From an uncultured Acidimicrobiia bacterium (GTDB lineage Bacteria > Actinomycetota > Acidimicrobiia > IMCC26256 > PALSA-555): DNA of 64,000 nt. The notes under the pieces are model-generated. The model was given only the letters and a program-made list of their open reading frames with translations, had not been told where the DNA came from and ran no database searches. The number at the start of each line of letters is the position of its first letter. Positions within the stretch are counted from its first letter, which is position 1. Both the position numbers and the translations under genes were made by a program. Positions 1 through 64,000 of this stretch are shown in pieces. The stretch is from the NCBI GenBank assembly GCA_963731815.1, contig CAVSWW010000010.1:134252-198251 (forward strand), given 5' to 3'.

Positions 1-390
1 GGATCCCCGTGCGGTTCCCCGACATCAAGATCTGCATGTCCGAGGGCGGCATCGGCTGGGTGGCCGCGCTGATGGACCGGCTCGACCACTGCTTCGACTA
101 CCAGATGGGCTACCTGCACACCTGGGAAGGCGTCGACGCTGCCGCCGGCGGAGGTGCTGCAGCGCAACTTCTGGTGGTGCGCGCTCGACGACGAGAGCGC
201 CTGGGCGACGCGCGACCGCATCGGCGTCGACCACATCGTCGTGGAGAGCGACTACCCGCACGCCGACTCGACGTGGCCCGACACGCAGCCCCTGCTGCGC
301 AAGCACCTCGCCGGCATGCCCGACGACGAGGTGCGGAAGGTCTGCCACGAGAACGCGGCGGCGCTCTTCCGGCACCCACTCCCGGGCTGA
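1..390 (+). CDS. amidohydrolase-2 family metal-dependent hydrolase, C-terminal part (5' end outside window; one apparent frameshift near 130-155)
   Basis: The ORF 9..536 frame reads ICMSEGGIGWVAALMDRLDHCFDYQMGY. The ORF 154..390 frame continues VDHIVVESDYPHADSTWPD...VCHENAAALF. The same C-terminal D-Y/F-P-H block occurs in the paralogs at 48117, 51085 and 54550. Confidence 0.7.
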
Positions 391-575
391 ACGAGCCGCG
401 CTGGGTTCAACCGTACGAGTTCGTCGCCGTCACGTCGGCCGTCGGGCGGCCGAACGTTGAAGTGAACGGTGCCTCGACGTCCAGGGATGAGTTCCGACGG
501 ACTCCACCGCTGTTGGCAAGAAGAGCACGGAGCTAATCGCCATCCAGGCCTGCCGACGGAGATACCGTCGCCGTT

Positions 576-1389
576 GTGACAGCGGACGCGATGCCAGAGC
601 GCAGTGCGCCGACGGCCCCAGTTGCTCTCGTGCACATCGGCATCCACAAGACCGGAACTACGTCATTCCAGGCCTGGGCCGATTCCAACAGAGAGTGCTT
701 GTCGAAGCACGCGGGCGTTGACTACTACAACGGGCTGTTCGCGACGAATCACTACGAGATTGCCATGCTGTGTCTACGCCCGAACCGCGATTTCCCGAGG
801 CGAGGGGATCATCCGGATTTCCACCTCGAGGCGTGGAAGCTTGCGACTGAAATGCATATTCGCAATCAGGCCGCGCGGCTGACGCCTTCCCTCTTAGTTT
901 CTGCTGAGAGCTTGTCGCTGCTCCGCCACACTGACGAGGTCCAGCGCCTGGTTGACCTGTTCCACCCGCGTCAACTTGTTAGTAGTCGCCGTGCTTCGCG
1001 AGCCGAAGTCGTTTCTTCGGAGTTACAGGCAAACGCTCGCAAAGCTTGATATCAAGCCGAGCACAGACCGGGAGTCCTTCGCGTACCTCAACGATGATTC
1101 GTGGCTGATCGACTACAAAGCGCGTTTCGAGGCCTACCGATCTGTGCTCGGACCTGAACATGTGATGACGGTCAGCTACGAGGATGCACTGACACGCGAT
1201 GGATCGGTCATTCCGGGGATCATGGAAGCGTTTGGGATCAATAGAACGCGCTTGCCGCCCTGGGAAGCTTATTTCCGCAACGTCGGTTCGTCGCGGGCGC
1301 AGCTTGTGAAGCGTCGACTAGTGCGCCGATACGCAACGCTTCGCAGAGTCCACGACTTCTTGCGCAGCAGCCGGGTGGGTAGCGGCTGA
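576..1389 (+). CDS. sulfotransferase family protein (apparent frameshift near 965)
   Basis: ORF 576..1049 carries a PAPS 5'-phosphosulfate-loop-like HIGIHKTGTTSFQ. ORF 952..1389 continues in another frame with LLVVAVLREPKSFLRSY, which resembles a 3'-phosphate-binding motif. Third-position GC is visibly lower than in core genes. Confidence 0.6.
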
Positions 1390-1602
1390 TCGAGCACGCA
1401 CACCAGCCCCCGGCACCCTGTCGCTGGGGTACCGGCGGCTGGACGCGAGCCGGGAAGGCACTCGAACCCCTGACCCCCGAACGCGGTGCTGCGGGTCATT
1501 GTCGAAGCCCGCGACCCGAACAGGAAGCCGCGGACTGAACCGCGCCGCGCACCTCAAGGCCACCGACTGCCCGAACGGCACAGGCCAGATCGCAGAGACG
1601 CC

Positions 1603-2295
1603 TCACTGGGAGCGTGTGCCCGGCCTCATGAGCTGTCGATCCAGTCTCTTTCTTGCCCGCCTCAAGGGCTGCCCGAGCAACTTCTTGACAACGCTGTACC
1701 GATACCTCAACAAAGCTTGGCGTGTCGGTAGCGGGATCGACTCACGGATCAATGCCGGGTCGATCACTGTTGCCAGAGCATCGCGTAGCTCCTTCTCCGT
1801 AATGTCCTTTGGAAGAAGGGACCTAAGAGCGCGCACGGTGTACTCATGGTCGAGCGCGAAGCGTGGATACGCGAGCACGACCACCGGCAACTCGTACTCG
1901 GCGGCGGTATGAACGAGTTGGTAGACGGCCTCGGCGAGGACCGCACGTTGACGTCGCAGAGTCTTTGCCCGCCACAACCCACCCGGAGTACGGCGTGAAC
2001 GAGCTTCGACGCTACGAAGGAAGCGACTGCGCGCGGCTGTCTCGAGATCGCGCATTGGAACTATCAGTCCGTCGATCTCCCCTGGAGTGATAGTGCCGTC
2101 GCGGAGATGCCGTGACAGGTCGAACGAGAGGTTGGGGTTCTTGATGAGATAGGAAGCCGATGAGGTAAGCGGTTGTTCCAGGCCAGCATGAGCGCTCTCG
2201 CGGACGCGGAGATCGCTCAGACGCGCGTCAACTCCCGCCGCGCTGAGCGCGCGGACGAGCAGCGTTGTTCCAGCCCTCCCGGGTCCAGCAATCAA
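1603..2295 (-). CDS. P-loop hypothetical protein, possibly sulfotransferase-related
   Basis: Intact 230-aa ORF. The N-terminal GPGRAGTTLLVRAL loop resembles the PSB loops of the neighbouring sulfotransferases. It is convergent with 576..1389. Confidence 0.45.
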   Translation of the reverse strand: MIAGPGRAGTTLLVRALSAAGVDARLSDLRVRESAHAGLEQPLTSSASYLIKNPNLSFDLSRHLRDGTITPGEIDGLIVPMRDLETAARSRFLRSVEARSRRTPGGLWRAKTLRRQRAVLAEAVYQLVHTAAEYELPVVVLAYPRFALDHEYTVRALRSLLPKDITEKELRDALATVIDPALIRESIPLPTRQALLRYRYSVVKKLLGQPLRRARKRLDRQLMRPGTRSQ

Positions 2296-2705
2296 CAGAT
2301 GAGCGTCGCGATCAGAGCTGATGGCCTATTTGAGCAGTCTTTCGGCCGCTCGTGGCGGAACGACGCACCCGTGGTCATGGCGTGGTCACAGAATCCTGAG
2401 ATTCGACGCGATAGGTGGCGCTTATCCGGTCCGGCACCACCCCGACGTCACCACGTCGGGCAACCGGGCACCCCCCGCGCTCGTGTGGTGCGCCGATCAA
2501 GCGCTCGGTCCGCGAGCAGGCGGGAGCTACCAACCCACGTCCGGGTGCCCCTCTCTTGACTCTTGGGCGTGCTCCGATCGGTGACCACACGCCGCAATTG
2601 ACGCGCTTTCGCGACCTGGGGCTCGTGAGTCGCGGACATCACCGTCTCAAGTATGAAACCAAGTACTTCCCGACCTCGTCAATCGCGTTCTATCCTGCCA
2701 GCCCC

Positions 2706-3074
2706 ATGTCGACGTCGAGGCTGCCACGCACGCGGCGGGTCCTCGATCAGATCGACCTGGAGCTCGACACGGCACCCGGTCCGCTACATCCGGGACTGCT
2801 CCACCTTGACTTCGGCGCGGGAACGCAGAGCTCGTTGCTCCTTCCCAGTCGCAACCTCGAGCTCGACGATCCTGACGTCTACGCACCGTTTGATCAGTCA
2901 TACGACGTGCTCGACACTGCGATGTTCGAGTCAACCGAGGTCAACCTCGGCGCGCCGGACACCGAACCGGCTCCGACGGAGGTGCTGATCGGTGGCGATG
3001 AGGTTGCACCGACGCTGCCCCGGAGGCCGAAGGCATCGAATGACCGATCGGCAGCTCGAGCGAGCTGTCGCTAA
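2706..3074 (+). CDS. hypothetical protein (122 aa from ATG 2706)
   Basis: Distal part of ORF 2415..3074 with moderate GC3 (about 70% by hand count). It is acidic and has no motif I recognise. Its 3' end overlaps the stop of the convergent gene 3071..4174 by 4 nt. Confidence 0.3.
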   Translation: MSTSRLPRTRRVLDQIDLELDTAPGPLHPGLLHLDFGAGTQSSLLLPSRNLELDDPDVYAPFDQSYDVLDTAMFESTEVNLGAPDTEPAPTEVLIGGDEVAPTLPRRPKASNDRSAARASCR

Positions 3075-4174
3075 CGCAGGCTTCGCACTCCGCGGCGTGT
3101 GAATCCCCGACGAGTGAAGCCACGCGCCTCGAGGTACTGCCGATCGGGCCACACGATGGCGCGGAGGTACGCAGCGCGGTCCCGGGTGCTTGGAAGCACC
3201 CGCAGCGCTGCGAGATGCCGGAGGTGAGCACGGTTCGGTGCGACGTGCGAGTCGAGAAGCTGGAGCTCCCTCCGCGCGGGGACGTAGGACCTCGCCCAGT
3301 CGAGCAGGTCCGGAGCGTCGGTGAGCGCGAGTGTGTCCCACGCGTTCGTGAGGGCGCGAGCGAGGACGCATTCGGCGCGCCACCGCCGAGCCATGCTCAA
3401 GACGTCGTCGGACGATGGCTGAAGAACCAGCGCGATCTGTACGACGTCACGCAGGCTCATCAGCCGCGGCGGCTGGTCAGCGAGGACCGCGGCGAACGCG
3501 GCGTGCAGCAGCAGCTGCGGCGCGGGCAGCATCCAGAACGTCCGGTGGGCGAGCGTGAAGGCCGTTCCTGGAACGAACAGGTCGTCTAGCGACACGGTCA
3601 GTCCGAGGGCGCCTTCGACGAAGGTGCGGTGCACGTCGAGCTCGAGGGCGCCACGTGAGCGCAGCAGCACCTCTTTGCCGAAGCGTGAATCGAAGCCGCT
3701 TCGGAGCTCCGGGATGTCGCGCCGGGCGTCGACATCGCTCACGAGCACTCTGATCCCTTCGTCGAACGAGCTCGACGGGAGGAGCAGGTCCGCGTCCGCG
3801 AACACCCGCCACTCGGGGGCCGGGTACACGCTGTGCGCGAGCGCAATGCCCTTCAGCACGCGCGTCTCGATCCTCGCCGCAGCCAACGCGTCAACCGCGT
3901 TGAGAAGGAGGCGCTCGACTCTCAGTCCGTGAGCGTGCTGCCCGCCGAGGCTCTCGTCCAACGTGCGCCACTGGTCGTCGGTGACGACGACGGATCCACT
4001 CCGGGCCGATTCGCCGAGCAGGCCGAGCGTGCGCTCGCGCCCGCAAGCTTCGAGGACGAGCCCGAACTCCGCATCCGGGAGCTCCGACGCTGGCGGGTTG
4101 TGCTCGGTCGACAGCCCATGCGCGGCCACGCTCGTCAGCACGTCAGTGATCGCCGTGCTCGTCGATTCGGTCAT
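3071..4174 (-). CDS. uncharacterised nucleotidyltransferase family protein (NTP_transf_5 / PF14907-like)
   Basis: Intact 367-aa ORF. RVLKGIALAHSVYPAPEWRVFADADLLLP and LELDVHRTF fit the LKG...R..D.DLLV and DxH signature I recall for this family. Confidence 0.6.
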   Translation of the reverse strand: MTESTSTAITDVLTSVAAHGLSTEHNPPASELPDAEFGLVLEACGRERTLGLLGESARSGSVVVTDDQWRTLDESLGGQHAHGLRVERLLLNAVDALAAARIETRVLKGIALAHSVYPAPEWRVFADADLLLPSSSFDEGIRVLVSDVDARRDIPELRSGFDSRFGKEVLLRSRGALELDVHRTFVEGALGLTVSLDDLFVPGTAFTLAHRTFWMLPAPQLLLHAAFAAVLADQPPRLMSLRDVVQIALVLQPSSDDVLSMARRWRAECVLARALTNAWDTLALTDAPDLLDWARSYVPARRELQLLDSHVAPNRAHLRHLAALRVLPSTRDRAAYLRAIVWPDRQYLEARGFTRRGFTRRGVRSLR

Positions 4175-5465
4175 CGACGCATGCTCTCAGAGGTACCGCT
4201 CGCCCTCGGCCCGCGTCCCTCGCGACCCGCGCCGGAGTGCCGTAGGCGACGACGTGATCGGGGAGGTCGCCGATGACGACCGCGCCCGCCCCGATCACGG
4301 AGTGCGCCCCGATGGTGACTGCATGGACGATCGCCGCGCCCACTCCGATCGCGGTGCAATCGCCGATGCGAACGTTACCTCCAGTCGCCGCGCCGGGCGC
4401 GAGGCTCACGTGCTCGCCCGCGACACAGTCGTGATCGATCGACGAGTTCGTCCCCAGAAGCGCGCCGGCACCGATCGTGCACCCGTTGCTGACGACTGCG
4501 CCGGCCATGAGGATCGATCCGGGTCCGAGGCGCGCGTCGCGCGCGACGAGCGCGGCGGGATGGATCGCGGCGATCGGCGCAAGGTCTGGGCAAGCCGTGC
4601 GTGCGTGTTCGAAGACCGTCTGCCGTCGGTGATTGTCGCCGATCGCGACGACGAACCCGTCGGCGTGCGCCATCTCCGCGGCGCCTGTGAGGTCATCGTC
4701 GGAACCAAGCACAGGGTGTCCGCTGACGTCTGATCCGACGGGCAGTGCGGCGTCGAGCACACCAACAACGACGTGCTCGCCCCCTGCTTCGACGGCGTCG
4801 ATGACCTGCCGTCCCTGGTCGGACCCGCCGACGACGAGCACACGTCGGCTCACGCGCGACCTGCCTGCGCTCCGTCGCTCCCCCGACGGCCCTCGAACCG
4901 CGGCATGGTCTGCATCACCGGGCGCCGCGACACCGCGACCCGTGAAGACCGTCGCGACCGTGAGTCCGATGATCTTGAGGTCGAGCACCATCGACTGGTG
5001 ATCGACGTACCACACGTCGAGTGCCAGCTTGTCGTCCCACCTCAATGCGTTTCGGCCCTTCACCTGTGCCCACCCTGTGATGCCCGGCCGTACGTCGTGG
5101 CGTCGCCGTTGCGCCGGCGAGTAAAGCGGGAGGTACTCCATAAGCAGCGGTCGGGGCCCGACGAGGCTCATGTCACCGCGCACAACGTTGGTCAGCTCTG
5201 GCAGCTCGTCGAGGCTCGTTCGGCGCAGTCCGCGACCGAGTTTCGTAAGTCGCTCGGCGTCCGGTGCCGCGCCTTCGCGCATAGTGCGGAACTTGACGAC
5301 CGTGAACGGTGCGCCGTCTCGACCCGGGCGCTCTTGGCGGAAGAGCACCGGCGACCCGAGTTTGATGCGAACGAGAAGCGCGACGAACGCGAACACCGGC
5401 GAGAGGACGACGAGCAGCAGCGATGCCGTCACCACGTCGAAAGTCCTCTTGGTCACCTTGCGCAT
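4143..5465 (-). CDS. fused phosphoglycosyl transferase (PglC/WbaP C-terminal type) and NeuD/PglD-like hexapeptide acetyltransferase
   Basis: ORF 4143..5555, read from MRKVTKRTFD. The N-terminal half has a TM helix, PVLFRQERPG, VVKFRTM, DELPEL, SLVGPRP and PGITGWAQV. The C-terminal half has VLVVGGSDQGRQV, AIGDN and left-handed beta-helix repeats (GAVVSNGCTIGAGALLG...). There is no stop between the two halves. Confidence 0.8.
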   Translation of the reverse strand: MRKVTKRTFDVVTASLLLVVLSPVFAFVALLVRIKLGSPVLFRQERPGRDGAPFTVVKFRTMREGAAPDAERLTKLGRGLRRTSLDELPELTNVVRGDMSLVGPRPLLMEYLPLYSPAQRRRHDVRPGITGWAQVKGRNALRWDDKLALDVWYVDHQSMVLDLKIIGLTVATVFTGRGVAAPGDADHAAVRGPSGERRSAGRSRVSRRVLVVGGSDQGRQVIDAVEAGGEHVVVGVLDAALPVGSDVSGHPVLGSDDDLTGAAEMAHADGFVVAIGDNHRRQTVFEHARTACPDLAPIAAIHPAALVARDARLGPGSILMAGAVVSNGCTIGAGALLGTNSSIDHDCVAGEHVSLAPGAATGGNVRIGDCTAIGVGAAIVHAVTIGAHSVIGAGAVVIGDLPDHVVAYGTPARVARDAGRGRAVPLRACVDDRIDEHGDH

Positions 5466-5535
5466 CGTCACACCGTTCGCCCCCGGGTATCGTAGGTGTG
5501 GTGCCTGCGCGCGGATCCTCCTCACGGTCCCCGAG

Positions 5536-6614
5536 GTGTCCGATGTCGAACGCAAGCTCCTCTTGGAGGCATTCGACTCGAACTGGATCGCACCGCTCGG
5601 CCCGCAAGTCGATGCGTTCGAAGCGGAGTTCGCCGCCTACCTCGGCATCGACCACGCGGTCGCGCTGTCGAGCGGCACCGCCGGCCTGCACCTCGCGCTC
5701 GTGCTGCTCGGCGTCGGCCCCGGCGACGAGGTGATCGTGCCCGACGCTGACGTTCGCGGCGACGTGCGAACGCCGTCACGTACGTCGGCGGCGCAGCCGG
5801 TGTTCCTCGACAGCGAACCGAGACGGCGTGGAACCTCGACCCCGAACTCCTCGGCCGCGGAGCTCGACGAGCGGGCCGGACGCGGCCGGCTGCCGGCGGC
5901 GGTGATCGCCGTCGACCTGTACGGTCAATGCGCCGACTACGACCCGATCGTCGACTGCGTGCGGTCGCCACGGCGTGCCGCTGATCGAGGACGCGGCCGA
6001 GGCACTCGGTGCCAACTACCGGGGCAATCCGGCCGGGACGTTCGGCGACTATCGGCGTGTTCTCGTTCAACGGCAACAAGATCATCACGACCAGCGGTGG
6101 CGGGATGCTCGTGGCCGACGCGATGCCGACTGGCCGAGCGAGCCCGCACACCTCGCGGCGCAGGCCCGCGACCCTGCGCTCGCACTACGAGCACTCGCGA
6201 GATCGGCTTCAACTACCGGCTGAGCAACCTGCTCGCTGCGCTCGGCCGTGCGCAGCTCGCCGGGCTCGCCTGCCAAGGTCGCCCGTCGTCGTGAGACCAA
6301 GCAGCAGTACCGGGCCGCGTTCGCCGACATCGATGCAATTGATTTCATGCCCGAACGCGAAGTTCGGCGAGCCGACGAACTGGCTCACTGTCGCCACGAT
6401 CGACGAGTGCGAGTTTGGCGCATCGCCGCGAGCAGGTCCGGGTGCAGTTGGATCGGCACGAGATCGTGGCTCGCCCCGCCTGGAAACCGATGCACATGCA
6501 GCCGGTATTTGCCAGCTGCCCGGTGCTGGGCGGCGGGGTCGCCGAAGCGATCTTCGGGACGGACTGTGCCTCCCTGGCGGCGCGGGAATGCCCCAGCACG
6601 ACCTCACGCGGTAG
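5536..6614 (+). CDS. DegT/DnrJ/EryC1/StrS-family sugar aminotransferase (PglE-like); at least four apparent frameshifts and an in-frame TAG at 6612
   Basis: Pieces lie in three frames: VPEVSDVERKLLLEAFDSNWIAPLGPQVDAFEAEFAAYLG...ALSSGTAGLHLAL, PLIEDAAEALGANYRGNPAGTFGD, VFSFNGNKIITTSGGGMLV (PLP-lysine context), EIGFNYRLSNLLAALGRAQL and WKPMHMQPVF. Protein-like sequence (IDALLTTSGGS) continues in frame after the TAG, up to about 6650. Confidence 0.75.
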
Positions 6615-6673
6615 ATCGACGCGCTGCTCACGACAAGCGGAGGGTCGTAGCTCTGAACACACGAGCCATCGCT

Positions 6674-7607
6674 TCAGGTGCGGAAAGCCGCGACCGTGCG
6701 ACCCAGACCTTCCTCGAATGAGACGCTGCACTCGAACCCGAGATCGCGGAGTGCGGCGGAGGCGTCGGCCCTGGTGTGACGCACATCGCCCTCCGCGGTG
6801 CCGCGAACTCGGGTTCCGGCGGCACACCAATGAGGCGTCCCAGGATCTCGAGAAGGTCGATAAGCGAGTGAGGACTACCACTCGCAACGTTGTAGGCGCG
6901 ACCGCTGCACTCCTCGGCGGGAGCGTCTGCCGCAGCCAGCGTGGCGTCGACTGTGTCACTGACGTACGTGAAGTCGCGACTCTGCATCCCGTCGCCATGC
7001 ACGATCGGTCGGCGACCTGATCGAGCGCGTCGATGAAGAGCGGGATGACGGCGGCATAGCGAGAGTCCGGCCGCTGCCTGGGTCCGTAGACATTGAAGTA
7101 GCGCAAACTCACGGTCTCCAGACCATAGAGATCGTTGAACACACGGGTGTAGTGCTCACCGGCGAGTTGCTCACTGCATACGGCGACCGGGGAATCAACG
7201 GCGCGGCCTCGGATGTCGGCAAGATCTCCGCACCTCCGTAGACACTGCTCGATGACGCGCATACGACAGCGCCTGACACCAGCTCGGCGCGCAGCGTCGA
7301 GAACGGCCAGCGTCCCGTGCACGTTCACCCTGTCAGTGCTCATCGGATCGTCGACCGAGCGTTCGACCGCACGAAGTGCCGCTACTTGGAAGACGATGTC
7401 TACACCATCGACAGCTTCGTCGACCGCGTGACCGTCAGTGATGGAGCCAACCCGGAGCTCAGCGCCGCGAGGCACGTTCGCCTCGTGCCCGGTTGAGAGA
7501 TCGTCGAGCACGCGCACCTGACTCCCAGTTGCGAGCAGGGCGTCGACAAGATGCGAACCAATGAAGCCCGCGCCACCGGTAACCAGTACCCGCGCTTCTG
7601 TCGGCAT
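6674..7607 (-). CDS. NAD-dependent epimerase/dehydratase (UDP-hexose 4-epimerase-like SDR); apparent frameshifts
   Basis: ORF 6345..7607 begins VLVTGGAGFIGSHLVDALL and contains SLRYFNVYGPRQRPD. The ORF 6628..7002 frame continues HGDGMQSRDFTYVSD. The tail ...GDVRHTRADASAALRDLGFE... reads to a stop at 6674. Confidence 0.75.
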
Positions 7608-7684
7608 CCGCTACTCATCATTGTCGATCGAGTCCTCCCAACGGCGCTACTTCGAACGGCGCACCCGGTCTGAACTCGCGCCGT

Positions 7685-9458
7685 TCAGCGCATCCCGGAG
7701 AGTTCGAGGACTTCGCGGTAGAAGGCGTCGTCCTGCTCGAGGTGCTTCGGCTCGTCGAAGGCTTGGAGCCGACCGTCAAGGATGACCATGATGCGATCGC
7801 AGATCGTGAGCGTCGAGAGTCGATGGGCAATCACGAAAACGGTCGAGCGTGGCGCCAATGCCGCGCATCGTGTCGCGCATCAGGGCCTCCGACTTCGCGT
7901 CGAGCGCGCTCGTCGGCTCGTCCAGCACAACGAGGTCGGGCTCACCCACCAACGCGGTCGAGCGATGCATACCCGCTGGCGCTGGCCACCTGATAGAGCG
8001 CCTCCCCGTTCGCCCACCGGGGTGTCGTAACCCTCGCGCGCACGACATCACGTCGTCGTGGAGGTGCGCGCGCCGGCCGCATCCTCCACGTCGGCGTCCC
8101 CTACACCCGTCACGGAGGAAGCGAATGTTGTCGGCGACGGTTCCCGCAAAAAAGCGCGGCTCCTGGGGAACATACGTGACCCGGTGGTACCAGTCGTCAA
8201 GCGCGAGACCCTGTACGTCTCGGCCATCCGCGAGGATCCTTCCGTGCGTCGGGTCCCGCAGCCGCAGCAGTAGCTGCACGAGCGTTGACTTGCCAGCGCC
8301 GGAGGGACCGATGATTCCGATGACGTCGCCTTTCGGCACGCGGAACGACACGTCGTGCAATACGGGGACTTCCGGTACGTATTCGAACGACACGCCTTCG
8401 AAAGCGACCTCGCCCAGCACGTCCAGCGGTTCGCCGTCCCACGAGATCGCGGCTGCTCGATATTTTTCGTCCTCGCTCCTGAGCATCTCGATGTAGGGCG
8501 CACCCTCGTGGAGACCCTGGAGGGCTGTCTGCATCGACTGGCCGTACGAGAGCGAGCGCACAAGAATCAGTACGACTGCGCCCAGCGCCGCCAGCCCGGA
8601 CACGTCAGATGCAGTACCGCGCCGGCGAGAACCGCGACAACGATAAGTAGCGCCGGCGGCGTGGTAGAGCGCCGGCGCAAGGTGCGCGAGGAAGCGTGTG
8701 CGCTGCATGCGCTGTGCATGAGTGTTGATGAGCGCGCCGAGCCGCCCGCGTACGGCATCCTCTACCTCGAAGATCCGCACCTCCTGGGTGGTCGCGGCGA
8801 GCTCTGTGAGCGCCGTGGCAAAGGCGAGGTTGGCCGCGGCGTTGCGTTTGGAGCGACGCCGAACCGCAGCCCGAATGGGACGGAGAAGCGCACCGAGCAA
8901 TAGGGCGAGCACGATGACGGCGACCGCAGCTGCGGGATCGACGGCCAGGCGCGGCGCACCATCAGGGCAGCGAAACTAAACCCGGCGACCATCGCTAGCG
9001 TCAAGCTGGCAACTGCGCTCGCACCCTGCTGCGCATAGCTGGTGAGCAGCTCCTGGAGCCGACCCTCACGTTCGGCCGACTGGAGCGCCCACGAGGCGCC
9101 GAGGAACGACCGTGTGAGCGGGTGCGCGTCCGGCGCAGCACGCCAGTGATCGAGGTCGACGCAAGCGACCTGGAGAACCGCCAGAGCCAGCCGCACGAGC
9201 ACGAGTCCGGCCGCAACACCGATCAACGCCCACACCGAGACGCGCTCGTCGAGCGGCCCCGCCTCGATGCGCACCGTCGATTCAGGCGATCCGAGCGCGA
9301 ACGCGACCCGTGCGATGAGCACGAGAACTCCGGCCTCCGCGAAGCCGCCAAACGCGGAGCACTTGCGAGCGGCGCGAGGTCGGCGCCGCTGGCCAGCGAC
9401 AAAATCCCAATACAAATTCGCGCAACGAGTGATCCCGGACGCGCTTAATGCGACGCAT
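7685..9458 (-). CDS. ABC exporter, fused permease/ATPase (MsbA/PglK-like); several apparent frameshifts
   Basis: The TM region is in ORF 8762..9415. The NBD is in ORF 7776..8912 with Walker [11 protein letters not shown] and Walker [13 protein letters not shown]. My translation of 7685-7830 gives [26 protein letters not shown]...GMR stop (H-loop). ATG 9458 follows the upstream stop by 2 nt. Confidence 0.75.
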
Positions 9459-10011
9459 GGTCAGGCTCTAGCGATCAGGTCGATGCAGCCGGCCGGCTCG
9501 GCCTGCCAGGCGGTCGCCTCGAGCACAGCCCGCACGGGGTGGTCGAGCTCCCGACGACCATCGGCCGGGTCGAGGTCCACGACGGGCGACGCCGCGAACA
9601 TAAGTTTTGCAGCGATCAAGGCGGGGGCGCATCGTCTTCGGTCGGCAGGATCCAGCGTGCGATGGGGAATCGACCGGCGGCGAGGCACGGATCGGCACGC
9701 ACGACCAGAGAACTCTCGGCCTCGACGTCTCGGCCTTTGGAACCCGATTTGCCTGATCGCTGTACCGCGCTACGCGCTCATCACACCCTTCGAGAGCGAC
9801 CCGAACCGCCAATCGGACGCTGCCGAAGGCCACTTCTTCGGCAGCCACCCTAGTCAGCGCCCCTTGCTGAGGGCGTTGCGAGCGGCGCCATGGCTAACTC
9901 GTCAGTTGTCTGACCAACTCGTGCCAGGCTTGCGCCACGACGCCGATCTCGAAATGGGCCAAGCGGTGCTCACCGCGGCGAAACCGAGGTTCGGGCTCGC
10001 GAGCGCCTCCC

Positions 10012-10990
10012 TCAATCCTTCCGTGAGATGTCGTCAGTCGGCTCGACAACGTAGCCAGTCTCGCCATGCACGATGATGTCGCTCACTGCCCCGACGTCCG
10101 TCGCTACGACTGGGAGTCCCATCATTCCGGCTTCGATGACCGCAGCAGGCATCCCTTCGGTGCGACTCGACAGGACGAGCAGATCGGCTGCCGGAGAGAA
10201 CTGTCGCCGGATGGTCGACTGCGCCGAGGAACCGCACGCGCCCTGGAGCGCATTCCGAAGCCAGCAACTGGAGGATCCGATCGCTCGGGTCCGTCTCCGG
10301 CGACAAGCAGGCAGGCATCGCGGATCGCCGCGGCCGCTCGGATCGCGCGCGCTGGGTCCTTCTCATTGCTCAGCGCCCCGAGGAACAACAAGACCGGCGC
10401 ACCGTTCTCGAGGCCGAGGATTCCGCGGGAGCGGGCCCGGGTGACGGCGTCGATTGCCGGGAAACGTGCTGCAGGAACGCCGTTTGGGATCACGTAGAGG
10501 CGCTCGGCCGGCACGCCGTGAATTTTCATCAGCATGTCCCGGGCCATGGGCCAGAGTGCGACAACAGCCACCGCCCGTCGCAGCGCCAGCGTCGACCGCT
10601 CGCCCGCCTGAGGCCCGATGCGGACCAGTAGGAAGCGTCGCCGATGCTCCGGTATGCGAACAACGGCACACGACGAGGAAGCGACGGCGCAGGCAGGCAA
10701 GGTTCGCGAACCGTGGGCGATCGTGAGCGTTGCCGCACGCATCCGCCGCCGCAATTCCCGGATGGAGCCGGGTCCCAGAGACCATCGGCCCAACGTCTCG
10801 ATCGGCATCGCGCCTTCGTCGGCGCCCGGAGCGAGCGCGACCGTCGCAGTTTTACGCGACCGCGAGCACTCGAGCGCGCTTCGAGGTCGACCGCGAAGCG
10901 CTCGGCGCCTCTGCTGATTCGTGGAGCTGATCGCATCCAGGTACGTCGATCACGCTCACCAGATCCTCGTTGTGCGTCGTCGTGATTCGA
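10012..10990 (-). CDS. GT4-family glycosyltransferase; several apparent frameshifts (5' boundary approximate)
   Basis: Fragments are GAERFAVDL, KIHGVPAERLYVIPNGV (ORF 10122..10808) and VRFLGAVDHP (10034..10366). My translation of 10012-10150 gives ADLLVLSSRTEGMPAAVIEAGMMGLPVVATDVG...GETGYVVEP (E-x7-E region). Confidence 0.65.
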
Positions 10991-11110
10991 GCAGCGTCGC
11001 AGCGGCGCCGGGTGAATGCCTAGGTCCGGGCTGGTCCGCGATCGGACCCGACGGAGGCGGCAGACTAGATCGGACTCGAACCGTTCGAGACGATGTGTTC
11101 AAGGTCGGTA

Positions 11111-12229
11111 TTGAAGATCCTTCACGTCATCAATCAGCTCGGAGCGGCTGGGGGCGCAGAGGTTTCCCTCCACGATTCTCCGCGGCACCCAGGACTCCGA
11201 GTTCCGGCACGGACTCGTGTTGCTCGTCATGGGCGCAAGAGGACCAGCGGGATCTAGAGGGCGTGGGGATCCGTGTCTTCGAGCCCGAGTCGCACCTCCG
11301 TCGGTACTCGGGCTGGATCGCCACGTGGGGCGGGCGATCCGCGCCTTCCAGCCGGATCTGGTGCACACGACGCTGTTCGACGCGGACCTCTCGGCCACGC
11401 GGCTGCCTATCTCGCCCGGACGCCGTGCATCACGAGTCTCGTCAACACGTCGCATTCTTCGGATGCTTGGGCGGCTCAGGACGTAGCGGCTTGGAAGCTG
11501 CGGACGGTGCGGGCGGTCGACCGTGCGTTGGCCCGCCGAGCAACGCGCATGTTCCACGCAGTCTCGGACGTCGTCGCCCAGGACGCCAGGAAGACCCTCG
11601 GGATCAGGGTGCCGATCATCGTCGTCCCTCGAGGACGCGACCTTGCGGGGCTTGGTGGGCCGCGGACCAAGGCACGCCGCAAGCGGCTCCACGCTGCTCC
11701 GCGTGAAGTGAGCAGACCCGGGTCCTCCTCAGTGTGGGAAGGAGGACTCAGAAGAACCACATCACGTTGATCTGCGCCGTCGTCGAACCAGAGCTGATGA
11801 ACACCGATCTGCTGGTCGTGCTTGTCGGGAAGAAGCGGCTCTGCATCGCAAGACAGTCCGTGACACGATCCACGATCTCGGAGTTCACGATCGCGTCCGA
11901 TTGCTCGGCGAGCGCAGCGACGTCGGTGATCTCTTGTGTGCTGCAGATGTGTTCGTTTTCCCGTCGTTATACGAGGGCTCCCTGGTGCCCTGATCGAGGC
12001 CATGGCCATGAATGTGCCCGATCGTCGCATCCGACATCGCTGCGGTGCGGGAGGTCGTCGGGAACGATGCGGCGCTCGCAGGGCCGGGGATTGCGGCGGC
12101 TTCGCGCATGCGATTCGAGAGGTGCTTGCCGACCGTGAGGCTGCCGACCTCCGAGCCCAGGCGGCTGCCAAGCGCTTCGAAGATCGGTTCGCGATGGATC
12201 CGGTTCTCGAGCAGATGCGCACGCTCTAG
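11111..12229 (+). CDS. GT4-family glycosyltransferase; several apparent frameshifts
   Basis: Starts at TTG 11111 with LKILHVINQLGAAGGAE. Further pieces are RAIRAFQPDLVHTTLFDADL (ORF 11217), AVSDVVAQDARKTLGIRVPIIVVPRGRD (ORF 11273) and RGLPGALIEAMAMNVP with the C-terminus (ORF 11936..12229). It is divergent from 10012..10990. Confidence 0.65.
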
Positions 12230-12346
12230 CGGACGCACAATCGAGCAGCCTGCTCGGCAACGATCGGATCCCTGAGCCACGAGAAGTCCCTTTTCGCGCG
12301 TCGGCTAGCGTTCGGCCAGATACTCGGCTGGCGACGCTCACCAGTC

Positions 12347-13197
12347 TTGGAGGCGAGTTGGGGGATTCGGAGCGGGGATCGGTACCTCACGAGAGGTCAC
12401 CGCTCTGTCCGCGGGTGGTTCAATCCCGTCGACGGTTGGCTGATGATTATCGTCAGCGACTTGCAGGGTACGCACGGCATCAGGGGCGATCTACTCGAGG
12501 AATCGGTGCGTTCGAGGGGCGATCGCCGTCTTGCTCGGCTACCTGAAGGCGCATGGGGAGATCGTCCTGATCTGTGATCCGTTCGGCGAGGCGTCGGCAT
12601 CCGACGAGAACTATGGAGAGAACGTACGGTCTTACTCCGGTCTTGGGGAGAAGGCGTTCCGCGACAACTTCGCGCTTTCACTCGGAGCCGCCGAACGTCT
12701 TCGTGGGGTTGTAGGATGATCTTTGCTCCACGACTCGACGCTCGAAGCTTTTCGGCTCGTGCACGTGGACGGATCACACTGGTTCGACGTCGTCGCGAGA
12801 TGTGCTGCACGCAGCACGCCGGCTGCGGGCCCGGGCGGAGTAGCCGTATTCGACGACATACGGAAGCCCGACACGCCCGGAGTGGCTGCAGCCGTCTGGG
12901 CCGCCGGTCGCCACGAACGGCCTCGTACCCGTCGCGCTGACGACCAAGCTCTACGCGGTCTGGGACTGTCCGGAGTGGTTTCGACATCTGTCGGATGCGA
13001 TCGAGAGTCACGAGTGGCTGTGGTCCAGAAGTCGATGGGTGCAGGGTCGAGATGTCCTTATGGTCAGAACGAAGCGGCGCACCGACCCTTTTCATCGGTG
13101 GTTCCTTCGACAGGCCACGCCTCCAGGTCTCCTCTCGATGAGGCGGAAACTGCGAAGCGAGGCGAAGTGCAGCCGAGCGGCTGGACAACACGGCTAA
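12347..13197 (+). CDS. class I SAM-dependent methyltransferase (Methyltransf_24-like); apparent frameshifts
   Basis: GDLLE plus IGAFEGRS, read across two frames, gives a motif I. HVDGSHWFDVV and VAVFDDIRKPDTPGVAAAVW are in ORF 12723. The tail VATNGLVPVALTTKLYAVW is in a third frame. Confidence 0.55.
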
Positions 13198-13242
13198 GAC
13201 GGCGAAGGGCCGGTTGCGCTGGGGCACTAGGGGGGTTACCGG

Positions 13243-14117
13243 ATGATGCAGCAGCTCGTGCGCCGGATCGGTAACGACGGTTCGCGATGCCGTCCCGATG
13301 CGCCGTCGGCGACGGCTCGCGCTGCTGAGAGTTCGGGCCCGTCGCCCGACCGCGACGACTCCGCCAGCTGCCTCAGCGCGATGGTGATCGGCGTTCGGCG
13401 CGGATGGAAGCATTCGTCCTCTGTATCGCGTTCTTACAGGTCATCCGCGTGTCGCCCGATCCCTCCGAAAGGAGATCGGCTACTTCTCCGAAGAGTTCGG
13501 GCGGGGCGAGGCGTGGTACCGGTCGCATTTCACCGCGCAGCCCTGGAAGCTGGCCATCGACCGCGACGCCAGCAGTACCTCTTCCATCCGTATGCACCGC
13601 CGCGAGCCGCGGCGCTCCTCCCCACGGGCGAAATTGATCGTCTTGCTCAGAGATCCCGTTGAGCGGGCGTACTCGCATTGGCGCCACATGACGAACCTTC
13701 GCTTCGAGACGTTGCGGGCTCAGCGGACGCGGTCCGAAGCGAAGACGAGCGCGCACGCGTGGCGATCGAGAGCGTCTCCTCTCAGACCCGACCTACCGTC
13801 CCACTGCGCTCCTGCGATACTCGTATGTCGCGCGCGGTCGCTACGTCGAGCAGCTCGAGCGATGGATGCGCTGCTTCCCGCGAGCGCAGCTGCTCGTGCT
13901 CCCGAGCGAGGCCTTGTTCACGGGCCCGGATGCGGTGCTCGACAGGATCTACGGCTTTCTCGATCTACTCGGTCAGCGTCGCCGTTCGAGAACCACTCGC
14001 GGCCCAATCCGCTAGCAGGCGGCGACGTTCGCACGATCGACCATCGAAGAGCTCCGTGACGAGTTCGCAGGCGAACCGCGGCTCCCCACGCTCATGGATC
14101 TCGAACCAGAGTGGTAG
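13243..14117 (+). CDS. sulfotransferase family protein; apparent frameshifts
   Basis: MVIGVRRG (PSB-loop region) switches frame into PLYRVLTGHPRVARSLRKEIGYFSEEFGRGEAWYRSHF. KLIVLLRDPVERAYSHWRHM is the 3'-PB motif. The C-terminal part reads to TAG at 14115-14117. Confidence 0.65.
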
Positions 14118-14907
14118 CTACGCCCCGGATGATGAGTTGGTCTTGAAACCCGATCCGATCAGTCTCGGCGGCGTGAGAACCGAGCGGATTTCCACGTCGT
14201 CCCCGCAGGAACGTTTCGCGGATAGCCTGCGAGCTGAACCGGTAGTAGATCGCCCGGATAGTTGTGCACGCGGTACGTGAGCGTCGCATCGGCGAGCCAG
14301 CCCACATGGTCGTCAACGCACGGAGCCGCTTGAGCGGTCGACGTAGCTGCGTCGCACGTTCCGACGATCGGAACCCAGGAACGCCGACACCGCGAGTCCA
14401 CCCGGACTCAGGATGCGGTGTATCCCGTCGATGGTCCTTCAGAAGAACTTGTCGTGCTCCAACGTGGTCATTCAGAGCACAACGTCGAACTGCTCAGCGC
14501 CGAACATGCGCATCTCGTTCGCGTTGCCTTCGATCGGGCTCGAATTCGCGGATGCTGGCGCGGCACTTGCACGTTGATCCCCACGCGGGTCTCCGCAGAT
14601 GTGAATATCGGAAGGAGCAACAGCGAGGAGCCGTTGGGTGTGGCTCCGATCTCGAGCACCGAGCCACGGAAGTCGCCAGTGAGTCGCGATTGGATGATCG
14701 ATTCGAACTCCTCGTCGACGCGCTTATGCACGACTCGCCGAATTCGTCGCTTCAGTGCTGGGCCAGTGCTCTGGTTGGACAATTGCCGCGCCGATTGCGG
14801 CGAAATCCGCCCAACCGCGCCACCACAGGTGCAGCGAGCGGAGCTGTGTGGTTCGAATAGGAGGATCCGCACGAGCTTCCCGAAGATGTTTCGGAGTGCC
14901 TTCACCA
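14092..14907 (-). CDS. class I SAM-dependent methyltransferase (Methyltransf_11-like); apparent frameshifts
   Basis: ORF 14468..15280 contains MVKALRNIFGKL...GSVLEIGATPNG (motif I). My translation downstream gives FDVVLCNDHVLEHDKFF...IHRILSPGGLAV and HNYPGD.YYRFSSQAIRETF. Confidence 0.55.
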
Positions 14908-14963
14908 TGTTCTTCGGTCGCCGTCGGATGCGGAAGGCATAGTGCAGGTGATTGCGGACCTCG

Positions 14964-15552
14964 TCAGTCGAGGCGCCAACTTCGGGCCTGTCCGAGTTTC
15001 CGGACGTGCAGGTCGTGATGGACGACGACGGCGTCGTCGACCTTCCGGATTGTGAAGCCGCCCACGCGGATCCGGTAGAAGAACTCGGTGTCCTCGGTGC
15101 TGAAGAAGATCGATGGATCCGGACCGCCGACCTTGCGAACGATCTCCGCATCGATGAGTGGGCCTTTGAAGGCCGGAAAGTCCGCCGCGCCTCCCGGGAC
15201 TCGCCTGCACCGGCTGAACGACATCGGGACCACGGGAATGCTGGAGCAACAGCTCGAGGCAATCGAGAGCAGGCTCGCAATCGTCGTCGATGGGCCAGAC
15301 CTTGTTGGCACCGAGTTCCAGGGCCCGGTTGAACCCGAACGCGTATCCGCCGGCAGGCCCGAGGTTGTCACCCGTCTGGATCACCTCTGCACGTTCGATG
15401 TCGCGGAGCACGTCGCCGGCCTGGATGTCGTTGTCGATCACGAGGATCCGGTCCACTCGGCGACTCTGCTTACACAGCGCAGCGACGCATCGACGGAGCG
15501 GCTCCTGTCGGCGAAACGTGACGACGACCGCGAAGACGACGGGATCAGACAT
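14964..15552 (-). CDS. GT2-family glycosyltransferase; one apparent frameshift
   Basis: Begins MSDPVVFAVVVTFRRQEPLRRCVAALCKQS...ILVIDNDIQ...NLGPAGGYAFGFNRAL...IDDDCEP. The ORF 14964..15371 frame continues FSTEDTEFFYRIRVGGFTI. The ATG overlaps the upstream stop (ATGTCTGA). Confidence 0.7.
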
Positions 15553-16416
15553 GCTCGTGTGCGCGCCTCCACATGCTGGGCGGCAGCGAGAGCCCGAGGC
15601 GCCTTCGGGTCGGGCGGATGGAGCGTATGTAGTGCTTGCCCACGCGCAAGCGTGGCCACCGACGCGCCGACCGAAGGAAGCTGCGACGCGCGAGCCCGTG
15701 ATCGCCCGCGGCGGCCGCGCCGATTCCGAGCCGGAAGTATCGGAACGCTGCGGCGCGTGGATGACGCTGGAACCAATCCCGGTGGAGGTCCAGCATGCGG
15801 AGCGTTGACTCGATGCGCGCGTCCTGGCTGTTGCGTACCCGGAGGCCCCGGTGACGGCGGATTATATGATGAACCTCAGGGACCGTCTCCACAGGCCATT
15901 TGCCCGCCATCCGGATCCACCACTCGACGTCTGCGGATGCGGGGAAGCGCTCGTCGAAGGGGAGAAACGCATCTCGACGCACGGCGGTTGCGCCGAGGTT
16001 CGGTGTCGTGGCGTCGAGGATCACGTCGCCGACGTCGCCTGTCAACATGCGGCCTGGCTTCGGGGGAGCGTCGTGATAGCGGCTCCAGCAGATGACGACG
16101 GGTGAACGCTCCAGAGCGGCGAGCACGGTCTCGAGGTGACCACGTCGTACCAATCGTCATCATCGAGGAACGTCAAGTACCGTCCCTGGGCGCGGGCGAC
16201 ACCGCTGTTGATCGCTGCCCCTTGGCCGCCGCCGACGGATCGCTCCCAGAGGCTTATTCGGCCGTCGGCCGGCAGCTCACCCACATCGCCACCCGCATCG
16301 TCCACGACGATGATCTCGACGTCACTGACGGTCTGCGCGAGCACTGACTCGACCGCTTCGCGGAGCAGAGCAGCGGCTCGGCGGAAGGTGGGGATGATCA
16401 CACTGAAGAGCGGCAC
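15545..16416 (-). CDS. GT2-family glycosyltransferase; one apparent frameshift near 16120
   Basis: Begins MPLFSVIIPTFRRAAALLREAVESVLAQT..EIIVVDDAGGD...GQGAAINSGVARAQGRYLTFLDDDDW. ORF 15545..16153 supplies the C-terminal half. Confidence 0.75.
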
Positions 16417-16428
16417 GCTCGCGCTTCG

Positions 16429-17276
16429 TCAGTGATAGCCGAAAGCCGTGGCTCGCGAATCCGCCACGGCCCGATCGAGCTCTCGAACGATGCGTTCGGG
16501 AAGCTCGTCACGATGGCTTCCGATCTCGCCCCGTCGTGTCTTGAACGACGCAGCTTCATCGGATGAGCCGGGTCTCAGTCTCGCTGACTGGAAGACTCCG
16601 TCCTGCTCGTACTGACGCATGTTGTCGAACCGTGCGAACTCAACGGCTTCGGAGACAACTTCATCGGATACGCCCGACACGCCGATGAAGTCGAGCGCTT
16701 CGCGAAGGGACCTCTCGGGTTCGGAGTGAAGATCTTCGTAGCGGAGCACGAGCGTCGAGTCCGTTGACCGAACAAGGTTCCACCAAACGTCGTAAAACTT
16801 GAGCACGTTGGCGACGTGGTCCGGATCGCTCACGAACTCTTGCAGTGTTCCGGAATACGTTGATCGACGATAGCGGAACTGGTAGTACAAGCTCACGATC
16901 ACGTCCGCGGGTCTCTCACCAAGAGGATCAGCGGACGATTGCGGAACTGCTTTGGGTCACGCCAGTTGTCGTCGACTCCGTCGTGGATCATGTAGATCCG
17001 GGGGATGCGGGAGTCGTGCTCGGCAAGTCTGTGCAGTTCGATGACGCTCTCGTCGAGCTCGGTGCCGAAGTGCTGCTGGAGCGCCCGCCCGATCATGATG
17101 CGGAGCCACGTTCGGCCGCTCTTCGGGAACGACATGATGGTGACGTCGCCGCGCATCGACTTGTTGCTGGCTCGGACATGGCCGGGGACGAATCGACTGA
17201 TCGTCCGGTGGACCGGTGCGGGGAGAACCTGCCGGGTGAAGCGAGACGCCTTCCGAAGCATGACTGCGGAGTTCAT
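16429..17276 (-). CDS. sulfotransferase (ST1); one apparent frameshift near 16900; 5' boundary uncertain (17276-17330)
   Basis: IMSFPKSGRTWLRIMIGRAL is the PSB loop and LILLVRDPR(D)VIVSLYYQF is the 3'-PB motif split by the frameshift. The C-terminal 157 aa form intact ORF 16429..16902. Confidence 0.75.
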
Positions 17277-17289
17277 GGCGAGGACTCCG

Positions 17290-18090
17290 CAGCTGGAGAC
17301 CTGGTGAAGAACGCGGATTGCCCGCTCCATCGTTAGGCGGTCGGGCTCGAAGAACGCAGCGGCTCTGCTCGCGGACTTCGGGGCTACCGGCGATATCTCG
17401 TCGACCTGATTAACGTTCGCGACGGCGTTGCGGACACGCCGAGGAACCAGCCGATGCTTCATCAAGCTTCGCACGACCTGCGACCTGATCTCGAAGTAGG
17501 CATTCACCTTCGTGCGGTTGGCGGCGGACGCAACCGGTTCGACGACCGATGAACCCACATGCAGCAGCGAAGAACGCGTCGGGGGTGGTGCGGAGTTCGT
17601 CGAACGACAACACAGGCGCCGGGGCCGACCGATCGCCGTGAACAGCCTCTCAAGGTGGATGAGGACCGCGACGGCCAGAACACCGACGAGGCTTCGGTGG
17701 AATCGAGGTCTGCGCGACGACCTGCTCCCAGGGGCGGGCCTCGCGACCTCGTGCATGGCGAAGCCAGTAGTGCGAGTACGCGCGGTCCACCGGGTCACGC
17801 AAGATCGCGATGGCTTGCACCCCGGGGACGTCCGCAGCTAGGCGCTCCATCGCCACTGACGACGACAGGTAGCTCGGTGTCACTTCACCCGCACGCTGGC
17901 CGGCCTCTGCTGCGGCGAACCGAGACTTGTACCAGTCCAGGCCCCGGATGTAGTTCTGGTCGAAGAAGTGCATCTCCTTGGGCTGGACCATGAAGACATC
18001 CGTGTGGTCGGCGAGGTAGCGGAAGAGACTCGTGGAGCCGGAGCGCATCACGCCCACGATCACGAAGTCGGGAAGTCGTGCCGGGCCCAC
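17290..18090 (-). CDS. sulfotransferase (ST2), tandem paralog of ST3; apparent frameshifts; 3' boundary approximate
   Basis: ORF 17650..18090 contains LPDFVIVGVMRSGSTSLFRYL (PSB) and AILRDPVDRAYSHYWL (3'-PB). The C-terminal parts, LSFDELRTTPDAFF and NRTKVNAYFEIRSQ...AAFFEPDRL, lie in two other frames. Confidence 0.7.
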
Positions 18091-18228
18091 GGCGGGATGG
18101 TAGAAGGGATCCGCGGGGAGTTCGAGATGCTGGCGGATCGAGTCCGCGTTGTGCTCGACACCACGGACCCCCGCGAGACCGGCGTCGTATGCGCGGAAAC
18201 CTCGACGACGGGTAGGTATCCTGCGACC

Positions 18229-19127
18229 TCACGGCGCGGTCTCGGAGGCCCGGGTGGTAAGCGAATCGCGGGTTGCCCGTTCCATCGCTTGGCGGTCGGG
18301 CTCGAAGAATGCGGTGAGCTGATCACGACTTCGGGCCCCATCGGCGGGTAGCCCGCCTCGACCTGATTGACCTTCGCGACTGCGTTGCGGACGAACCGAG
18401 GCACGAACCGATGCTTCACAAACGTCGCGACGCGGCGCGACCTGAATTCGGAGTAAGCGTTTAACCGCCGGCCGTTCGCAGCGGTGGCGACCGGGTCGAC
18501 ACCGACGAACTCGCATGTGCGCTGGCAAAGAGCGTGTTGAAGCTGGTGTGAAGATCGTCGAACGACAAAACGAGGCACCGGGGTCGGCCGATTGCTGCGA
18601 ACAGCCGCTCCAGATGGATGGAGTACCGCTAGGACCAGAAGATAGACAGCGGTTCCGTGGACTCGAGATCCTCCGCGAGCACTTTGTCCCACGGGCGGCT
18701 CTCGCGACCTTGTGCATGGCGAAGCCAGTAGTGCGAGACCGCGCGGTCCACCGGGTCACGCAAGATCGCGATGGCTTGCACCCCGGGGACGTCCACGGCT
18801 AGGCGCTCCATCGCCACTGGCGACACAGGTAGCTCGGTGTCACTTCACCCGCACGCTGGCCGGGCGCCGCTGCGGCGAATCGCGATTTGTACCAGTCCAG
18901 CCCCCGGCCGTAGTGAAAGTCGAAGAAGTGCATCTCCCTGGCGGGTTGCCTTCCCTTGGGCGGGTCATGAAGACGCTTGGGTGATCGGCGAGGTAGTGGG
19001 ACAGGGTCGTGGAACCGGAGCGCATCGCGCCCACGATCACGAAGTCCGGAAGTCGGGTCTCGCCCACGGCGCGATGGTAGGGAAGCCTGAAGTGGGTGAC
19101 AAGGCGACTAGTACTCCTCGAGGTCAA
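18229..19127 (-). CDS. sulfotransferase (ST3), tandem paralog of ST2; apparent frameshifts
   Basis: ORF 18840..19127 contains LPDFVIVGAMRSGSTTLSHYL and ORF 18629 contains AILRDPVDRAVSHYWL. ORF 18229..18759 ends ...TAFFEPDRQAMERA. The start is TTG 19127 or GTG 19065. Confidence 0.7.
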
Positions 19128-19135
19128 CTACGGGG

Positions 19136-20083
<948 letters not shown>

Positions 20084-20537
20084 CTATGTGAAGGTGGCGC
20101 ACACCTACTGCGCAGCCGAGGACATCTGCCGTTGCGCCAGTTAGCCTGAAGGCTGCGCGTCTTCGTTCCTTGCACCGGCCGCTGTGGATCGAGACCTTCC
20201 CCTAGTTTGGCGCGCGATACGCGCCGAAGGCGACCTTCACTCCGCAGTCAGGGAGCTCGGGCTGCGGCACAACGCATCGCGCCCGAACGTCTTCCGCGTG
20301 AACACGAGGGTCTGCAATGCGAACGGACCGATGGACCCTTGTGCGCATGGCCTGCGACACAACCGACCTATCAATGCGCCTTACGAATCCGTACGCCAAC
20401 AACCGTGTTCAAAGCGCGCACGTCCGATGACGCCTGACATGTCCTACTCACGAGATGCCGCCGGACCCGGAGGTGTGCGAGCAGGCTCGGGCCCTTCCGT
20501 GCGCGATGTGCACGGATGGAATCAGAGCGCAGACGCC

Positions 20538-20936
20538 AAAGCAATCGCGTACTACGTTCCAAGGTTCTACCCGAATCGTTCCCGACGTTCGTGGCTCGTT
20601 GGGGACAACACCCCGCGGGCTGGGCGGAGTGGCGTCGTGTACGAGGGTCCGACTCCGGGGCGCTTTGCCGATCCGGTTCGCCGAGCTGTCGCGAAGGTTG
20701 CCGACCGCCCTAGTGAGCACCGTCTACTCTTCGTCCAATCGTGGAACGAGTGGGCCGAGGGCAACTACCTCGAACCCGACCACCGGAACGGTCGAGGTTA
20801 CGTCGAGGCCCTTCGTGGCGCGCTCAGTCAATCCTTACATCCAGTCCTTCCGTCTCCACGTGACGATGCCCAGGTGAATTCGCAGACGAATCCCCGGACA
20901 GAATCCAGTCAGCAAGCCCTGCAGGAAGCACCTTGA
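20538..20936 (+). pseudogene. remnant of a WbsX-like (GH99-like/Glyco_tran_WbsX) gene with a large internal deletion
   Basis: Only the family's N-terminal KAIAYYVPRFYP and WAEWRRV (the latter in a shifted frame) and the C-terminal LLFVQSWNEWAEGNYLEPD...GYVEAL blocks are present. About 250 aa of the expected middle are missing. A 460-bp gene-poor stretch of lower GC lies upstream. Confidence 0.5.
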
Positions 20937-22365
20937 ACCCCTCGGCATCGACACCCGACCGGCCGGGCAAAACTCGGCTGCAGCGACGACAAGCGGCGAC
21001 GCATGTCTTCCCGTGGAACGGCATCGCGATCGTCGTGTTCGCCGGAGTGCTCGCGATGTTCGGCTGGTTCTGGCTCGTTCGCAGCGAACCCGTCGGTGTC
21101 GCGCTTCTGCTCGTTCCGCTGTTGTGCTTCCTCAGCTTGCCGATCCTGGTGCGCACCGGGCGTTCGATGGCGGGATACGAGCTGACCGGGCTATTGGTCG
21201 TGGGCCTGCTCGCGCGGTTCCTCGGCGCATACGCCCGGTTCCAGAACTCCGTGGACGCATCCGTGTACCACGACGAGGGTGTTCGGCTCGCGGCCGGGTA
21301 CCGGAACCTCGACTTCTCGGCTGACCTCGGCCGAGACGTTCCCGGTACCGGCGCGATGCGAATGATCTCGGGGATCGTCCATGTCTTCGTCAACGACAAC
21401 GAGTTCGCCGCGTTCCTCGTGTTCGCGTGGCTGGGCTTCTGGGGTTGCTTCCTGTGCTACCGCGCTCGTGACTGCACTTCCCAACGGCGATCACCGTCGC
21501 TACGCGCTACTGATGATGTTGTGGCCGTCGCTCGCTTTCTGGCCATCGAGCATCGGGAAGGAGGGCTGGCTCCTCTTCACCATCGGTGTCGCAGCGCTCG
21601 GTGCGGCACGCGCCTTCAACCGGCGGCCCGGCGGCTATCTGCTGCTTGCGCTCGGCTTGGCCGGCACGACACTCGTCCGCCCGCACGTCGCGATGCTCCT
21701 GGTGCTCGCATTCGGCGTCGCGTTCTTAATTGGACGTCGCAGGACGCCAGCCCCGGCAGCCTTACGCCGGGATCCGTCGCCAAGGTTGCCGGGCTGATCC
21801 TGCTGCTCGTCGCCGGGAGCTACCTCGCCAATCGCACCCAGGACTTTCTCGAGCTCGACGACTTCAGCACCGAGTCGCTCGAGCTGGGACAAGAGGAGGT
21901 CCGCACCGAGACCGAGCAAGGCGGATCAGAGTTCGACGCGCCCGGACCCGTTCTCCCCGACCGGCTACCCCGTGGCCTTCGTCACCGTGCTCGCGCGCCC
22001 ATTTCCCTTCGAAGCGAGTGGCTCGGAGCAGCTGCTCACCGCGGCCGAGGGCTTGCTCATCCTTGCGCTCGCGCTCTCGTCGTGGCGTCGCTTCAAAGGG
22101 CTGCCGCGGCTCTTGCGGTCTCGGCCCTACGTGACGTTCGCGCATCGCGTTCCTGCTCGTTTTCGTCGCCGCATTCGGCGTCATCAGCAACTTCGGGCTC
22201 CTTGCCCGCCAGCGAACACAGGTACTGCCGTTCGTCTTCGTGCTCCTGGCGCTTCCTGTGGTCGGCACCCACGGTGAGCCCGAGGAGAAACGGGCGCCGC
22301 GGCGCGCGGTCGGCTGCGGCGCTCCGCCGCTCAGTAGTCGAGGGCGCCGTACCGACGACGGTTGA
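20933..22365 (+). CDS. polytopic membrane protein, possible O-antigen polymerase/ligase (Wzy-like); apparent frameshifts
   Basis: Many hydrophobic helices are spread over three frames (ORFs 20933, 21381, 21972), for example IAIVVFAGVLAMFGWFWLV, FLVFAWLGFWGCFLCY, GYLLLALGLAGTTLV, VAKVAGLILLLVAGSYL and LLILALALSSW. The assignment rests on context in the glycan locus, and I saw no diagnostic motif. Confidence 0.45.
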
Positions 22366-23119
22366 TGACCCGCCGCAATGAGTCCTCCAACGCAAGGCCG
22401 CCATGTGCCTTGCTCTTGAACCAACGCATCCCGTCGCTCCGCTGGATCGGCGACCGAGCGAGGCGGTACGCGTCTGTCCGGCCGGGCCGGTTTGCTCGAG
22501 TGCCGGCGAGTGCCGCCGACGCGAACCTGGCCTTCACCGCTTCCTCTGCAAACTCGGATCCGAGCACGGCCTTCGGGTACGCGAAGTGCCGCGGCGCCGT
22601 GCCCAGGTTGCTCTCGATCGCGCCGATCGAGCGATCGAGCTCGGACTCGGCATCACGCGCCGAGACTCGGTCGAGCAGGGCATGCGTGTGGGTGTGGGAT
22701 CCGACCGAGACGGCGCCGCTCGCGCACGCGTCACGAAGCGCTGCCCAGGACAACGGTGCTCCGTCGTCGGGAAACGCGGTGCCGGTCTCGATGAAGTTCG
22801 TTGCGGCATACAGCGTCGCCGGGATGGAATGACGCACCATGATCGGCACGGCAAGGTCGGCGAAGTCGGCCGTTCCGTCATCGAACGTCACGGCGACCAT
22901 GCGCCGCGCCGATTCGGTCTCGGTCCGAAGCATGCGGAGACCCTCGTCCAGGGACACGACGTGGCAGTGCTCGGCCAGGTAGCTCATCTGACGGTCGAAG
23001 AGGTCGCTCGGGATGTCCACCTCGACCGGCGTGCGACCTCCGACTCGGTGGTAGATCAGCACGACGAGCCCAGGAGCGGGACGCCGCACGACGTCGAACG
23101 CGGACGCCGCAACCTTCAC
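22331..23119 (-). CDS. polysaccharide deacetylase (CE4 family)
   Basis: Intact from GTG 23119. It contains LVVLIYHRVGG, VAVTFDDGTADF, ATLYAATNF and GSHTHTHALL, which are CE4 NodB-type motifs. Confidence 0.8.
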   Translation of the reverse strand: MKVAASAFDVVRRPAPGLVVLIYHRVGGRTPVEVDIPSDLFDRQMSYLAEHCHVVSLDEGLRMLRTETESARRMVAVTFDDGTADFADLAVPIMVRHSIPATLYAATNFIETGTAFPDDGAPLSWAALRDACASGAVSVGSHTHTHALLDRVSARDAESELDRSIGAIESNLGTAPRHFAYPKAVLGSEFAEEAVKARFASAALAGTRANRPGRTDAYRLARSPIQRSDGMRWFKSKAHGGLALEDSLRRVINRRRYGALDY

Positions 23120-23157
23120 CGCGCTCCTCGCCGGACCCACGGGGCGCAGCGTAGGAC

Positions 23158-24153
23158 GTGACCGCCGACGATTCCGCCGACTTCGAGGTTCGGCGCGCTG
23201 GCGCCGACGACGTTCCCGGACTCCTCGAGCTCGCTCGACGCGCGCTCGGATGGCGCGGCGACGCTGAAGACGCCGCGTTCCTCCAGTGGAAGCACTTCGA
23301 AAACCCTGCGGGACCTTCGCCGATGTGGATCGCGCTCGACGGTGACCGCACCATCGCGTTCCGCACGTTCCTCCGCTGGCCCCTCCGCGATCGTGACGAC
23401 CAACCGATCTCGGCAGTCCGTGCCGTCGACACCGCAACCGATCCGGACTTCCAAGGTCGCGGTCTCTTCACTCGGCTCACGCTCACCGCGCTCGACGAGC
23501 TCGAAGCCGCCGGCGTCCAGCTCGTGTTCAACACCCCGAACGCGAAGAGCCTGCCCGGTTACCGCAAGATGGGGTGGGCGGAGCTGGGCCGCCTCCCTGT
23601 CACCGTGCGGCTTACTAGGCTTCGATCCGCACTCAGGTTGGCCACCGCGCGCCAGCCAGCCAGCCGTTCGTCGATCGAGACGAAGTTGGGTGAGCCCGCG
23701 TGCGACGTCCTCGCGGATCCGACGCCCGTTGAGCGACTGTTGGCCGGCCAACCCGACGCACACGGTCTCAGCACTTCACGCACCCCCGCGCATCTCGCGT
23801 GGCGGTATGGACACCCCCCGCTCGCGTATCGGGCGGTCCTCCGTCGCTCGTCGCCAGAAGACGGGATGGTGATCTTCCGCCTGCGTCGCCGGGGCAGTGC
23901 CGTCGAGGCGGCGGTCTGCGAGCTGCTCACACCGGGCGGGGACGCTCGTGATGCCCGAGCGCTTGTTCATCAGATCGCAAGCGACGCACAGGCGGACCAC
24001 CTGATTCGGATCGGCGGTCCTGTCCTGTCGAGGATGGGTTTCGTTCGTGTGCCCGGGGCAGGCCCCATCCTGGCGTGCCGACGACTCGACGCCGGGCCGA
24101 CGCCTGGCCTCTCAGCGTGGGATCTCGCACTCGGCGACGTCGAGCTCCTGTGA
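23158..24153 (+). CDS. GNAT-family N-acetyltransferase with extended C-terminal domain
   Basis: Intact 331-aa ORF. AVDTATDPDFQGRGLFTRLTLTALDEL is an acetyl-CoA motif A of type Q/R-x-x-G-x-G. Confidence 0.7.
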   Translation: MTADDSADFEVRRAGADDVPGLLELARRALGWRGDAEDAAFLQWKHFENPAGPSPMWIALDGDRTIAFRTFLRWPLRDRDDQPISAVRAVDTATDPDFQGRGLFTRLTLTALDELEAAGVQLVFNTPNAKSLPGYRKMGWAELGRLPVTVRLTRLRSALRLATARQPASRSSIETKLGEPACDVLADPTPVERLLAGQPDAHGLSTSRTPAHLAWRYGHPPLAYRAVLRRSSPEDGMVIFRLRRRGSAVEAAVCELLTPGGDARDARALVHQIASDAQADHLIRIGGPVLSRMGFVRVPGAGPILACRRLDAGPTPGLSAWDLALGDVELL

Positions 24154-24350
24154 TGGCCGAACAGCGTCTTCATGAGCGCCAGAGAGATGTCGACGAAACT
24201 CGGGTGTCGCTTCGCCGAAACAGCGCCGCGATGCGTCCCGGCGGCCCAGCAGCGGGGCGAGCTCGTTGGGCGGTGCCCACCAACTACCATCGAGCCGCTC
24301 ATGTGTACCGATCGCCAGCCCCGCCGCGCTGCGGCTGAAGTGACAGGCTG

Positions 24351-26365
24351 ATGGACCTTCTCTCCTACCTCCGAATTCTTCGCCGCCGCTGGGCGTTGAT
24401 CCTCGCGGTGACGATCGCAGGTGTGGCGATCGGTGCCGGGACCGCGCTCGCGAGCTCCAGCAGCGGCGACGGCGACCGCTTCTACAAGGCGACGCACCTG
24501 ATGTTCCTCGAAACGACCAGCGAGGACTCGGGCAGCTCGACGTTCCGGAACCTCGACCAGATCGCGCTCCTGGTGACCACCGGTGACACGCCCGACCGGG
24601 TCGGCGAGCAGCTCGGGCAAGACGGTCGCGAAGCTGGCCGAGCACGTGATCGTCACCACCAACTCCCTGACGAGCACGCTCGACATCACCGCGGCAGCGT
24701 CGACCGCGCGCGAAGCGGAGGAGATCGCGGACACGTTCGCCGAGGAGTTGATCGCGAACCTCGACGAGAAGGACCAGGAACGCTACAACGAGAAGCGCGA
24801 CCGCATCGTCACGCGCCTCGACGAGCTGCAGACCCAGATCAACACGTTCGACGCCCAGGTCGCCGGCGGCGGTGGCGACCTCGTGAAAGCGCAGCGGGAC
24901 GGACTGGTCAACCAGTACCGCGTGACCTACGAGCAGTTCCAGCAGCTCGCACAGGAGGGCAGCCCGGTCACGTTGCTCAGCACCCTCGAGGAGGCGACGC
25001 CGGTTCCGATCGGATCCAGCGAGTACGACGAGCGACTCAACCTCGGCCAGCTGGGAGAGAACATCAGACAAGCCGGCTCGACCAGCGACGACAGCAGCAC
25101 GGAAGAGATCGCCGGCACGTCGTCGAACCTCGGCGGACCAGTCGCTCGCGGCGCGTTCGGTGGCTTCCTGGGCTTGCTCATCGGCGGCGGGATCGCGATC
25201 GCCATGGAACATCTCGACCGGCGCCTCCGCACCCGCGAGGAGGTCGAGGATCTGTACGGCGTGCCGGTGCTGGCCGACATTCCCAAGCTCCTGAAGCAAC
25301 AACGTCACGATCCACAGGTGCTGTCGCACACGGCGCCGCTCTCGCGGACAGCGGAGGCACACCGCGCCGTTCGATCCGCGTCTGCTGTTCCAACACGTCA
25401 CCCGACAGACGTCGGGTCCGAACGGCGACGGCGTTGCTGCCAGCACTGCGTCGTTCGTCGCGCCCGAGGAAGGTGCAGACCACGCCTCGCTCGTCGTGCT
25501 GGTCACGTCGGCACTGCCGAACGAGGGGAAGACGACGACGAGTGCGAACCTCGCCGCGGTCTTCGCAGAGTCGGGTGCATCCGTGCTTGCCGTGAACTGC
25601 GACTTCCGGCGACCAACGCTGCACCGCTATCTCGGAGCCGAGCAAGAGCCGCGGCGAGTGCAGGAGTCGAACATCCCAGGCGTCGCGCTCGTGTCGGGTG
25701 TCGTGTCCGACCCGGCCGCCAATCCCGCCCAGGTCATCGCCGCGCAGCGTCAGGTGGTGGCGACCGCCCGCGACCGCTTCGACGTGATCATCCTCGATAC
25801 TGCGCCGCTGCTCACGACGAACGACGCGATCGAGATCATCCCGGTCGTCGACCTGGTCGTACTCGTTGCTCGACCGGGCGTCACCACCGCCGACGCAGCC
25901 GAACGAACCCGAACGCTCTTGGGGCGAGTCGACGCCCCGGTCGCCGGCGCAGTCTTCGTCGGCGACGAAACAGTCCCGAACGACCCGTACTACTACTACT
26001 CGCAGGCCAGCGGCGCGGCGGCGGCCTCGGCAGCCGGCGTCCCAGACCGGCAGCCACCGCCGGAGATCGCGGAAGACCTCGAGGTCGTCGATCAGACGGC
26101 ACCCGAGGAAGCTGACGCCGTCGAAGAACCCGATGTGGCCGAAACGGCCGACGAGGCCGACGAAACCGAGAACGACGAGAGCTTCGTAGCCTCGGCCTCC
26201 GAGCCCGCCATCGGGCCACGCGAGTCGGGCGTTGGCACCGCAGACCAAGACGAACCGACCGAGGAGATCGCCGCCGTTGCCACGGCCGACAACGAGCCAG
26301 ATGCGGAGCGCGAGCTCGAGTCGAAGCCGCGTCGCAAGAAGCGGCGGTTTCGGCGCTCAAACTGA
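24351..26365 (+). CDS. Wzz-domain polysaccharide co-polymerase fused to BY-type tyrosine kinase (Wzc/CapAB-like); two or more apparent frameshifts
   Basis: The N-terminal TM is WALILAVTIAGVAIGAG, followed by a coiled periplasmic region and a second TM, GFLGLLIGGGIAIAM. Kinase motifs are Walker A VTSALPNEGKTTTSANLA, A' LAVNCDFRRP and Walker B VIILDTAPL. A Tyr cluster NDPYYYYSQ is followed by an acidic tail of about 130 aa. Confidence 0.8.
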
Positions 26366-26499
26366 GCGAAGGGATACGGAACTTGACCACGCTTCGTGAT
26401 CCAATGGGAAGCTCTCGCCACGATAGGGTTGCCGGGAAACCCTGGGGCGGGTAGGGTGCGCGCGACTGAGTGGTCGAAGGGCAAGGACTGGGACGCAAA

Positions 26500-27009
26500 A
26501 TGGCTGGAACCGACGTGGGTGAGCCCGGGCGCACTGGTGTCGATCGTCGAACGCTGATTCGGCGCGCCGCCGTCGTGGGAGCCGCGGCATGGACCGCGCC
26601 CGTCATCATCGGAAGCCTGACCTCACCGGCTGCCGCGGTCACTGGCCCGCTGGGGTGCACCATCGTTTGCTTCAACGGTGGAAACTGCGGCTTCGATCAG
26701 AACGGCGCGACCTGTGCTCCCAACACCCCCGCGGCAATGCACTACCACCAACAACGAACAAGCGGTACAATGCATTTCCGTGGAGCTGCGGCGGTGGAGG
26801 CTGTAAGTGTCAGGGCGCGACACCGATCACGGTGAGCGTTCTCGCCGGTTGTTCCGGCTGCACGATTGCCGGCCTACTCGATCAACGCCAATCCGCAGGG
26901 TGGTTGCCCGGTTGGTACCGCACTCCACATCCCGGCTTCCGCCGAACTCGACTCCCCCGCGCCAGGCACCAACTACAACCAGTTCTGCGTCGCCCTGGTC
27001 TGCGGCTAG
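26500..27009 (+). CDS. Tat-signal Cys/Gly-rich secreted protein. Either one frameshifted gene of about 170 aa, or a 111-aa gene (26500..26835) plus a short downstream peptide ORF ending at 27009.
   Basis: From ATG 26500 the ORF has a twin-arginine signal, VDRRTLIRRAAVVGAAAWTAPVII...PAAA. It then reads GPLGCTIVCFNGGNCGFDQNGATCAPNTP. Another frame gives SCGGGGCKCQGATPITVSVLAGCSGCTIAG. The original frame resumes with YSINANPQGGCPVGTALHIPASAELDSPAPGTNYNQFCVALVCG and a stop at 27007-27009. Confidence 0.45.
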
Positions 27010-27028
27010 CGGCGCAGAACCGGGCTTC

Positions 27029-27889
27029 ATGTCGCTTCGGTCTTGGTCGACGAGTCCGTTCGACGTGCTCGGCTTCCGCTTCCAACTTCGCTGTGACGAC
27101 CGAAACCTGACGGCGCACGTCGATGAGCTCTTTTCGGGGTTTGCCGATTCGAGGCCAGCGCTGCATCAGTACCAGCTCAGCGCCATCGAGCACCCGACCG
27201 GACGGGTGGGTTACGAGTTGAGCCTCGATGGCGATCGGTTGTTCGAGGCGGAGGTTCCGAAGCGTTTGGTCGGATCACTCGTCCGGGACATCAATCGACG
27301 GGCTGTCGAGGGGGCGCGCGAGTTCGTTCTCCACGCGAGCGGTGTTGAGCATCGGGGAAGTGGTGTGGTCTTCCCAGCGCCGATGGAGTCGGGCAAGACC
27401 ACGCTTGCTGCCGGGCTCGTCCGAGAGGGGCTTGCCTATTTGACGGACGAGGCGATCGCGATCGAGCCCGCGACGCACGTCGTCAAGCCCTATCCGAAGC
27501 CACTGTCGATAGATCGCGGCTCCTGGAGCCTGTTCCCCGACTTGAGGTCGCTTGCAGACCCAAACGGCGACGAGACCGAACAGTGGCAGGTGGCACCGCA
27601 GTGCGTCGGCAGGATTGGTCGGGCTTGTCCGATCAATGTGATCGCTTTCGTCCAATACACGCCATGGGGGGAAACGGAGCTCGTCTCAATCACTCGCCCC
27701 GAGGCGCTCATCGAGCTCACGAAGAACACCTTCCGGTTCGACGCGCGACCGAGAGCATCGCTCGACCTGCTCACCGAAGTTGTGCGCGCGGCCGACTGTT
27801 ACCGCTTCACGATTGCCGACCTGCAGGAGGCTGTCGAGCTCGTGTTCAACCTCCTCGGTGTCACGACAACGGCGCAGGAACCTCGGTGA
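27029..27889 (+). CDS. HPr kinase/phosphorylase C-terminal-domain-like P-loop protein (HprK-related)
   Basis: Read from ATG 27029 in ORF 26807..27889. FVLHASGVEHRGSGVVFPAPMESGKTTLAAGLVREGLAYLTDEAIAIEP matches the HprK-like lHa..v...G.gv.f.G.sG.GKtTla..L...G...l.D. pattern. There are no frameshifts. Confidence 0.7.
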   Translation: MSLRSWSTSPFDVLGFRFQLRCDDRNLTAHVDELFSGFADSRPALHQYQLSAIEHPTGRVGYELSLDGDRLFEAEVPKRLVGSLVRDINRRAVEGAREFVLHASGVEHRGSGVVFPAPMESGKTTLAAGLVREGLAYLTDEAIAIEPATHVVKPYPKPLSIDRGSWSLFPDLRSLADPNGDETEQWQVAPQCVGRIGRACPINVIAFVQYTPWGETELVSITRPEALIELTKNTFRFDARPRASLDLLTEVVRAADCYRFTIADLQEAVELVFNLLGVTTTAQEPR

Positions 27890-28452
27890 CACACTCGAAT
27901 GAGCGTTCCTTTCGCGAGACATCCGTCCCAGCCCGGTCAGCTGCGGTACATGCGGTCGAGGTCGATGGTGAGGCGGTGCTGCTCGACGAAGTTGCAAACC
28001 GGCTCCATCACCTCAACGGCACCGCCACACTCGTGTGGAGCTGCTTGGATGGCATCTCGACCATCGACGAGATCGCGAAGGATGTAAGCGACGAGCTCGA
28101 TCTTCCGCACGCGCAGGTGCTGGCCGACATCCTGGAACTCACGTGCGAGCTCGGGGAGCAGGGACTGCTGGCTGTGAACGAGATGGCTCGCTGGCGGCGT
28201 CGGCCCGACGCGCTCTGGCGGCGGTCGCTGGACGGCGTGGTCGTGCTGCCGGCAGATGGCGACGCGCCGGTCTCCCTCGAAGGCACCGGTCCTGCCCTCT
28301 GGGACCTGCTGGCCGAAGCGAACGACGTCGAAGCGCTCGCCCGCAAGCTCGCCGGCGAGCACGGCACGGACCCCGCGGTCGTCGCGGCTGACATCGAGCC
28401 CGTGCTCGAGGACCTCGAAGCGGCCGGGGCGTTGGAACGCGTGCCGAACTAG
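27886..28452 (+). CDS. protein with two tandem PqqD-family (RRE-type peptide-binding) domains
   Basis: GTG 27886 overlaps the upstream TGA (GTGA). Domain 1 is AVEVDGEAVLLDEVANRLHHLNGTATLVWSCLDGISTIDEIAKDVSDEL...LGEQGLL. Domain 2 is RRSLDGVVVLPADGDAPVSLEGTGPALWDLLAEANDVEALARKLAGEHG...LEAAGAL. Confidence 0.7.
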   Translation: MTHSNERSFRETSVPARSAAVHAVEVDGEAVLLDEVANRLHHLNGTATLVWSCLDGISTIDEIAKDVSDELDLPHAQVLADILELTCELGEQGLLAVNEMARWRRRPDALWRRSLDGVVVLPADGDAPVSLEGTGPALWDLLAEANDVEALARKLAGEHGTDPAVVAADIEPVLEDLEAAGALERVPN

Positions 28453-28471
28453 CTCCGTCCCGACGCCGAGA

Positions 28472-29021
28472 TCAGGTCGGATCGACTCCCGGCGGCCACG
28501 CAAGATCCACGAGGCACGCGACCAGGTCCGCGATCTCGTCGGCGGTCTCTTCATGCTCGATTCTGGTGCCCCCAGCGGGGTCGGCGACGTCGTCGTCGAG
28601 CGACGCTCCGAGCAGGTCCTGGGTCCGGCGCCCCTGGTGCACCCGCCGCGAGCCACTCTGCAAGTGGCTCGCTGCTGCGGCGCCGGCCCACCACCTCTCC
28701 GCGTCGGACCGCTTCCTTCAGCGTGAAGCTTCGGGGCCAGATGCTGGAATCGGCGACGACCGCGTCGCGGACATGCAGCCGCTCCATCGCCAGGATCAGG
28801 TCGAAGGAGGCCAGGTCATTCAAGAGGATGCTTCGATGATCGCTGAGGTCGAGGCCGCGTGCCTCTGCGACGCTCTGCGTCTCCGTCGTGACCGGGTAAC
28901 CCGGATCACCAAACCCGGCCGAAGCGACGGTCGCCTTCACACCCCTCCGAGCCAGCGCCTCACCGAGCATCGCGCCTGCCAGCGGAGAGCGACACCGGTT
29001 GGCCGTGCACACGACCAGCAC
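28472..29021 (-). CDS. low-molecular-weight protein tyrosine phosphatase (Wzb-like); one apparent frameshift near 28650
   Basis: MLVVCTANRCRSPLAGAM carries the C-x5-R-S P-loop. The C-terminal DDVADPAGG (DP motif) lies in the ORF 28472..28663 frame. Confidence 0.75.
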
Positions 29022-29083
29022 GCGGGCCTGCTGCCACCCGCCGTGGTCGCTCCTGACGCCAGTGAGCGTGACGAAGGGCGGAA

Positions 29084-29362
29084 TCAGGCTCGGGCAAGCA
29101 CCTGGGAGCGGCGCCGGGCGGCCACGACGACGATCCCACCGACGGCGATCGCAACCAGGCCGATCAGGACCAGCGACGGGGTGTTGTCAGAGCCGGTGAC
29201 CGGGAGCCGGCCCGAGGGTGCTCCCGGATCGGTTTTGGAGACCGTGACTCCACCGGGGGGCGGCGGCGTGTAGTCGTCGTCGGTCTGGGCAAGAGCGGCT
29301 GGAGCACCCAAAGCGACGGTCAGCACCGCCACCAGCAGCGTGATCTTCAGCAACCTGCGCAT
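29084..29362 (-). CDS. very small LPXTG-type cell-wall-anchored protein (92 aa)
   Basis: From ATG 29362 there is a signal peptide MRRLLKITLLVAVLTVALGAPAALA. A mature segment of about 35 aa follows, QTDDDYTPPPPGGVTVSKTDPGAPSGR. It ends with LPVTGS, a hydrophobic helix and an RRRS tail. Confidence 0.55.
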   Translation of the reverse strand: MRRLLKITLLVAVLTVALGAPAALAQTDDDYTPPPPGGVTVSKTDPGAPSGRLPVTGSDNTPSLVLIGLVAIAVGGIVVVAARRRSQVLARA

Positions 29363-29464
29363 CGCCACCCTCCCAGCGGGCCGGGGGCTATGACCCCCAA
29401 GACAGGGCACACTGTCGCACACTGGGGGGCCGGTGTCCACCGCGCAGAGTGGTCAGTCCGGTGT

Positions 29465-32400
29465 TCACGTGCCGGCTTCCAACCGATCCCAGAGATCGAG
29501 CGTCGGAGGCTTCGGCGCCACCTGCACCCGGATCCGTCGGTCACGATCGAGCTCGATCACGCCGGTCGCCAGGCGGTCGAAGGGCTGCGTCAGGCCTGGG
29601 GCGGCCGCGATCTCCCAGCCGTCCGGGCACCCGGATCGAGGCCTGGAACCGGTCTGGCACCAGTGTCGGCTGGTGATCGAGCGCGAGGTCGTACCAGCCA
29701 TCCGGACGTAAATCGACTCTCCCGGACAGCCTGAGGCGGACCGTTCGTTCGCTCTTCGCTGGGATCGCCAGCAGCTTCGAGTACACCTCACGGCCGCCTT
29801 CCTCGTGCGCCGTGAACTCGACGGGCTCTCCCTCGACCGTCATGCGTTCGATGCCGAGAGGGGTGTACACCGACACCAGCGCCCGGTTCTCGCCAGCGAC
29901 GAAGCTCTCGTCGAACGGGCCGATGACGATCTCGGGGAGTCCCGCATCGGGAGCGGTGTTCTCGAGTCGGATCGTGAGGCGTGCCTGCACCAGCGCGGTG
30001 CGTTCGTCGGCGTCGGGCGTGAGCCGGACCCGATACTCGATGCGACGATCGAGGTAATAGTCGATCTTGTTGGCCGCCGAGTTCTGCGTGTTGACCGCAA
30101 GCGCGTCGGACTGCACCGGCGCCAGCTCGCCCGCGACATCGAGCTGTTCCGCAAGCCGCTGCTCGTCGTCGCGGGCGAACGCCAGCTGGACGTGCCCCTC
30201 GTGGGCCGCGCCACCGAGGATCTTCGCGATCTGCGCCGGCTCACCGAGGCTCGTCGAGGTCGCGGTGTCAATCGCCTCCCGGGCGACATCACCCAGGAAG
30301 TCGAGCTCGGCCGGGTTGGTTCTCGAACCTCGAGTACTGGTCACGCAGGGTGATATCGACGACGTTGTTCGGCAGTGATCTGCTCCGGCCAACCAGGAAC
30401 CCGGATCGGGCCGGTGAGCTCGAGCAGCGCCGCGAGGCCGACCGGGTCGACGGCGATCACACCGTCCACATGGCCCAGCCCCACTTGCGGGGCAAGGCTC
30501 ATCAGGATTCCTGCCGCGGTCGGGAAGTCTTCCGAGAGGTTCGCGTCCTGCATTGCGAACTGTGGCCGGAACGGAAAGCGCTCGGCGAAGCCCGGCGGCA
30601 TGTCGACCATCGGGATCGGGATGTTCTGCACGGCCCTGTTGAACTCGGTCGGCTCGAACAGCTCGCCGAGACTCACGTCACCGTCGGAAGCGGTGAGCAG
30701 ACCCCAGTTGCCGATCAGGCCGCCGGTGGCCGCGCAGCTCAGCGTTGTTCTGCACGACGAGCAGGTAGTTGCGCGTCGCGTCCGCGCCGAAGATGGCCGG
30801 CGACAGCTTCGCGGCTGCGCGCCGCGCGGCGCGCCTCCCCCGCGGCTCGCCGGAGCTGGCGCGAGATGTCGTCACGCGCCTCTTCCACCACGGAGAGCAG
30901 ATACGGATCGTCGAGGTCGTCCAACTGCTCGAGCGCGTCCTCGAGCGCCCGGGCGCCATCCTCGAGAGCCGGCGTGACCCGCCGCACCTCCTCGATCGGG
31001 AGCCGGCCGTCGACGACCTCGAGCGTCGACGGGTCGACGGCAGTCGTCACGTTCTCCCCCGAACGGGCGAGGTCGAGACCGATGTCGGCGAGCGTCCGCG
31101 CGGCGCGGAGGTTCGACGCGAGGCCGGGCACGAGCAAGCCACCGCTGAGGAGCGGTCCGTGCGCGGTGTCGCTCGCCTCCTCGAACGCTCCGGCCACGCG
31201 GCGGAAGCCGATCTCTGCGGTTGCCGCGTCGCCCTCGCGCGCCGCAGCCAACGCACGGGCCGCGTCGCGCCTGCCCTCCTCCATCAGATCGCGGACGTCG
31301 CCGACCGCGATCGCGGTCGGCAGCACCGCGACGACGGCGAGGGCGATGATCGCGCCCACGACCACCCGGACACCACGGGGAAAGCCGCGCGCCGGCTCCT
31401 GCTCGAGCCGTTGGCGGGTGGCCTCGACGCCGATCGCGCCGACGATCAGCGCCGCCAGCAGCACGCCGAGCCATACCGGGAGCACGCTCCGCCCGGTGAA
31501 CACGGCGATGAGGACGAGCAGCAGCTCCGCGACCAGCAGCCCGCCAACAGCCTCGGTCGTCGACCAACGCAGCGCGACGAGGCGATGCAGCAGATGATCG
31601 CGGCGCGCATCGACCAACGATTGGCGCCGACGGAGCCGGTCGAACACGACGATGACGCCGTCGAGCAGCAGCAGACCCACGAGGATCGCGGGCACCAGGA
31701 GCTCGCCCGAGGGTTCGATCGGCAGGTCGACGGACAGCGCGCCGACCGCGAGCACGTAGCCGATGGCGAGGCGACCCGACCGACCGATGAACAATGAGGC
31801 AGGACGGAGGTTGAACGCGAGGAATGCGAGACACGCACCGGCGAGCCCGAGTGCGACGGCTGCCAGCGAATCCTGCTCGCCGAACGCGGCGAGGGCGAAC
31901 ACGCCGACCGCCCCGACGGCACCGAAGATCGGGGCGAGCCCCTCGGTGTTGCCGAATCCGTTCGCGGCGCCCGTCGCCAGGGCGATGATCCCGAAGGCGA
32001 GGAGCGCGTCGACGATCCCGACACCTGTTGGACCGGCTTGTGTCCCGGTCACCACTGCGATGCCCGCCATCGCGAGCACCGCAACGAACACGATGCGGTC
32101 GCCCTTGGGCTGACGGTCGGCGACTGCTGCGACGACGCCAAGCACGACCGCGCCGAGCGTTGCGACGAGTGCGCCTTCACCGAAAGTTGGTGATGAGGCG
32201 AAGCCGATCACCGGCCCCAGGAGGATGAGGATCCCGGCACGCCGACGTACTCCCCGGTTTCGTCGTCCTCGGGATCGAGCCTCGTGGGCGGAGCGCCTCA
32301 GGAACCAGCCCAGCACCAGCATGGTGAGGGCCGCGAGCGCGAACGTGAGCAGCCAGCGGTCTCCGGCCGCGACGGCGAGAGGCATCAAGGCCGGCGGCAT
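29465..32400 (-). CDS. MraY/WecA-like polytopic domain fused to a DUF4012 extracytoplasmic domain; several apparent frameshifts in the DUF4012 part
   Basis: ORF 30739..32400 covers about 330 aa with roughly 10 TM helices, and continues in the same frame into the DUF4012 N-terminus. DUF4012 blocks include IFGADATRNYLLVVQNNAELRG (ORF 30678) and HVDGVIAVDPVGLAALLELTGPIRVPG (ORF 30341). The C-terminal beta-rich part is in ORFs 29541 and 29465. Confidence 0.65.
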
Positions 32401-32442
32401 CAGCAGATGCTACGAGCGACGCGCCCGACGCGGGCGCGGGGA

Positions 32443-34333
32443 TCAAGCGGGGCGCGCTTGCGCCGCCGGAGACGCCACGTCGAGGAGCAACGATCGGGCC
32501 GCGATCTCGTTCCCGGCCGCGGCAGCGCTCGAGAGGCGCTCCAACACGCCTTGCAGCTGTCCGCTGCTCAGGCGAACAGGCGCGATCGCGATGATCGGGA
32601 TGTCGTCGTAGGCCTGGCCGTGCTCCGCCGGTCCGATCAGCGATTCCTCTGCGTTCTCACCCGGGCGTGGACCCACGACGTCGATCTCGATGTCGTGACC
32701 GACCCGGTAGCCCGACAACCGGATCATGCGCTCGGCGAGCTCGAGGATGTTCACCTGCTCGCCCATGTCGAGTGCCAGCAGCTCGGCACCCGAGGCGACC
32801 GACGCGCCGAGCAGCACGAGCCGCACCGCCTCACTGACACTCATGAAGTAGCGCGTCATGTCCGGGTCGGTGACGGTGACGGGTCCGCCGGCTTCGATCT
32901 GTCGCTGGAAGGTCGGGATGACGCTCCCGCGACTGCCGAGAACGTTGCCGAAGCGAACCGCACAGTACGTGGCGTCATGTGGCGCGGCGTTCAGGACGAT
33001 CTGCTCCGCCAGCCACTTCGAGGCGCCCATCACGTTCGTGGGTTGCGCAGCCTTGTCGGTCGAGATGCTGACGAAGCGGCGAACACCCACACGAACTGCC
33101 GCTGACACGACATTGCTCGTGCCGATGACGTTCGTCCGCACCGCCTCGCAGGGATGTGACTCGAGGATCGGGACGTGCTTGTGGGCTGCAGCGTGGAAGA
33201 CGACCTCGGGACGGAACTCGTCGAAGAGCGCGTCGACGTCCTTGCGTTCGCGCACATCCACGAGTCGCGACTCGGACATCGGTGCTTCGAGACTCGCGTC
33301 GTGCAGATGAGTCTCGTCGTGGTCGACGAGGCAGAGAGCAGCGGGCTCGAACTCGCTGACCTGACGCGCGATCTCCGTGCCGATCCATCCTCCACCACCG
33401 GTGACGAGGACGCGGCGACCGTGCAGGAGCTGCCGCACCGGCTCGAGGTCGATCTCGACCTGCCCGCGACCCAGAAGGTCCTCAATGCTCAGGGCACGAA
33501 GGTGCTGCAGCGGGGCACCGTGGACCCAGTACCCCGCACCGCGCAGCAGCCGGATCGGCACACCATTTCCGTTCGTGGCATCCGCGACGCGGCGAGCGAC
33601 CTCGGGCGCTCGATCGGTGATCGCGAGCAGCACGAGATGGACTTCGTTCCGCTCGACGTAGTCGTGGAGGTGGTCGATGCCGCCGACGATCGGCACGCCG
33701 TACAGCGACCGCCGGTGCAACGCTGCGTTGTCGTCGAAGATGGCGATCGGCTCGAACCCGAGCCGCCGGTTCTGCCGCATCTCGCGCAGCGCCGCAGAAC
33801 CGGTCTTCCCCGCGCCCACCACGACGGTGCGCATCCCGCTCGTCACCTCTTCCTCCTGCCTCCGTTGAAAGGCGAAGAGGCGGGACTGGAAGCGCACGCC
33901 GCCCTGGAGCGCGACGGCGAGCAAGGGGCCGCCGATCAGCACGGACACGGGCATGAGCTGAGTCACCCCAGCTGAAGATGGAGAGCAGCACGATCGCACT
34001 GAACGCCGCCGCGAGCACGAGGCGACGTGCCTCGTCGATGCTGGCATGACGCCACGAACGGCCGTAGCCGCCACAGAGCGCCGTCATCGCGATGGTGACC
34101 ACGACCGCACAGGGGAGGAACACGAGGAACCGTTCCCACCACTCGTTCGGGACCCGGCCCTCGAACCTGGCCAGCAACAGGACGGTGTAGCTCGCGGCGA
34201 TCAGGAAGGCATCGAGCGCGACGAGCGGGAGATCGACCCGCACACGGCTGGCAGCGCGCGCTACGCGCGATCCCACTCCCTTTGGCCACACTCCGCGCGC
34301 TTCAGACCCCGCAACCATCTTCTTCTTCTTCAT
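32443..34333 (-). CDS. CapD/PglF/WbpM-type membrane-anchored NDP-sugar 4,6-dehydratase; one apparent frameshift near 33960
   Basis: The N-terminal TM region is in ORF 33482..34363. ORF 32443..34074 contains VLVTGGGGWIGTEIARQV, VFHAAAHKHVP and ISTDKAAQPTNVMGASKWLAE. Confidence 0.8.
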
Positions 34334-34423
34334 CCCCAACCCTGGTGTCAGCCCACCGATCACCGTTCAGCAAAGGCTAGGCGCCGCGGTGCCTCCGAGA
34401 AAAGGGCTGGAACTGCCTTCGTC

Positions 34424-35593
34424 TCACGACACGTTGCGTAGCGGCAGGAGCACACGCTTGTGATTCGCAGCCTCACGGTAGGCCTCGATCACGGTCTTGA
34501 CCACTCGCCGTTCGTCGAAGCGCTCAACCGCAAGCGCTCGACTGGCTCCCGACATGGTGGTGCGCATCGGAGGGTCGTCTGCGATCCGTCGGATCGCGGC
34601 GGTCAGTGCGCTCGAAACCCCGACCGGCACGAGGAACCCGTTGCGCCCGTCGATGACGACCTGCCGGCACCCTCGGATGTCCGTGACGACGAGCGGGAGA
34701 CCGCTCGCAGCTGCCTCCATCGCGGCTCGCGGATACCCCTCTCGGTGAGACGGCAGCACGAACACGTCCATCGCCCGGTACAGCGAGTCGACATCGTCGC
34801 GGTGTCCGAGCAGCCGCACGCCGGCGGCGGCCGCGGGCTCGATGATCGCGGGTGCCAGCGCATCGGCCTTCGAGCGGTCGTCTCCGCCGACGACCACCAA
34901 CGTGTACCGCGTCCGGTCGAGGTGCTCCATCGCCTCGAAGAGCTCGGGGAAGCCCTTCTCCTCGACGAGTCGACCCACCGTGCCGACGACGATGCAGTCG
35001 TCATCAATGCCGAGAGATGCCCGCACGGCATGCCGTTCGTGCGGTTCGGGCGGCCGGAACCGCTCGAGGTCGACGCCGTTGCCGAGCAGCCTCGCTCGAG
35101 GCGAGAGGTGCAACCGCCGGAGCAGCTCGAGGTCCTCCGGGTTCTGTACGAGCTCGACGTCGGAGCAGCGCGCGGCGACGGCTTCGAGCCCGTACACGAT
35201 GGCGCGCTTGGCCAGCGGGTCGTCTTCAGTGGCATACAGACCGTGGAGCGTGTTGGCGACGATCGGCACTCCCGCCAGGCGACCGACGATGCGGCCGTAC
35301 ACGCCCGGTTTCGGGTTGTGCACGTGCAGCACGGTGGGCCGCTCACGTCGGACGACGTGCCACAGCTCGCGCACCGCGGCCAGATCGGCCAGCGGATCCA
35401 TCGCCCGCGTCGACGACTCGAGGGCGACGTGCCGGATGCCCTCGCCTTCGAGGTCGTCGACCCACGGACCCGGCGCGCTGATCCCCACGACCTCCGCTCC
35501 CGCGTCTCGCAGCGCTCGGAGCTGCGGAAGGACGAGGAAGCGCAGGCTCATGTCGGTGGTCGTGAGATGGGCCACCTTCGGAGCCGCTGCCAC
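34424..35593 (-). CDS. GT4-family glycosyltransferase (intact)
   Basis: 389-aa ORF with high GC3. It contains RPTVLHVHNPKPG, LLGNGVDLERF and VLPSHREGYPRAAMEAAASGLPLVVTDIRG (E-x7-E). Confidence 0.85.
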   Translation of the reverse strand: MAAAPKVAHLTTTDMSLRFLVLPQLRALRDAGAEVVGISAPGPWVDDLEGEGIRHVALESSTRAMDPLADLAAVRELWHVVRRERPTVLHVHNPKPGVYGRIVGRLAGVPIVANTLHGLYATEDDPLAKRAIVYGLEAVAARCSDVELVQNPEDLELLRRLHLSPRARLLGNGVDLERFRPPEPHERHAVRASLGIDDDCIVVGTVGRLVEEKGFPELFEAMEHLDRTRYTLVVVGGDDRSKADALAPAIIEPAAAAGVRLLGHRDDVDSLYRAMDVFVLPSHREGYPRAAMEAAASGLPLVVTDIRGCRQVVIDGRNGFLVPVGVSSALTAAIRRIADDPPMRTTMSGASRALAVERFDERRVVKTVIEAYREAANHKRVLLPLRNVS

Positions 35594-35600
35594 CAGGGCG

Positions 35601-36590
35601 ATGCTACGAGGCCCTGCGTCGGAGTCGCGGTCTGGGCGATGCTACGGAGCGTTGGACACGCTGCGAACGCTCCTGGACGACTCCGGCTTCTGGCTCGGCG
35701 CCGCCGTCGCGGCCGCGGTGCTGGGCGCGCTCGGCGTGGCGCGGCTCGCGACGGGCCGTTGGTGGGCCGGTGCCGGGACCGCGGCCGCGATCGGCGGTTT
35801 GGTCGGGCTGACGACGACCGAGCGCGTGTCAGAGGAGCTCGTCGCGGCGCTCGCCCTGCTGGCGCTCGGCGCGTTGCTGACGCAGACCCGAATGGTCGTG
35901 CTGCGCGTCGTCGCGGCCGCGCCCGGTGCGGTGCTCCTCGCGTACCAGGTGCCCGAGATCGTGCCGCGCTGGGTCCCCTTCGTCGTCGGGGTCGCCACGG
36001 TCGTGGGCTGCGCGCTGCTGCCCGAGCTCGACGGTGACCGTCCTCGACTCACCGGCGTGTGCCTGGCGATCGCGGCCGCTGGCGTGTTCTTCGCGGTCCC
36101 CGACACCGAGGAGGCGCGCACGATCGTGGGCGCGATGCTCGTCGCCGGTCTGCTCAGCATCGCGCCCGACGTGCGCCGGGATGCCGTCGGTGCGTCGGCC
36201 GCGATCGGCCTTTTGATGTGGACCGCAGGCACCGGTGGCTACGCCCGGCCCGGTGCGGTCGTCGGCGGCGTCGCGTGCCTCGGCGTACTGGTGCTCGGGT
36301 GGGTCGTCCGGTGGGCGCGCCCCCACGACCTCGTCGTCCTCGCCGTCCAGGCCGGGCTCGTGCTCGCCGTCGCGCGCGGCGCGGGATCGCGCGAGAGCGC
36401 GACCGCCGCCGCAGTGATCGTCGCGGCCGCCTACGTCCTGGCGACCCTCGCGTTGGTCATCGGTGGGCGCGTCTGGCCGCAAGCTCGAGGTAGAGCTCGT
36501 CGAGCCTCGCGATCGCGGCGCGGCCCCCGACCTGCTCCCCCCGCGCCGCCGCGCCGGCCGCGAGGCGATCCCTCGTCGCGGGATCCGTGA
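35601..36590 (+). CDS. hypothetical integral membrane protein (both ends uncertain)
   Basis: It lies in the frame of ORF 34842..36590. A run of Ala/Val/Leu/Gly-rich helices occurs (FWLGAAVAAAVLGALGV, VVLRVVAAAPGAVLLAY, FVVGVATVVGCALL, VCLAIAAAGVFFAV, VVGGVACLGVLVLGWVV). The 3' end overlaps the convergent gene 36457..37563. Confidence 0.4.
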   Translation: MLRGPASESRSGRCYGALDTLRTLLDDSGFWLGAAVAAAVLGALGVARLATGRWWAGAGTAAAIGGLVGLTTTERVSEELVAALALLALGALLTQTRMVVLRVVAAAPGAVLLAYQVPEIVPRWVPFVVGVATVVGCALLPELDGDRPRLTGVCLAIAAAGVFFAVPDTEEARTIVGAMLVAGLLSIAPDVRRDAVGASAAIGLLMWTAGTGGYARPGAVVGGVACLGVLVLGWVVRWARPHDLVVLAVQAGLVLAVARGAGSRESATAAAVIVAAAYVLATLALVIGGRVWPQARGRARRASRSRRGPRPAPPAPPRRPRGDPSSRDP

Positions 36591-37563
36591 CGGCGAGGAT
36601 TGCGTCGGCCAGGGCAGCCGGGTCGCCCGGCGGGACGAGCAGGCCACTCGTCCCGTCCTCGACGAGCTCGGGGATGCCACCGACCCGTGTCGCCACGACC
36701 GGGACACCGAGCGCGAGTGCCTCCATGACGGCCAGCGGCAGCCCTTCGTGCTCCGACGCGAGGACGAACACGTCACCGCCTGCAACGAGACGAGCCGCGT
36801 TCGGGCACGTAGCCGAGCAACCGGAAGCGCGCACCGAGGTCGAGCTCCGTGATTCGGGCGCGCAACTCCGCCTCCAGCGGACCTTGCCCGGCGGCGACGA
36901 AGCGGACCGGCGCGCCGGCATCGACCACGCGCCGCGCGGCCGCGAGCAGCACCGGATAGCCCTTCTTCTCGCGGAGATTTGCCACGGTGACGGCAAGCAG
37001 CTCGTCGTCACCGATCCCCGAGCTCGGCACGCACGGCATCTCGGTCGTGCGAGATTGGCTGCGCACGCCGTCGACGTCGATCCCGTGCGCGATCACCTCC
37101 GTGTGCTCGGCACGCCTTCCCATCGTCGTGCGCACGTCTTCGGACACCGCGACCGTCGCATCGTCGAGCGACGCGGTGAGCCTGGTTCGCGACGCGGGTC
37201 ACGGGGTGGTAGCTCGGCCAACGGTTGTGCTCGGTGGTCACGACAGCCGGCGGCGGTCGCAGCGTTCGGAGTGCCGGCCGCGCGAGCGCGGCGAGTGCGG
37301 GCGAGTGGATGTGCACGACGTCGAAGTCGCCGTCGCGCACGAGACGGCGGAGGCGTGGCACCCAGCGAGGATCGGCCGGAGACCTCACCCGCAGCCAGTG
37401 CGTGGTCACGCCCGCGGCCTCGAGCTCGGGGACGAGATGCCGCTTCCACTCGAGCAGGTACGCGACGTCGTACTGGAGTCGCTCGTGGTCACCCGCCCGC
37501 GGCGTGCTCGACGATCAGTCGTTCTGCGCCTCCCGGACCTAGACCTTTGAGGAGCCACAGCAC
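36457..37563 (-). CDS. GT4-family glycosyltransferase; several apparent frameshifts
   Basis: Starts at GTG 37563 with VLWLLKGLGPGGAERLIVEHA. Other pieces are DFDVVHIHSP (ORF 37008), LLAVTVANLREKKGYPVLL (ORF 36773) and VLASEHEGLPLAVMEALALGVPVVATRVGG (ORF 36457). Confidence 0.7.
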
Positions 37564-37641
37564 CCGCGGACGTGCGCACCCGGCTGACCGTAGCGGTGCG
37601 CCGTCCGACGGAGCCGCGGCCCGTGCTGCAACAATCCAGGT

Positions 37642-38931
37642 GTGGGCAGCAGACCGAATCGCATCGCGATCATCGGCCAGGGGTACGTCGGGCTGGCGCT
37701 CGCGGTGCGTGCGGTCGAGGTCGGCTTCGACGTCGTCGCGTTCGACGTCGACGAGTCGCGCGATCGACGCTGCTCCGCGCCGGGTCGTCGTACGTCGAGG
37801 ACGTCTCGTCGCGACCGAGTGGCAGCCGCGCTCGCCAGCGGGCGGTTCCGGCCGACGCACCGACCCGGCGACACTCGCCGGCTTCGACCTCGCCGTCATC
37901 ACGGTCCAGACGCCGCTGCGCGACGGCGCGCCCGACCTCATCGTTCGTCGAGGCCGCGGGGCGCGCTCGTGGCGCGGCCACCTGCGGCCCGGCGCCTGCG
38001 TCGTCCTCGAGAGCACCACGTACCCCGGGACGACCGAAGAGCTGCTGGCACCGCTGCTGGAGGCCGAGTCGGGGCTGCGCGCCGGGCGCCGACTTCCAGC
38101 TCGGCTACTCGCCCGAACGCATCGACCCCGGCAACACGACCTGGACGTTGACGACGACGCCGAAGGTCGTCAGCGGCATCGATGACGCGTCGCTGGAGCG
38201 GGTGCAGGGCTTCTACGACGCGCTCGTCGACGAGACCGTCGCCGGTGTCGGGCACCCGCGAGGCCGAGCTCACGAAGCTGCTCGAGAACACGTTCCGTCA
38301 CGTCAACATCGCGCTCGTCAACGAGCTCGCGGTGTTCGCCGAACGACCTCGGGATCGACGTCTGGGAGGCGATCGGGGCCGCCGCGACGAAGCCCTTCGG
38401 ATATCTCCGCTTCACTCCCGGGCCCGGGGTCGGCGGTCACTGCCTGCCCGTCGACCCGACGTATCTCTCGTGGAAGGTCGAACGCGGCACGGGCGACCGC
38501 TTCCGGTTCGTCGAGCTCGCGAACGAGATCAACGCGCGAATGCCCGACTACGTCGTCCGTCGGGTCACCGACGGGCTCGCGAGACGTGAAGTGTTCGTGC
38601 ACCGGTCGCGTGTGCTGCTCGTCGGACTGGCGTTCAAGCCGAACACCGCAGATGCCCGTGAGTCGCCCGCACTCCGGATCGCACAGCGCTTCGTCGCCGC
38701 GGGCGCCGAGGTGCGCGCCGTCGACCCCCACGTCGTGCCGGAGCTCCTCGACCTCCCCGGGATCGGCGTCAAGCTCGTCGAGCTGACCGCGGACGAGGTT
38801 CGTTCAGCTGACGCGGTGGTGCTCGTCACCGACCACGACGACCTCGACTACGAGCTGATCAGCGGCATGCGCCCTACGTGTTCGACACGCGCCGCCGCCT
38901 CGACCCGAGGTCGAGCGTCGAGCACCTCTAG
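37642..38931 (+). CDS. nucleotide-sugar dehydrogenase (UDP-glucose/GDP-mannose dehydrogenase family, WecC/WbpA-like); several apparent frameshifts
   Basis: RIAIIGQGYVGLALAV is the Rossmann motif. QLGYSPERIDPGN and REAELTKLLENTFRHVNIALVNEL are also present. My translation gives FTPGPGVGGHCLPVDP (catalytic Cys). VLLVGLAFKPNTADARESPA is in ORF 38540. Confidence 0.75.
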
Positions 38932-39576
38932 CGCGTCGAGTCAGGCGCCGCGGCGCTGCGGCCACTCGAGGAGCTCCTCGAGCAGGTCGGCCTGCCGCCG
39001 GACGTTCTGCGGCGCGCTCTCGGCGGTTCGCCGATCCAGTCGGCGCCCTTGCCGTTGCTCGGGGTCTGAACCGCGACCGCTCGGCGTGCCTTGCGCGTGG
39101 TGCGGTCCAGGGCAGCATCTCGGCGCAGCGAGCGACGCTCGGCGAGCATCGCCGCCGCGAGCACCAGCGTCACGGCGAGCACGACGGCGGCCGGCGCGAT
39201 CGGCCGCAGTCGCTTCCTGTCGCGCGACCAGCGTGGCCAGCGCTGCGCCGGCGACCACAGCAGCGCGTCGCGAGCAACACCAGCATCAGACCGAGACGTG
39301 TGACGAACACGCGCCACGATCGTCGACGCCGCGACCGGCGTGCTCGTCACCACGCTCGGCGCGGGCCTGATCCGCTCCACTGAAGCCACCGGTGCCACCT
39401 TCCTTCTCCCCACCCGGTTCCTTCGGCTGCCCACGGCCGAGGCTTGACGGTTCGGGAACGACCACCCTTCGTGGCGGGTGACCGCCCGTCCGGCCACATT
39501 CTGCACCCAAACGTGGCCGCGTTTCACGCGCGTTCCGTGACGGGCCGCCACCAGGACGAAGCGTAAGCGGGGCTGG

Positions 39577-41283
39577 TCAGCGGGCCGCGAGGGCTTCGCT
39601 GAGCTCGTTCGCGGAGGTGTAGTGGATGGCCCGGACCGGGACCTGGTCGACCAGCGTGAGTCAGCTCGATGACCTTCGTGGCCACGTCCTCACCCGGGCA
39701 GAGCCCGACGGTGGAAGCGACAGCAAGCGCAGGGCGGAGAGGCTCGTCCGGCACGTCGTCGGCGTGTGCGGCATGCACGAACCAGGTCGCGAGTGGGTAC
39801 CGGCCCGACTCCACCATTGGGAGCTCGGTTCGCCCGAGGTTCAATCCTGCATCGACCTCATCGAGGACCGTCGCATCGTGTTCGACCTTGGGTGGCTCGA
39901 CGATGAGTTCGCCGCTGCGGACGTCGACGATCGCGAGCGGCACGTCGACCAGCGAGATGCCGAGCTTCGCCAGGCGCGGCTGCAGCTTGCCGATCCAACC
40001 GGTGAGACCGGCCGGGAGCAGCAGACCCCGCCCGTCGCGGTCGACGGCCGCGGTGGCCTGCACCCGCAGCAGGCTCGGGTCGGGCTCGGTGAGGTCGTGC
40101 GACAAGTAGCGAAGCAGGCCCGTGAGCACCCGGCGCTTCGACCGACTGCGCACGAATCTGCTGGGTGCCGCGGACGAGGAGCTCGAGCTCCTTGGAGCCG
40201 CTGTCGGGATCGGTGAGGGCGACCGAGTAGTTGTCGGGCACCCCGGCGTCTTCGATGTGTGCGCCGACGAGCAGCTTCTCGAGCAGCTCGGCGGTCGCCT
40301 CGTTGTTGTACCGAATGCCGACGCGGACGTCGCCGAACTCGAAGGCGGACGTTCCGGCCCACGACGTCTTCGGTCCACTGGTCGCGCCGGCACCGCACAT
40401 TCCGCCGGCGGCCGGAAGGTAGCGCCCCTCGTCCTTCGGCCAGCTCCACGCCCGCGAGCTGCGCCGCACGCTCGGGAACCTCGCGCGCGCCCATCGCGAG
40501 GTCGCCGACGACGCGCCCGTCGGCGTCGAGCACGAGCGCCGCCGGCGTGCCGAGCCCACCGAAGGGATCGACGCGGTCGGGCTTGAGCAGCACGGGCGCG
40601 CGCAGGCCCACGCGGTCGACGAGGACCCGGTTCGACGCCTCACCACCCGCGGCGGCGAGCACGAGCTGCGTGCCCACGGCCTCGAGATCGACTTCGAGCG
40701 CGGCGAGCGACTCGGCGATCGAGTCGCAGTAGCCGCAGCCCGGGTTCCAGTTGACGAGGTAGACCTGCCGGCCCGCGAAGTCGTGGAGCGATCGTTCGCT
40801 ACCGTCGAGCGTGGTCGCGGAGAAGGGCTCGAGCTCCTGGCCGTCCTCGAACGCGATCGGGGGCGTCGCACCGACCGCATCGAGATCGACGTAGGGCTGC
40901 TCGACGTCGACGAGCAGGCCGGCGTAGCCCAACGAGCGCGCGAAGCCGAGCACGTCGTCGTGCACTACATCGCGCGGGGCTTCCATCGCATCGGAGAAGT
41001 CGTCGACGAGCTCGCCGAGCGTCGCCTCGCCGTCGAGGAACTGCCAGACGAGGGCGCCAGTCGGGTTCAGGATCGCTGCGCCACCCCAGCGTCCGCCGAT
41101 GATCACCTGTTCGCCGGCGACCTCGACCTGGACGATCTCGTCGACGCGACGGGGCCTCGAGTCCTCATCGAGGACGTCGGGGGGGATGGTGCCCTCGCGC
41201 TGCGTGAGGACGAGTTCGTCGGCAGCGTGGTCGTGGTCGTCGTTGGTCGGCGGTTCCTTCTCGCTCCTGCCCAGTCGGCTCAC
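39577..41283 (-). CDS. multidomain protein: PqqD-like domain + TlpA/thioredoxin-like domain (CGYC) + HprK-like domain with non-canonical P-loop; at least three apparent frameshifts
   Basis: Read from GTG 41283. The PqqD block is VEVAGEQVIIGGRWGGAAILNPTGALVWQFLDGEATLGELVDDF...GYAGLLV. The redoxin block is FSATTLDGSERSLHDFAGRQVYLVNWNPGCGYCDS. ORFs 39858 and 39524 continue with FEFGDVRVGIRYNN... and LLRVQATAAVDRDGRGLLLPAGLTGWIGKLQPRLAKLGISLVDVPLAIVD, which is colinear with the HprK-like gene at 27029. Confidence 0.6.
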
Positions 41284-41366
41284 GGCGACAATGCTAGGTG
41301 CCGACCACCGACCTTCTCGCGCCGAGACGCCAGCACCTAAAGTCGTGGTCCCGCGATTCGCGCCCT

Positions 41367-41441
41367 GCCCTCGTAGCTCAGCGGATAGAGCATCGGCCTC
41401 CGGAGCCGTGTGCGCAGGTTCGAGTCCTGCCGAGGGCGCCA
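41367..41441 (+). tRNA. tRNA-Arg (anticodon CCG)
   Basis: A 75-nt cloverleaf folded by hand. Acceptor GCCCTCG/CGAGGGC, D stem GCTC/GAGC with AGCGGATA loop, anticodon stem TCGGC/GCCGT, loop CTCCGGA (anticodon CCG). T stem GCAGG/CCTGC with TTCGAGT loop, discriminator G, encoded CCA. Confidence 0.9.
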
Positions 41442-41828
41442 TCCTCACCAAACGAGCCGCCGCCCTTCTTCGCAGCACGACGACTGCCCGTCGGGTGAGT
41501 TCAAGCTGCCGAGCTCGCCCCGCGCAATGGGCTCCTCTCGCTTCGCGAGTCCACCGGCGCGATAGACCTCGGCGAGGGCACCTGGTGCCGCCGTGACACC
41601 GAGCCAGTGCCCAGTGTTCGTGCGGTTGTGCAGCAGCATGCTTGCACGTGCGGGCCCCCATTCGGCCATGAAGAGTTTCGAGCGCATCAGCGCTCCGGTC
41701 ACTGGGATCTTCAGCCGGTGAAGCCCGGTTCGCTGGTGATCGGCAGACGCGGCCCGGTCGTGGGACCGATATCCGGGGCCGTCGAGATCGTCGTCGTGCT
41801 CGGAGGAGCAGGCGAGGACTGAGCAGCT

Positions 41829-41864
41829 AGGCGAAACCGCCTGCGATCAAGCCGCGGCTTGATC
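41829..41864 (-). terminator. candidate hairpins downstream of the FecR/LPXTG gene
   Basis: A perfect 20-bp palindrome gatcaagccgcggcttgatc lies at 41845-41864, and aggcgaaaccgcct at 41829-41842. Both are just 3' of the stop at 41899 on the minus strand. There is no U-tract, so function is uncertain. Confidence 0.3.
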
Positions 41865-41898
41865 AGGTCGCGCCGACCGACGTCTCGGTGATGCTGCG

Positions 41899-42873
41899 TC
41901 AGTGGCGGCGGAGCACGCTCGCCCGCCGACGCGTCGCGACCACGAAGATCGCGCCGATCGCGGTCAGCACGAGACCGACGAGCACCCACGACGGGGTGTC
42001 GTTGCTGCCGGTGAACGGCAGCTGGCCGGTCCCCGGAGCGCCGACGGTCGCCGGCTCGCCCTCGACGACCGGTGTGTAGTCGTCGTCGACACCGCCGACC
42101 TCGACCGCCTGCGCTCCCGCCACCTCGGCGAACGGACCTGGGCCGAGCCCGCGCTCGAGCAGGTCGCGCTGGAGGTTGAGCTGCGTCCAGACGTTGTTGA
42201 TCATGTCCTGGAGCGTCTGTGGGTCGATCGCGTCGCAGAGCTTGCCTTCGGAGATCTCGCAGAGGTCCAGATCGCTCAGGAGCTGCTGCTGCTGGTCAGC
42301 GTTCGACGTCAGCCAGACGCTGTGCAGCACGGCGAGGGCCTCGCAGATCTTCACCTCTTCCTCGAGCGTGCACTCGCCCGACCACGCGGTGCCGGCGACT
42401 GCCGCGGTCGCGCCACCCAACTCTTGCTCGAGCGACTCCGACTGGGTCAGGGCCTCGGTGCGGTTCCACGTGCGCCCGACGTCGAGGCTGCCCTCGACCT
42501 GGCGCTGCCCCTGGTCGACGACGAGCTTGACGAGGGTGAAGGTCGTGTTCACGTCGAGCCGGGTGTACGACTCGTCGCTGTAGTCGATCTCGGCGTGGCC
42601 GACGTCGTCGGTGCGGACCGTGTCGCCCTCGTTGAGCTTCGCCTGGTCCTCGGCCTGCTTGAACTCGTCCTTGCCCTCCCGGCGGACCTCGACGTGGCCG
42701 ACGTCCTCGGGCAAGACGACCAGCGTCGCCTGGAACTTCTCGGGCTGCCCGGCACCGGCGACCGACGCCGTGGCCGGGACGATCGCCGCCGCGAGCATGC
42801 TCGCGAAGAGCGCTCCGATCGCCACTCTGCGTGTTCGACGCACCATGCCCAAACTGCTCATGTTCGGCCCCAA
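41899..42873 (-). CDS. FecR-domain surface protein with LPXTG-type sorting signal
   Basis: Intact ORF with a signal peptide (RRVAIGALFASMLAAAIVPATASVAG). The FecR-like N-terminal block is VEVRREGKDEFKQAEDQAKLNEGDTVRTDDVGHAEIDYSDESYTRLDVNTTF. The C-terminus is DDDYTP...LPFTGSNDTPSWVLVGLVLTAIGAIFVVATRRR. Confidence 0.7.
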   Translation of the reverse strand: MGPNMSSLGMVRRTRRVAIGALFASMLAAAIVPATASVAGAGQPEKFQATLVVLPEDVGHVEVRREGKDEFKQAEDQAKLNEGDTVRTDDVGHAEIDYSDESYTRLDVNTTFTLVKLVVDQGQRQVEGSLDVGRTWNRTEALTQSESLEQELGGATAAVAGTAWSGECTLEEEVKICEALAVLHSVWLTSNADQQQQLLSDLDLCEISEGKLCDAIDPQTLQDMINNVWTQLNLQRDLLERGLGPGPFAEVAGAQAVEVGGVDDDYTPVVEGEPATVGAPGTGQLPFTGSNDTPSWVLVGLVLTAIGAIFVVATRRRASVLRRH

Positions 42874-43539
42874 GCCCTATGCCTCAATGTGCTGGGCACG
42901 ATAGCCCACGCAGCGCGTTCAAGGAAGCCGCTCTTTGCGGGGTCAGCTCAGGGACCGGCTCCTCCAATCGACCCGGTCAGAGCGGGACTTAAAACCTTGG
43001 TGCGCGTATCAGTCGATTTCTTGCCCCTGAGCCGCTAGGCGCTCGGCGAGTCCGGCTCCTCTACGACGCGACCGTCACGGTCGTCGTCTTCGAGCTCGGC
43101 GCTCTCGTCCAGAGGCGCTTCAGGGTCGTCCTCGTCGAGCTCGTCGACTATCGCCTCGGGATCGACGTCTTCCGGTGTTCGCGCCGCAAAGCCCATCGCA
43201 GCCACCTCCGGATCCTCGCTTCGGACGCGCCATGCCCGCCCGCCCGTCCTCCCAAACGCGACGGTAGATCAGCCGAAGAGCGGGAGACGGATCGGCGGGA
43301 GCAGCGGCGGGTCGATCACGCCGTCGGGTGGAGGCGGCGGGGCCGACGGTTCCGTGCTCGGCGGCGCGGCCGGGGGCACGGCGGGTCCTTCCCCCCTCTT
43401 CCCCGGTTCCGGATCACGAGCGTCCAGTGCGTCGCGCGTCGCGTGGATTCCTGTCGTGCACCTGGCGTCCCTCGCCGCCCGCCCCGGCGCGTCGGTGCGC
43501 CGGGGCGGGCGAGGAGGGCGGAGCTGTGGGCGCTCGGCG

Positions 43540-45194
43540 TCAGCCCTTGGACAGGCCGAGCACCGGGATCCGCCCGTAGAGGAAGAGCGGCTTCCCGGCC
43601 CCGTCGGGCAGCGGCGGGAAGGTCGAGCTTCACGTCGGGCTGGTAGCCGATCGCCCAGTTCACGTACCAGACCGGCAGCGAGTAGAGGCCCTCGGCCATC
43701 GCCTTGTTGAAGTCCTGGTACGTCTTCTTGATCGCCGCGGGGTCGGTCTCGCCCCGGCCCTGCTCCAGCAGCGACTGCGTCGTCTCGTTGTCGAAGCCGC
43801 TGAAGTTCAGGATGTTGCCGGTGTCCTTGTTGGCGAACCAGACGTAGGTGTCCGCGTTGTTGTGGTTCTCGAAGCCGCCGTGCAGGTTGCGCCACAGGAG
43901 CACGTCGATGTCACGAGCGAGCGCCTTGTTGATGAGCGTCGCCTGATCGAACTGCGCGATCTCGGCGTTGATCCCGGCCTTGCCGAGCTCCTCCTTCACG
44001 AGCTGCGCCTCGGCGCTGTTGTCGGGGTCGGTCGTCGTCCCGAGGATGATGTCGAAGGAGCCCGTGTCGGCCTTGACCTTGTCGAGCGAGCTGCGTCGCC
44101 TTCTTCAGGTTGTAGGCCGGGTAGCCCGCGTTCTTGACGTACCCCGGCGCGTTCTTGTCCATCAGGCCGTTCGCGACGTCGAAGATGCCCTTGTTGCGGA
44201 TCTGGTTGATCTTGTTGCGGTCGAGCGCCATCGCGAACGCCTCGCGCGCGTCCGGGTTGTCGAACGGCGTGGTGTCGGACAGCAGGTCGTAGTACCGCAC
44301 CTCACGGAGCCCGGGCTTCTGCACGAGCAGGTTCACCTGGTCGCCGAGGCCCTGCAGCGTGTCGATCTGCAGCGCGGCGGACGTGTGCATGACGTCGAGC
44401 TCGCCGCCTTGGAGCTGCGTGACCCGAGCCGCGCCGTCGACGACGGGCACGAACCGGATGCGGTCGACCTTCGGGTAGCCCTTCTGCCAGTAGTCCTCGT
44501 TCTTGACGACGGTCGTCGCCTCGTTCTGCTGGTACGACTCGAGCTTGAACGGCCCGGTGCCGATCATGTTCGTGGCGCAGTCCTCACCGGCGTTGAGCTG
44601 CGCCGGCGCCATGATCCCGAACCGACCGACGCCGTAGAGGCCGTCGTCGAAGTCGGCGACCGGCGTGTCGAGGACGACCTTCACGGTCATCGGGTCGACC
44701 GCCTGCACGTCGGTGACGTTCTGGAACACGAACGGCAGCAGCGGGCCGACGTTCGGTGCGCCTTCGGCGCCCCGCCACGAGTCCATGTTGGCCTTCAGCG
44801 CCGCGGAGTCGAGCGGCGTGCCGTCGTGGAACTGCACGCCGTCGCGCAGCGTGATCGTCCATTCGGTGTTGTCGGCGTTCGGCTCGACCGACTGCGCCAG
44901 GTACGGCACGCCCTTGCCGTTCGCGTCCGGCACGGTCAACGTGTCGTAGATCGCCGCCACCACCTGGATGCCCGAGATCGCCAGCTGCGATCGGCTCAGG
45001 CAGTAGTTGGTGTTCTCGGCCTCGAGGCCGAACGTGATCGTGTCGCCGTCGCCCCCGCCGCCATGGCGGGCTCGACCGGCATTCGAGGCGTTCGCGGTGC
45101 CGGCGATCGCGAAGGCGGCGGCCATGGACGCCACCAGCGCGGCGACGACCACCGACCACGCCGAGCGACGGACGATTCCGTGTGCACGAGCCAT
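43540..45194 (-). CDS. ABC transporter substrate-binding protein, family 5 (peptide/nickel, DppA/OppA-like); two apparent frameshifts
   Basis: From ATG 45194 there is a signal sequence RRSAWSVVVAALVASMAAAFAIAG. Motifs include TITFGLEAENTNYC, GTGPFKLESYQQNE and DYWQKGYPKVDRIRFVPV. ORF 43316..43999 continues the protein, and the tail reads ...LFLYGRIPVLGLSKG then stop. Confidence 0.8.
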
Positions 45195-45271
45195 CAGTTC
45201 CCCCCTGTTGCCGTGTCCCTTCCGCACAGAATGCCCCACCAGCGCCCGCCGCGAACGTCGCGCGGACCGCG

Positions 45272-46663
45272 TCAGAGGCCGTAGGCCTCGAGCAGACGGA
45301 GCCACACCTCCGCGAGCGTCGGGAACGACGGCACCGCGTGCCAGAGCGTGTCGAGCGGCACCTCGGCGGCGACCGCGATCGTCGCCGAGTGCAGTGAGCT
45401 CGGCGACCTCGGGCCCGACGAACGTGGCGCCGACCACGACACGCCGCTCCTCGTCGACGACCAGCTTCGTCTTGCCCTTGAAGTCGACGCCATGCGTGCC
45501 GGCGGCGGCGACGTTGCCGAGCTCGTACTCGACCGTGCGCACGTCGATCCCGGCCTCCTTCGCGCGCGCCTCGGTGAGGCCGACGGAGCCGACCTGCGGG
45601 TCCGTGAACACGACGCTCGGCACCGCGCGCTCGTTCGGCCCACGCGGTGATGTCGCGCCCGAGGATGACGTCGGCGGCGATCCGAGCCTGGTACTTGCCC
45701 ATGTGCGTGAGCATCACCCGGCCGTTGACGTCGCCGACGGCGTAGAGCCAGTCGCCGTCGACACCGGTCGCGCGCATCCGGTCGTCGACCTCGACCGCCT
45801 CCCCGGGTTCGAGTCCGATCGTGTCGAGCCCGACGTCGGCCGTGGAGGGAAGGCGACCGGTCGCGACGAGCAGCTCGTCGGCGTCGACCGTGCGCCCGCC
45901 TTCGACCTCGACCGTGACGTGTGCGTCCGGCGCGGGCCGGTCGACGCAGACGACCTCGGCGTCCGTCAGGACCTCGATGTCCTCGTCGGCGAACGCGCGA
46001 GCGACCTCTTCGCCCGCGAACGGCTCGAGGTTCGCGAGCAGACGCGGGCCCCTCTCGATCACCGTGACCTGGGATCCGAGGCGCGAGAACGCCTGCGCCA
46101 TCTCGGTGCCCACGGCTCCCCCGCCGAGCACCCCGAGCCGGCCCGGGATCGCGCGCGCCGACACCGCCGCCCGGCTGTTCCACGCCGCGGCTTTGTCGAG
46201 TCCGGGGACCGACGGCACGTCTGCCACGCTGCCGGTCGCGAGGACGACCGCGGCGCGCCTCGATCGTGGTGGTCTCACGACCGTCGATCGACTCGATCTC
46301 GACGCAGCGGGCGCCGGCGAGCCGGCCCCGACCGCGATGGAGCGTTCCGCCCGCACCCTCGACCCAGCGCACCTGGCCTTCGTCGTCCCAGTTGCCGACG
46401 ATCTCGTCACGCCGCGCCAGCGCCGACGGGACGTCGATCGGCTCGTTGACGGCTTCGCGCGCGCCGGGCACGCGCTACGCCGCCGCGAGCACCTCGCCGG
46501 GTCGGATCAGCGTCTTGCTCGGCATGCATGCCCAGTACGAGCACTCGCCGCCGACCAGCTCACGCTCGACGACCGCGACCGAGAGGCCACCGTCGACGCA
46601 CCGTTCGACGATGTTCTCGCCCGCCGACCCGCCGCCGATGACGACCACGTCGTACGTCTCCAT
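45272..46663 (-). CDS. class I pyridine nucleotide-disulfide oxidoreductase (dihydrolipoyl dehydrogenase family, LpdA-like); apparent frameshifts
   Basis: METYDVVVIGGGSAGE is the FAD motif and LVGGECSYWACMPSK the redox-active CxxxxC. RLGVLGGGAVGTEMAQAF is the NAD motif, and LYAVGDVNG is also present. The C-terminal interface domain VGATFVGPEVAEL...HAVPSFPTLAEVW lies in two more frames. Confidence 0.8.
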
Positions 46664-46772
46664 CGTGCTCCTTCGGGTGCTCGCAACTCGACTGGATGCT
46701 TTCCCCGATCCGGGCCGACGGATGCGCACGGCGGATGCGGCCGACTTCGGCCCCGCCTAGCCTCGCCCGCCG

Positions 46773-48010
46773 ATGCCTCCGGAGCCCGCCACGGAAGGCG
46801 CGCGGCGCATCGAGTACGCCGGCAGCGTCCACGACGACGCCGAGATCGACGCGGTGCTCGGGGTGCTGCGCGGTGGCCCGACCGCGCTGCGCATCGGCAA
46901 GCACGTCGCGCGAGATGGAGCAGGTCGTCGCCGATGCGTTCGGCAAGCGCGCGCGGCGTGATGGTCAACTCGGGATCGTCGGCGCTCTACCTGGCCGTCG
47001 AGCTGCTCGGCGCTCGAGCCCGGCGACGAGATCATCACGTCGGCGGTCACGTTCTCGACCGACATCGCCCCGATGGTGCGGTCGCAGCTCGTCCCCGTGT
47101 TCGTCGACGTCGAGCCGGACACGTACCAGATCGACGTCGACGCGATCGAGGCTGCCATCGGGCCGCGCACGAGAGCCATCCTCGCCCCGAACCTCATCGG
47201 CAACTGCCCCGACTGGGACCGCATCCGCGGCATCGCCGATGCGCACGGACTGCGGGTCGTCGAGGACTCCTGCGACTGCCTCGGCGCGACGCTCCGCGGC
47301 ACGCCGACGGGCACGCGCAGCGACATCTCGCTCACGAGCTTCGCGCTCTCGCACATCATCACCGCGGCCGGCACCGGCGGCATGGTGTGCCTCGACGATC
47401 CGGAGCTCGTCGACCGCGCGCTGCTCCTGCGACGCTGGGGCCGGCGCAGCGAGATCGCGATCTACGGCTCCGGTCGCGGACGCGCGACCGAACGCCGCTT
47501 CTTCTCCGACCTCGACGGCCTCGAGTACGACGACCTCTTCATCTTCGACGAGGTCGGGTGGAACTTCGAGCCGTCGGAGCTGTCGGCCGCGTTCGGCGTC
47601 GTGCAGATGCAGAAGCTGCCGACAGTACCTCGCGCGCCGCAAGCGGAACTTCGCGCTGCTGCAGCGACGGCTTCGCCCGCCACGACGACGTCTTCGTCCG
47701 CCCCCGCACGACCGAGGGCATCGACACCGGCTGGCACATGTTCCCGATCCAGGTCCGCCCCGAGTCGGGCGTCTCCCGCGCCGAGTACCAGCAGCACATG
47801 GAGCGCGCCGGCATCGACACGCGCATGGTGTGGACGGGCAACGCGACGCGCCAGCCGGCGTTCAAGGGCGTGCCGCACCGCATCGCGCCCGGCGGGCTGG
47901 CCAACGCCGACCGCGTCATGGAGACGGGCCTGATCCTCCCCTGCAACCACGCGATCGACGACGACGGCATCGCGTACATCTGCGAGACGACCGACGCGTT
48001 CCTCGCTTGA
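46773..48010 (+). CDS. DegT-fold sugar 3-dehydratase-like protein (ColD/RfbH-like, His in place of PLP-Lys); apparent frameshifts
   Basis: IEYAGSVHDDAEIDAV and VMVNSGSSALYLAVELL are present. ORF 47073 contains RVVEDSCDCLGATLRG.PTGT.SDISLTSFALSHIITAAGTGGMV, which corresponds to the SFYPAHHIT.GEGG block of the 3-dehydratases. The C-terminus is RMVWTGNATRQPAF...LILPCNH. Confidence 0.65.
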
Positions 48011-48042
48011 CGCGGGGCGTGCGGCGCGCGACGCTCGCGATG

Positions 48043-48053
48043 TAACAGCGTTA
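48043..48053. promoter_or_regulatory. AT-rich palindrome TAAC-AGC-GTTA upstream of the amidohydrolase operon (candidate TetR-type operator)
   Basis: gTAACagcGTTAt lies in the 106-bp gap between 48010 and 48117. It shares the half-sites of the palindrome at 52937-52949, next to the TetR gene. Confidence 0.3.
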
Positions 48054-48100
48054 TGGCCGACCCGCGGAATGGCCGACCTGCGGAATGGCCGAGTCGGCGA
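48053..48100 (+). repeat. three tandem 16-bp repeats (ATGGCCGACCCGCGGA / ATGGCCGACCTGCGGA / ATGGCCGAGTCGGCGA)
   Basis: Read directly at 48053-48068, 48069-84 and 48085-48100. Each unit begins with ATG, and because the period is 16 the three ATGs fall in three different frames. The repeats lie immediately 5' of the amidohydrolase GTG at 48117. Confidence 0.75.
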
Positions 48101-48116
48101 ACGGGGGTGCGCAAGC

Positions 48117-49350
48117 GTGACCACGCTCGACCGCTACGTCGTGATCTCGGCCGACGGGCACGCGGGCAACGAGATCCACGGCTACCGCGACTACCTCGAG
48201 CGGGCGTTCCTCGACGAGTTCGACGCGTGGGTCGCCGACTACGTCTGCCCGTTCCCCGACCTCGAGGGCCCGAACGCGAGTCGCAACTGGGACAGCGAGC
48301 GGCGCCTCGCCGATCTCGAGGCCGACGGCATCGTCGCCGAGGTGCTGTTCCCCAACACGGTGCCGCCCTTCTACCCGAAGTCGTCGTTGACCGCGCACCC
48401 GCCGACGGCCGACGCGCACGAGCTCGCGCTCCGCTGGGCCGGGCTGCGCGCGCACAACCGCTGGCTCGCCGACTTCTGCGCCGCGACACCCGGTCGGCGC
48501 GCCGGGATCGCGCAGATCCTGCTCGCCGACGTCGACGCGGCGGTCGAGGAGATCCGCTGGGCCCGCGACGCGGGCCTCACCGGCGGCGTGCTCCTCCCGG
48601 GCGCGCCTCCGGGCACCGGGCTCCCCCCGCTCTACTCACCTGCGTACGACCCGATCTGGCGGGTGTGCGAGGAGCTCGAGATGCCGGTGAACCACCACTC
48701 GGGCAGCGCGGTGCCTCCGATGGACGAGACGAACGTCGACAAGGTGGTCTTCCTGCTCGAGGTGACGTGGTGGGCGCACCGCGCGTTCTCGCACCTCGTC
48801 TTCGGTGGTGTGCTCGAGCGGTTCCCGCAGATGCAGCTCGTCTTCACGGAGCAGGGCACGGCCTGGATCCCGGAGGAGCTCCTCCGGCTCGACTACTTCT
48901 TCGACCGCATGAAGTCGGCACAGGGATCGCAGGAGGTCGAGTGGGGCGGCGCGGTGGTCGCGAAGCTCGCGCTCCGTCCGAGCGAGTACTGGCAGCGCCA
49001 GTGCCACGTCGGCGCGAGCTTCATCCGCCCGGCCGAGGTGCCGCTGCGCGACGTCGTCGGCGTCGACAAGATCATGTGGGGCAGCGACTACCCGCACAAG
49101 GAGTCGAGCTTCCCGTACTCGCACGAGGCGCTGCGGCTCTCGTTCGCCGGCGTGCCCGACCGTGAGGTGCAGCAGATGATCGGCGCCAACGCGGCTGCGC
49201 CTCTACGGGTTCGACCTCGACGCGCTCGCGCCGGTCGCCGCGCGCGTCGGCCCGACGGTCGCCGAGCTCGCCGCACCGATCGCGCCGGCCGACATCCCGC
49301 TCGACGCACGCCGGTGCCCGGCCTTCGCCGGGCATCGAGAACACCAACTA
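48117..49350 (+). CDS. amidohydrolase-2 family metal-dependent hydrolase/decarboxylase; one or two apparent frameshifts near the 3' end (the start could be ATG 48069)
   Basis: Begins VTTLDRYVVISADGHAG (H-x-H-type start). Motifs include GIAQILLADVDAAVEEIRWARDAGL, MPVNHHSGS and IMWGSDYPHKESSFP. Confidence 0.8.
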
Positions 49351-49366
49351 GATCGGGGGACACGCC

Positions 49367-50155
49367 ATGGGGAAGATCCGCTACGCCGCACGCACGCAGG
49401 AGGAGCTGCGCAACCGCGAGCTCGAGGCGACCGCGAGCCGGCGCCTGGTCGACGACGCTCGTCGCGATCTACGAGACGGATCCCGAGATCGTCGCCGCCG
49501 TGCTGCCGCCGCCGCTCGAAGCACCGCCCGACCCGTTGGTGCGCGTGACGATCGCGTCCGTCGACATGCAGAAGCCGGGCATCCCGATCTTCGGTGCGGC
49601 CACGTTCGCGGTGATGGCGCGCCACGAGGGCACCGACGGCGACTACGCGCTCGTCATGCCGATGAGCACCGAGCAGTCGGTCATCGGCGGCCGGGAGACG
49701 TTCGGCGAGCCGAAGAAGATCGGCGACATCACGCCTCGAGCGCGAGGGTGACCGCGTCAGTCGGCAAGGTGACCCGGCTGGGCACCACGTTCGTCGAGGT
49801 GTCGGGCACGGTCACCGAGCAGCTGCCGGCGCCGCCCGACGGACGGCGCACGAGCTTCTACTTCAAGTTCCTGCCGTCGCCCGCCGGCAAGGGCTTCGAC
49901 GCCGAGCCGTCGCTCGTCTACTGCTACCGCGACGAGACGACCCGCACGCTCGAAGCCGTCTCGGGCGAGGTGACGCTGCGCGAGTCGCGCTTCGACCCCG
50001 TCGCCGACCTCCCCGTGCGGCGACTGCGCGAGATCACGATCGCCGAGCGGCGGAGCATCCAGACCGCGGAGATCAACTCGCAGGTCCCGGGCGACTGGCT
50101 CCTGCCCTTCGTGCACCAGCGCTACGACGACCTCTCCCCCGTCGGCGAGGAATGA
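49367..50155 (+). CDS. acetoacetate decarboxylase (ADC) family protein; two apparent frameshifts
   Basis: The middle section is in the tail frame of ORF 48069: LVAIYETDPEIVAAVLPPPLEAPPDPLVRV...GDYALVMPMSTEQSVIGGRETFGEPKKIGDI. The N- and C-terminal parts (FYFKFLPSPAG...LVYCYRDE) are in ORF 49367..50155. Confidence 0.7.
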   Translation: MGKIRYAARTQEELRNRELEATASRRLVDDARRDLRDGSRDRRRRAAAAARSTARPVGARDDRVRRHAEAGHPDLRCGHVRGDGAPRGHRRRLRARHADEHRAVGHRRPGDVRRAEEDRRHHASSARVTASVGKVTRLGTTFVEVSGTVTEQLPAPPDGRRTSFYFKFLPSPAGKGFDAEPSLVYCYRDETTRTLEAVSGEVTLRESRFDPVADLPVRRLREITIAERRSIQTAEINSQVPGDWLLPFVHQRYDDLSPVGEE

Positions 50156-50174
50156 GGCGAGGAGCGGCACGGCG

Positions 50175-51059
50175 GTGCTGACCGACCTCGACGGCAAGGT
50201 CGCGGTCGTCACCGGTGGTGGCGGCGGGCTCGGCCGCGCCATGGCCGAGCGCTTCGCGCAGGAGGGCATGCGCGTCGTCATCGCCGACGTGCAGCCCGCC
50301 GTGCTCGACGACACGGTCGCCGCGCTGCGCCAGGACGGCCACGACGTCACCGGCGTCGTCGCCGACGTCTCCCAGTGGGAGCAGGTCGAGCACCTGCGCG
50401 ACGAGGCGCTCGCCGCCTACGGGCGGGTGCACGTGCTGTGCAACAACGCCGGGATCGGCGTCGGCGCCGAGGGACGGCTGTGGGAGCACGAGCTCAACGA
50501 CTGGCGCTGGGCGATCGGGGTCAACGTCTACGGCGTCATCCACGGCATCAACGCGTTCGTGCCGCACATGATCGAGCACGGCGAGCCCGCGCACGTCGTG
50601 AACACGTCCTCGCCGAACGGTGGCATCACCCCGATCCTCGGCACGCCGGAGTACTCGGTCACCAAGGGTGCCGTCGTCACGCTCACCGAGGTGCTCGACG
50701 CGCAGCTCGTCGACGCGGGCACGAACGTGCGGGCGTCGTTGCTGTTCCCCGGTCCGCACATGCTGCGCACCGGGCTGTTCGACGCCTGGAAGACGCGGCC
50801 GGACGATCTGGCCAAGGAGAAGCCGCGTTCGCGCGACCCGGTCACGATCGAGGAGTACGAGGAGATCATGCGCCAGGCCGGCGTCGAGGTGGAGTACACG
50901 CCGGTCGAAGAGGTGGCCGCGCGTGTCGTCGACGGCATCCGCGCCGGCGACTTCTGGATCTTCGCTCCGAGTGAACGGTCCGACGAGCAGATCCGCGCCA
51001 AGGCCGAGTCATTGCTGAAGCGCGAGAACCCCACGTACGTGCGCGCCGTCGCGGGCTGA
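50175..51059 (+). CDS. SDR-family oxidoreductase (intact)
   Basis: GKVAVVTGGGGGLGRAMA, LCNNAGIG and YSVTKGAV (YxxxK) are present. GC3 is very high. Confidence 0.85.
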   Translation: MLTDLDGKVAVVTGGGGGLGRAMAERFAQEGMRVVIADVQPAVLDDTVAALRQDGHDVTGVVADVSQWEQVEHLRDEALAAYGRVHVLCNNAGIGVGAEGRLWEHELNDWRWAIGVNVYGVIHGINAFVPHMIEHGEPAHVVNTSSPNGGITPILGTPEYSVTKGAVVTLTEVLDAQLVDAGTNVRASLLFPGPHMLRTGLFDAWKTRPDDLAKEKPRSRDPVTIEEYEEIMRQAGVEVEYTPVEEVAARVVDGIRAGDFWIFAPSERSDEQIRAKAESLLKRENPTYVRAVAG

Positions 51060-51084
51060 CCGCGCGCCGAGGAGAGGAACCCGA

Positions 51085-52370
51085 GTGCAGCGCTACCTGG
51101 TGATCTCGTCCGACTGCCACGCCGGCCTCCCGAACGCGCAGTACCGCGACTGGCTCGACCCGAAGCACCACGCCGCCTTCGACGAGGAGCAGGTCGCGCG
51201 CGCCGACCATCGAGCAGGAGCTGCGCGCCCGCGGGCTGCGCAACGAGGAGTTCGCCGAGGAGTGGGAGCGCGACAACGAGGAGGGCCTGCGCGGCGGATG
51301 GGACGCGGCGCGGCGCGACAAGGAGCTCGACGCCGACGGCGTCGCGGGCGAGGTCATCTTCCCCGACGCCGATGCGGTCACCTCGGGCGCGTCCGCGCCG
51401 TTCGGTGCCGGGCTCGGGCAGGGCGGCGACCGCGATCCCGAGCTGCTCATGGCCGGTGCGCGTGCCCACAACCGCTGGCTCGCCGAGCTGTGCGCCGACA
51501 GCCCGGCGCGCCGTGCCGGCGTGGCGATCATGCCGATCCTCCACGACGTCGACGCCGCAGTCGCCGAGATCCAGTGGGCCGCGGACGCCGGCCTGCGCGG
51601 CGGCATCCTCATCCCCTCGATGTGGCAGCCGTACGCGCCGTACCACGACGCGCGCTACGACCCGGTGTGGGCCGCGTGCCAGGACCTGGAGCTCCCGGTG
51701 CACGTGCACTCCGGCGCCGCCGACAAGGAGTCGTACGGAGAGTTCGTCGGCATGTACGTCGCCGAGGTCCGGTGGTGGTCGACGCGCCCGCTGTGGTTCC
51801 TGCTCTGGTCGGGCAAGTTCGAGCAGTTCCCGCGCCTGAAGTTCGTCGTCACCGAGTGCGGCGCCTTCTGGGCCGCAGACCTGCTGTGGACGTCCGACCT
51901 CGTCTACGACCGGGAGCACGCGGCGAAGAAGCTGGGCAAGGAGCTGACGTCGCACCTGAAGATGCGACCGAGCGAGTACTTCGATCGGAACTGTGCGATC
52001 GGCGCCTCGAACACGCGTCGCCGGGAGCTCGGCGCGCCGGTACGAGATCGGCGTCGGCAACATCATGTGGGGCAACGACTTCCCCCACCCCGAAGGCACG
52101 TGGCCGCACACGAAGGAGTGGTTGCGCAACGCGTTCTGCGACATCCCGGTCGACGAGACGCAGGCGATGCTCGGCACGAACGCGGCAGCCGTCTACCGCT
52201 TCGACGTCGACGCGCTCGCGCCGGTCGCCGAGCGCATCGGGCCGACGCCCGACGAGCTCGGCCAGACAGGGATGGACACCGACGGCCGCCTCGACAAGTG
52301 GGCGGCGGTGCAGGCGGCCGGGCGCCCGTGGATCACGGGGCACGAGGCCGTCGAGGTGCCGATCGGCTGA
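51085..52370 (+). CDS. amidohydrolase-2 family protein; two to three apparent frameshifts
   Basis: Begins MQRYLVISSDCHAG. ORF 51449 contains AGVAIMPILHDVDAAVAEIQWAADAGLRGG...LPVHVHSGA. ORF 51993 contains IMWGNDFPHPEGTWP. It is a paralog of 48117 and 54550. Confidence 0.75.
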
Positions 52371-52383
52371 AGCGTCGAGCCGC

Positions 52384-52938
52384 TCAGCTCGACGCGAGGC
52401 GGGCGATCATCGCCGCCGACGTCTCGGCGTCGGGCGGCTCGACGCCGTAGGCCTCGAGCACGCCGAGGCCGAGCTCGATCGCCCACAGGAGCTTGAAGAA
52501 GGCATCGAGGTCGAGCTCGGGGTCGACCTCCGCCTCGGTCGCGTGGTCGCGCACCCGTTGGCCCCACTCGGCGAGCGTGTCCGCCTGCGGCTTCCCGACC
52601 CGGTCGCGGATCTCGGGGTCGTGGCGTGCCGCGACGGCTCCCTCGAGCAGGAGCGCGCGCAGGTCGGCGCGGTCGGCGTACCGCCGCCAGTTCTGGCGCA
52701 GTCCGTCATCGAGCGCGACACCCGACGGGAAGTCGTCCTCCAGCGCCGCGATGCGCGTCGCGATGACCTCCGCGAGCAGGTCGGCCTTGTTGCGGAAGTG
52801 CCCGTAGAGCGCACCCGTCGTGCGATCGGACTCGCGCGCGAGCTCGCGCACCGACGTGCCGGCGTAGCCGTCCTGGACGAAGCGCGCGGTCGCCAGCTCG
52901 AGCAGGTTGGTGCGCGTCAGGTTGTCGCCGGTCTCCAT
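52384..52938 (-). CDS. TetR-family transcriptional regulator (intact)
   Basis: 184-aa ORF. The N-terminal HTH region is LLELATARFVQDGYAGTSVRELARESDRTTGALYGHFRNKADLL. Confidence 0.85.
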   Translation of the reverse strand: METGDNLTRTNLLELATARFVQDGYAGTSVRELARESDRTTGALYGHFRNKADLLAEVIATRIAALEDDFPSGVALDDGLRQNWRRYADRADLRALLLEGAVAARHDPEIRDRVGKPQADTLAEWGQRVRDHATEAEVDPELDLDAFFKLLWAIELGLGVLEAYGVEPPDAETSAAMIARLASS

Positions 52939-52949
52939 AACGTTGTTAT
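52937..52949. promoter_or_regulatory. palindrome ATAAC-GTT-GTTAT in the 20-bp TetR/SDR divergent gap (candidate operator)
   Basis: ccATAACgttGTTATcg overlaps the TetR ATG (52936-52938). It sits 10 nt upstream of the GTG 52959 of the divergent SDR and is strikingly AT-rich for this DNA. Confidence 0.4.
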
Positions 52950-52958
52950 CGTACCGCC

Positions 52959-53729
52959 GTGGAACGGGAGCGGGTCGAGAAGCTGTTCGATCTCACCGGC
53001 CGCGTCGCGATCGTCACGGGCGGCACGCGCGGCATCGGACGATCGATCGCGGAGGGCTTCGTCGCCGCGGGGGCGAGCGTCGCGGTCGCGAGCCGCAAGG
53101 CCGACTCGTGCGCGGACGCGGAGGCGGCGCTCACCGCAGCCGGCGGCCAGGCCATCGGCGTGCCGACGCACATGGGCGAGCTCGACGCCGTCCAGGCGCT
53201 CGTCGACCGCACCGTCGACCGCTTCGGCCGCCTCGACATCGTCGTGAACAACGCAGCCACCGCGCTGCGCGAGGACATCGGCAGCTTCACGCCCGAGGCG
53301 TACGCGAAGTCCATGGACGTCAACCTGCGCGGCCCGGTGTTCCTCGTCGAAGCCGCGATCCCCCATCTCGAGCAGAGCCCGAGCGCGTCGATCGTCAACG
53401 TGATCTCGGCCGGCGCGTTCCTGTTCTCGGCGTTCACCGCGACCTACGCCGCGGGCAAGGCCGCGCTCATGTCGTTCACACGCGCGTGGGCAGCCGACCT
53501 CGCTCCGAAGGGCATCCGCGTCAATGCACTCGCGCCCGGGGCGATCGACACCGACATGATGCGTGCGAACACGCCCGAGGCCCAGGACCGGATGGCGCAG
53601 GCCGCGCACCTCAACCGCTCCGCGCACCCCGACGAGATGATCGGTCCGTCCCTCTTCCTCGCGTCCGACGCGTCGAGCTTCATGACCGGCCAGGTCCTGA
53701 TCGCCGACGGCGGCCTCGTCCCCCACTGA
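52959..53729 (+). CDS. SDR-family oxidoreductase (3-oxoacyl reductase-like, intact)
   Basis: GRVAIVTGGTRGIGRSIA, VNNAATA and YAAGKAAL are present. Confidence 0.85.
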   Translation: MERERVEKLFDLTGRVAIVTGGTRGIGRSIAEGFVAAGASVAVASRKADSCADAEAALTAAGGQAIGVPTHMGELDAVQALVDRTVDRFGRLDIVVNNAATALREDIGSFTPEAYAKSMDVNLRGPVFLVEAAIPHLEQSPSASIVNVISAGAFLFSAFTATYAAGKAALMSFTRAWAADLAPKGIRVNALAPGAIDTDMMRANTPEAQDRMAQAAHLNRSAHPDEMIGPSLFLASDASSFMTGQVLIADGGLVPH

Positions 53730-53731
53730 GG

Positions 53732-54539
53732 ATGGCCACCGTCACCCTCGAGCGCGTCGAGCCACGGATCGCGCTCCTCACGCTCGACCGCCCGGACCGG
53801 CTCAACGCGATGAGCTTCGAGCTCGTCGCCGACCTCCACGACGCGCTCGACGAGATCAGCGGCGATCCGGAGTGCACCGTCGTCGTGCTCACCGGCGCGG
53901 GCCGCGGCTTCTGCGCCGGCCTCGACCTCAAGGACTGGGGTGCGCCGCCGGAGACCGGCGCCCACCCGCACGTGAAGGCGAACGTCGACGGCCAGGCGTT
54001 CATGTCGAACCTGACCGTGCACCTGCGCACGACACCACAGGTCGTGATCGCCGCGGTGAACGGCCCCGCGTACGGGGGCGGCTTCGCCCTCGCCTGCGCG
54101 TGCGACCTCCGCTTCGCCGCGCGCTCGGCACGCTTCTGCTCCGCGTTCATCCGCACCGGGCTCACCGGCACCGACATCGGGATCACGTACCTCCTCCCCC
54201 GACTCGTCGGGGCCTCGCGCGCCGCCGACCTGATCCTCACGGGGCGGGAGGTGGACGCCGACGAGGCGCTCGACGCTGGGGATCGTCTCGCGTGTCGTCA
54301 GCGACGAAGAGCTCCTCGACACCGCGATGACGACGGCGAGCACGATGGCCGCGTACACCCGCACGGGCCTGTTGAACACCAAGGAAGTGCTCTGGCACAA
54401 CGTCGACAACCCGAGCATGACCGCCGCGATCGCGCTCGAGAACCGCAACCAGTCGCTCGCGAGCCGGGCCGACGACGTCCGGGAGCACATGGCGGGCTAC
54501 CGCGACCGGACGACCGGCGCCGATCGACCCGGTTCGTAG
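53732..54539 (+). CDS. enoyl-CoA hydratase/isomerase (crotonase) family; one apparent frameshift near 54270
   Basis: Begins MATVTLERVEPRIALLTLDRPDRLNAM, with LTGAGRGFCAGLDL and AAVNGPAYGGGFALACACD. ORF 54327..54539 supplies the C-terminus. Confidence 0.8.
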
Positions 54540-54549
54540 AATCGACGGC

Positions 54550-55849
54550 ATGACGACCCGCTCCGTGACACCGCCCTCCGTCACCCCGGCCGAGGAAGAG
54601 CTCCCCCTCATCATCTCGGTCGACGACCACGTCCTCGAGCCGAAAGAGCTCTGGCAGCGGGAGCTCCCGGCGAGCGTGCGCGACCGCGGGCCCCGCACGT
54701 CGCGCGAGAAGGTGAAGCTCGTCTTCGAGGGCGGCCACTACGGCTTCGAGCGCGGCGTCGACGACGGCGACTGGTGCGACCTCTGGCTCTTCGACGACCT
54801 CGTCGTGCCGACCGGGTTCCTGCACGCGCCGGCCGGGACGCCGCGCAACGAGCAGCGCAACGTGCCGGCGGTCTACGAAGACTTCCGCCCGGGCGCCTAC
54901 GACCAGACCGCGCGGCTCGCCGACATGGACACCAACCACGTCGAGGCGGCGATCAACTTCCCCAACATCTTCCCGCGCTTCGCCGGTCAGGGCTTCCTCG
55001 AGCGTGACGACAAGGCGCTCTCGCTCGACTGCCTGCGCATCTACAACGACTGGACGATCGACGAGTGGTGCGGCGGCGCGGGTCGCGGTCGGCTCATCCC
55101 GCTGACGCTCGTCCCGCTCTGGGATCCCGAGCTCGCCGCCGACGAGGTGCGGCGATGCGCCGACAAGGGCAGCCACGCGATCGCCTACACCGAGAACCCC
55201 GCCGCGCTCGGGCTGCCGTCCCTGTACACCGGCGCCTGGGATCCGCTCTGGGCCGCGTGCGAGGAGACCGCGACGACGGTGTCGATGCACATCGGTTCGT
55301 CGTCGAAGATGCCGAGCACCGCGCCCGACGCGCCGCTCGCGACCTCCATGTCGCTCTACGCGCAGAACGCGCAGGGGTCGCTGTGCGACTGGGTGTTCTC
55401 GGGGACGCTGTCGCGCTTCCACGACATCAAGATCACGTACGCGGAGAGCCAGGTCGGGTGGATGCCGTTCCAGCTGGAGCGCATGGACAGCGTCTGGCGT
55501 GACGGCGTCGGCGGCGTCGACCTGCCCACTGCGCCGAGCGAGCTGGCGCGTGGTCGTGTGTTCGGCTGCGTGTTCGACGACCTCGTGCGGGCTCAAGTGC
55601 CGCGACGACGTCGGCCTCGAGGCGATCCTCTTCGAGACCGACTTCCCGCACTCCGACGGCACGTTCCCGCACTCGCGCAAGGTCGCGCGCGAGCTGTTCA
55701 ACGCCGCGGGCATGGACGCCGACGAGTGCCGAGCGGTGATCCGGGGCAACGCGGTCGCGGCGTACGGCCTCGACCGCTTCGGCGTCGTCGCTAGGTCAGC
55801 TGCTCCTAGGTCAGGTCGAGCCGGAGGCGCGTCAACGTCAGCGTCTTGA
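54550..55849 (+). CDS. amidohydrolase-2 family protein; one apparent frameshift near 55590 (3' end uncertain, 55794-55849)
   Basis: LPLIISVDDHVLEP and SMHIGSSS are in ORF 54550. ORF 55499 continues ILFETDFPHSDGTFPHS...IRGNAVAAYGL. Confidence 0.8.
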
Positions 55850-56253
55850 TCTTCCACGCGCCGTCCACCACCTCGTACGTCTCGAGGTAGTGGCCGTACC
55901 CGTGCAGCGTCGAGATCGGTGATCCCTCGGGCCACCAGAGGTGGTCCTCCATCGCCCAGATCCCGGTCGCGGTCGTCGGCGACGTGAGCATCGATCTCGG
56001 GCATGTGCCCGTGGTGGACGGTGACGACCGGGTCGACGTTGTCGCGCACGAAGTCGGCGATCGCGCGGTTGCCCGTCGTGAGGCCGGCGTCGGGGTCGTC
56101 CGACGGTGGGACCTCGCTCCGCATGTCCATCACCGCGTCGGGCGCGAACACGTCGGCGAAGCCGTCCCAGTCCTTGGTGTCCATGCACCGGAAGTAGCTC
56201 GCCTTCAGCCGCTTGATCTCCTCGATCGCGACGAGGCGGTCGACGTCGTTCAC
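55806..56253 (-). CDS. SnoaL-like / NTF2-fold protein; one apparent frameshift near 55990
   Basis: GTG 56253 overlaps the upstream TGA (GTGA). It reads VNDVDRLVAIEEIKRLKASYFRCMDTKDWDGFADVFAPDAVMD...TVHHGHMPEI. ORF 55806..55991 continues TATGIWAMEDHLWW...YEVVDGAWKIKTLTLTRL. Confidence 0.65.
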
Positions 56254-57241
56254 GCCGGCACCCGCGGCAGGACGTCGGTCTCGAAGAGCTTCAGCATCCT
56301 CCACGCGAGGTCGGGTGGGACGCCGCCGCACATCGGGTGGAACATCGCGAACCCGAACGGACCTTGCGCTTCGAGCTCGGCGACCATGTCGTCGGGCGTG
56401 ATGCACGCGGTACTGGCCGGTCGCCCGCAACGCCTCGAGATCGGCGACGGGCTCGTAGCCACCCGCCGCACCGACACCCGACTCCTCCATCCAGGTCCCG
56501 TACGCGTTCATCTCGTGCAGGGCATACGGCCCGTACTCCTCGCCAGCCCGTCCTCGACGTCGTCAGCGAGGAAGAACGAGCTGGTGTCGCCGCCCAGGTG
56601 CGGGCCCGGGTCGGGCTTCCCGACCTTCGCGCACTCGTCGCGCGTAGTGCTCCCAGACGTCGGGGGTCGAGGGCATGAAGCCGTCGGCGATGCGCGCGGC
56701 GCGTCGTGCCGCCGCCTCGCTGCTGCCGCCGAGCGTCAGCTTCGGTCCGCCCTCCTGGTGCGGCGCGGGCGTGACCTGCGCCCGACGACCGCGGTGCTCG
56801 AACGGCTCACCGGTCCACGCCTGCCGGAGCGTCTCGATCGCCTCGGTCGTGCGCGCGACGCGCTCGGAGAGGCCGACGCCGAACATCTCGAACTCGGACG
56901 GGACGTACCCGTTGGCGATGATCAGGTCGAGCCGCCCGCCGCTGATGCGGTCGACGACCGCGGCGTCCTCGGCGAGCCGGATCGGGTCGTGGAACGGGGC
57001 GATCATCGCCGCGATCTGGATGCGCGCGTTCTCGCGTGCGCGCCGCGATCGCCGCGGCCATCGGCAGCGGGCTCGGCAGGTAGCCGTCGGGCGAGCCGTG
57101 GTGCTCCGAGACGACGATGACGACGAACCCGAGCCCGTCGGCCCACTCGCACATGTCGAGCGCGGCGCGGTACCGGTCGGTCATCGAGGTCTCGGCGAAG
57201 TCCGGGTTGCGGAAGTCGAAGCGCAGGCCGAAGAAGCTCAT
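56250..57241 (-). CDS. luciferase-like (LLM class) flavin/F420-dependent oxidoreductase; about three apparent frameshifts
   Basis: Begins MSFFGLRFDFRNPDFA...GFVVIVVSEHHGSPDGYLPSPL (ORF 56807). ORF 56563 contains PIRLAEDAAVVDRISGGRLDLIIANGY, and the C-terminus is in ORF 56250..56477. Confidence 0.75.
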
Positions 57242-57262
57242 TGCTCCCTCATTCAGGACGGC

Positions 57263-58354
57263 TCACGACGAGAGGCTGAGGCTGACATGGACGGAGTCGC
57301 GGCCCTCGATGCGCCACGCGAGCAGGTCGAGCCCCTCCCCCAGCGTGTCGAGCGTCACGACGTCGCCGACGAGCACGGAGCGGTCGACCCGACCCGACAC
57401 GAGGAGATCGATCGCGACGCGCATCGACGGCGGCGTGAACCCGGCGCCGCCGACGACCGTGAGCGACTTGAGCACGATCATGTCGCTGACGAGACCCTCG
57501 ACGGGCTTGTGCAGCTTCAGCCCCGCCAAGAGGATCCGGCCGTTCATCTTCGCGAGGTCGATCGCGAGCGGCACGGTCGCCGTCGTCACCGCGGCGACGT
57601 CCATCACGACGTCGGCCATCTGCCCGTGCGTCAGCGCGCCGACACGCGCGACGGGATCCTCCTGCTCGACATCGACGGTCTCGTCGGCACCGAGCGCGCG
57701 AGCGGCCTCGAACCGCAAGCCGTCGGCCGACGTACCCGTGACGATGATCTGCGTGGCGCCGGCCGCACGCGCGGCCATGACGCACGCGAGCCCCTGGTGC
57801 CCGGGGCCCTGCACGACGACCGTGTCACCGAGCTGCACGCCGACGCGCTGCACCCAGTTCACGGCGCTCGCCAACGGCTCGAACATCGTGAGCTCGACGG
57901 CCGGGATGTCGGAGGGGACCTTGTGGAGGTTCGTGCCGGGGAGCAGCGCCATCTGCTCGCCGTACCCGCCCCAGAGCCCCGGGCCGTCGTCGATGGTCAT
58001 CGTGTAGCCGTACAGCTGCATGTTGAAGCAGAAGCTCCCGCCGCGGCAGCCGCCGCAGCTCCCGCAACGGATGATCTCGTCGACGCACACGCGATCGCCC
58101 TCGGCGAGCCGCCACTCGGCCGCGGCCTCCGGTGTGATCTTCGCGATGCGCCCGACGATCTCGTGGCCGGGCACCACCGGGTACTGCTGGCCCGGGACGT
58201 CCATGACGCCGTCGAGCTGCGCGAGATCGCTCCCGCACAAGCCGACCGCCTCGACCGCGAGCACCGCGCCACCGGGCGGCGGCTCCGGCGCGGCGAACTC
58301 GCGGACGTCGAACGTCCCGTCGCCGGGGAACACGCCGGCCCGTACGGTGCTCAC
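57263..58354 (-). CDS. zinc-dependent alcohol dehydrogenase (MDR family, intact)
   Basis: This is the C-terminal 364 aa of ORF 57263..59884, from GTG 58354. It contains AVGLCGSDL, VPGHEIVG, CGSCGGCRGG (structural Zn Cys cluster) and VVVQGPGHQGLACV. Confidence 0.8.
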   Translation of the reverse strand: MSTVRAGVFPGDGTFDVREFAAPEPPPGGAVLAVEAVGLCGSDLAQLDGVMDVPGQQYPVVPGHEIVGRIAKITPEAAAEWRLAEGDRVCVDEIIRCGSCGGCRGGSFCFNMQLYGYTMTIDDGPGLWGGYGEQMALLPGTNLHKVPSDIPAVELTMFEPLASAVNWVQRVGVQLGDTVVVQGPGHQGLACVMAARAAGATQIIVTGTSADGLRFEAARALGADETVDVEQEDPVARVGALTHGQMADVVMDVAAVTTATVPLAIDLAKMNGRILLAGLKLHKPVEGLVSDMIVLKSLTVVGGAGFTPPSMRVAIDLLVSGRVDRSVLVGDVVTLDTLGEGLDLLAWRIEGRDSVHVSLSLSS

Positions 58355-58411
58355 GAGCGGGATCGTGGCACACGGACGCACGACGCCGCTCCTCCGTAGA
58401 CTCTCCGGCCC

Positions 58412-59194
58412 ATGCCCGAGTCCAGAGTGCACCTGGCGATCGACGGCCCGATCGCGACGATCACGAACGACAACCCCGACAAGCACAACGCGTTCGACGA
58501 CGACATGGACCTCGAGCTCTTCGGCGTCCTCGGTGAGCTCAAGCAGCACCCCGAGGTCCGGGCCGTGATCTGGCGCGGCGAGGGCAAGTCGTTCTCGTCG
58601 GGGCGCGACGTCGGCTCGATCGGCAACCTGAAGGTCGAGCTGTCGCACCACGAGCTGATGCGCCGCGGCCACCGCGGCATCCAGCAGGTGTGGGACCTCG
58701 ACGCGCCGATCATCGTCGCGTGCAAGGGCTGGGTGATGGGCGGGTCGTTCCAGCGCGCGCTGCTGTGCGACATCCGCATCGCGGCCGAGGGCACGCGGTT
58801 CCGGCTGCCCGAGGTCACGTACGGCGTGATCCCCGACACCGGCGGTGTCGCCGTCCTCTACGAGATGTGCGGTCACGGCGTCGTCAGCGACATGGTCCTG
58901 ACCGGGCGCATCCTGTCGGCCGAGGAGGCGCTCGCGCACGGCATCGTGAGCCGCGTCGTGCCCGCCGAAGAGCTCGACGCGACCGTGCAGGAGATCGCGG
59001 AGCAGATCGCGTCGTCGCCCGCGGTGACGGTGAAGATGGCCCGCGAGGTGATCCGCCACCTCGCGCAGCCGCAGATCCGCACGTCGATGAACGACGAGAT
59101 GATCTACCAGACGTTCATCAGTCGCAGCGACGACATGGCCGAGATGCGAGCGGCGCGCGCCGAGGAGCGCGACCCGCGGTACACGGGGAGCTGA
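58412..59194 (+). CDS. enoyl-CoA hydratase/isomerase family (intact)
   Basis: IATITNDNPDKHNAF, WRGEGKSFSSGRD and VACKGWVMGGSFQRALLCD are present. Confidence 0.85.
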   Translation: MPESRVHLAIDGPIATITNDNPDKHNAFDDDMDLELFGVLGELKQHPEVRAVIWRGEGKSFSSGRDVGSIGNLKVELSHHELMRRGHRGIQQVWDLDAPIIVACKGWVMGGSFQRALLCDIRIAAEGTRFRLPEVTYGVIPDTGGVAVLYEMCGHGVVSDMVLTGRILSAEEALAHGIVSRVVPAEELDATVQEIAEQIASSPAVTVKMAREVIRHLAQPQIRTSMNDEMIYQTFISRSDDMAEMRAARAEERDPRYTGS

Positions 59195-59202
59195 TCGACG
59201 AG

Positions 59203-60089
59203 ATGACCGAAGCGATCGGGCTCCCGACCCCTCCGCCCGTCGGCGCCACCGCGCTGCAGCCCGGCGAGTACGACGGGGTCGTGCGTCGTCGTGACGGGCG
59301 CCGGCACGGGCCTGGGAAAGGCCATCGCGTCGGAGTTCGCGCGGCTCGGCGCGTCCGTCGTCATCGGCAGCCGCAAGGAGGAGCACCTCGACGCCGGTCG
59401 CGCCGCGATCGAGGCGATCGGCGCGCCCGGTGCTCGCGACGACGTGCGACATCCGCGAAGCCGACTCGATCGCGGCGATGTTCGACGCCGCGGAGGACGC
59501 GTTCTCGCTGCCCGCGGTGCTGGTCAACAACGCCGCCGCGAACTTCCCCGTCCCCGCCGAGGACATGTCGCCGAACGCGTGGCGCACGGTCGTCGACATC
59601 ACGTTGACCGGGACGTACCTCTGCTCCCGTGAGTTCGGCCGCCGGCACCTCGCCGCGGGAACACCCGGCTCGATCGTCAACGTCGGCGCGTCGTACGCCT
59701 GGACGGGCGGGCCCGGGTTCGCCCACTCCGCCGCCGCCAAGGCCGGCGTGAAGAACCTCACCGAGACGCTCGCCGTCGAATGGGGCCCGTACGGCATCCA
59801 GGTGAACGGGCTCGTGCCGGGGCTGTTCCCGCACGAGGACATGACGGACGACATCCAGGGGAACCTCGAGCGCACGAACGACAAGGACGTGTGCCAGCCG
59901 GCGATGCGCGTCGGCCAGCGTCAGGAGCTCGGCTGGGCGGCCACGTTCCTCGCGTCGCCCTACGCGCGGTTCATCTCGGGGCACACGCTCGTCGTCGACG
60001 GGGCGAACTGGCAGCGCCGCACGCTCACGAACCCGCCGGTCGTCACCGTCCGCGACCAGATGGGCAAGGGGCCCTTCGAGCTGGGGTGA
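59203..60089 (+). CDS. SDR-family oxidoreductase (2,4-dienoyl-CoA reductase-like); two apparent frameshifts near 59280 and 59425
   Basis: MTEAIGLP... and VTGAGTGLGKAIASEFARLGASVVIGSR are in ORF 59291. ORF 59430..60089 continues with VNNAAANF and HSAAAKAGV. Confidence 0.75.
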
Positions 60090-60090
60090 C

Positions 60091-61323
60091 TCAGGCGAGG
60101 CAGTCGCGCGACAGCTCGTCGACGGACCGCACCCCGAGGAGCGCCATCGTCCGTGCCACGTCCGCCGCGAGCAGCCCGAGTGCGTGGTCGACGCCGGCTT
60201 CGCCGGCGGCACCGAGTCCGTACAGGTACGCGCGGCCGATCGTGCAGGCGCGTGCACCGAGCGCGACGGCCTTGACGATGTCGCTGCCGCGCCGCACGCC
60301 GCCGTCGCAGTAGACCTCGAGTCGATCGCCCACCGCGTCCGCGACCGGTGCGACGAGATCGAGTGGGGCCGGCGCGCCGTCGAGCTGGCGACCACCGTGG
60401 TTCGAGAGCGCGATCGCCTCGATCTTGTGGTCGGCCGCGAGCACGGCGTCGGCGACGGACTGGATCCCCTTCAGGATCAGCGGCCCGTCCCACACCGAGC
60501 GCATCCAGTCGACGTCGTCCCAGCCGACGGACGAGTCGAACTGGTTGTTCATGATGTCGGCGAGCTCGACGGCCTCGGTGCCGTCGGACACGCCACGGCC
60601 GACGACGTTCGCGAAGCGGATCGGCTCCGCCCGCACGAAGTCCCACGTCCAGCCGGGGTGCACGAACCCGTCGAGCAGCGTGTCGAGGCCGAGCTTCGGC
60701 GGGAGCGTGAACCCGTGGCGGACGTCGCGCTCGCGCCGGCCCTGGACCGCGGTGTCGACCGTGAGGATCAGCGCCTCGAACCCCGCGTCGCGGGCGCGCT
60801 CGATCATCTCCTTCACGAGACCTCGGTCGTTCCACACGTACACCTGGAACCACTTGCGGCCACCGTTCACCGCGGCGACCTCTTCGATCGAGCGCGTCCC
60901 GATCGTCGACAGCGAGTACGGGAGACCGGCGCGCTGCGCCGCCCGTGCGACGGCGAGCTCACCTTCGGGGTCGGCGATGCGGTTGAAGCCCGTCGGCGAG
61001 AGCGCGAGCGGGATCGGCACCTCACCGCCGAGCACGCTCGTGCTGGTGTCGATGTCGGCCACGTCGCGCAGCACGCGAGGGTTGAAGGTCACACGCGAGT
61101 ACGCCCGGGTGTTCTCGGCGAGCGTGCGCTCGTCCTCGGCACCACCGTCGATGTAGTCGAACACGCCGCGCGGCAGACGCCGTCGTGCGATGCGCCGCAG
61201 GTCGGCGATCGACGCGGCGCGTCGCAGGCGGCGCTTGACGGGATCGAGCTCGATGGGCTCGAACCGCAGCACCGAGCGCAGCGTCTCGAGGATCTGGCGC
61301 AGGCGCTCGACGAGGTGCGTCAC
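60091..61323 (-). CDS. FMN-dependent alpha-hydroxy acid dehydrogenase/oxidase (LldD-like, intact)
   Basis: GTG 61323 overlaps the upstream TGA. Motifs are VFDYIDGGAEDE, WFQVYVW, LILTVDTAVQGRRERD, LILKGI and ALSNHGGRQLD. Confidence 0.85.
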   Translation of the reverse strand: MTHLVERLRQILETLRSVLRFEPIELDPVKRRLRRAASIADLRRIARRRLPRGVFDYIDGGAEDERTLAENTRAYSRVTFNPRVLRDVADIDTSTSVLGGEVPIPLALSPTGFNRIADPEGELAVARAAQRAGLPYSLSTIGTRSIEEVAAVNGGRKWFQVYVWNDRGLVKEMIERARDAGFEALILTVDTAVQGRRERDVRHGFTLPPKLGLDTLLDGFVHPGWTWDFVRAEPIRFANVVGRGVSDGTEAVELADIMNNQFDSSVGWDDVDWMRSVWDGPLILKGIQSVADAVLAADHKIEAIALSNHGGRQLDGAPAPLDLVAPVADAVGDRLEVYCDGGVRRGSDIVKAVALGARACTIGRAYLYGLGAAGEAGVDHALGLLAADVARTMALLGVRSVDELSRDCLA

Positions 61324-62126
61324 ATCGGGTTCCAGGTGGGATCGCGCTTCTCGACGAAGGCGCTCGCCGCCTCGCGCATGTTGCCGGTGAACGTGCCGAG
61401 CACCTGGGTGCGGTTCTCGAGCTCCATCGCGTGCCGGAGGCTCGGCGCGTCGAGGTTCGCCCAGAGCCCGATCTTCGTCATGTACACGCCGAACTCGCTG
61501 TTCTCGAGCACCGCGGCGGCGAGCTCGCATGCGGCGTCGAGGAGGTCCTCGCGCGCGACGACCCGGTTGAGCATCCCGAACCGGTCGGCCTCGTCCGCAG
61601 CGAACCGCCGGCCGGTGAGCATGAGCTCTGCTGCGTGCGTCGGACCGACGATGCGCGGCAGGAAGTAGCTCGTGCCGACGTCGCACGACGAGAGCCCGAC
61701 CCGGATGAACTGGGACGCGAAGAACGCGTCGGTGCTCGCGACGCGAAGGTCGGAGGCGAGTGCCAGGGCGAGACCCCCACCGACGGCCGCACCGTGGACC
61801 GCGGCGACGACGGGCTGCGGCAGCTCGTGCAGCGCCAGGACGAGCTGCGCGAGGTCTTCCTGGATGACCTGGATCAGGCCGACCGGCCCTCGATCGCGGG
61901 CGCGCGCGGGGAGCTCCTCGTCGCCGGCGAGGTTCGCGCCGGCACAGAAGCCGCGGCCGGCACCGGTGAGCACGAGCGCGCGCGTGGCACGGTCGTGCGC
62001 GACGTTGGTGAGCACCTCGCGGAGCTCGCCGACCATCTGGCTCGACAGCGCGTTGTAGCGGGACTCGTCGTCCATCGTGACGACGGCGATGCCGTCGCCG
62101 CGATCGGTCAGGTGGACGAGGTCCAC
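61320..62126 (-). CDS. enoyl-CoA hydratase/isomerase family (intact)
   Basis: GIAVVTMDDESRYNAL, LTGAGRGFCAGANL and AAVHGAAVGGGLALALASD are present. Confidence 0.85.
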   Translation of the reverse strand: MDLVHLTDRGDGIAVVTMDDESRYNALSSQMVGELREVLTNVAHDRATRALVLTGAGRGFCAGANLAGDEELPARARDRGPVGLIQVIQEDLAQLVLALHELPQPVVAAVHGAAVGGGLALALASDLRVASTDAFFASQFIRVGLSSCDVGTSYFLPRIVGPTHAAELMLTGRRFAADEADRFGMLNRVVAREDLLDAACELAAAVLENSEFGVYMTKIGLWANLDAPSLRHAMELENRTQVLGTFTGNMREAASAFVEKRDPTWNPM

Positions 62127-62136
62127 GAGGTGTGCA

Positions 62137-62628
62137 TCAGGCGGGACGCGTCTCCGGCAGTCGCACGAGCGGGATCTGCCGGTCGGTCTTCGACTGGTAC
62201 TTCTCGTACCACGCGCGGTCGGCGGTGAGCAGGTCCCAGATGCGGTCGTACTCGTCCCCCTCGAGGATCTCGTGGTCCGACCAGAAGCGCTTGCCGCCTC
62301 GGATCGTGCACAGCACCTCGGGGTTCGCGTCGCGATCGGACAGGTTCAGGTACCAGGAGGGGTGGCCCGGCGCGCCCGCGAACGACGCGACGACGACACG
62401 GCGACCCTCGGGGTCGTTCCACGTCGGCAGCGCGACCTTGTGCTCCTTGCCCGACTTTCGGCCGATCGTGCGGAGCAGGACGTGGTGCATGCCGGCCTGC
62501 TGCCAGACCATCTCCTCGTCGTCCATCGCCTCCATCGCTTCGACGTGGGCGACGCTGAGCTTGGGGATCTCGTCGAGCGGCGGGGTCTCCCACACCTGCT
62601 CGACGTGCTGATCGGTCGTGTCCGCCAT
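62137..62628 (-). CDS. deazaflavin (F420)-dependent nitroreductase family protein (DDN/PF04075-like)
   Basis: Read from ATG 62628. It contains LLRTIGRKSGKEHKVALPTW...RRVVVASFAGAPGHPSWYLNL...EVLCTIRG. Confidence 0.75.
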   Translation of the reverse strand: MADTTDQHVEQVWETPPLDEIPKLSVAHVEAMEAMDDEEMVWQQAGMHHVLLRTIGRKSGKEHKVALPTWNDPEGRRVVVASFAGAPGHPSWYLNLSDRDANPEVLCTIRGGKRFWSDHEILEGDEYDRIWDLLTADRAWYEKYQSKTDRQIPLVRLPETRPA

Positions 62629-62660
62629 GCCGCCGAGGCTACCGGCGCGCCGGCTGGGAG

Positions 62661-63275
62661 TCAGACGAGCTGCAGGTCGCGCACGCGGTCGAAGCGCTTC
62701 GCGACGTCGGGCCAGGCGACGATCTGCCAGAACGCGTCGACCCAGTCGCCCTTCACGTTCTTGTAGTCGAGGTAGTAGGCGTGCTCCCACATGTCGAGCA
62801 CCATCAGCGGCACGGTGCCGTTGCCGATGTTGCCCTGGTGGTCGTACACCTGCTCGACGACGAGGCGCTGCGCCATCGGCTCCCACGCGAGCGTCCCCCA
62901 CCCGGAGCCCTGCACGTTGGTCGCGGCTTCGCTGAGCTGCTGACGGAATCCTTCGAACGAGCCGAGGCTCTCGTCGATCGCCGCCGCGAGGTCGCCCTCG
63001 GGCTTGCCGCCGCCGTCGGGGCTCATGTTCGTCCAGAACACCGAGTGCAGGATGTGCCCCGACACGTGGAACGCCAGGTTCTTCTGGAGCTGGTTGATCG
63101 TGTCGAAGCTGTCCTCGGTGCGCGCGTTCGCCAGCTTCTCGAGCGTCGTGTTCGCGCCCTTCACGTACGCGGCGTGGTGCTTCGCGTGGTGCAGCTCGAG
63201 GAGCGTCGCCGACAGGTGCGGCTCGAGTGCGCTGTAGTCGTACGGCAGGTCGGGAAGCGTGTAGACGTCGGCCAT
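62661..63275 (-). CDS. sodA: Fe/Mn superoxide dismutase
   Basis: Intact 204-aa ORF containing [29 protein letters not shown] and [13 protein letters not shown]. Third-position GC is close to 95% by hand count. Confidence 0.95.
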
Positions 63276-63379
63276 GACGGGTCCTCTCGATGCGGCTTCG
63301 AGGTGTCCTTACCCATTCTGCCGCGCCCCGAACAACGTCACCCAGTGCCGGCCGACCCCGCCGTCGCTAGCCTGGCCGC

Positions 63380-64000
63380 ATGGCCGGAGCGGACGTACGA
63401 GCGCTGCCGATCGGCAGCGAACGACTCGCCCGTCCCGCGTCCGGCGACGACCCTCTCGTCGTGCGCAGCCCGTACGACGGTCACGAGGTCGCCCGCGTGC
63501 CGGCCTGCGGCCCGGCCGAGGTCGACCAGGCCGTCGCCGCCGCACGCCGCGCACTGCGCGACGACCCGCTCGCGGCGTGGCGAGCGCGCCGAGATCCTCG
63601 ACACCGCCGCCCGGTTGCTCCGTGAGCGGGTCGACGACTTCGCCCGGATCATCTGCCGAAGAGGCCGCGAAGCCGATCAAGACCGCCCGCGTCGAGGCGA
63701 CGCGGGCGGTGTCGACGTTCACGTTCGCGGCGGCCGCGGCGCGCGACCTCGCCGGCGAGATGATCCCGATGGACGCGAGCGACGCGGGCGTCGGCAAGCT
63801 CGGCTTCACGCTCCGGCGACCGATCGGCGTCGTCGGCGCGATCAGCCCGTTCAACTTCCCGCTCAACCTGGTCGCGCACAAGGTCGCGCCGGCGATCGCC
63901 GCGGGCTGCCCCGTCGTCCTGAAGCCCGCGTCGCAGACGCCGATCTCCGCGATCACCCTCGCCGAGCTCCTGCTCGACGAGTGCGGGCTCCCGTCGGGCC
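63380..64000 (+). CDS. aldehyde dehydrogenase family protein, 5' part (runs off window; apparent frameshifts)
   Basis: The N-terminus is in ORF 63380. My translation of 63811-64000 gives LRRPIGVVGAISPFNFPLNLVAHKVAPAIAAGCPVVLKPASQTPISA. Confidence 0.7.

Follow-up and report, generated by a model that had tools for sequence, protein, structure and literature searches.

Gene Content of the Locus

Three consecutive genes on the forward strand of the window, as we call the whole 64,000-nucleotide stretch of DNA analyzed here, encode a cysteine-rich secreted protein with a Tat leader, an HprK-like P-loop protein, and a double PqqD protein (table 1). As stated in the preliminary description of this DNA, the trio sits between a BY-kinase and a low-molecular-weight protein tyrosine phosphatase (LMW-PTP) inside a glycan locus, an arrangement that recurs in the related loci L139 and L142, where the position and orientation of the LMW-PTP gene are identical. 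When the window is searched by tblastn with the 607-aa ortholog from locus L001, the BY-kinase appears as three collinear pieces in different frames; the CbiA and ParA families are present in the L139 ortholog. The region lies among glycan genes, and GC3-based gene calling performed poorly in this glycan island. Among the context genes, the LPXTG-type protein has a PF00746 (Gram_pos_anchor) gene at the corresponding place in L142, the closest related locus, and DUF4012 recurs in L140 and L142.

The PF14907 gene of the window, whose product is 47% identical to that of the L001 gene adjoining the HprK-like gene, lies 23 kb from the trio; in most relatives it stands next to the kinase-like gene. 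The fusion gene, mapped in the window as three pieces, matches PF05402 (E=3e-10) as well as AhpC-TSA/Redoxin and has an intact ortholog in L008 (12652-14331), and its C-terminal domain aligns with the HprK-like profile (hhalign probability 98.5%, E=2.5e-15). Neither Pfam nor NCBIfam holds a family for this pseudo-kinase paralog or for several of the conserved neighbors. Pfam scans of selected open reading frames (ORFs) of the window, rather than of all six frames, returned no Asn-synthase/lasso cyclase, transglutaminase-type protease, radical-SAM, YcaO, or lanthipeptide domain, and tblastn of the window with the L001 Asn synthase gave no match, in line with the earlier remark that no lasso cyclase, leader protease, or other enzyme of these classes is encoded here.

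Table 1. Features of the window, with their coordinates, strand, and supporting evidence.
Feature	Position	Strand	Evidence
PF14907 (NTP_transf_5) nucleotidyltransferase	3071..4174	-	PF14907, E=1e-18
Sugar-phosphate transferase (initiating, Bac_transf) fused to PglD-like acetyltransferase	4143..5555	-	PF02397 E=2e-60, PglD_N, Hexapep
BY-kinase: Wzz-like domain + P-loop Tyr kinase, YYYY tail	24351..26365	+	Split over three frames
Tat-leader Cys-rich secreted protein, ~168 aa	26500..27009	+	Leader, intact homologs, profile score
HprK-like P-loop protein, 286 aa, two domains	27029..27889	+	TIGR04352 below cut-off; AF2/Foldseek fold
Double PqqD (RRE-type) protein, 188 aa	27886..28452	+	PF05402, two stretches, E=4e-25
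Low-molecular-weight protein tyrosine phosphatase (LMW-PTP)	28551..29021	-	PF01451, E=2e-16
Small LPXTG-type (LPVTG) surface protein, context gene	29084..29440	-	Translation
DUF4012 protein, frameshifted, context gene	29541..30871	-	PF13196, E=2e-23
PqqD + thioredoxin-like (CGYC) + Walker-A-less HprK-like paralog fusion	~39524..41230, start approximate	-	Frameshifted

The HprK-Like Protein and Its PqqD Neighbor

The reading frame of the HprK-like gene is unbroken and its ATG agrees with the starts of its homologs, in whose alignment (A1) the TDE motif is invariant, as are G122, K123, T125, D140, and E141; the Walker A motif reads APMESGKT. The invariant H-A, GK[TS], and DE residues align with the P-loop region and the DD motif of HprK. 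The NCBIfam model TIGR04352 (HprK-related kinase A, equivalog) matches at E=5e-23 over profile positions 93-277, with a score of 81.5 bits that does not reach the cut-off of 200; no Pfam model matches, PF07475 (Hpr_kinase_C) included, against which the homolog P0014 scores 16.4 bits for a gathering cut-off of 33.3. A sequence search of the PDB returned HprK entries only (E=0.1-0.5). With the AF2 model (pLDDT 93.6), Foldseek retrieved ATP-PEPCK at E=4e-6 and HprK/P at about E=1e-3, the latter with a TM of 0.42-0.56 (normalized to the target), and a PEPCK-like P-loop fold was found together with the Walker A lysine and the acidic pair. Judging from alignment and predicted structure, the product is a remote HprK/PEPCK-fold P-loop protein: what had been called an HPr-kinase-C-like gene is indeed intact and has the fold and the TIGR04352 similarity, but it stays under the cut-off of that model and without a PF07475 match.

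With 2,224 clusters at E≤1e-30 and ~12,000 at E≤1e-10 in a profile search, the family of the kinase-like protein is a large one; some homologs bear the precomputed family annotation PF27840, and we found no study on the function of the family in the literature. HprK-like-PqqD fusions exist (P0072, P0115), as does the PqqD-thioredoxin-pseudoHprK fusion, so that each kinase-like paralog has its own RRE, as RiPP enzymes do.

The GTG start of the PqqD gene (27886-27888) overlaps the TGA stop of the kinase-like gene (27887-27889), and the GTGA overlap read earlier at 27886-27889 is therefore real. The two tandem PqqD-type domains announced for its product are likewise recovered, by PF05402 with 88.4 bits, well above the gathering score of 23.4; they span approximately 27970-28170 and 28198-28440, the second having its own in-frame ATG at 28183. 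NF033530 and TIGR04353 (HPr-rel-A system PqqD chaperone) match as well, both under their cut-offs (25.9 bits for a cut-off of 35 in the case of TIGR04353). The two domains are separate neighboring genes in most relatives and share a single ORF only in the window, L039, and L056.

A Frameshifted Gene for a Tat-Leader Protein

The preliminary description had noticed both a frame that closes just upstream of the kinase-like gene and a Tat-signal ORF beginning at 26500 with about 12 Cys pieced together across frames. Both observations stand: the frame closes at 27009 with ...NYNQFCVALVCG, 19 nt ahead of the kinase-like ATG, the ORF runs from ATG 26500 through DRRTLIRR and a hydrophobic stretch to SPAAA, and the mature part holds 12 Cys with two frameshifts or 14 with three. 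The leader (26500-26637, ending in …GVDRRTLIRRAAVVGAAAWTAPVIIGSLTSPAAA) presents a Tat motif, a moderately hydrophobic h-region, and an AxA site (GVDRRTLIRR-AAVVGAAAWTAPVIIGSL-TSPAAA), is 53% identical to the leader of the L001 homolog, and includes R7, R8, W22, and P25, which are invariant among 39 leaders. The TAT models TIGR01409 and PF10518 have no match to the window fragment, and the relatives are borderline (16.8-17.8 vs 16.7 bits, and 20.7 vs 22.7).

Two or three frameshifts break the gene within 510 nt: the first (frame 1 to 2) falls in the C5 run 26727-26731, the second (2 to 3) near 26780, and the third (3 to 1) near 26885-26900. Intact homologs measure 162-174 aa (e.g., P0130, with 52% identity over 95% of the length, E=2e-35), and their profile scores the three-shift version at 161.9 bits, the two-shift version at 154.2, and frame 1 alone at 117.8. 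The mature domain is predicted to be a beta-rich fold with 12-14 Cys. Pfam and NCBIfam hold no family for the Tat-leader proteins, Foldseek with the mature domain gave no significant match (best E=0.1), and an exact look-up in the protein database found no entry identical to the window's own proteins, be it for both ORFs as read or for the 168-aa version.

The short ORF starting at TTG 26866, offered earlier as an alternative peptide gene, is mechanically present, but according to the homologs and the profile score its 47 codons encode the C-terminal end, itself conserved, of the ~168-aa protein. We also rejected the idea that the gene before the kinase-like one codes for an ordinary enzyme, and likewise that of a lipoprotein, because the first Cys lies 5-7 residues past the AxA site, a canonical lipobox is lacking, and disulfides are suggested by the even Cys counts.

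A Conserved Module in Polysaccharide Loci of Actinomycetota

The trio is one copy of a conserved actinobacterial module within BY-kinase-type polysaccharide loci. Actinomycetota of soil and marine origin carry this module in loci for exopolysaccharides and surface glycans, a cultured carrier being Nocardioides sp. GXQ0305 (locus L022), and across these loci it comprises a BY-kinase, an LMW-PTP, a PF14907 protein, the HprK-like protein, 1-3 PqqD genes, a Walker-A-less paralog, and 1-4 Tat-leader proteins. Taking the trio for the whole module, as had been done initially, was too narrow, the PF14907 nucleotidyltransferase and the pseudo-kinase paralog belonging to it as well.

Neighborhoods were counted in the 38 genome loci that extend at least 3 kb to either side of the kinase-like gene. 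NTP_transf_5 lies within 10 kb of that gene in 33 of them, a BY-kinase within 10 kb in 30, a PqqD gene within 1 kb in 30, and a leader gene within 3 kb in 23; there is no leader gene within 10 kb in 11, and one sub-clade is tightly packed as BYK-NTP5-HprK-PqqD-PqqD-BYK, without a candidate substrate. The preliminary description had asked whether a Cys-rich Tat ORF or a short peptide always precedes the gene pair. A Cys-rich Tat ORF is conserved next to the pair in many genomes but absent there in a third of the loci. The closest homolog of the Tat protein is intact and encoded in L142, where the gene order is that of the window, and L139 is also syntenic. Sortase, TatA, and TatC genes lie beside the module in L001, and an Asn-synthase homolog occurs in 5 of the 38 loci (L001, L003, L021, L028, and L037).

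Conservation of the Leader and Variability of the Mature Domain

Between paralogs of the same locus (31 pairs), identity is 69% in the leader and 25% in the mature domain; between loci, it is 56% and 20%. Signal peptides are not usually conserved so much better than the protein they carry, and this contrast between leader and mature part is, by analogy, the pattern of RiPP precursors. The number of Cys is even in 110 of 121 mature domains, and 79% of the family members have a Ser/Thr at +2 after the PAxA site. At the other end, the leader-family proteins mostly finish in Cys or Gly and rarely in Ser, which counts against the leader-docked modification favored below, as lasso kinases phosphorylate a C-terminal Ser.

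When the profile of 39 leaders was run against the protein database, it retrieved 9 short fragments only. The scan of metagenomes, run with a narrower leader alignment, yielded 80 contigs found by the leader alone, most of them shorter than 4 kb, among which 39 contain a module component, with a PqqD domain within 500 nt of the leader gene in 24 of these 39. No module gene is present in 7 of the 19 leader-found contigs longer than 4 kb; together with the 11 of 38 loci that are leaderless within 10 kb, this counts against reading the Tat-leader proteins as substrates.

Possible Functions of the Module

RRE/PqqD domains are a common handle of peptide natural-product pathways. With regard to the module, the explanation that we favor, tentatively and with a little less than even confidence, is that PqqD docks the twin-arginine leader and that the bound protein would undergo phosphorylation, perhaps further elaboration, and oxidative folding before Tat export. 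The cytoplasmic PqqD domains would first bind the conserved leader, as RRE domains bind RiPP leaders, and leader-bound PqqD would keep the precursor from the Tat translocon. The kinase-like enzyme would then phosphorylate a Ser/Thr, the residue at +2 after the PAxA site being a good candidate, and, on the model of PsmK/PsmN of pseudomycoidin, this phosphate may be extended by the PF14907 enzyme. The thioredoxin fusion would set or check disulfides, and the folded, modified protein would leave through Tat and lose its leader. What the analysis shows are the genes with their domains, the predicted fold, synteny, co-occurrence, and the unequal conservation of leader and mature domain; we infer the binding partners, the chemistry, and the order of events in this pathway, and phosphorylation of the Tat protein purely so. 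The further PqqD-thioredoxin fusion is consistent with a Cys-rich substrate being handled in the cytoplasm ahead of its export through Tat. A more specific formulation, which we regard as rather doubtful, would have the Tat signal double as a RiPP-type leader, with RRE-guided phospho-(glycosyl) modification and thioredoxin-assisted folding of hypervariable, disulfide-rich whole proteins before export.

Alternatively, the kinase-like, PqqD, and nucleotidyltransferase genes could belong functionally to the polysaccharide machinery, their products perhaps regulating or modifying the BY-kinase, the priming transferase, or a glycan intermediate. The Tat proteins would then be co-located cargo, for example polymer-binding surface or matrix proteins, whose leader would owe its conservation to Tat targeting or to recent common descent. 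Glycan genes fill the locus, the BY-kinase and NTP_transf_5 are the tightest and most constant neighbors, including in some loci without a leader gene, LMW-PTP and DUF4012 are syntenic, and the mature domain resembles a generic small beta-sandwich, with carbohydrate-binding modules among its weak fold matches. We nevertheless consider this alternative possible rather than probable: PqqD/RRE domains are known to bind peptide leaders and occur here fused to kinase-like paralogs, leader genes found blind to context often directly adjoin a PqqD gene, the leader is conserved far beyond its passenger, which would be unusual for a mere signal peptide, and the cytoplasmic PqqD-thioredoxin fusion hints at a Cys-containing polypeptide client.

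The copy in the window may also be defective, since its Tat gene and its thioredoxin fusion are frameshifted and its nucleotidyltransferase gene is far off. In the extreme, it would be a decaying, nonfunctional remnant in which true mutations had shifted the frames of the Tat gene, the BY-kinase, and the PqqD-Trx fusion, as could be suspected from the concentration of shifts in the 510 nt of the Tat gene when the adjacent 1.4 kb (HprK-like and PqqD genes) has none, and from the many broken genes across the glycan locus. Yet genes that have nothing to do with one another are broken across 40 kb or more, a position at or next to a short homopolymer is possible for two of the three Tat-gene shifts (the C5 run and a GGG near 26899), the related MAG contigs L006, L039, and L056 are fragmented likewise, and the closest homolog is intact in a syntenic locus. 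This pattern is consistent with long-read indel errors, and we hold decay to be unlikely. Finally, a cryptic lasso-type or other RiPP cluster with the short ORF 26866-27009 as precursor is so improbable that it can be set aside, for if PqqD matches lasso-type chaperone models (under their cut-offs), lasso peptides are tailored by HprK-like kinases, and an Asn-synthase homolog exists in a few related loci, this ORF, the only short one, belongs to the 168-aa protein, neither an Asn synthase (cyclase) nor a B2 protease was found in the window (tblastn; Pfam on selected ORFs), Asn synthase is missing from most of the 38 loci, and the 19-nt and overlapping junctions leave no space for a small gene.

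If leader-docked maturation before Tat export were genuine, RRE/PqqD domains, to our knowledge so far tied to short precursor peptides, would guide the modification of whole secreted proteins too, and a Tat signal peptide could contain a second layer of information, addressed to a docking protein in the cytoplasm. Because the module sits in exopolysaccharide and surface-glycan loci, its products may shape the cell surface or the matrix.

Comparison with Known Systems

The role proposed here for PqqD is that of TorD, DmsD, and NapD, proofreading chaperones that bind Tat signal peptides in the cytoplasm until the passenger is mature; their protein fold is unrelated, they serve cofactor insertion rather than covalent modification, and we know of no PqqD protein in such a role. 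As in RiPP pathways, PqqD is either free or enzyme-fused, and the putative substrates come as tandem copies, conserved at the N-terminus and variable beyond it; unlike in these pathways, a whole Tat signal peptide stands in for the “leader” and a folded domain for the “core,” and no class-defining RiPP enzyme was found in the ORFs scanned. Our literature searches found no link between twin-arginine signals and RREs, and nothing relevant on PF14907 or on HPr kinase with exopolysaccharide or PEP-CTERM; the RRE-Finder paper does not mention kinases.

The protein of the window shares with HprK/P (PF07475) the fold of the P-loop domain, in which the H-A, GK[ST], and acidic-pair residues align, but it differs in its N-terminal domain, and superposes better as a whole on ATP-PEPCK; no PTS context was seen around its gene. 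An HprK-like kinase encoded with PqqD is also seen in paeninodin (PadeK) and in pseudomycoidin, where the HprK-family kinase PsmK phosphorylates the ribosomal precursor before maturation and PsmN, an uncharacterized nucleotidyltransferase, adds a hexose to the phosphate (PMC6993621, PMC8498205), the likeness between PsmN and PF14907 being an analogy. In contrast to these systems, no cyclase, B2 protease, or short precursor was found in the window by tblastn or in the ORFs scanned, and the putative substrates, ~170 aa long, exported by Tat, and seldom ending in Ser, are encoded in a polysaccharide locus.

Among the closest known counterparts is the “HPr-rel-A system” of NCBIfam (TIGR04352 and TIGR04353), in which, as in the window, a distant HprK-related P-loop protein is encoded beside a PqqD-family protein, and for which we found no described function in the literature. 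The arrangement had been presented as undescribed; its kinase-PqqD pairing is already covered by this system, whereas we found no description of the link to Tat leaders. The HPr-rel-A models are the best or near-best matches of the window genes, but the scores are well below the cut-offs (81.5 vs 200; 25.9 vs 35), and the Tat-leader proteins, the pseudo-kinase paralog, and the thioredoxin fusion fall outside the definition of the system, judging by the model names. On these profile scores, the window pair is best placed as an actinobacterial sister group of the HPr-rel-A system rather than as a member of it, and the module offers a concrete entry point to systems of this type.

Features of the region discussed in the text
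Feature	Coordinates	Strand	Remarks
PF14907 nucleotidyltransferase	3071-4174		counted as module gene
BY-kinase	24351-26365		upstream of Tat gene; three pieces in different frames
Tat gene	26500-27009	+	Cys-rich
HprK-like P-loop protein	27029-27889	+	intact ORF; start matches starts of 31 aligned homologues
Double-PqqD protein	27886-28452	+	PF05402, two domains, E=4e-25, 88.4 bits (cut-off 23.4)
LMW-PTP	28551-29021	opposite	downstream; PF01451
PqqD, thioredoxin-like CGYC domain, C-terminal domain	about 39524-41230		frameshifted
Sorting-signal proteins	29084-29440; 41899-42873	-; -	LPVTGSDNTPS…; LPFTGSNDTPS…
Sulfotransferase-domain genes	898-1386; 16432-17837	+; -	within glycan locus
Genes split over two or three frames	6348-7610, 7779-8975, 15548-16428, 24351-26365, 29541-30871, 37600-39400, 39524-41230		include epimerase, ABC ATPase, GT2, DUF4012 gene, PqqD-thioredoxin gene
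Disulphide oxidoreductase/solute-binding ORF	43914-45713	-	one stop-to-stop ORF
Amidohydro_2 region	47934-55791	+	three Amidohydro_2 genes
Amidohydro_2 fragment	73-387		fourth copy

A Kinase-like Gene Paired with PqqD Domains

In this window of 68% G+C, the HprK-like frame proved as uninterrupted as the preliminary description had it, and its TGA (27887-27889) indeed shares bases with the GTG (27886-27888) opening the PqqD frame. The likeness to HprK stands in part: the protein matches the NCBIfam model TIGR04352 "HprK-related kinase A" (E=5e-23), but with 81.5 bits it falls far under the 200-bit cut-off, and no match was found in Pfam. Its AlphaFold2 model is confident (pLDDT 93.6, pTM 0.89) and superposes best over its whole length on ATP-dependent PEP carboxykinases (E=4e-6, TM 0.55-0.60), and in its P-loop half on HprK/P (E ~1e-3, TM normalised to target 0.42-0.56). 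A sequence search of the PDB returned HprK entries only, weakly (E=0.1-0.5), through the segment H-A…GK[ST]…DD, and H102, A103, G122, K123, T125, D140, and E141 are invariant across the family alignment. Because of these fold matches, this segment, and the invariant residues, the protein is likely an active nucleotide-dependent enzyme, HprK-like by fold and motif and outside the HprK/P family. Some homologues (P0014, P0024, P0032, and others) carry the precomputed Pfam accession PF27840, and the group may already have a recent Pfam family.

The profile search also recovered both of the tandem PqqD domains noticed earlier; against the partner model TIGR04353, the protein scores 25.9 bits, under the cut-off of 35. 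An in-frame ATG (28183) heads the second domain, with a TGA six nt upstream in another frame, and in most relatives the two domains are separate genes with a 4-nt overlap; here the fusion may be genuine or may stem from a single indel. A further PqqD domain is fused to a thioredoxin-like domain. The C-terminal domain of this fusion, which in many loci also stands as its own gene directly behind PqqD, is a paralogue without a Walker A motif: its alignment with the HprK-like profile has 98.5% probability (E=2.5e-15, 241 columns). Since such fusions exist alongside HprK-like-PqqD fusions (proteins P0072 and P0115), each kinase-like paralogue has its own PqqD domain.

The trio does lie, as described earlier, between BY-kinase and LMW-PTP in a glycan locus, and no RiPP class-defining enzyme turned up among the ORFs scanned. 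The LMW-PTP is followed by genes for a small LPVTG protein and DUF4012, and the wider region holds a Bac_transf-PglD priming transferase, glycosyltransferases, epimerases and dehydratases, Polysacc_synt_2, sulfotransferases, a GNAT, and a GT4 (MraY-like) enzyme; the right-hand 20 kb encodes ordinary metabolism. In a separate catabolic cluster (47934-55791), three Amidohydro_2 genes lie among short-chain dehydrogenase genes and an acetoacetate-decarboxylase-like domain. The sulfotransferase-domain genes hint that the polymer may be sulfated; a sulfotransferase is also reported from Firmicute lasso clusters that contain kinase and nucleotidyltransferase genes (PMC8498205). Two proteins carry terminal sortase-type signals, with a hydrophobic stretch and RRR behind them; the second also gives a weak FecR match just under the Pfam cut-off; sortase, TatA, and TatC genes adjoin the module in the related locus L001.

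A Tat Protein Interrupted by Frameshifts

Translation from ATG 26500 gives MAGTDVGEPGRTGVDRRTLIRRAAVVGAAAWTAPVIIGSLTSPAAA, in which the twin-arginine motif, hydrophobic region, and AxA site of the proposed Tat signal can be read, and the frame breaks afterwards. Homologues in related loci end in a hydrophobic strand and then Cys (e.g., …NYTQFKFVLTCG), which the C-terminus …NYNQFCVALVCG matches. The rebuilt protein of 168-169 aa matches intact database proteins of 162-174 aa, best of all P0130 (52% identity over 95% of length, E=2e-35), with invariant Cys columns in the alignment. A profile of the intact homologues gives 161.9 bits to a three-shift path (frame 1 to 2 at the C5 run 26727-26731, 2 to 3 near 26780, 3 to 1 near 26885-26900), against 154.2 for two shifts and 117.8 for frame 1 alone. 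On the homologue ends, lengths, and profile scores, the 47-codon ORF from TTG 26866, earlier offered as an alternative, a separate short peptide gene, is therefore rejected as such and assigned to the C-terminus of the Tat protein.

Whether these breaks reflect errors or decay bears on many genes of the window. The first shift coincides with the C5 run and the last adjoins a GGG run; in the syntenic contig L142 the closest Tat homologue is intact, and the related MAG contigs L006, L039, and L056 are likewise fragmented. Split frames in so many genes fit uncorrected long-read indels better than simultaneous decay, and the breaks are probably sequencing indels, although three shifts fall within 510 nt of the Tat gene and none in the adjoining 1.4 kb. 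The ORF joining a pyridine-nucleotide disulphide oxidoreductase dimerisation domain to a family-5 solute-binding domain is probably two genes fused through a frame error.

Recurrence of the Module and Its Leader Family

Relatives of the kinase-like protein number in the hundreds, mostly metagenomic, and a profile search of the family returned 2,224 clusters at a threshold of E<=1e-30, rising to 12,387 at E<=1e-10. We collected 56 genome loci, all from Actinomycetota (Acidimicrobiia including Microthrixaceae, Nocardioidaceae, Jiangellaceae, and Nitriliruptoria). Local searches revealed a recurrent set of BY-kinase, PF14907 nucleotidyltransferase, HprK-like gene, one to three copies of PqqD, and between one and three genes sharing this Tat-type leader, with an Asn-synthase homologue in some loci. 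In 38 loci the sequence extends 3 kb or more in both directions from the HprK-like gene; in these, PqqD lies within 1 kb of it in 30 and a leader gene within 3 kb in 23 (27 within 10 kb); within 10 kb, the nucleotidyltransferase is found in 33, BY-kinase in 30, and Asn synthase in 5. The order in L142 (a tentative BY-kinase, Tat, HprK-like, PqqD, LMW-PTP, Gram_pos_anchor in the place of the small LPVTG gene, DUF4012) is that of the window, and L139 reads BY-kinase, a 470-aa gene, nucleotidyltransferase, HprK-like, Tat protein, PqqD, PqqD, LMW-PTP. The only isolate, and sole cultured carrier found, is Nocardioides sp. GXQ0305 (L022, 9519-13735), with PqqD, HprK-like, PqqD, and after them two or three leader genes in the opposite orientation; an adjoining ORF with a CPQYCGHC motif resembles, by eye, a KamA-type radical-SAM aminomutase. 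A conserved protein of ~325 aa without a Pfam family (L001, 8807-9784, minus strand; homologues in L002, L003, L005, L007, L023, L056, L090, L092, L095, L100, L103, and L135) often flanks the leader or HprK-like gene and holds a GT2-reminiscent …IVIVDNRSRDGG… stretch; none was detected in the window.

Searching metagenomes with the leader alone brought up 80 contigs, mostly shorter than 4 kb. Of these, 39 bear a module component, 24 have a PqqD domain no more than 500 nt from the leader gene, and 13 have two to four leader genes. Between same-locus paralogues (31 pairs), identity reaches 69% in the leader versus 25% in the mature part, and between loci 56% versus 20%. Signal peptides usually show the reverse, whereas RiPP precursors follow this pattern. 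For the mature domains, the medians are 139 aa in length and 8 Cys; the number of Cys is even in 110 of the 121, a Cys lies within the last four residues in 70%, and Ser or Thr stands at +2 after the PAxA site in 79%, against 22% Ser+Thr overall. AlphaFold2 predicts a beta-rich domain for P0130 with moderate confidence (pLDDT of the mature part 70-90), for which no significant structural neighbour was found, and no family in Pfam or NCBIfam covers the Tat-leader proteins.

Discussion

The most economical reading of these sequences is that PqqD domains would dock the conserved leader in the cytoplasm, where the kinase-like enzyme, its pseudo-enzyme partner, the nucleotidyltransferase, and thioredoxin would act on the Tat protein before Tat export. 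The main rival, in which these enzymes work for the polysaccharide machinery with the Tat proteins as mere neighbours, stays alive because about a third of loci have no adjacent leader gene. A lasso cluster, HprK/P, and any nameable RiPP class were rejected as identities of the module.

Docking and cytoplasmic modification would have one biochemical precedent that we can cite, the lasso peptide pseudomycoidin, whose precursor is phosphorylated on its C-terminal Ser by an HprK-family kinase and gains a hexose on that phosphate through an uncharacterised NTP transferase (PMC6993621, PMC8498205). The kinase-PqqD pairing is already catalogued as the NCBIfam "HPr-rel-A system", on which we found no paper, and of which the genes of the window are remote relatives scoring below its cut-offs; nor did we find literature linking PqqD/RRE domains to Tat signals or BY-kinase loci. 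On comparative genomics, the module may represent RRE-guided modification with candidate substrates of whole-protein scale, which, if true, would extend such modification to whole proteins: the Tat-leader proteins share with RiPP precursors a conserved leader and a variable remainder, and the kinase-like paralogues, each with its own PqqD domain, share the arrangement of RRE-dependent enzymes.
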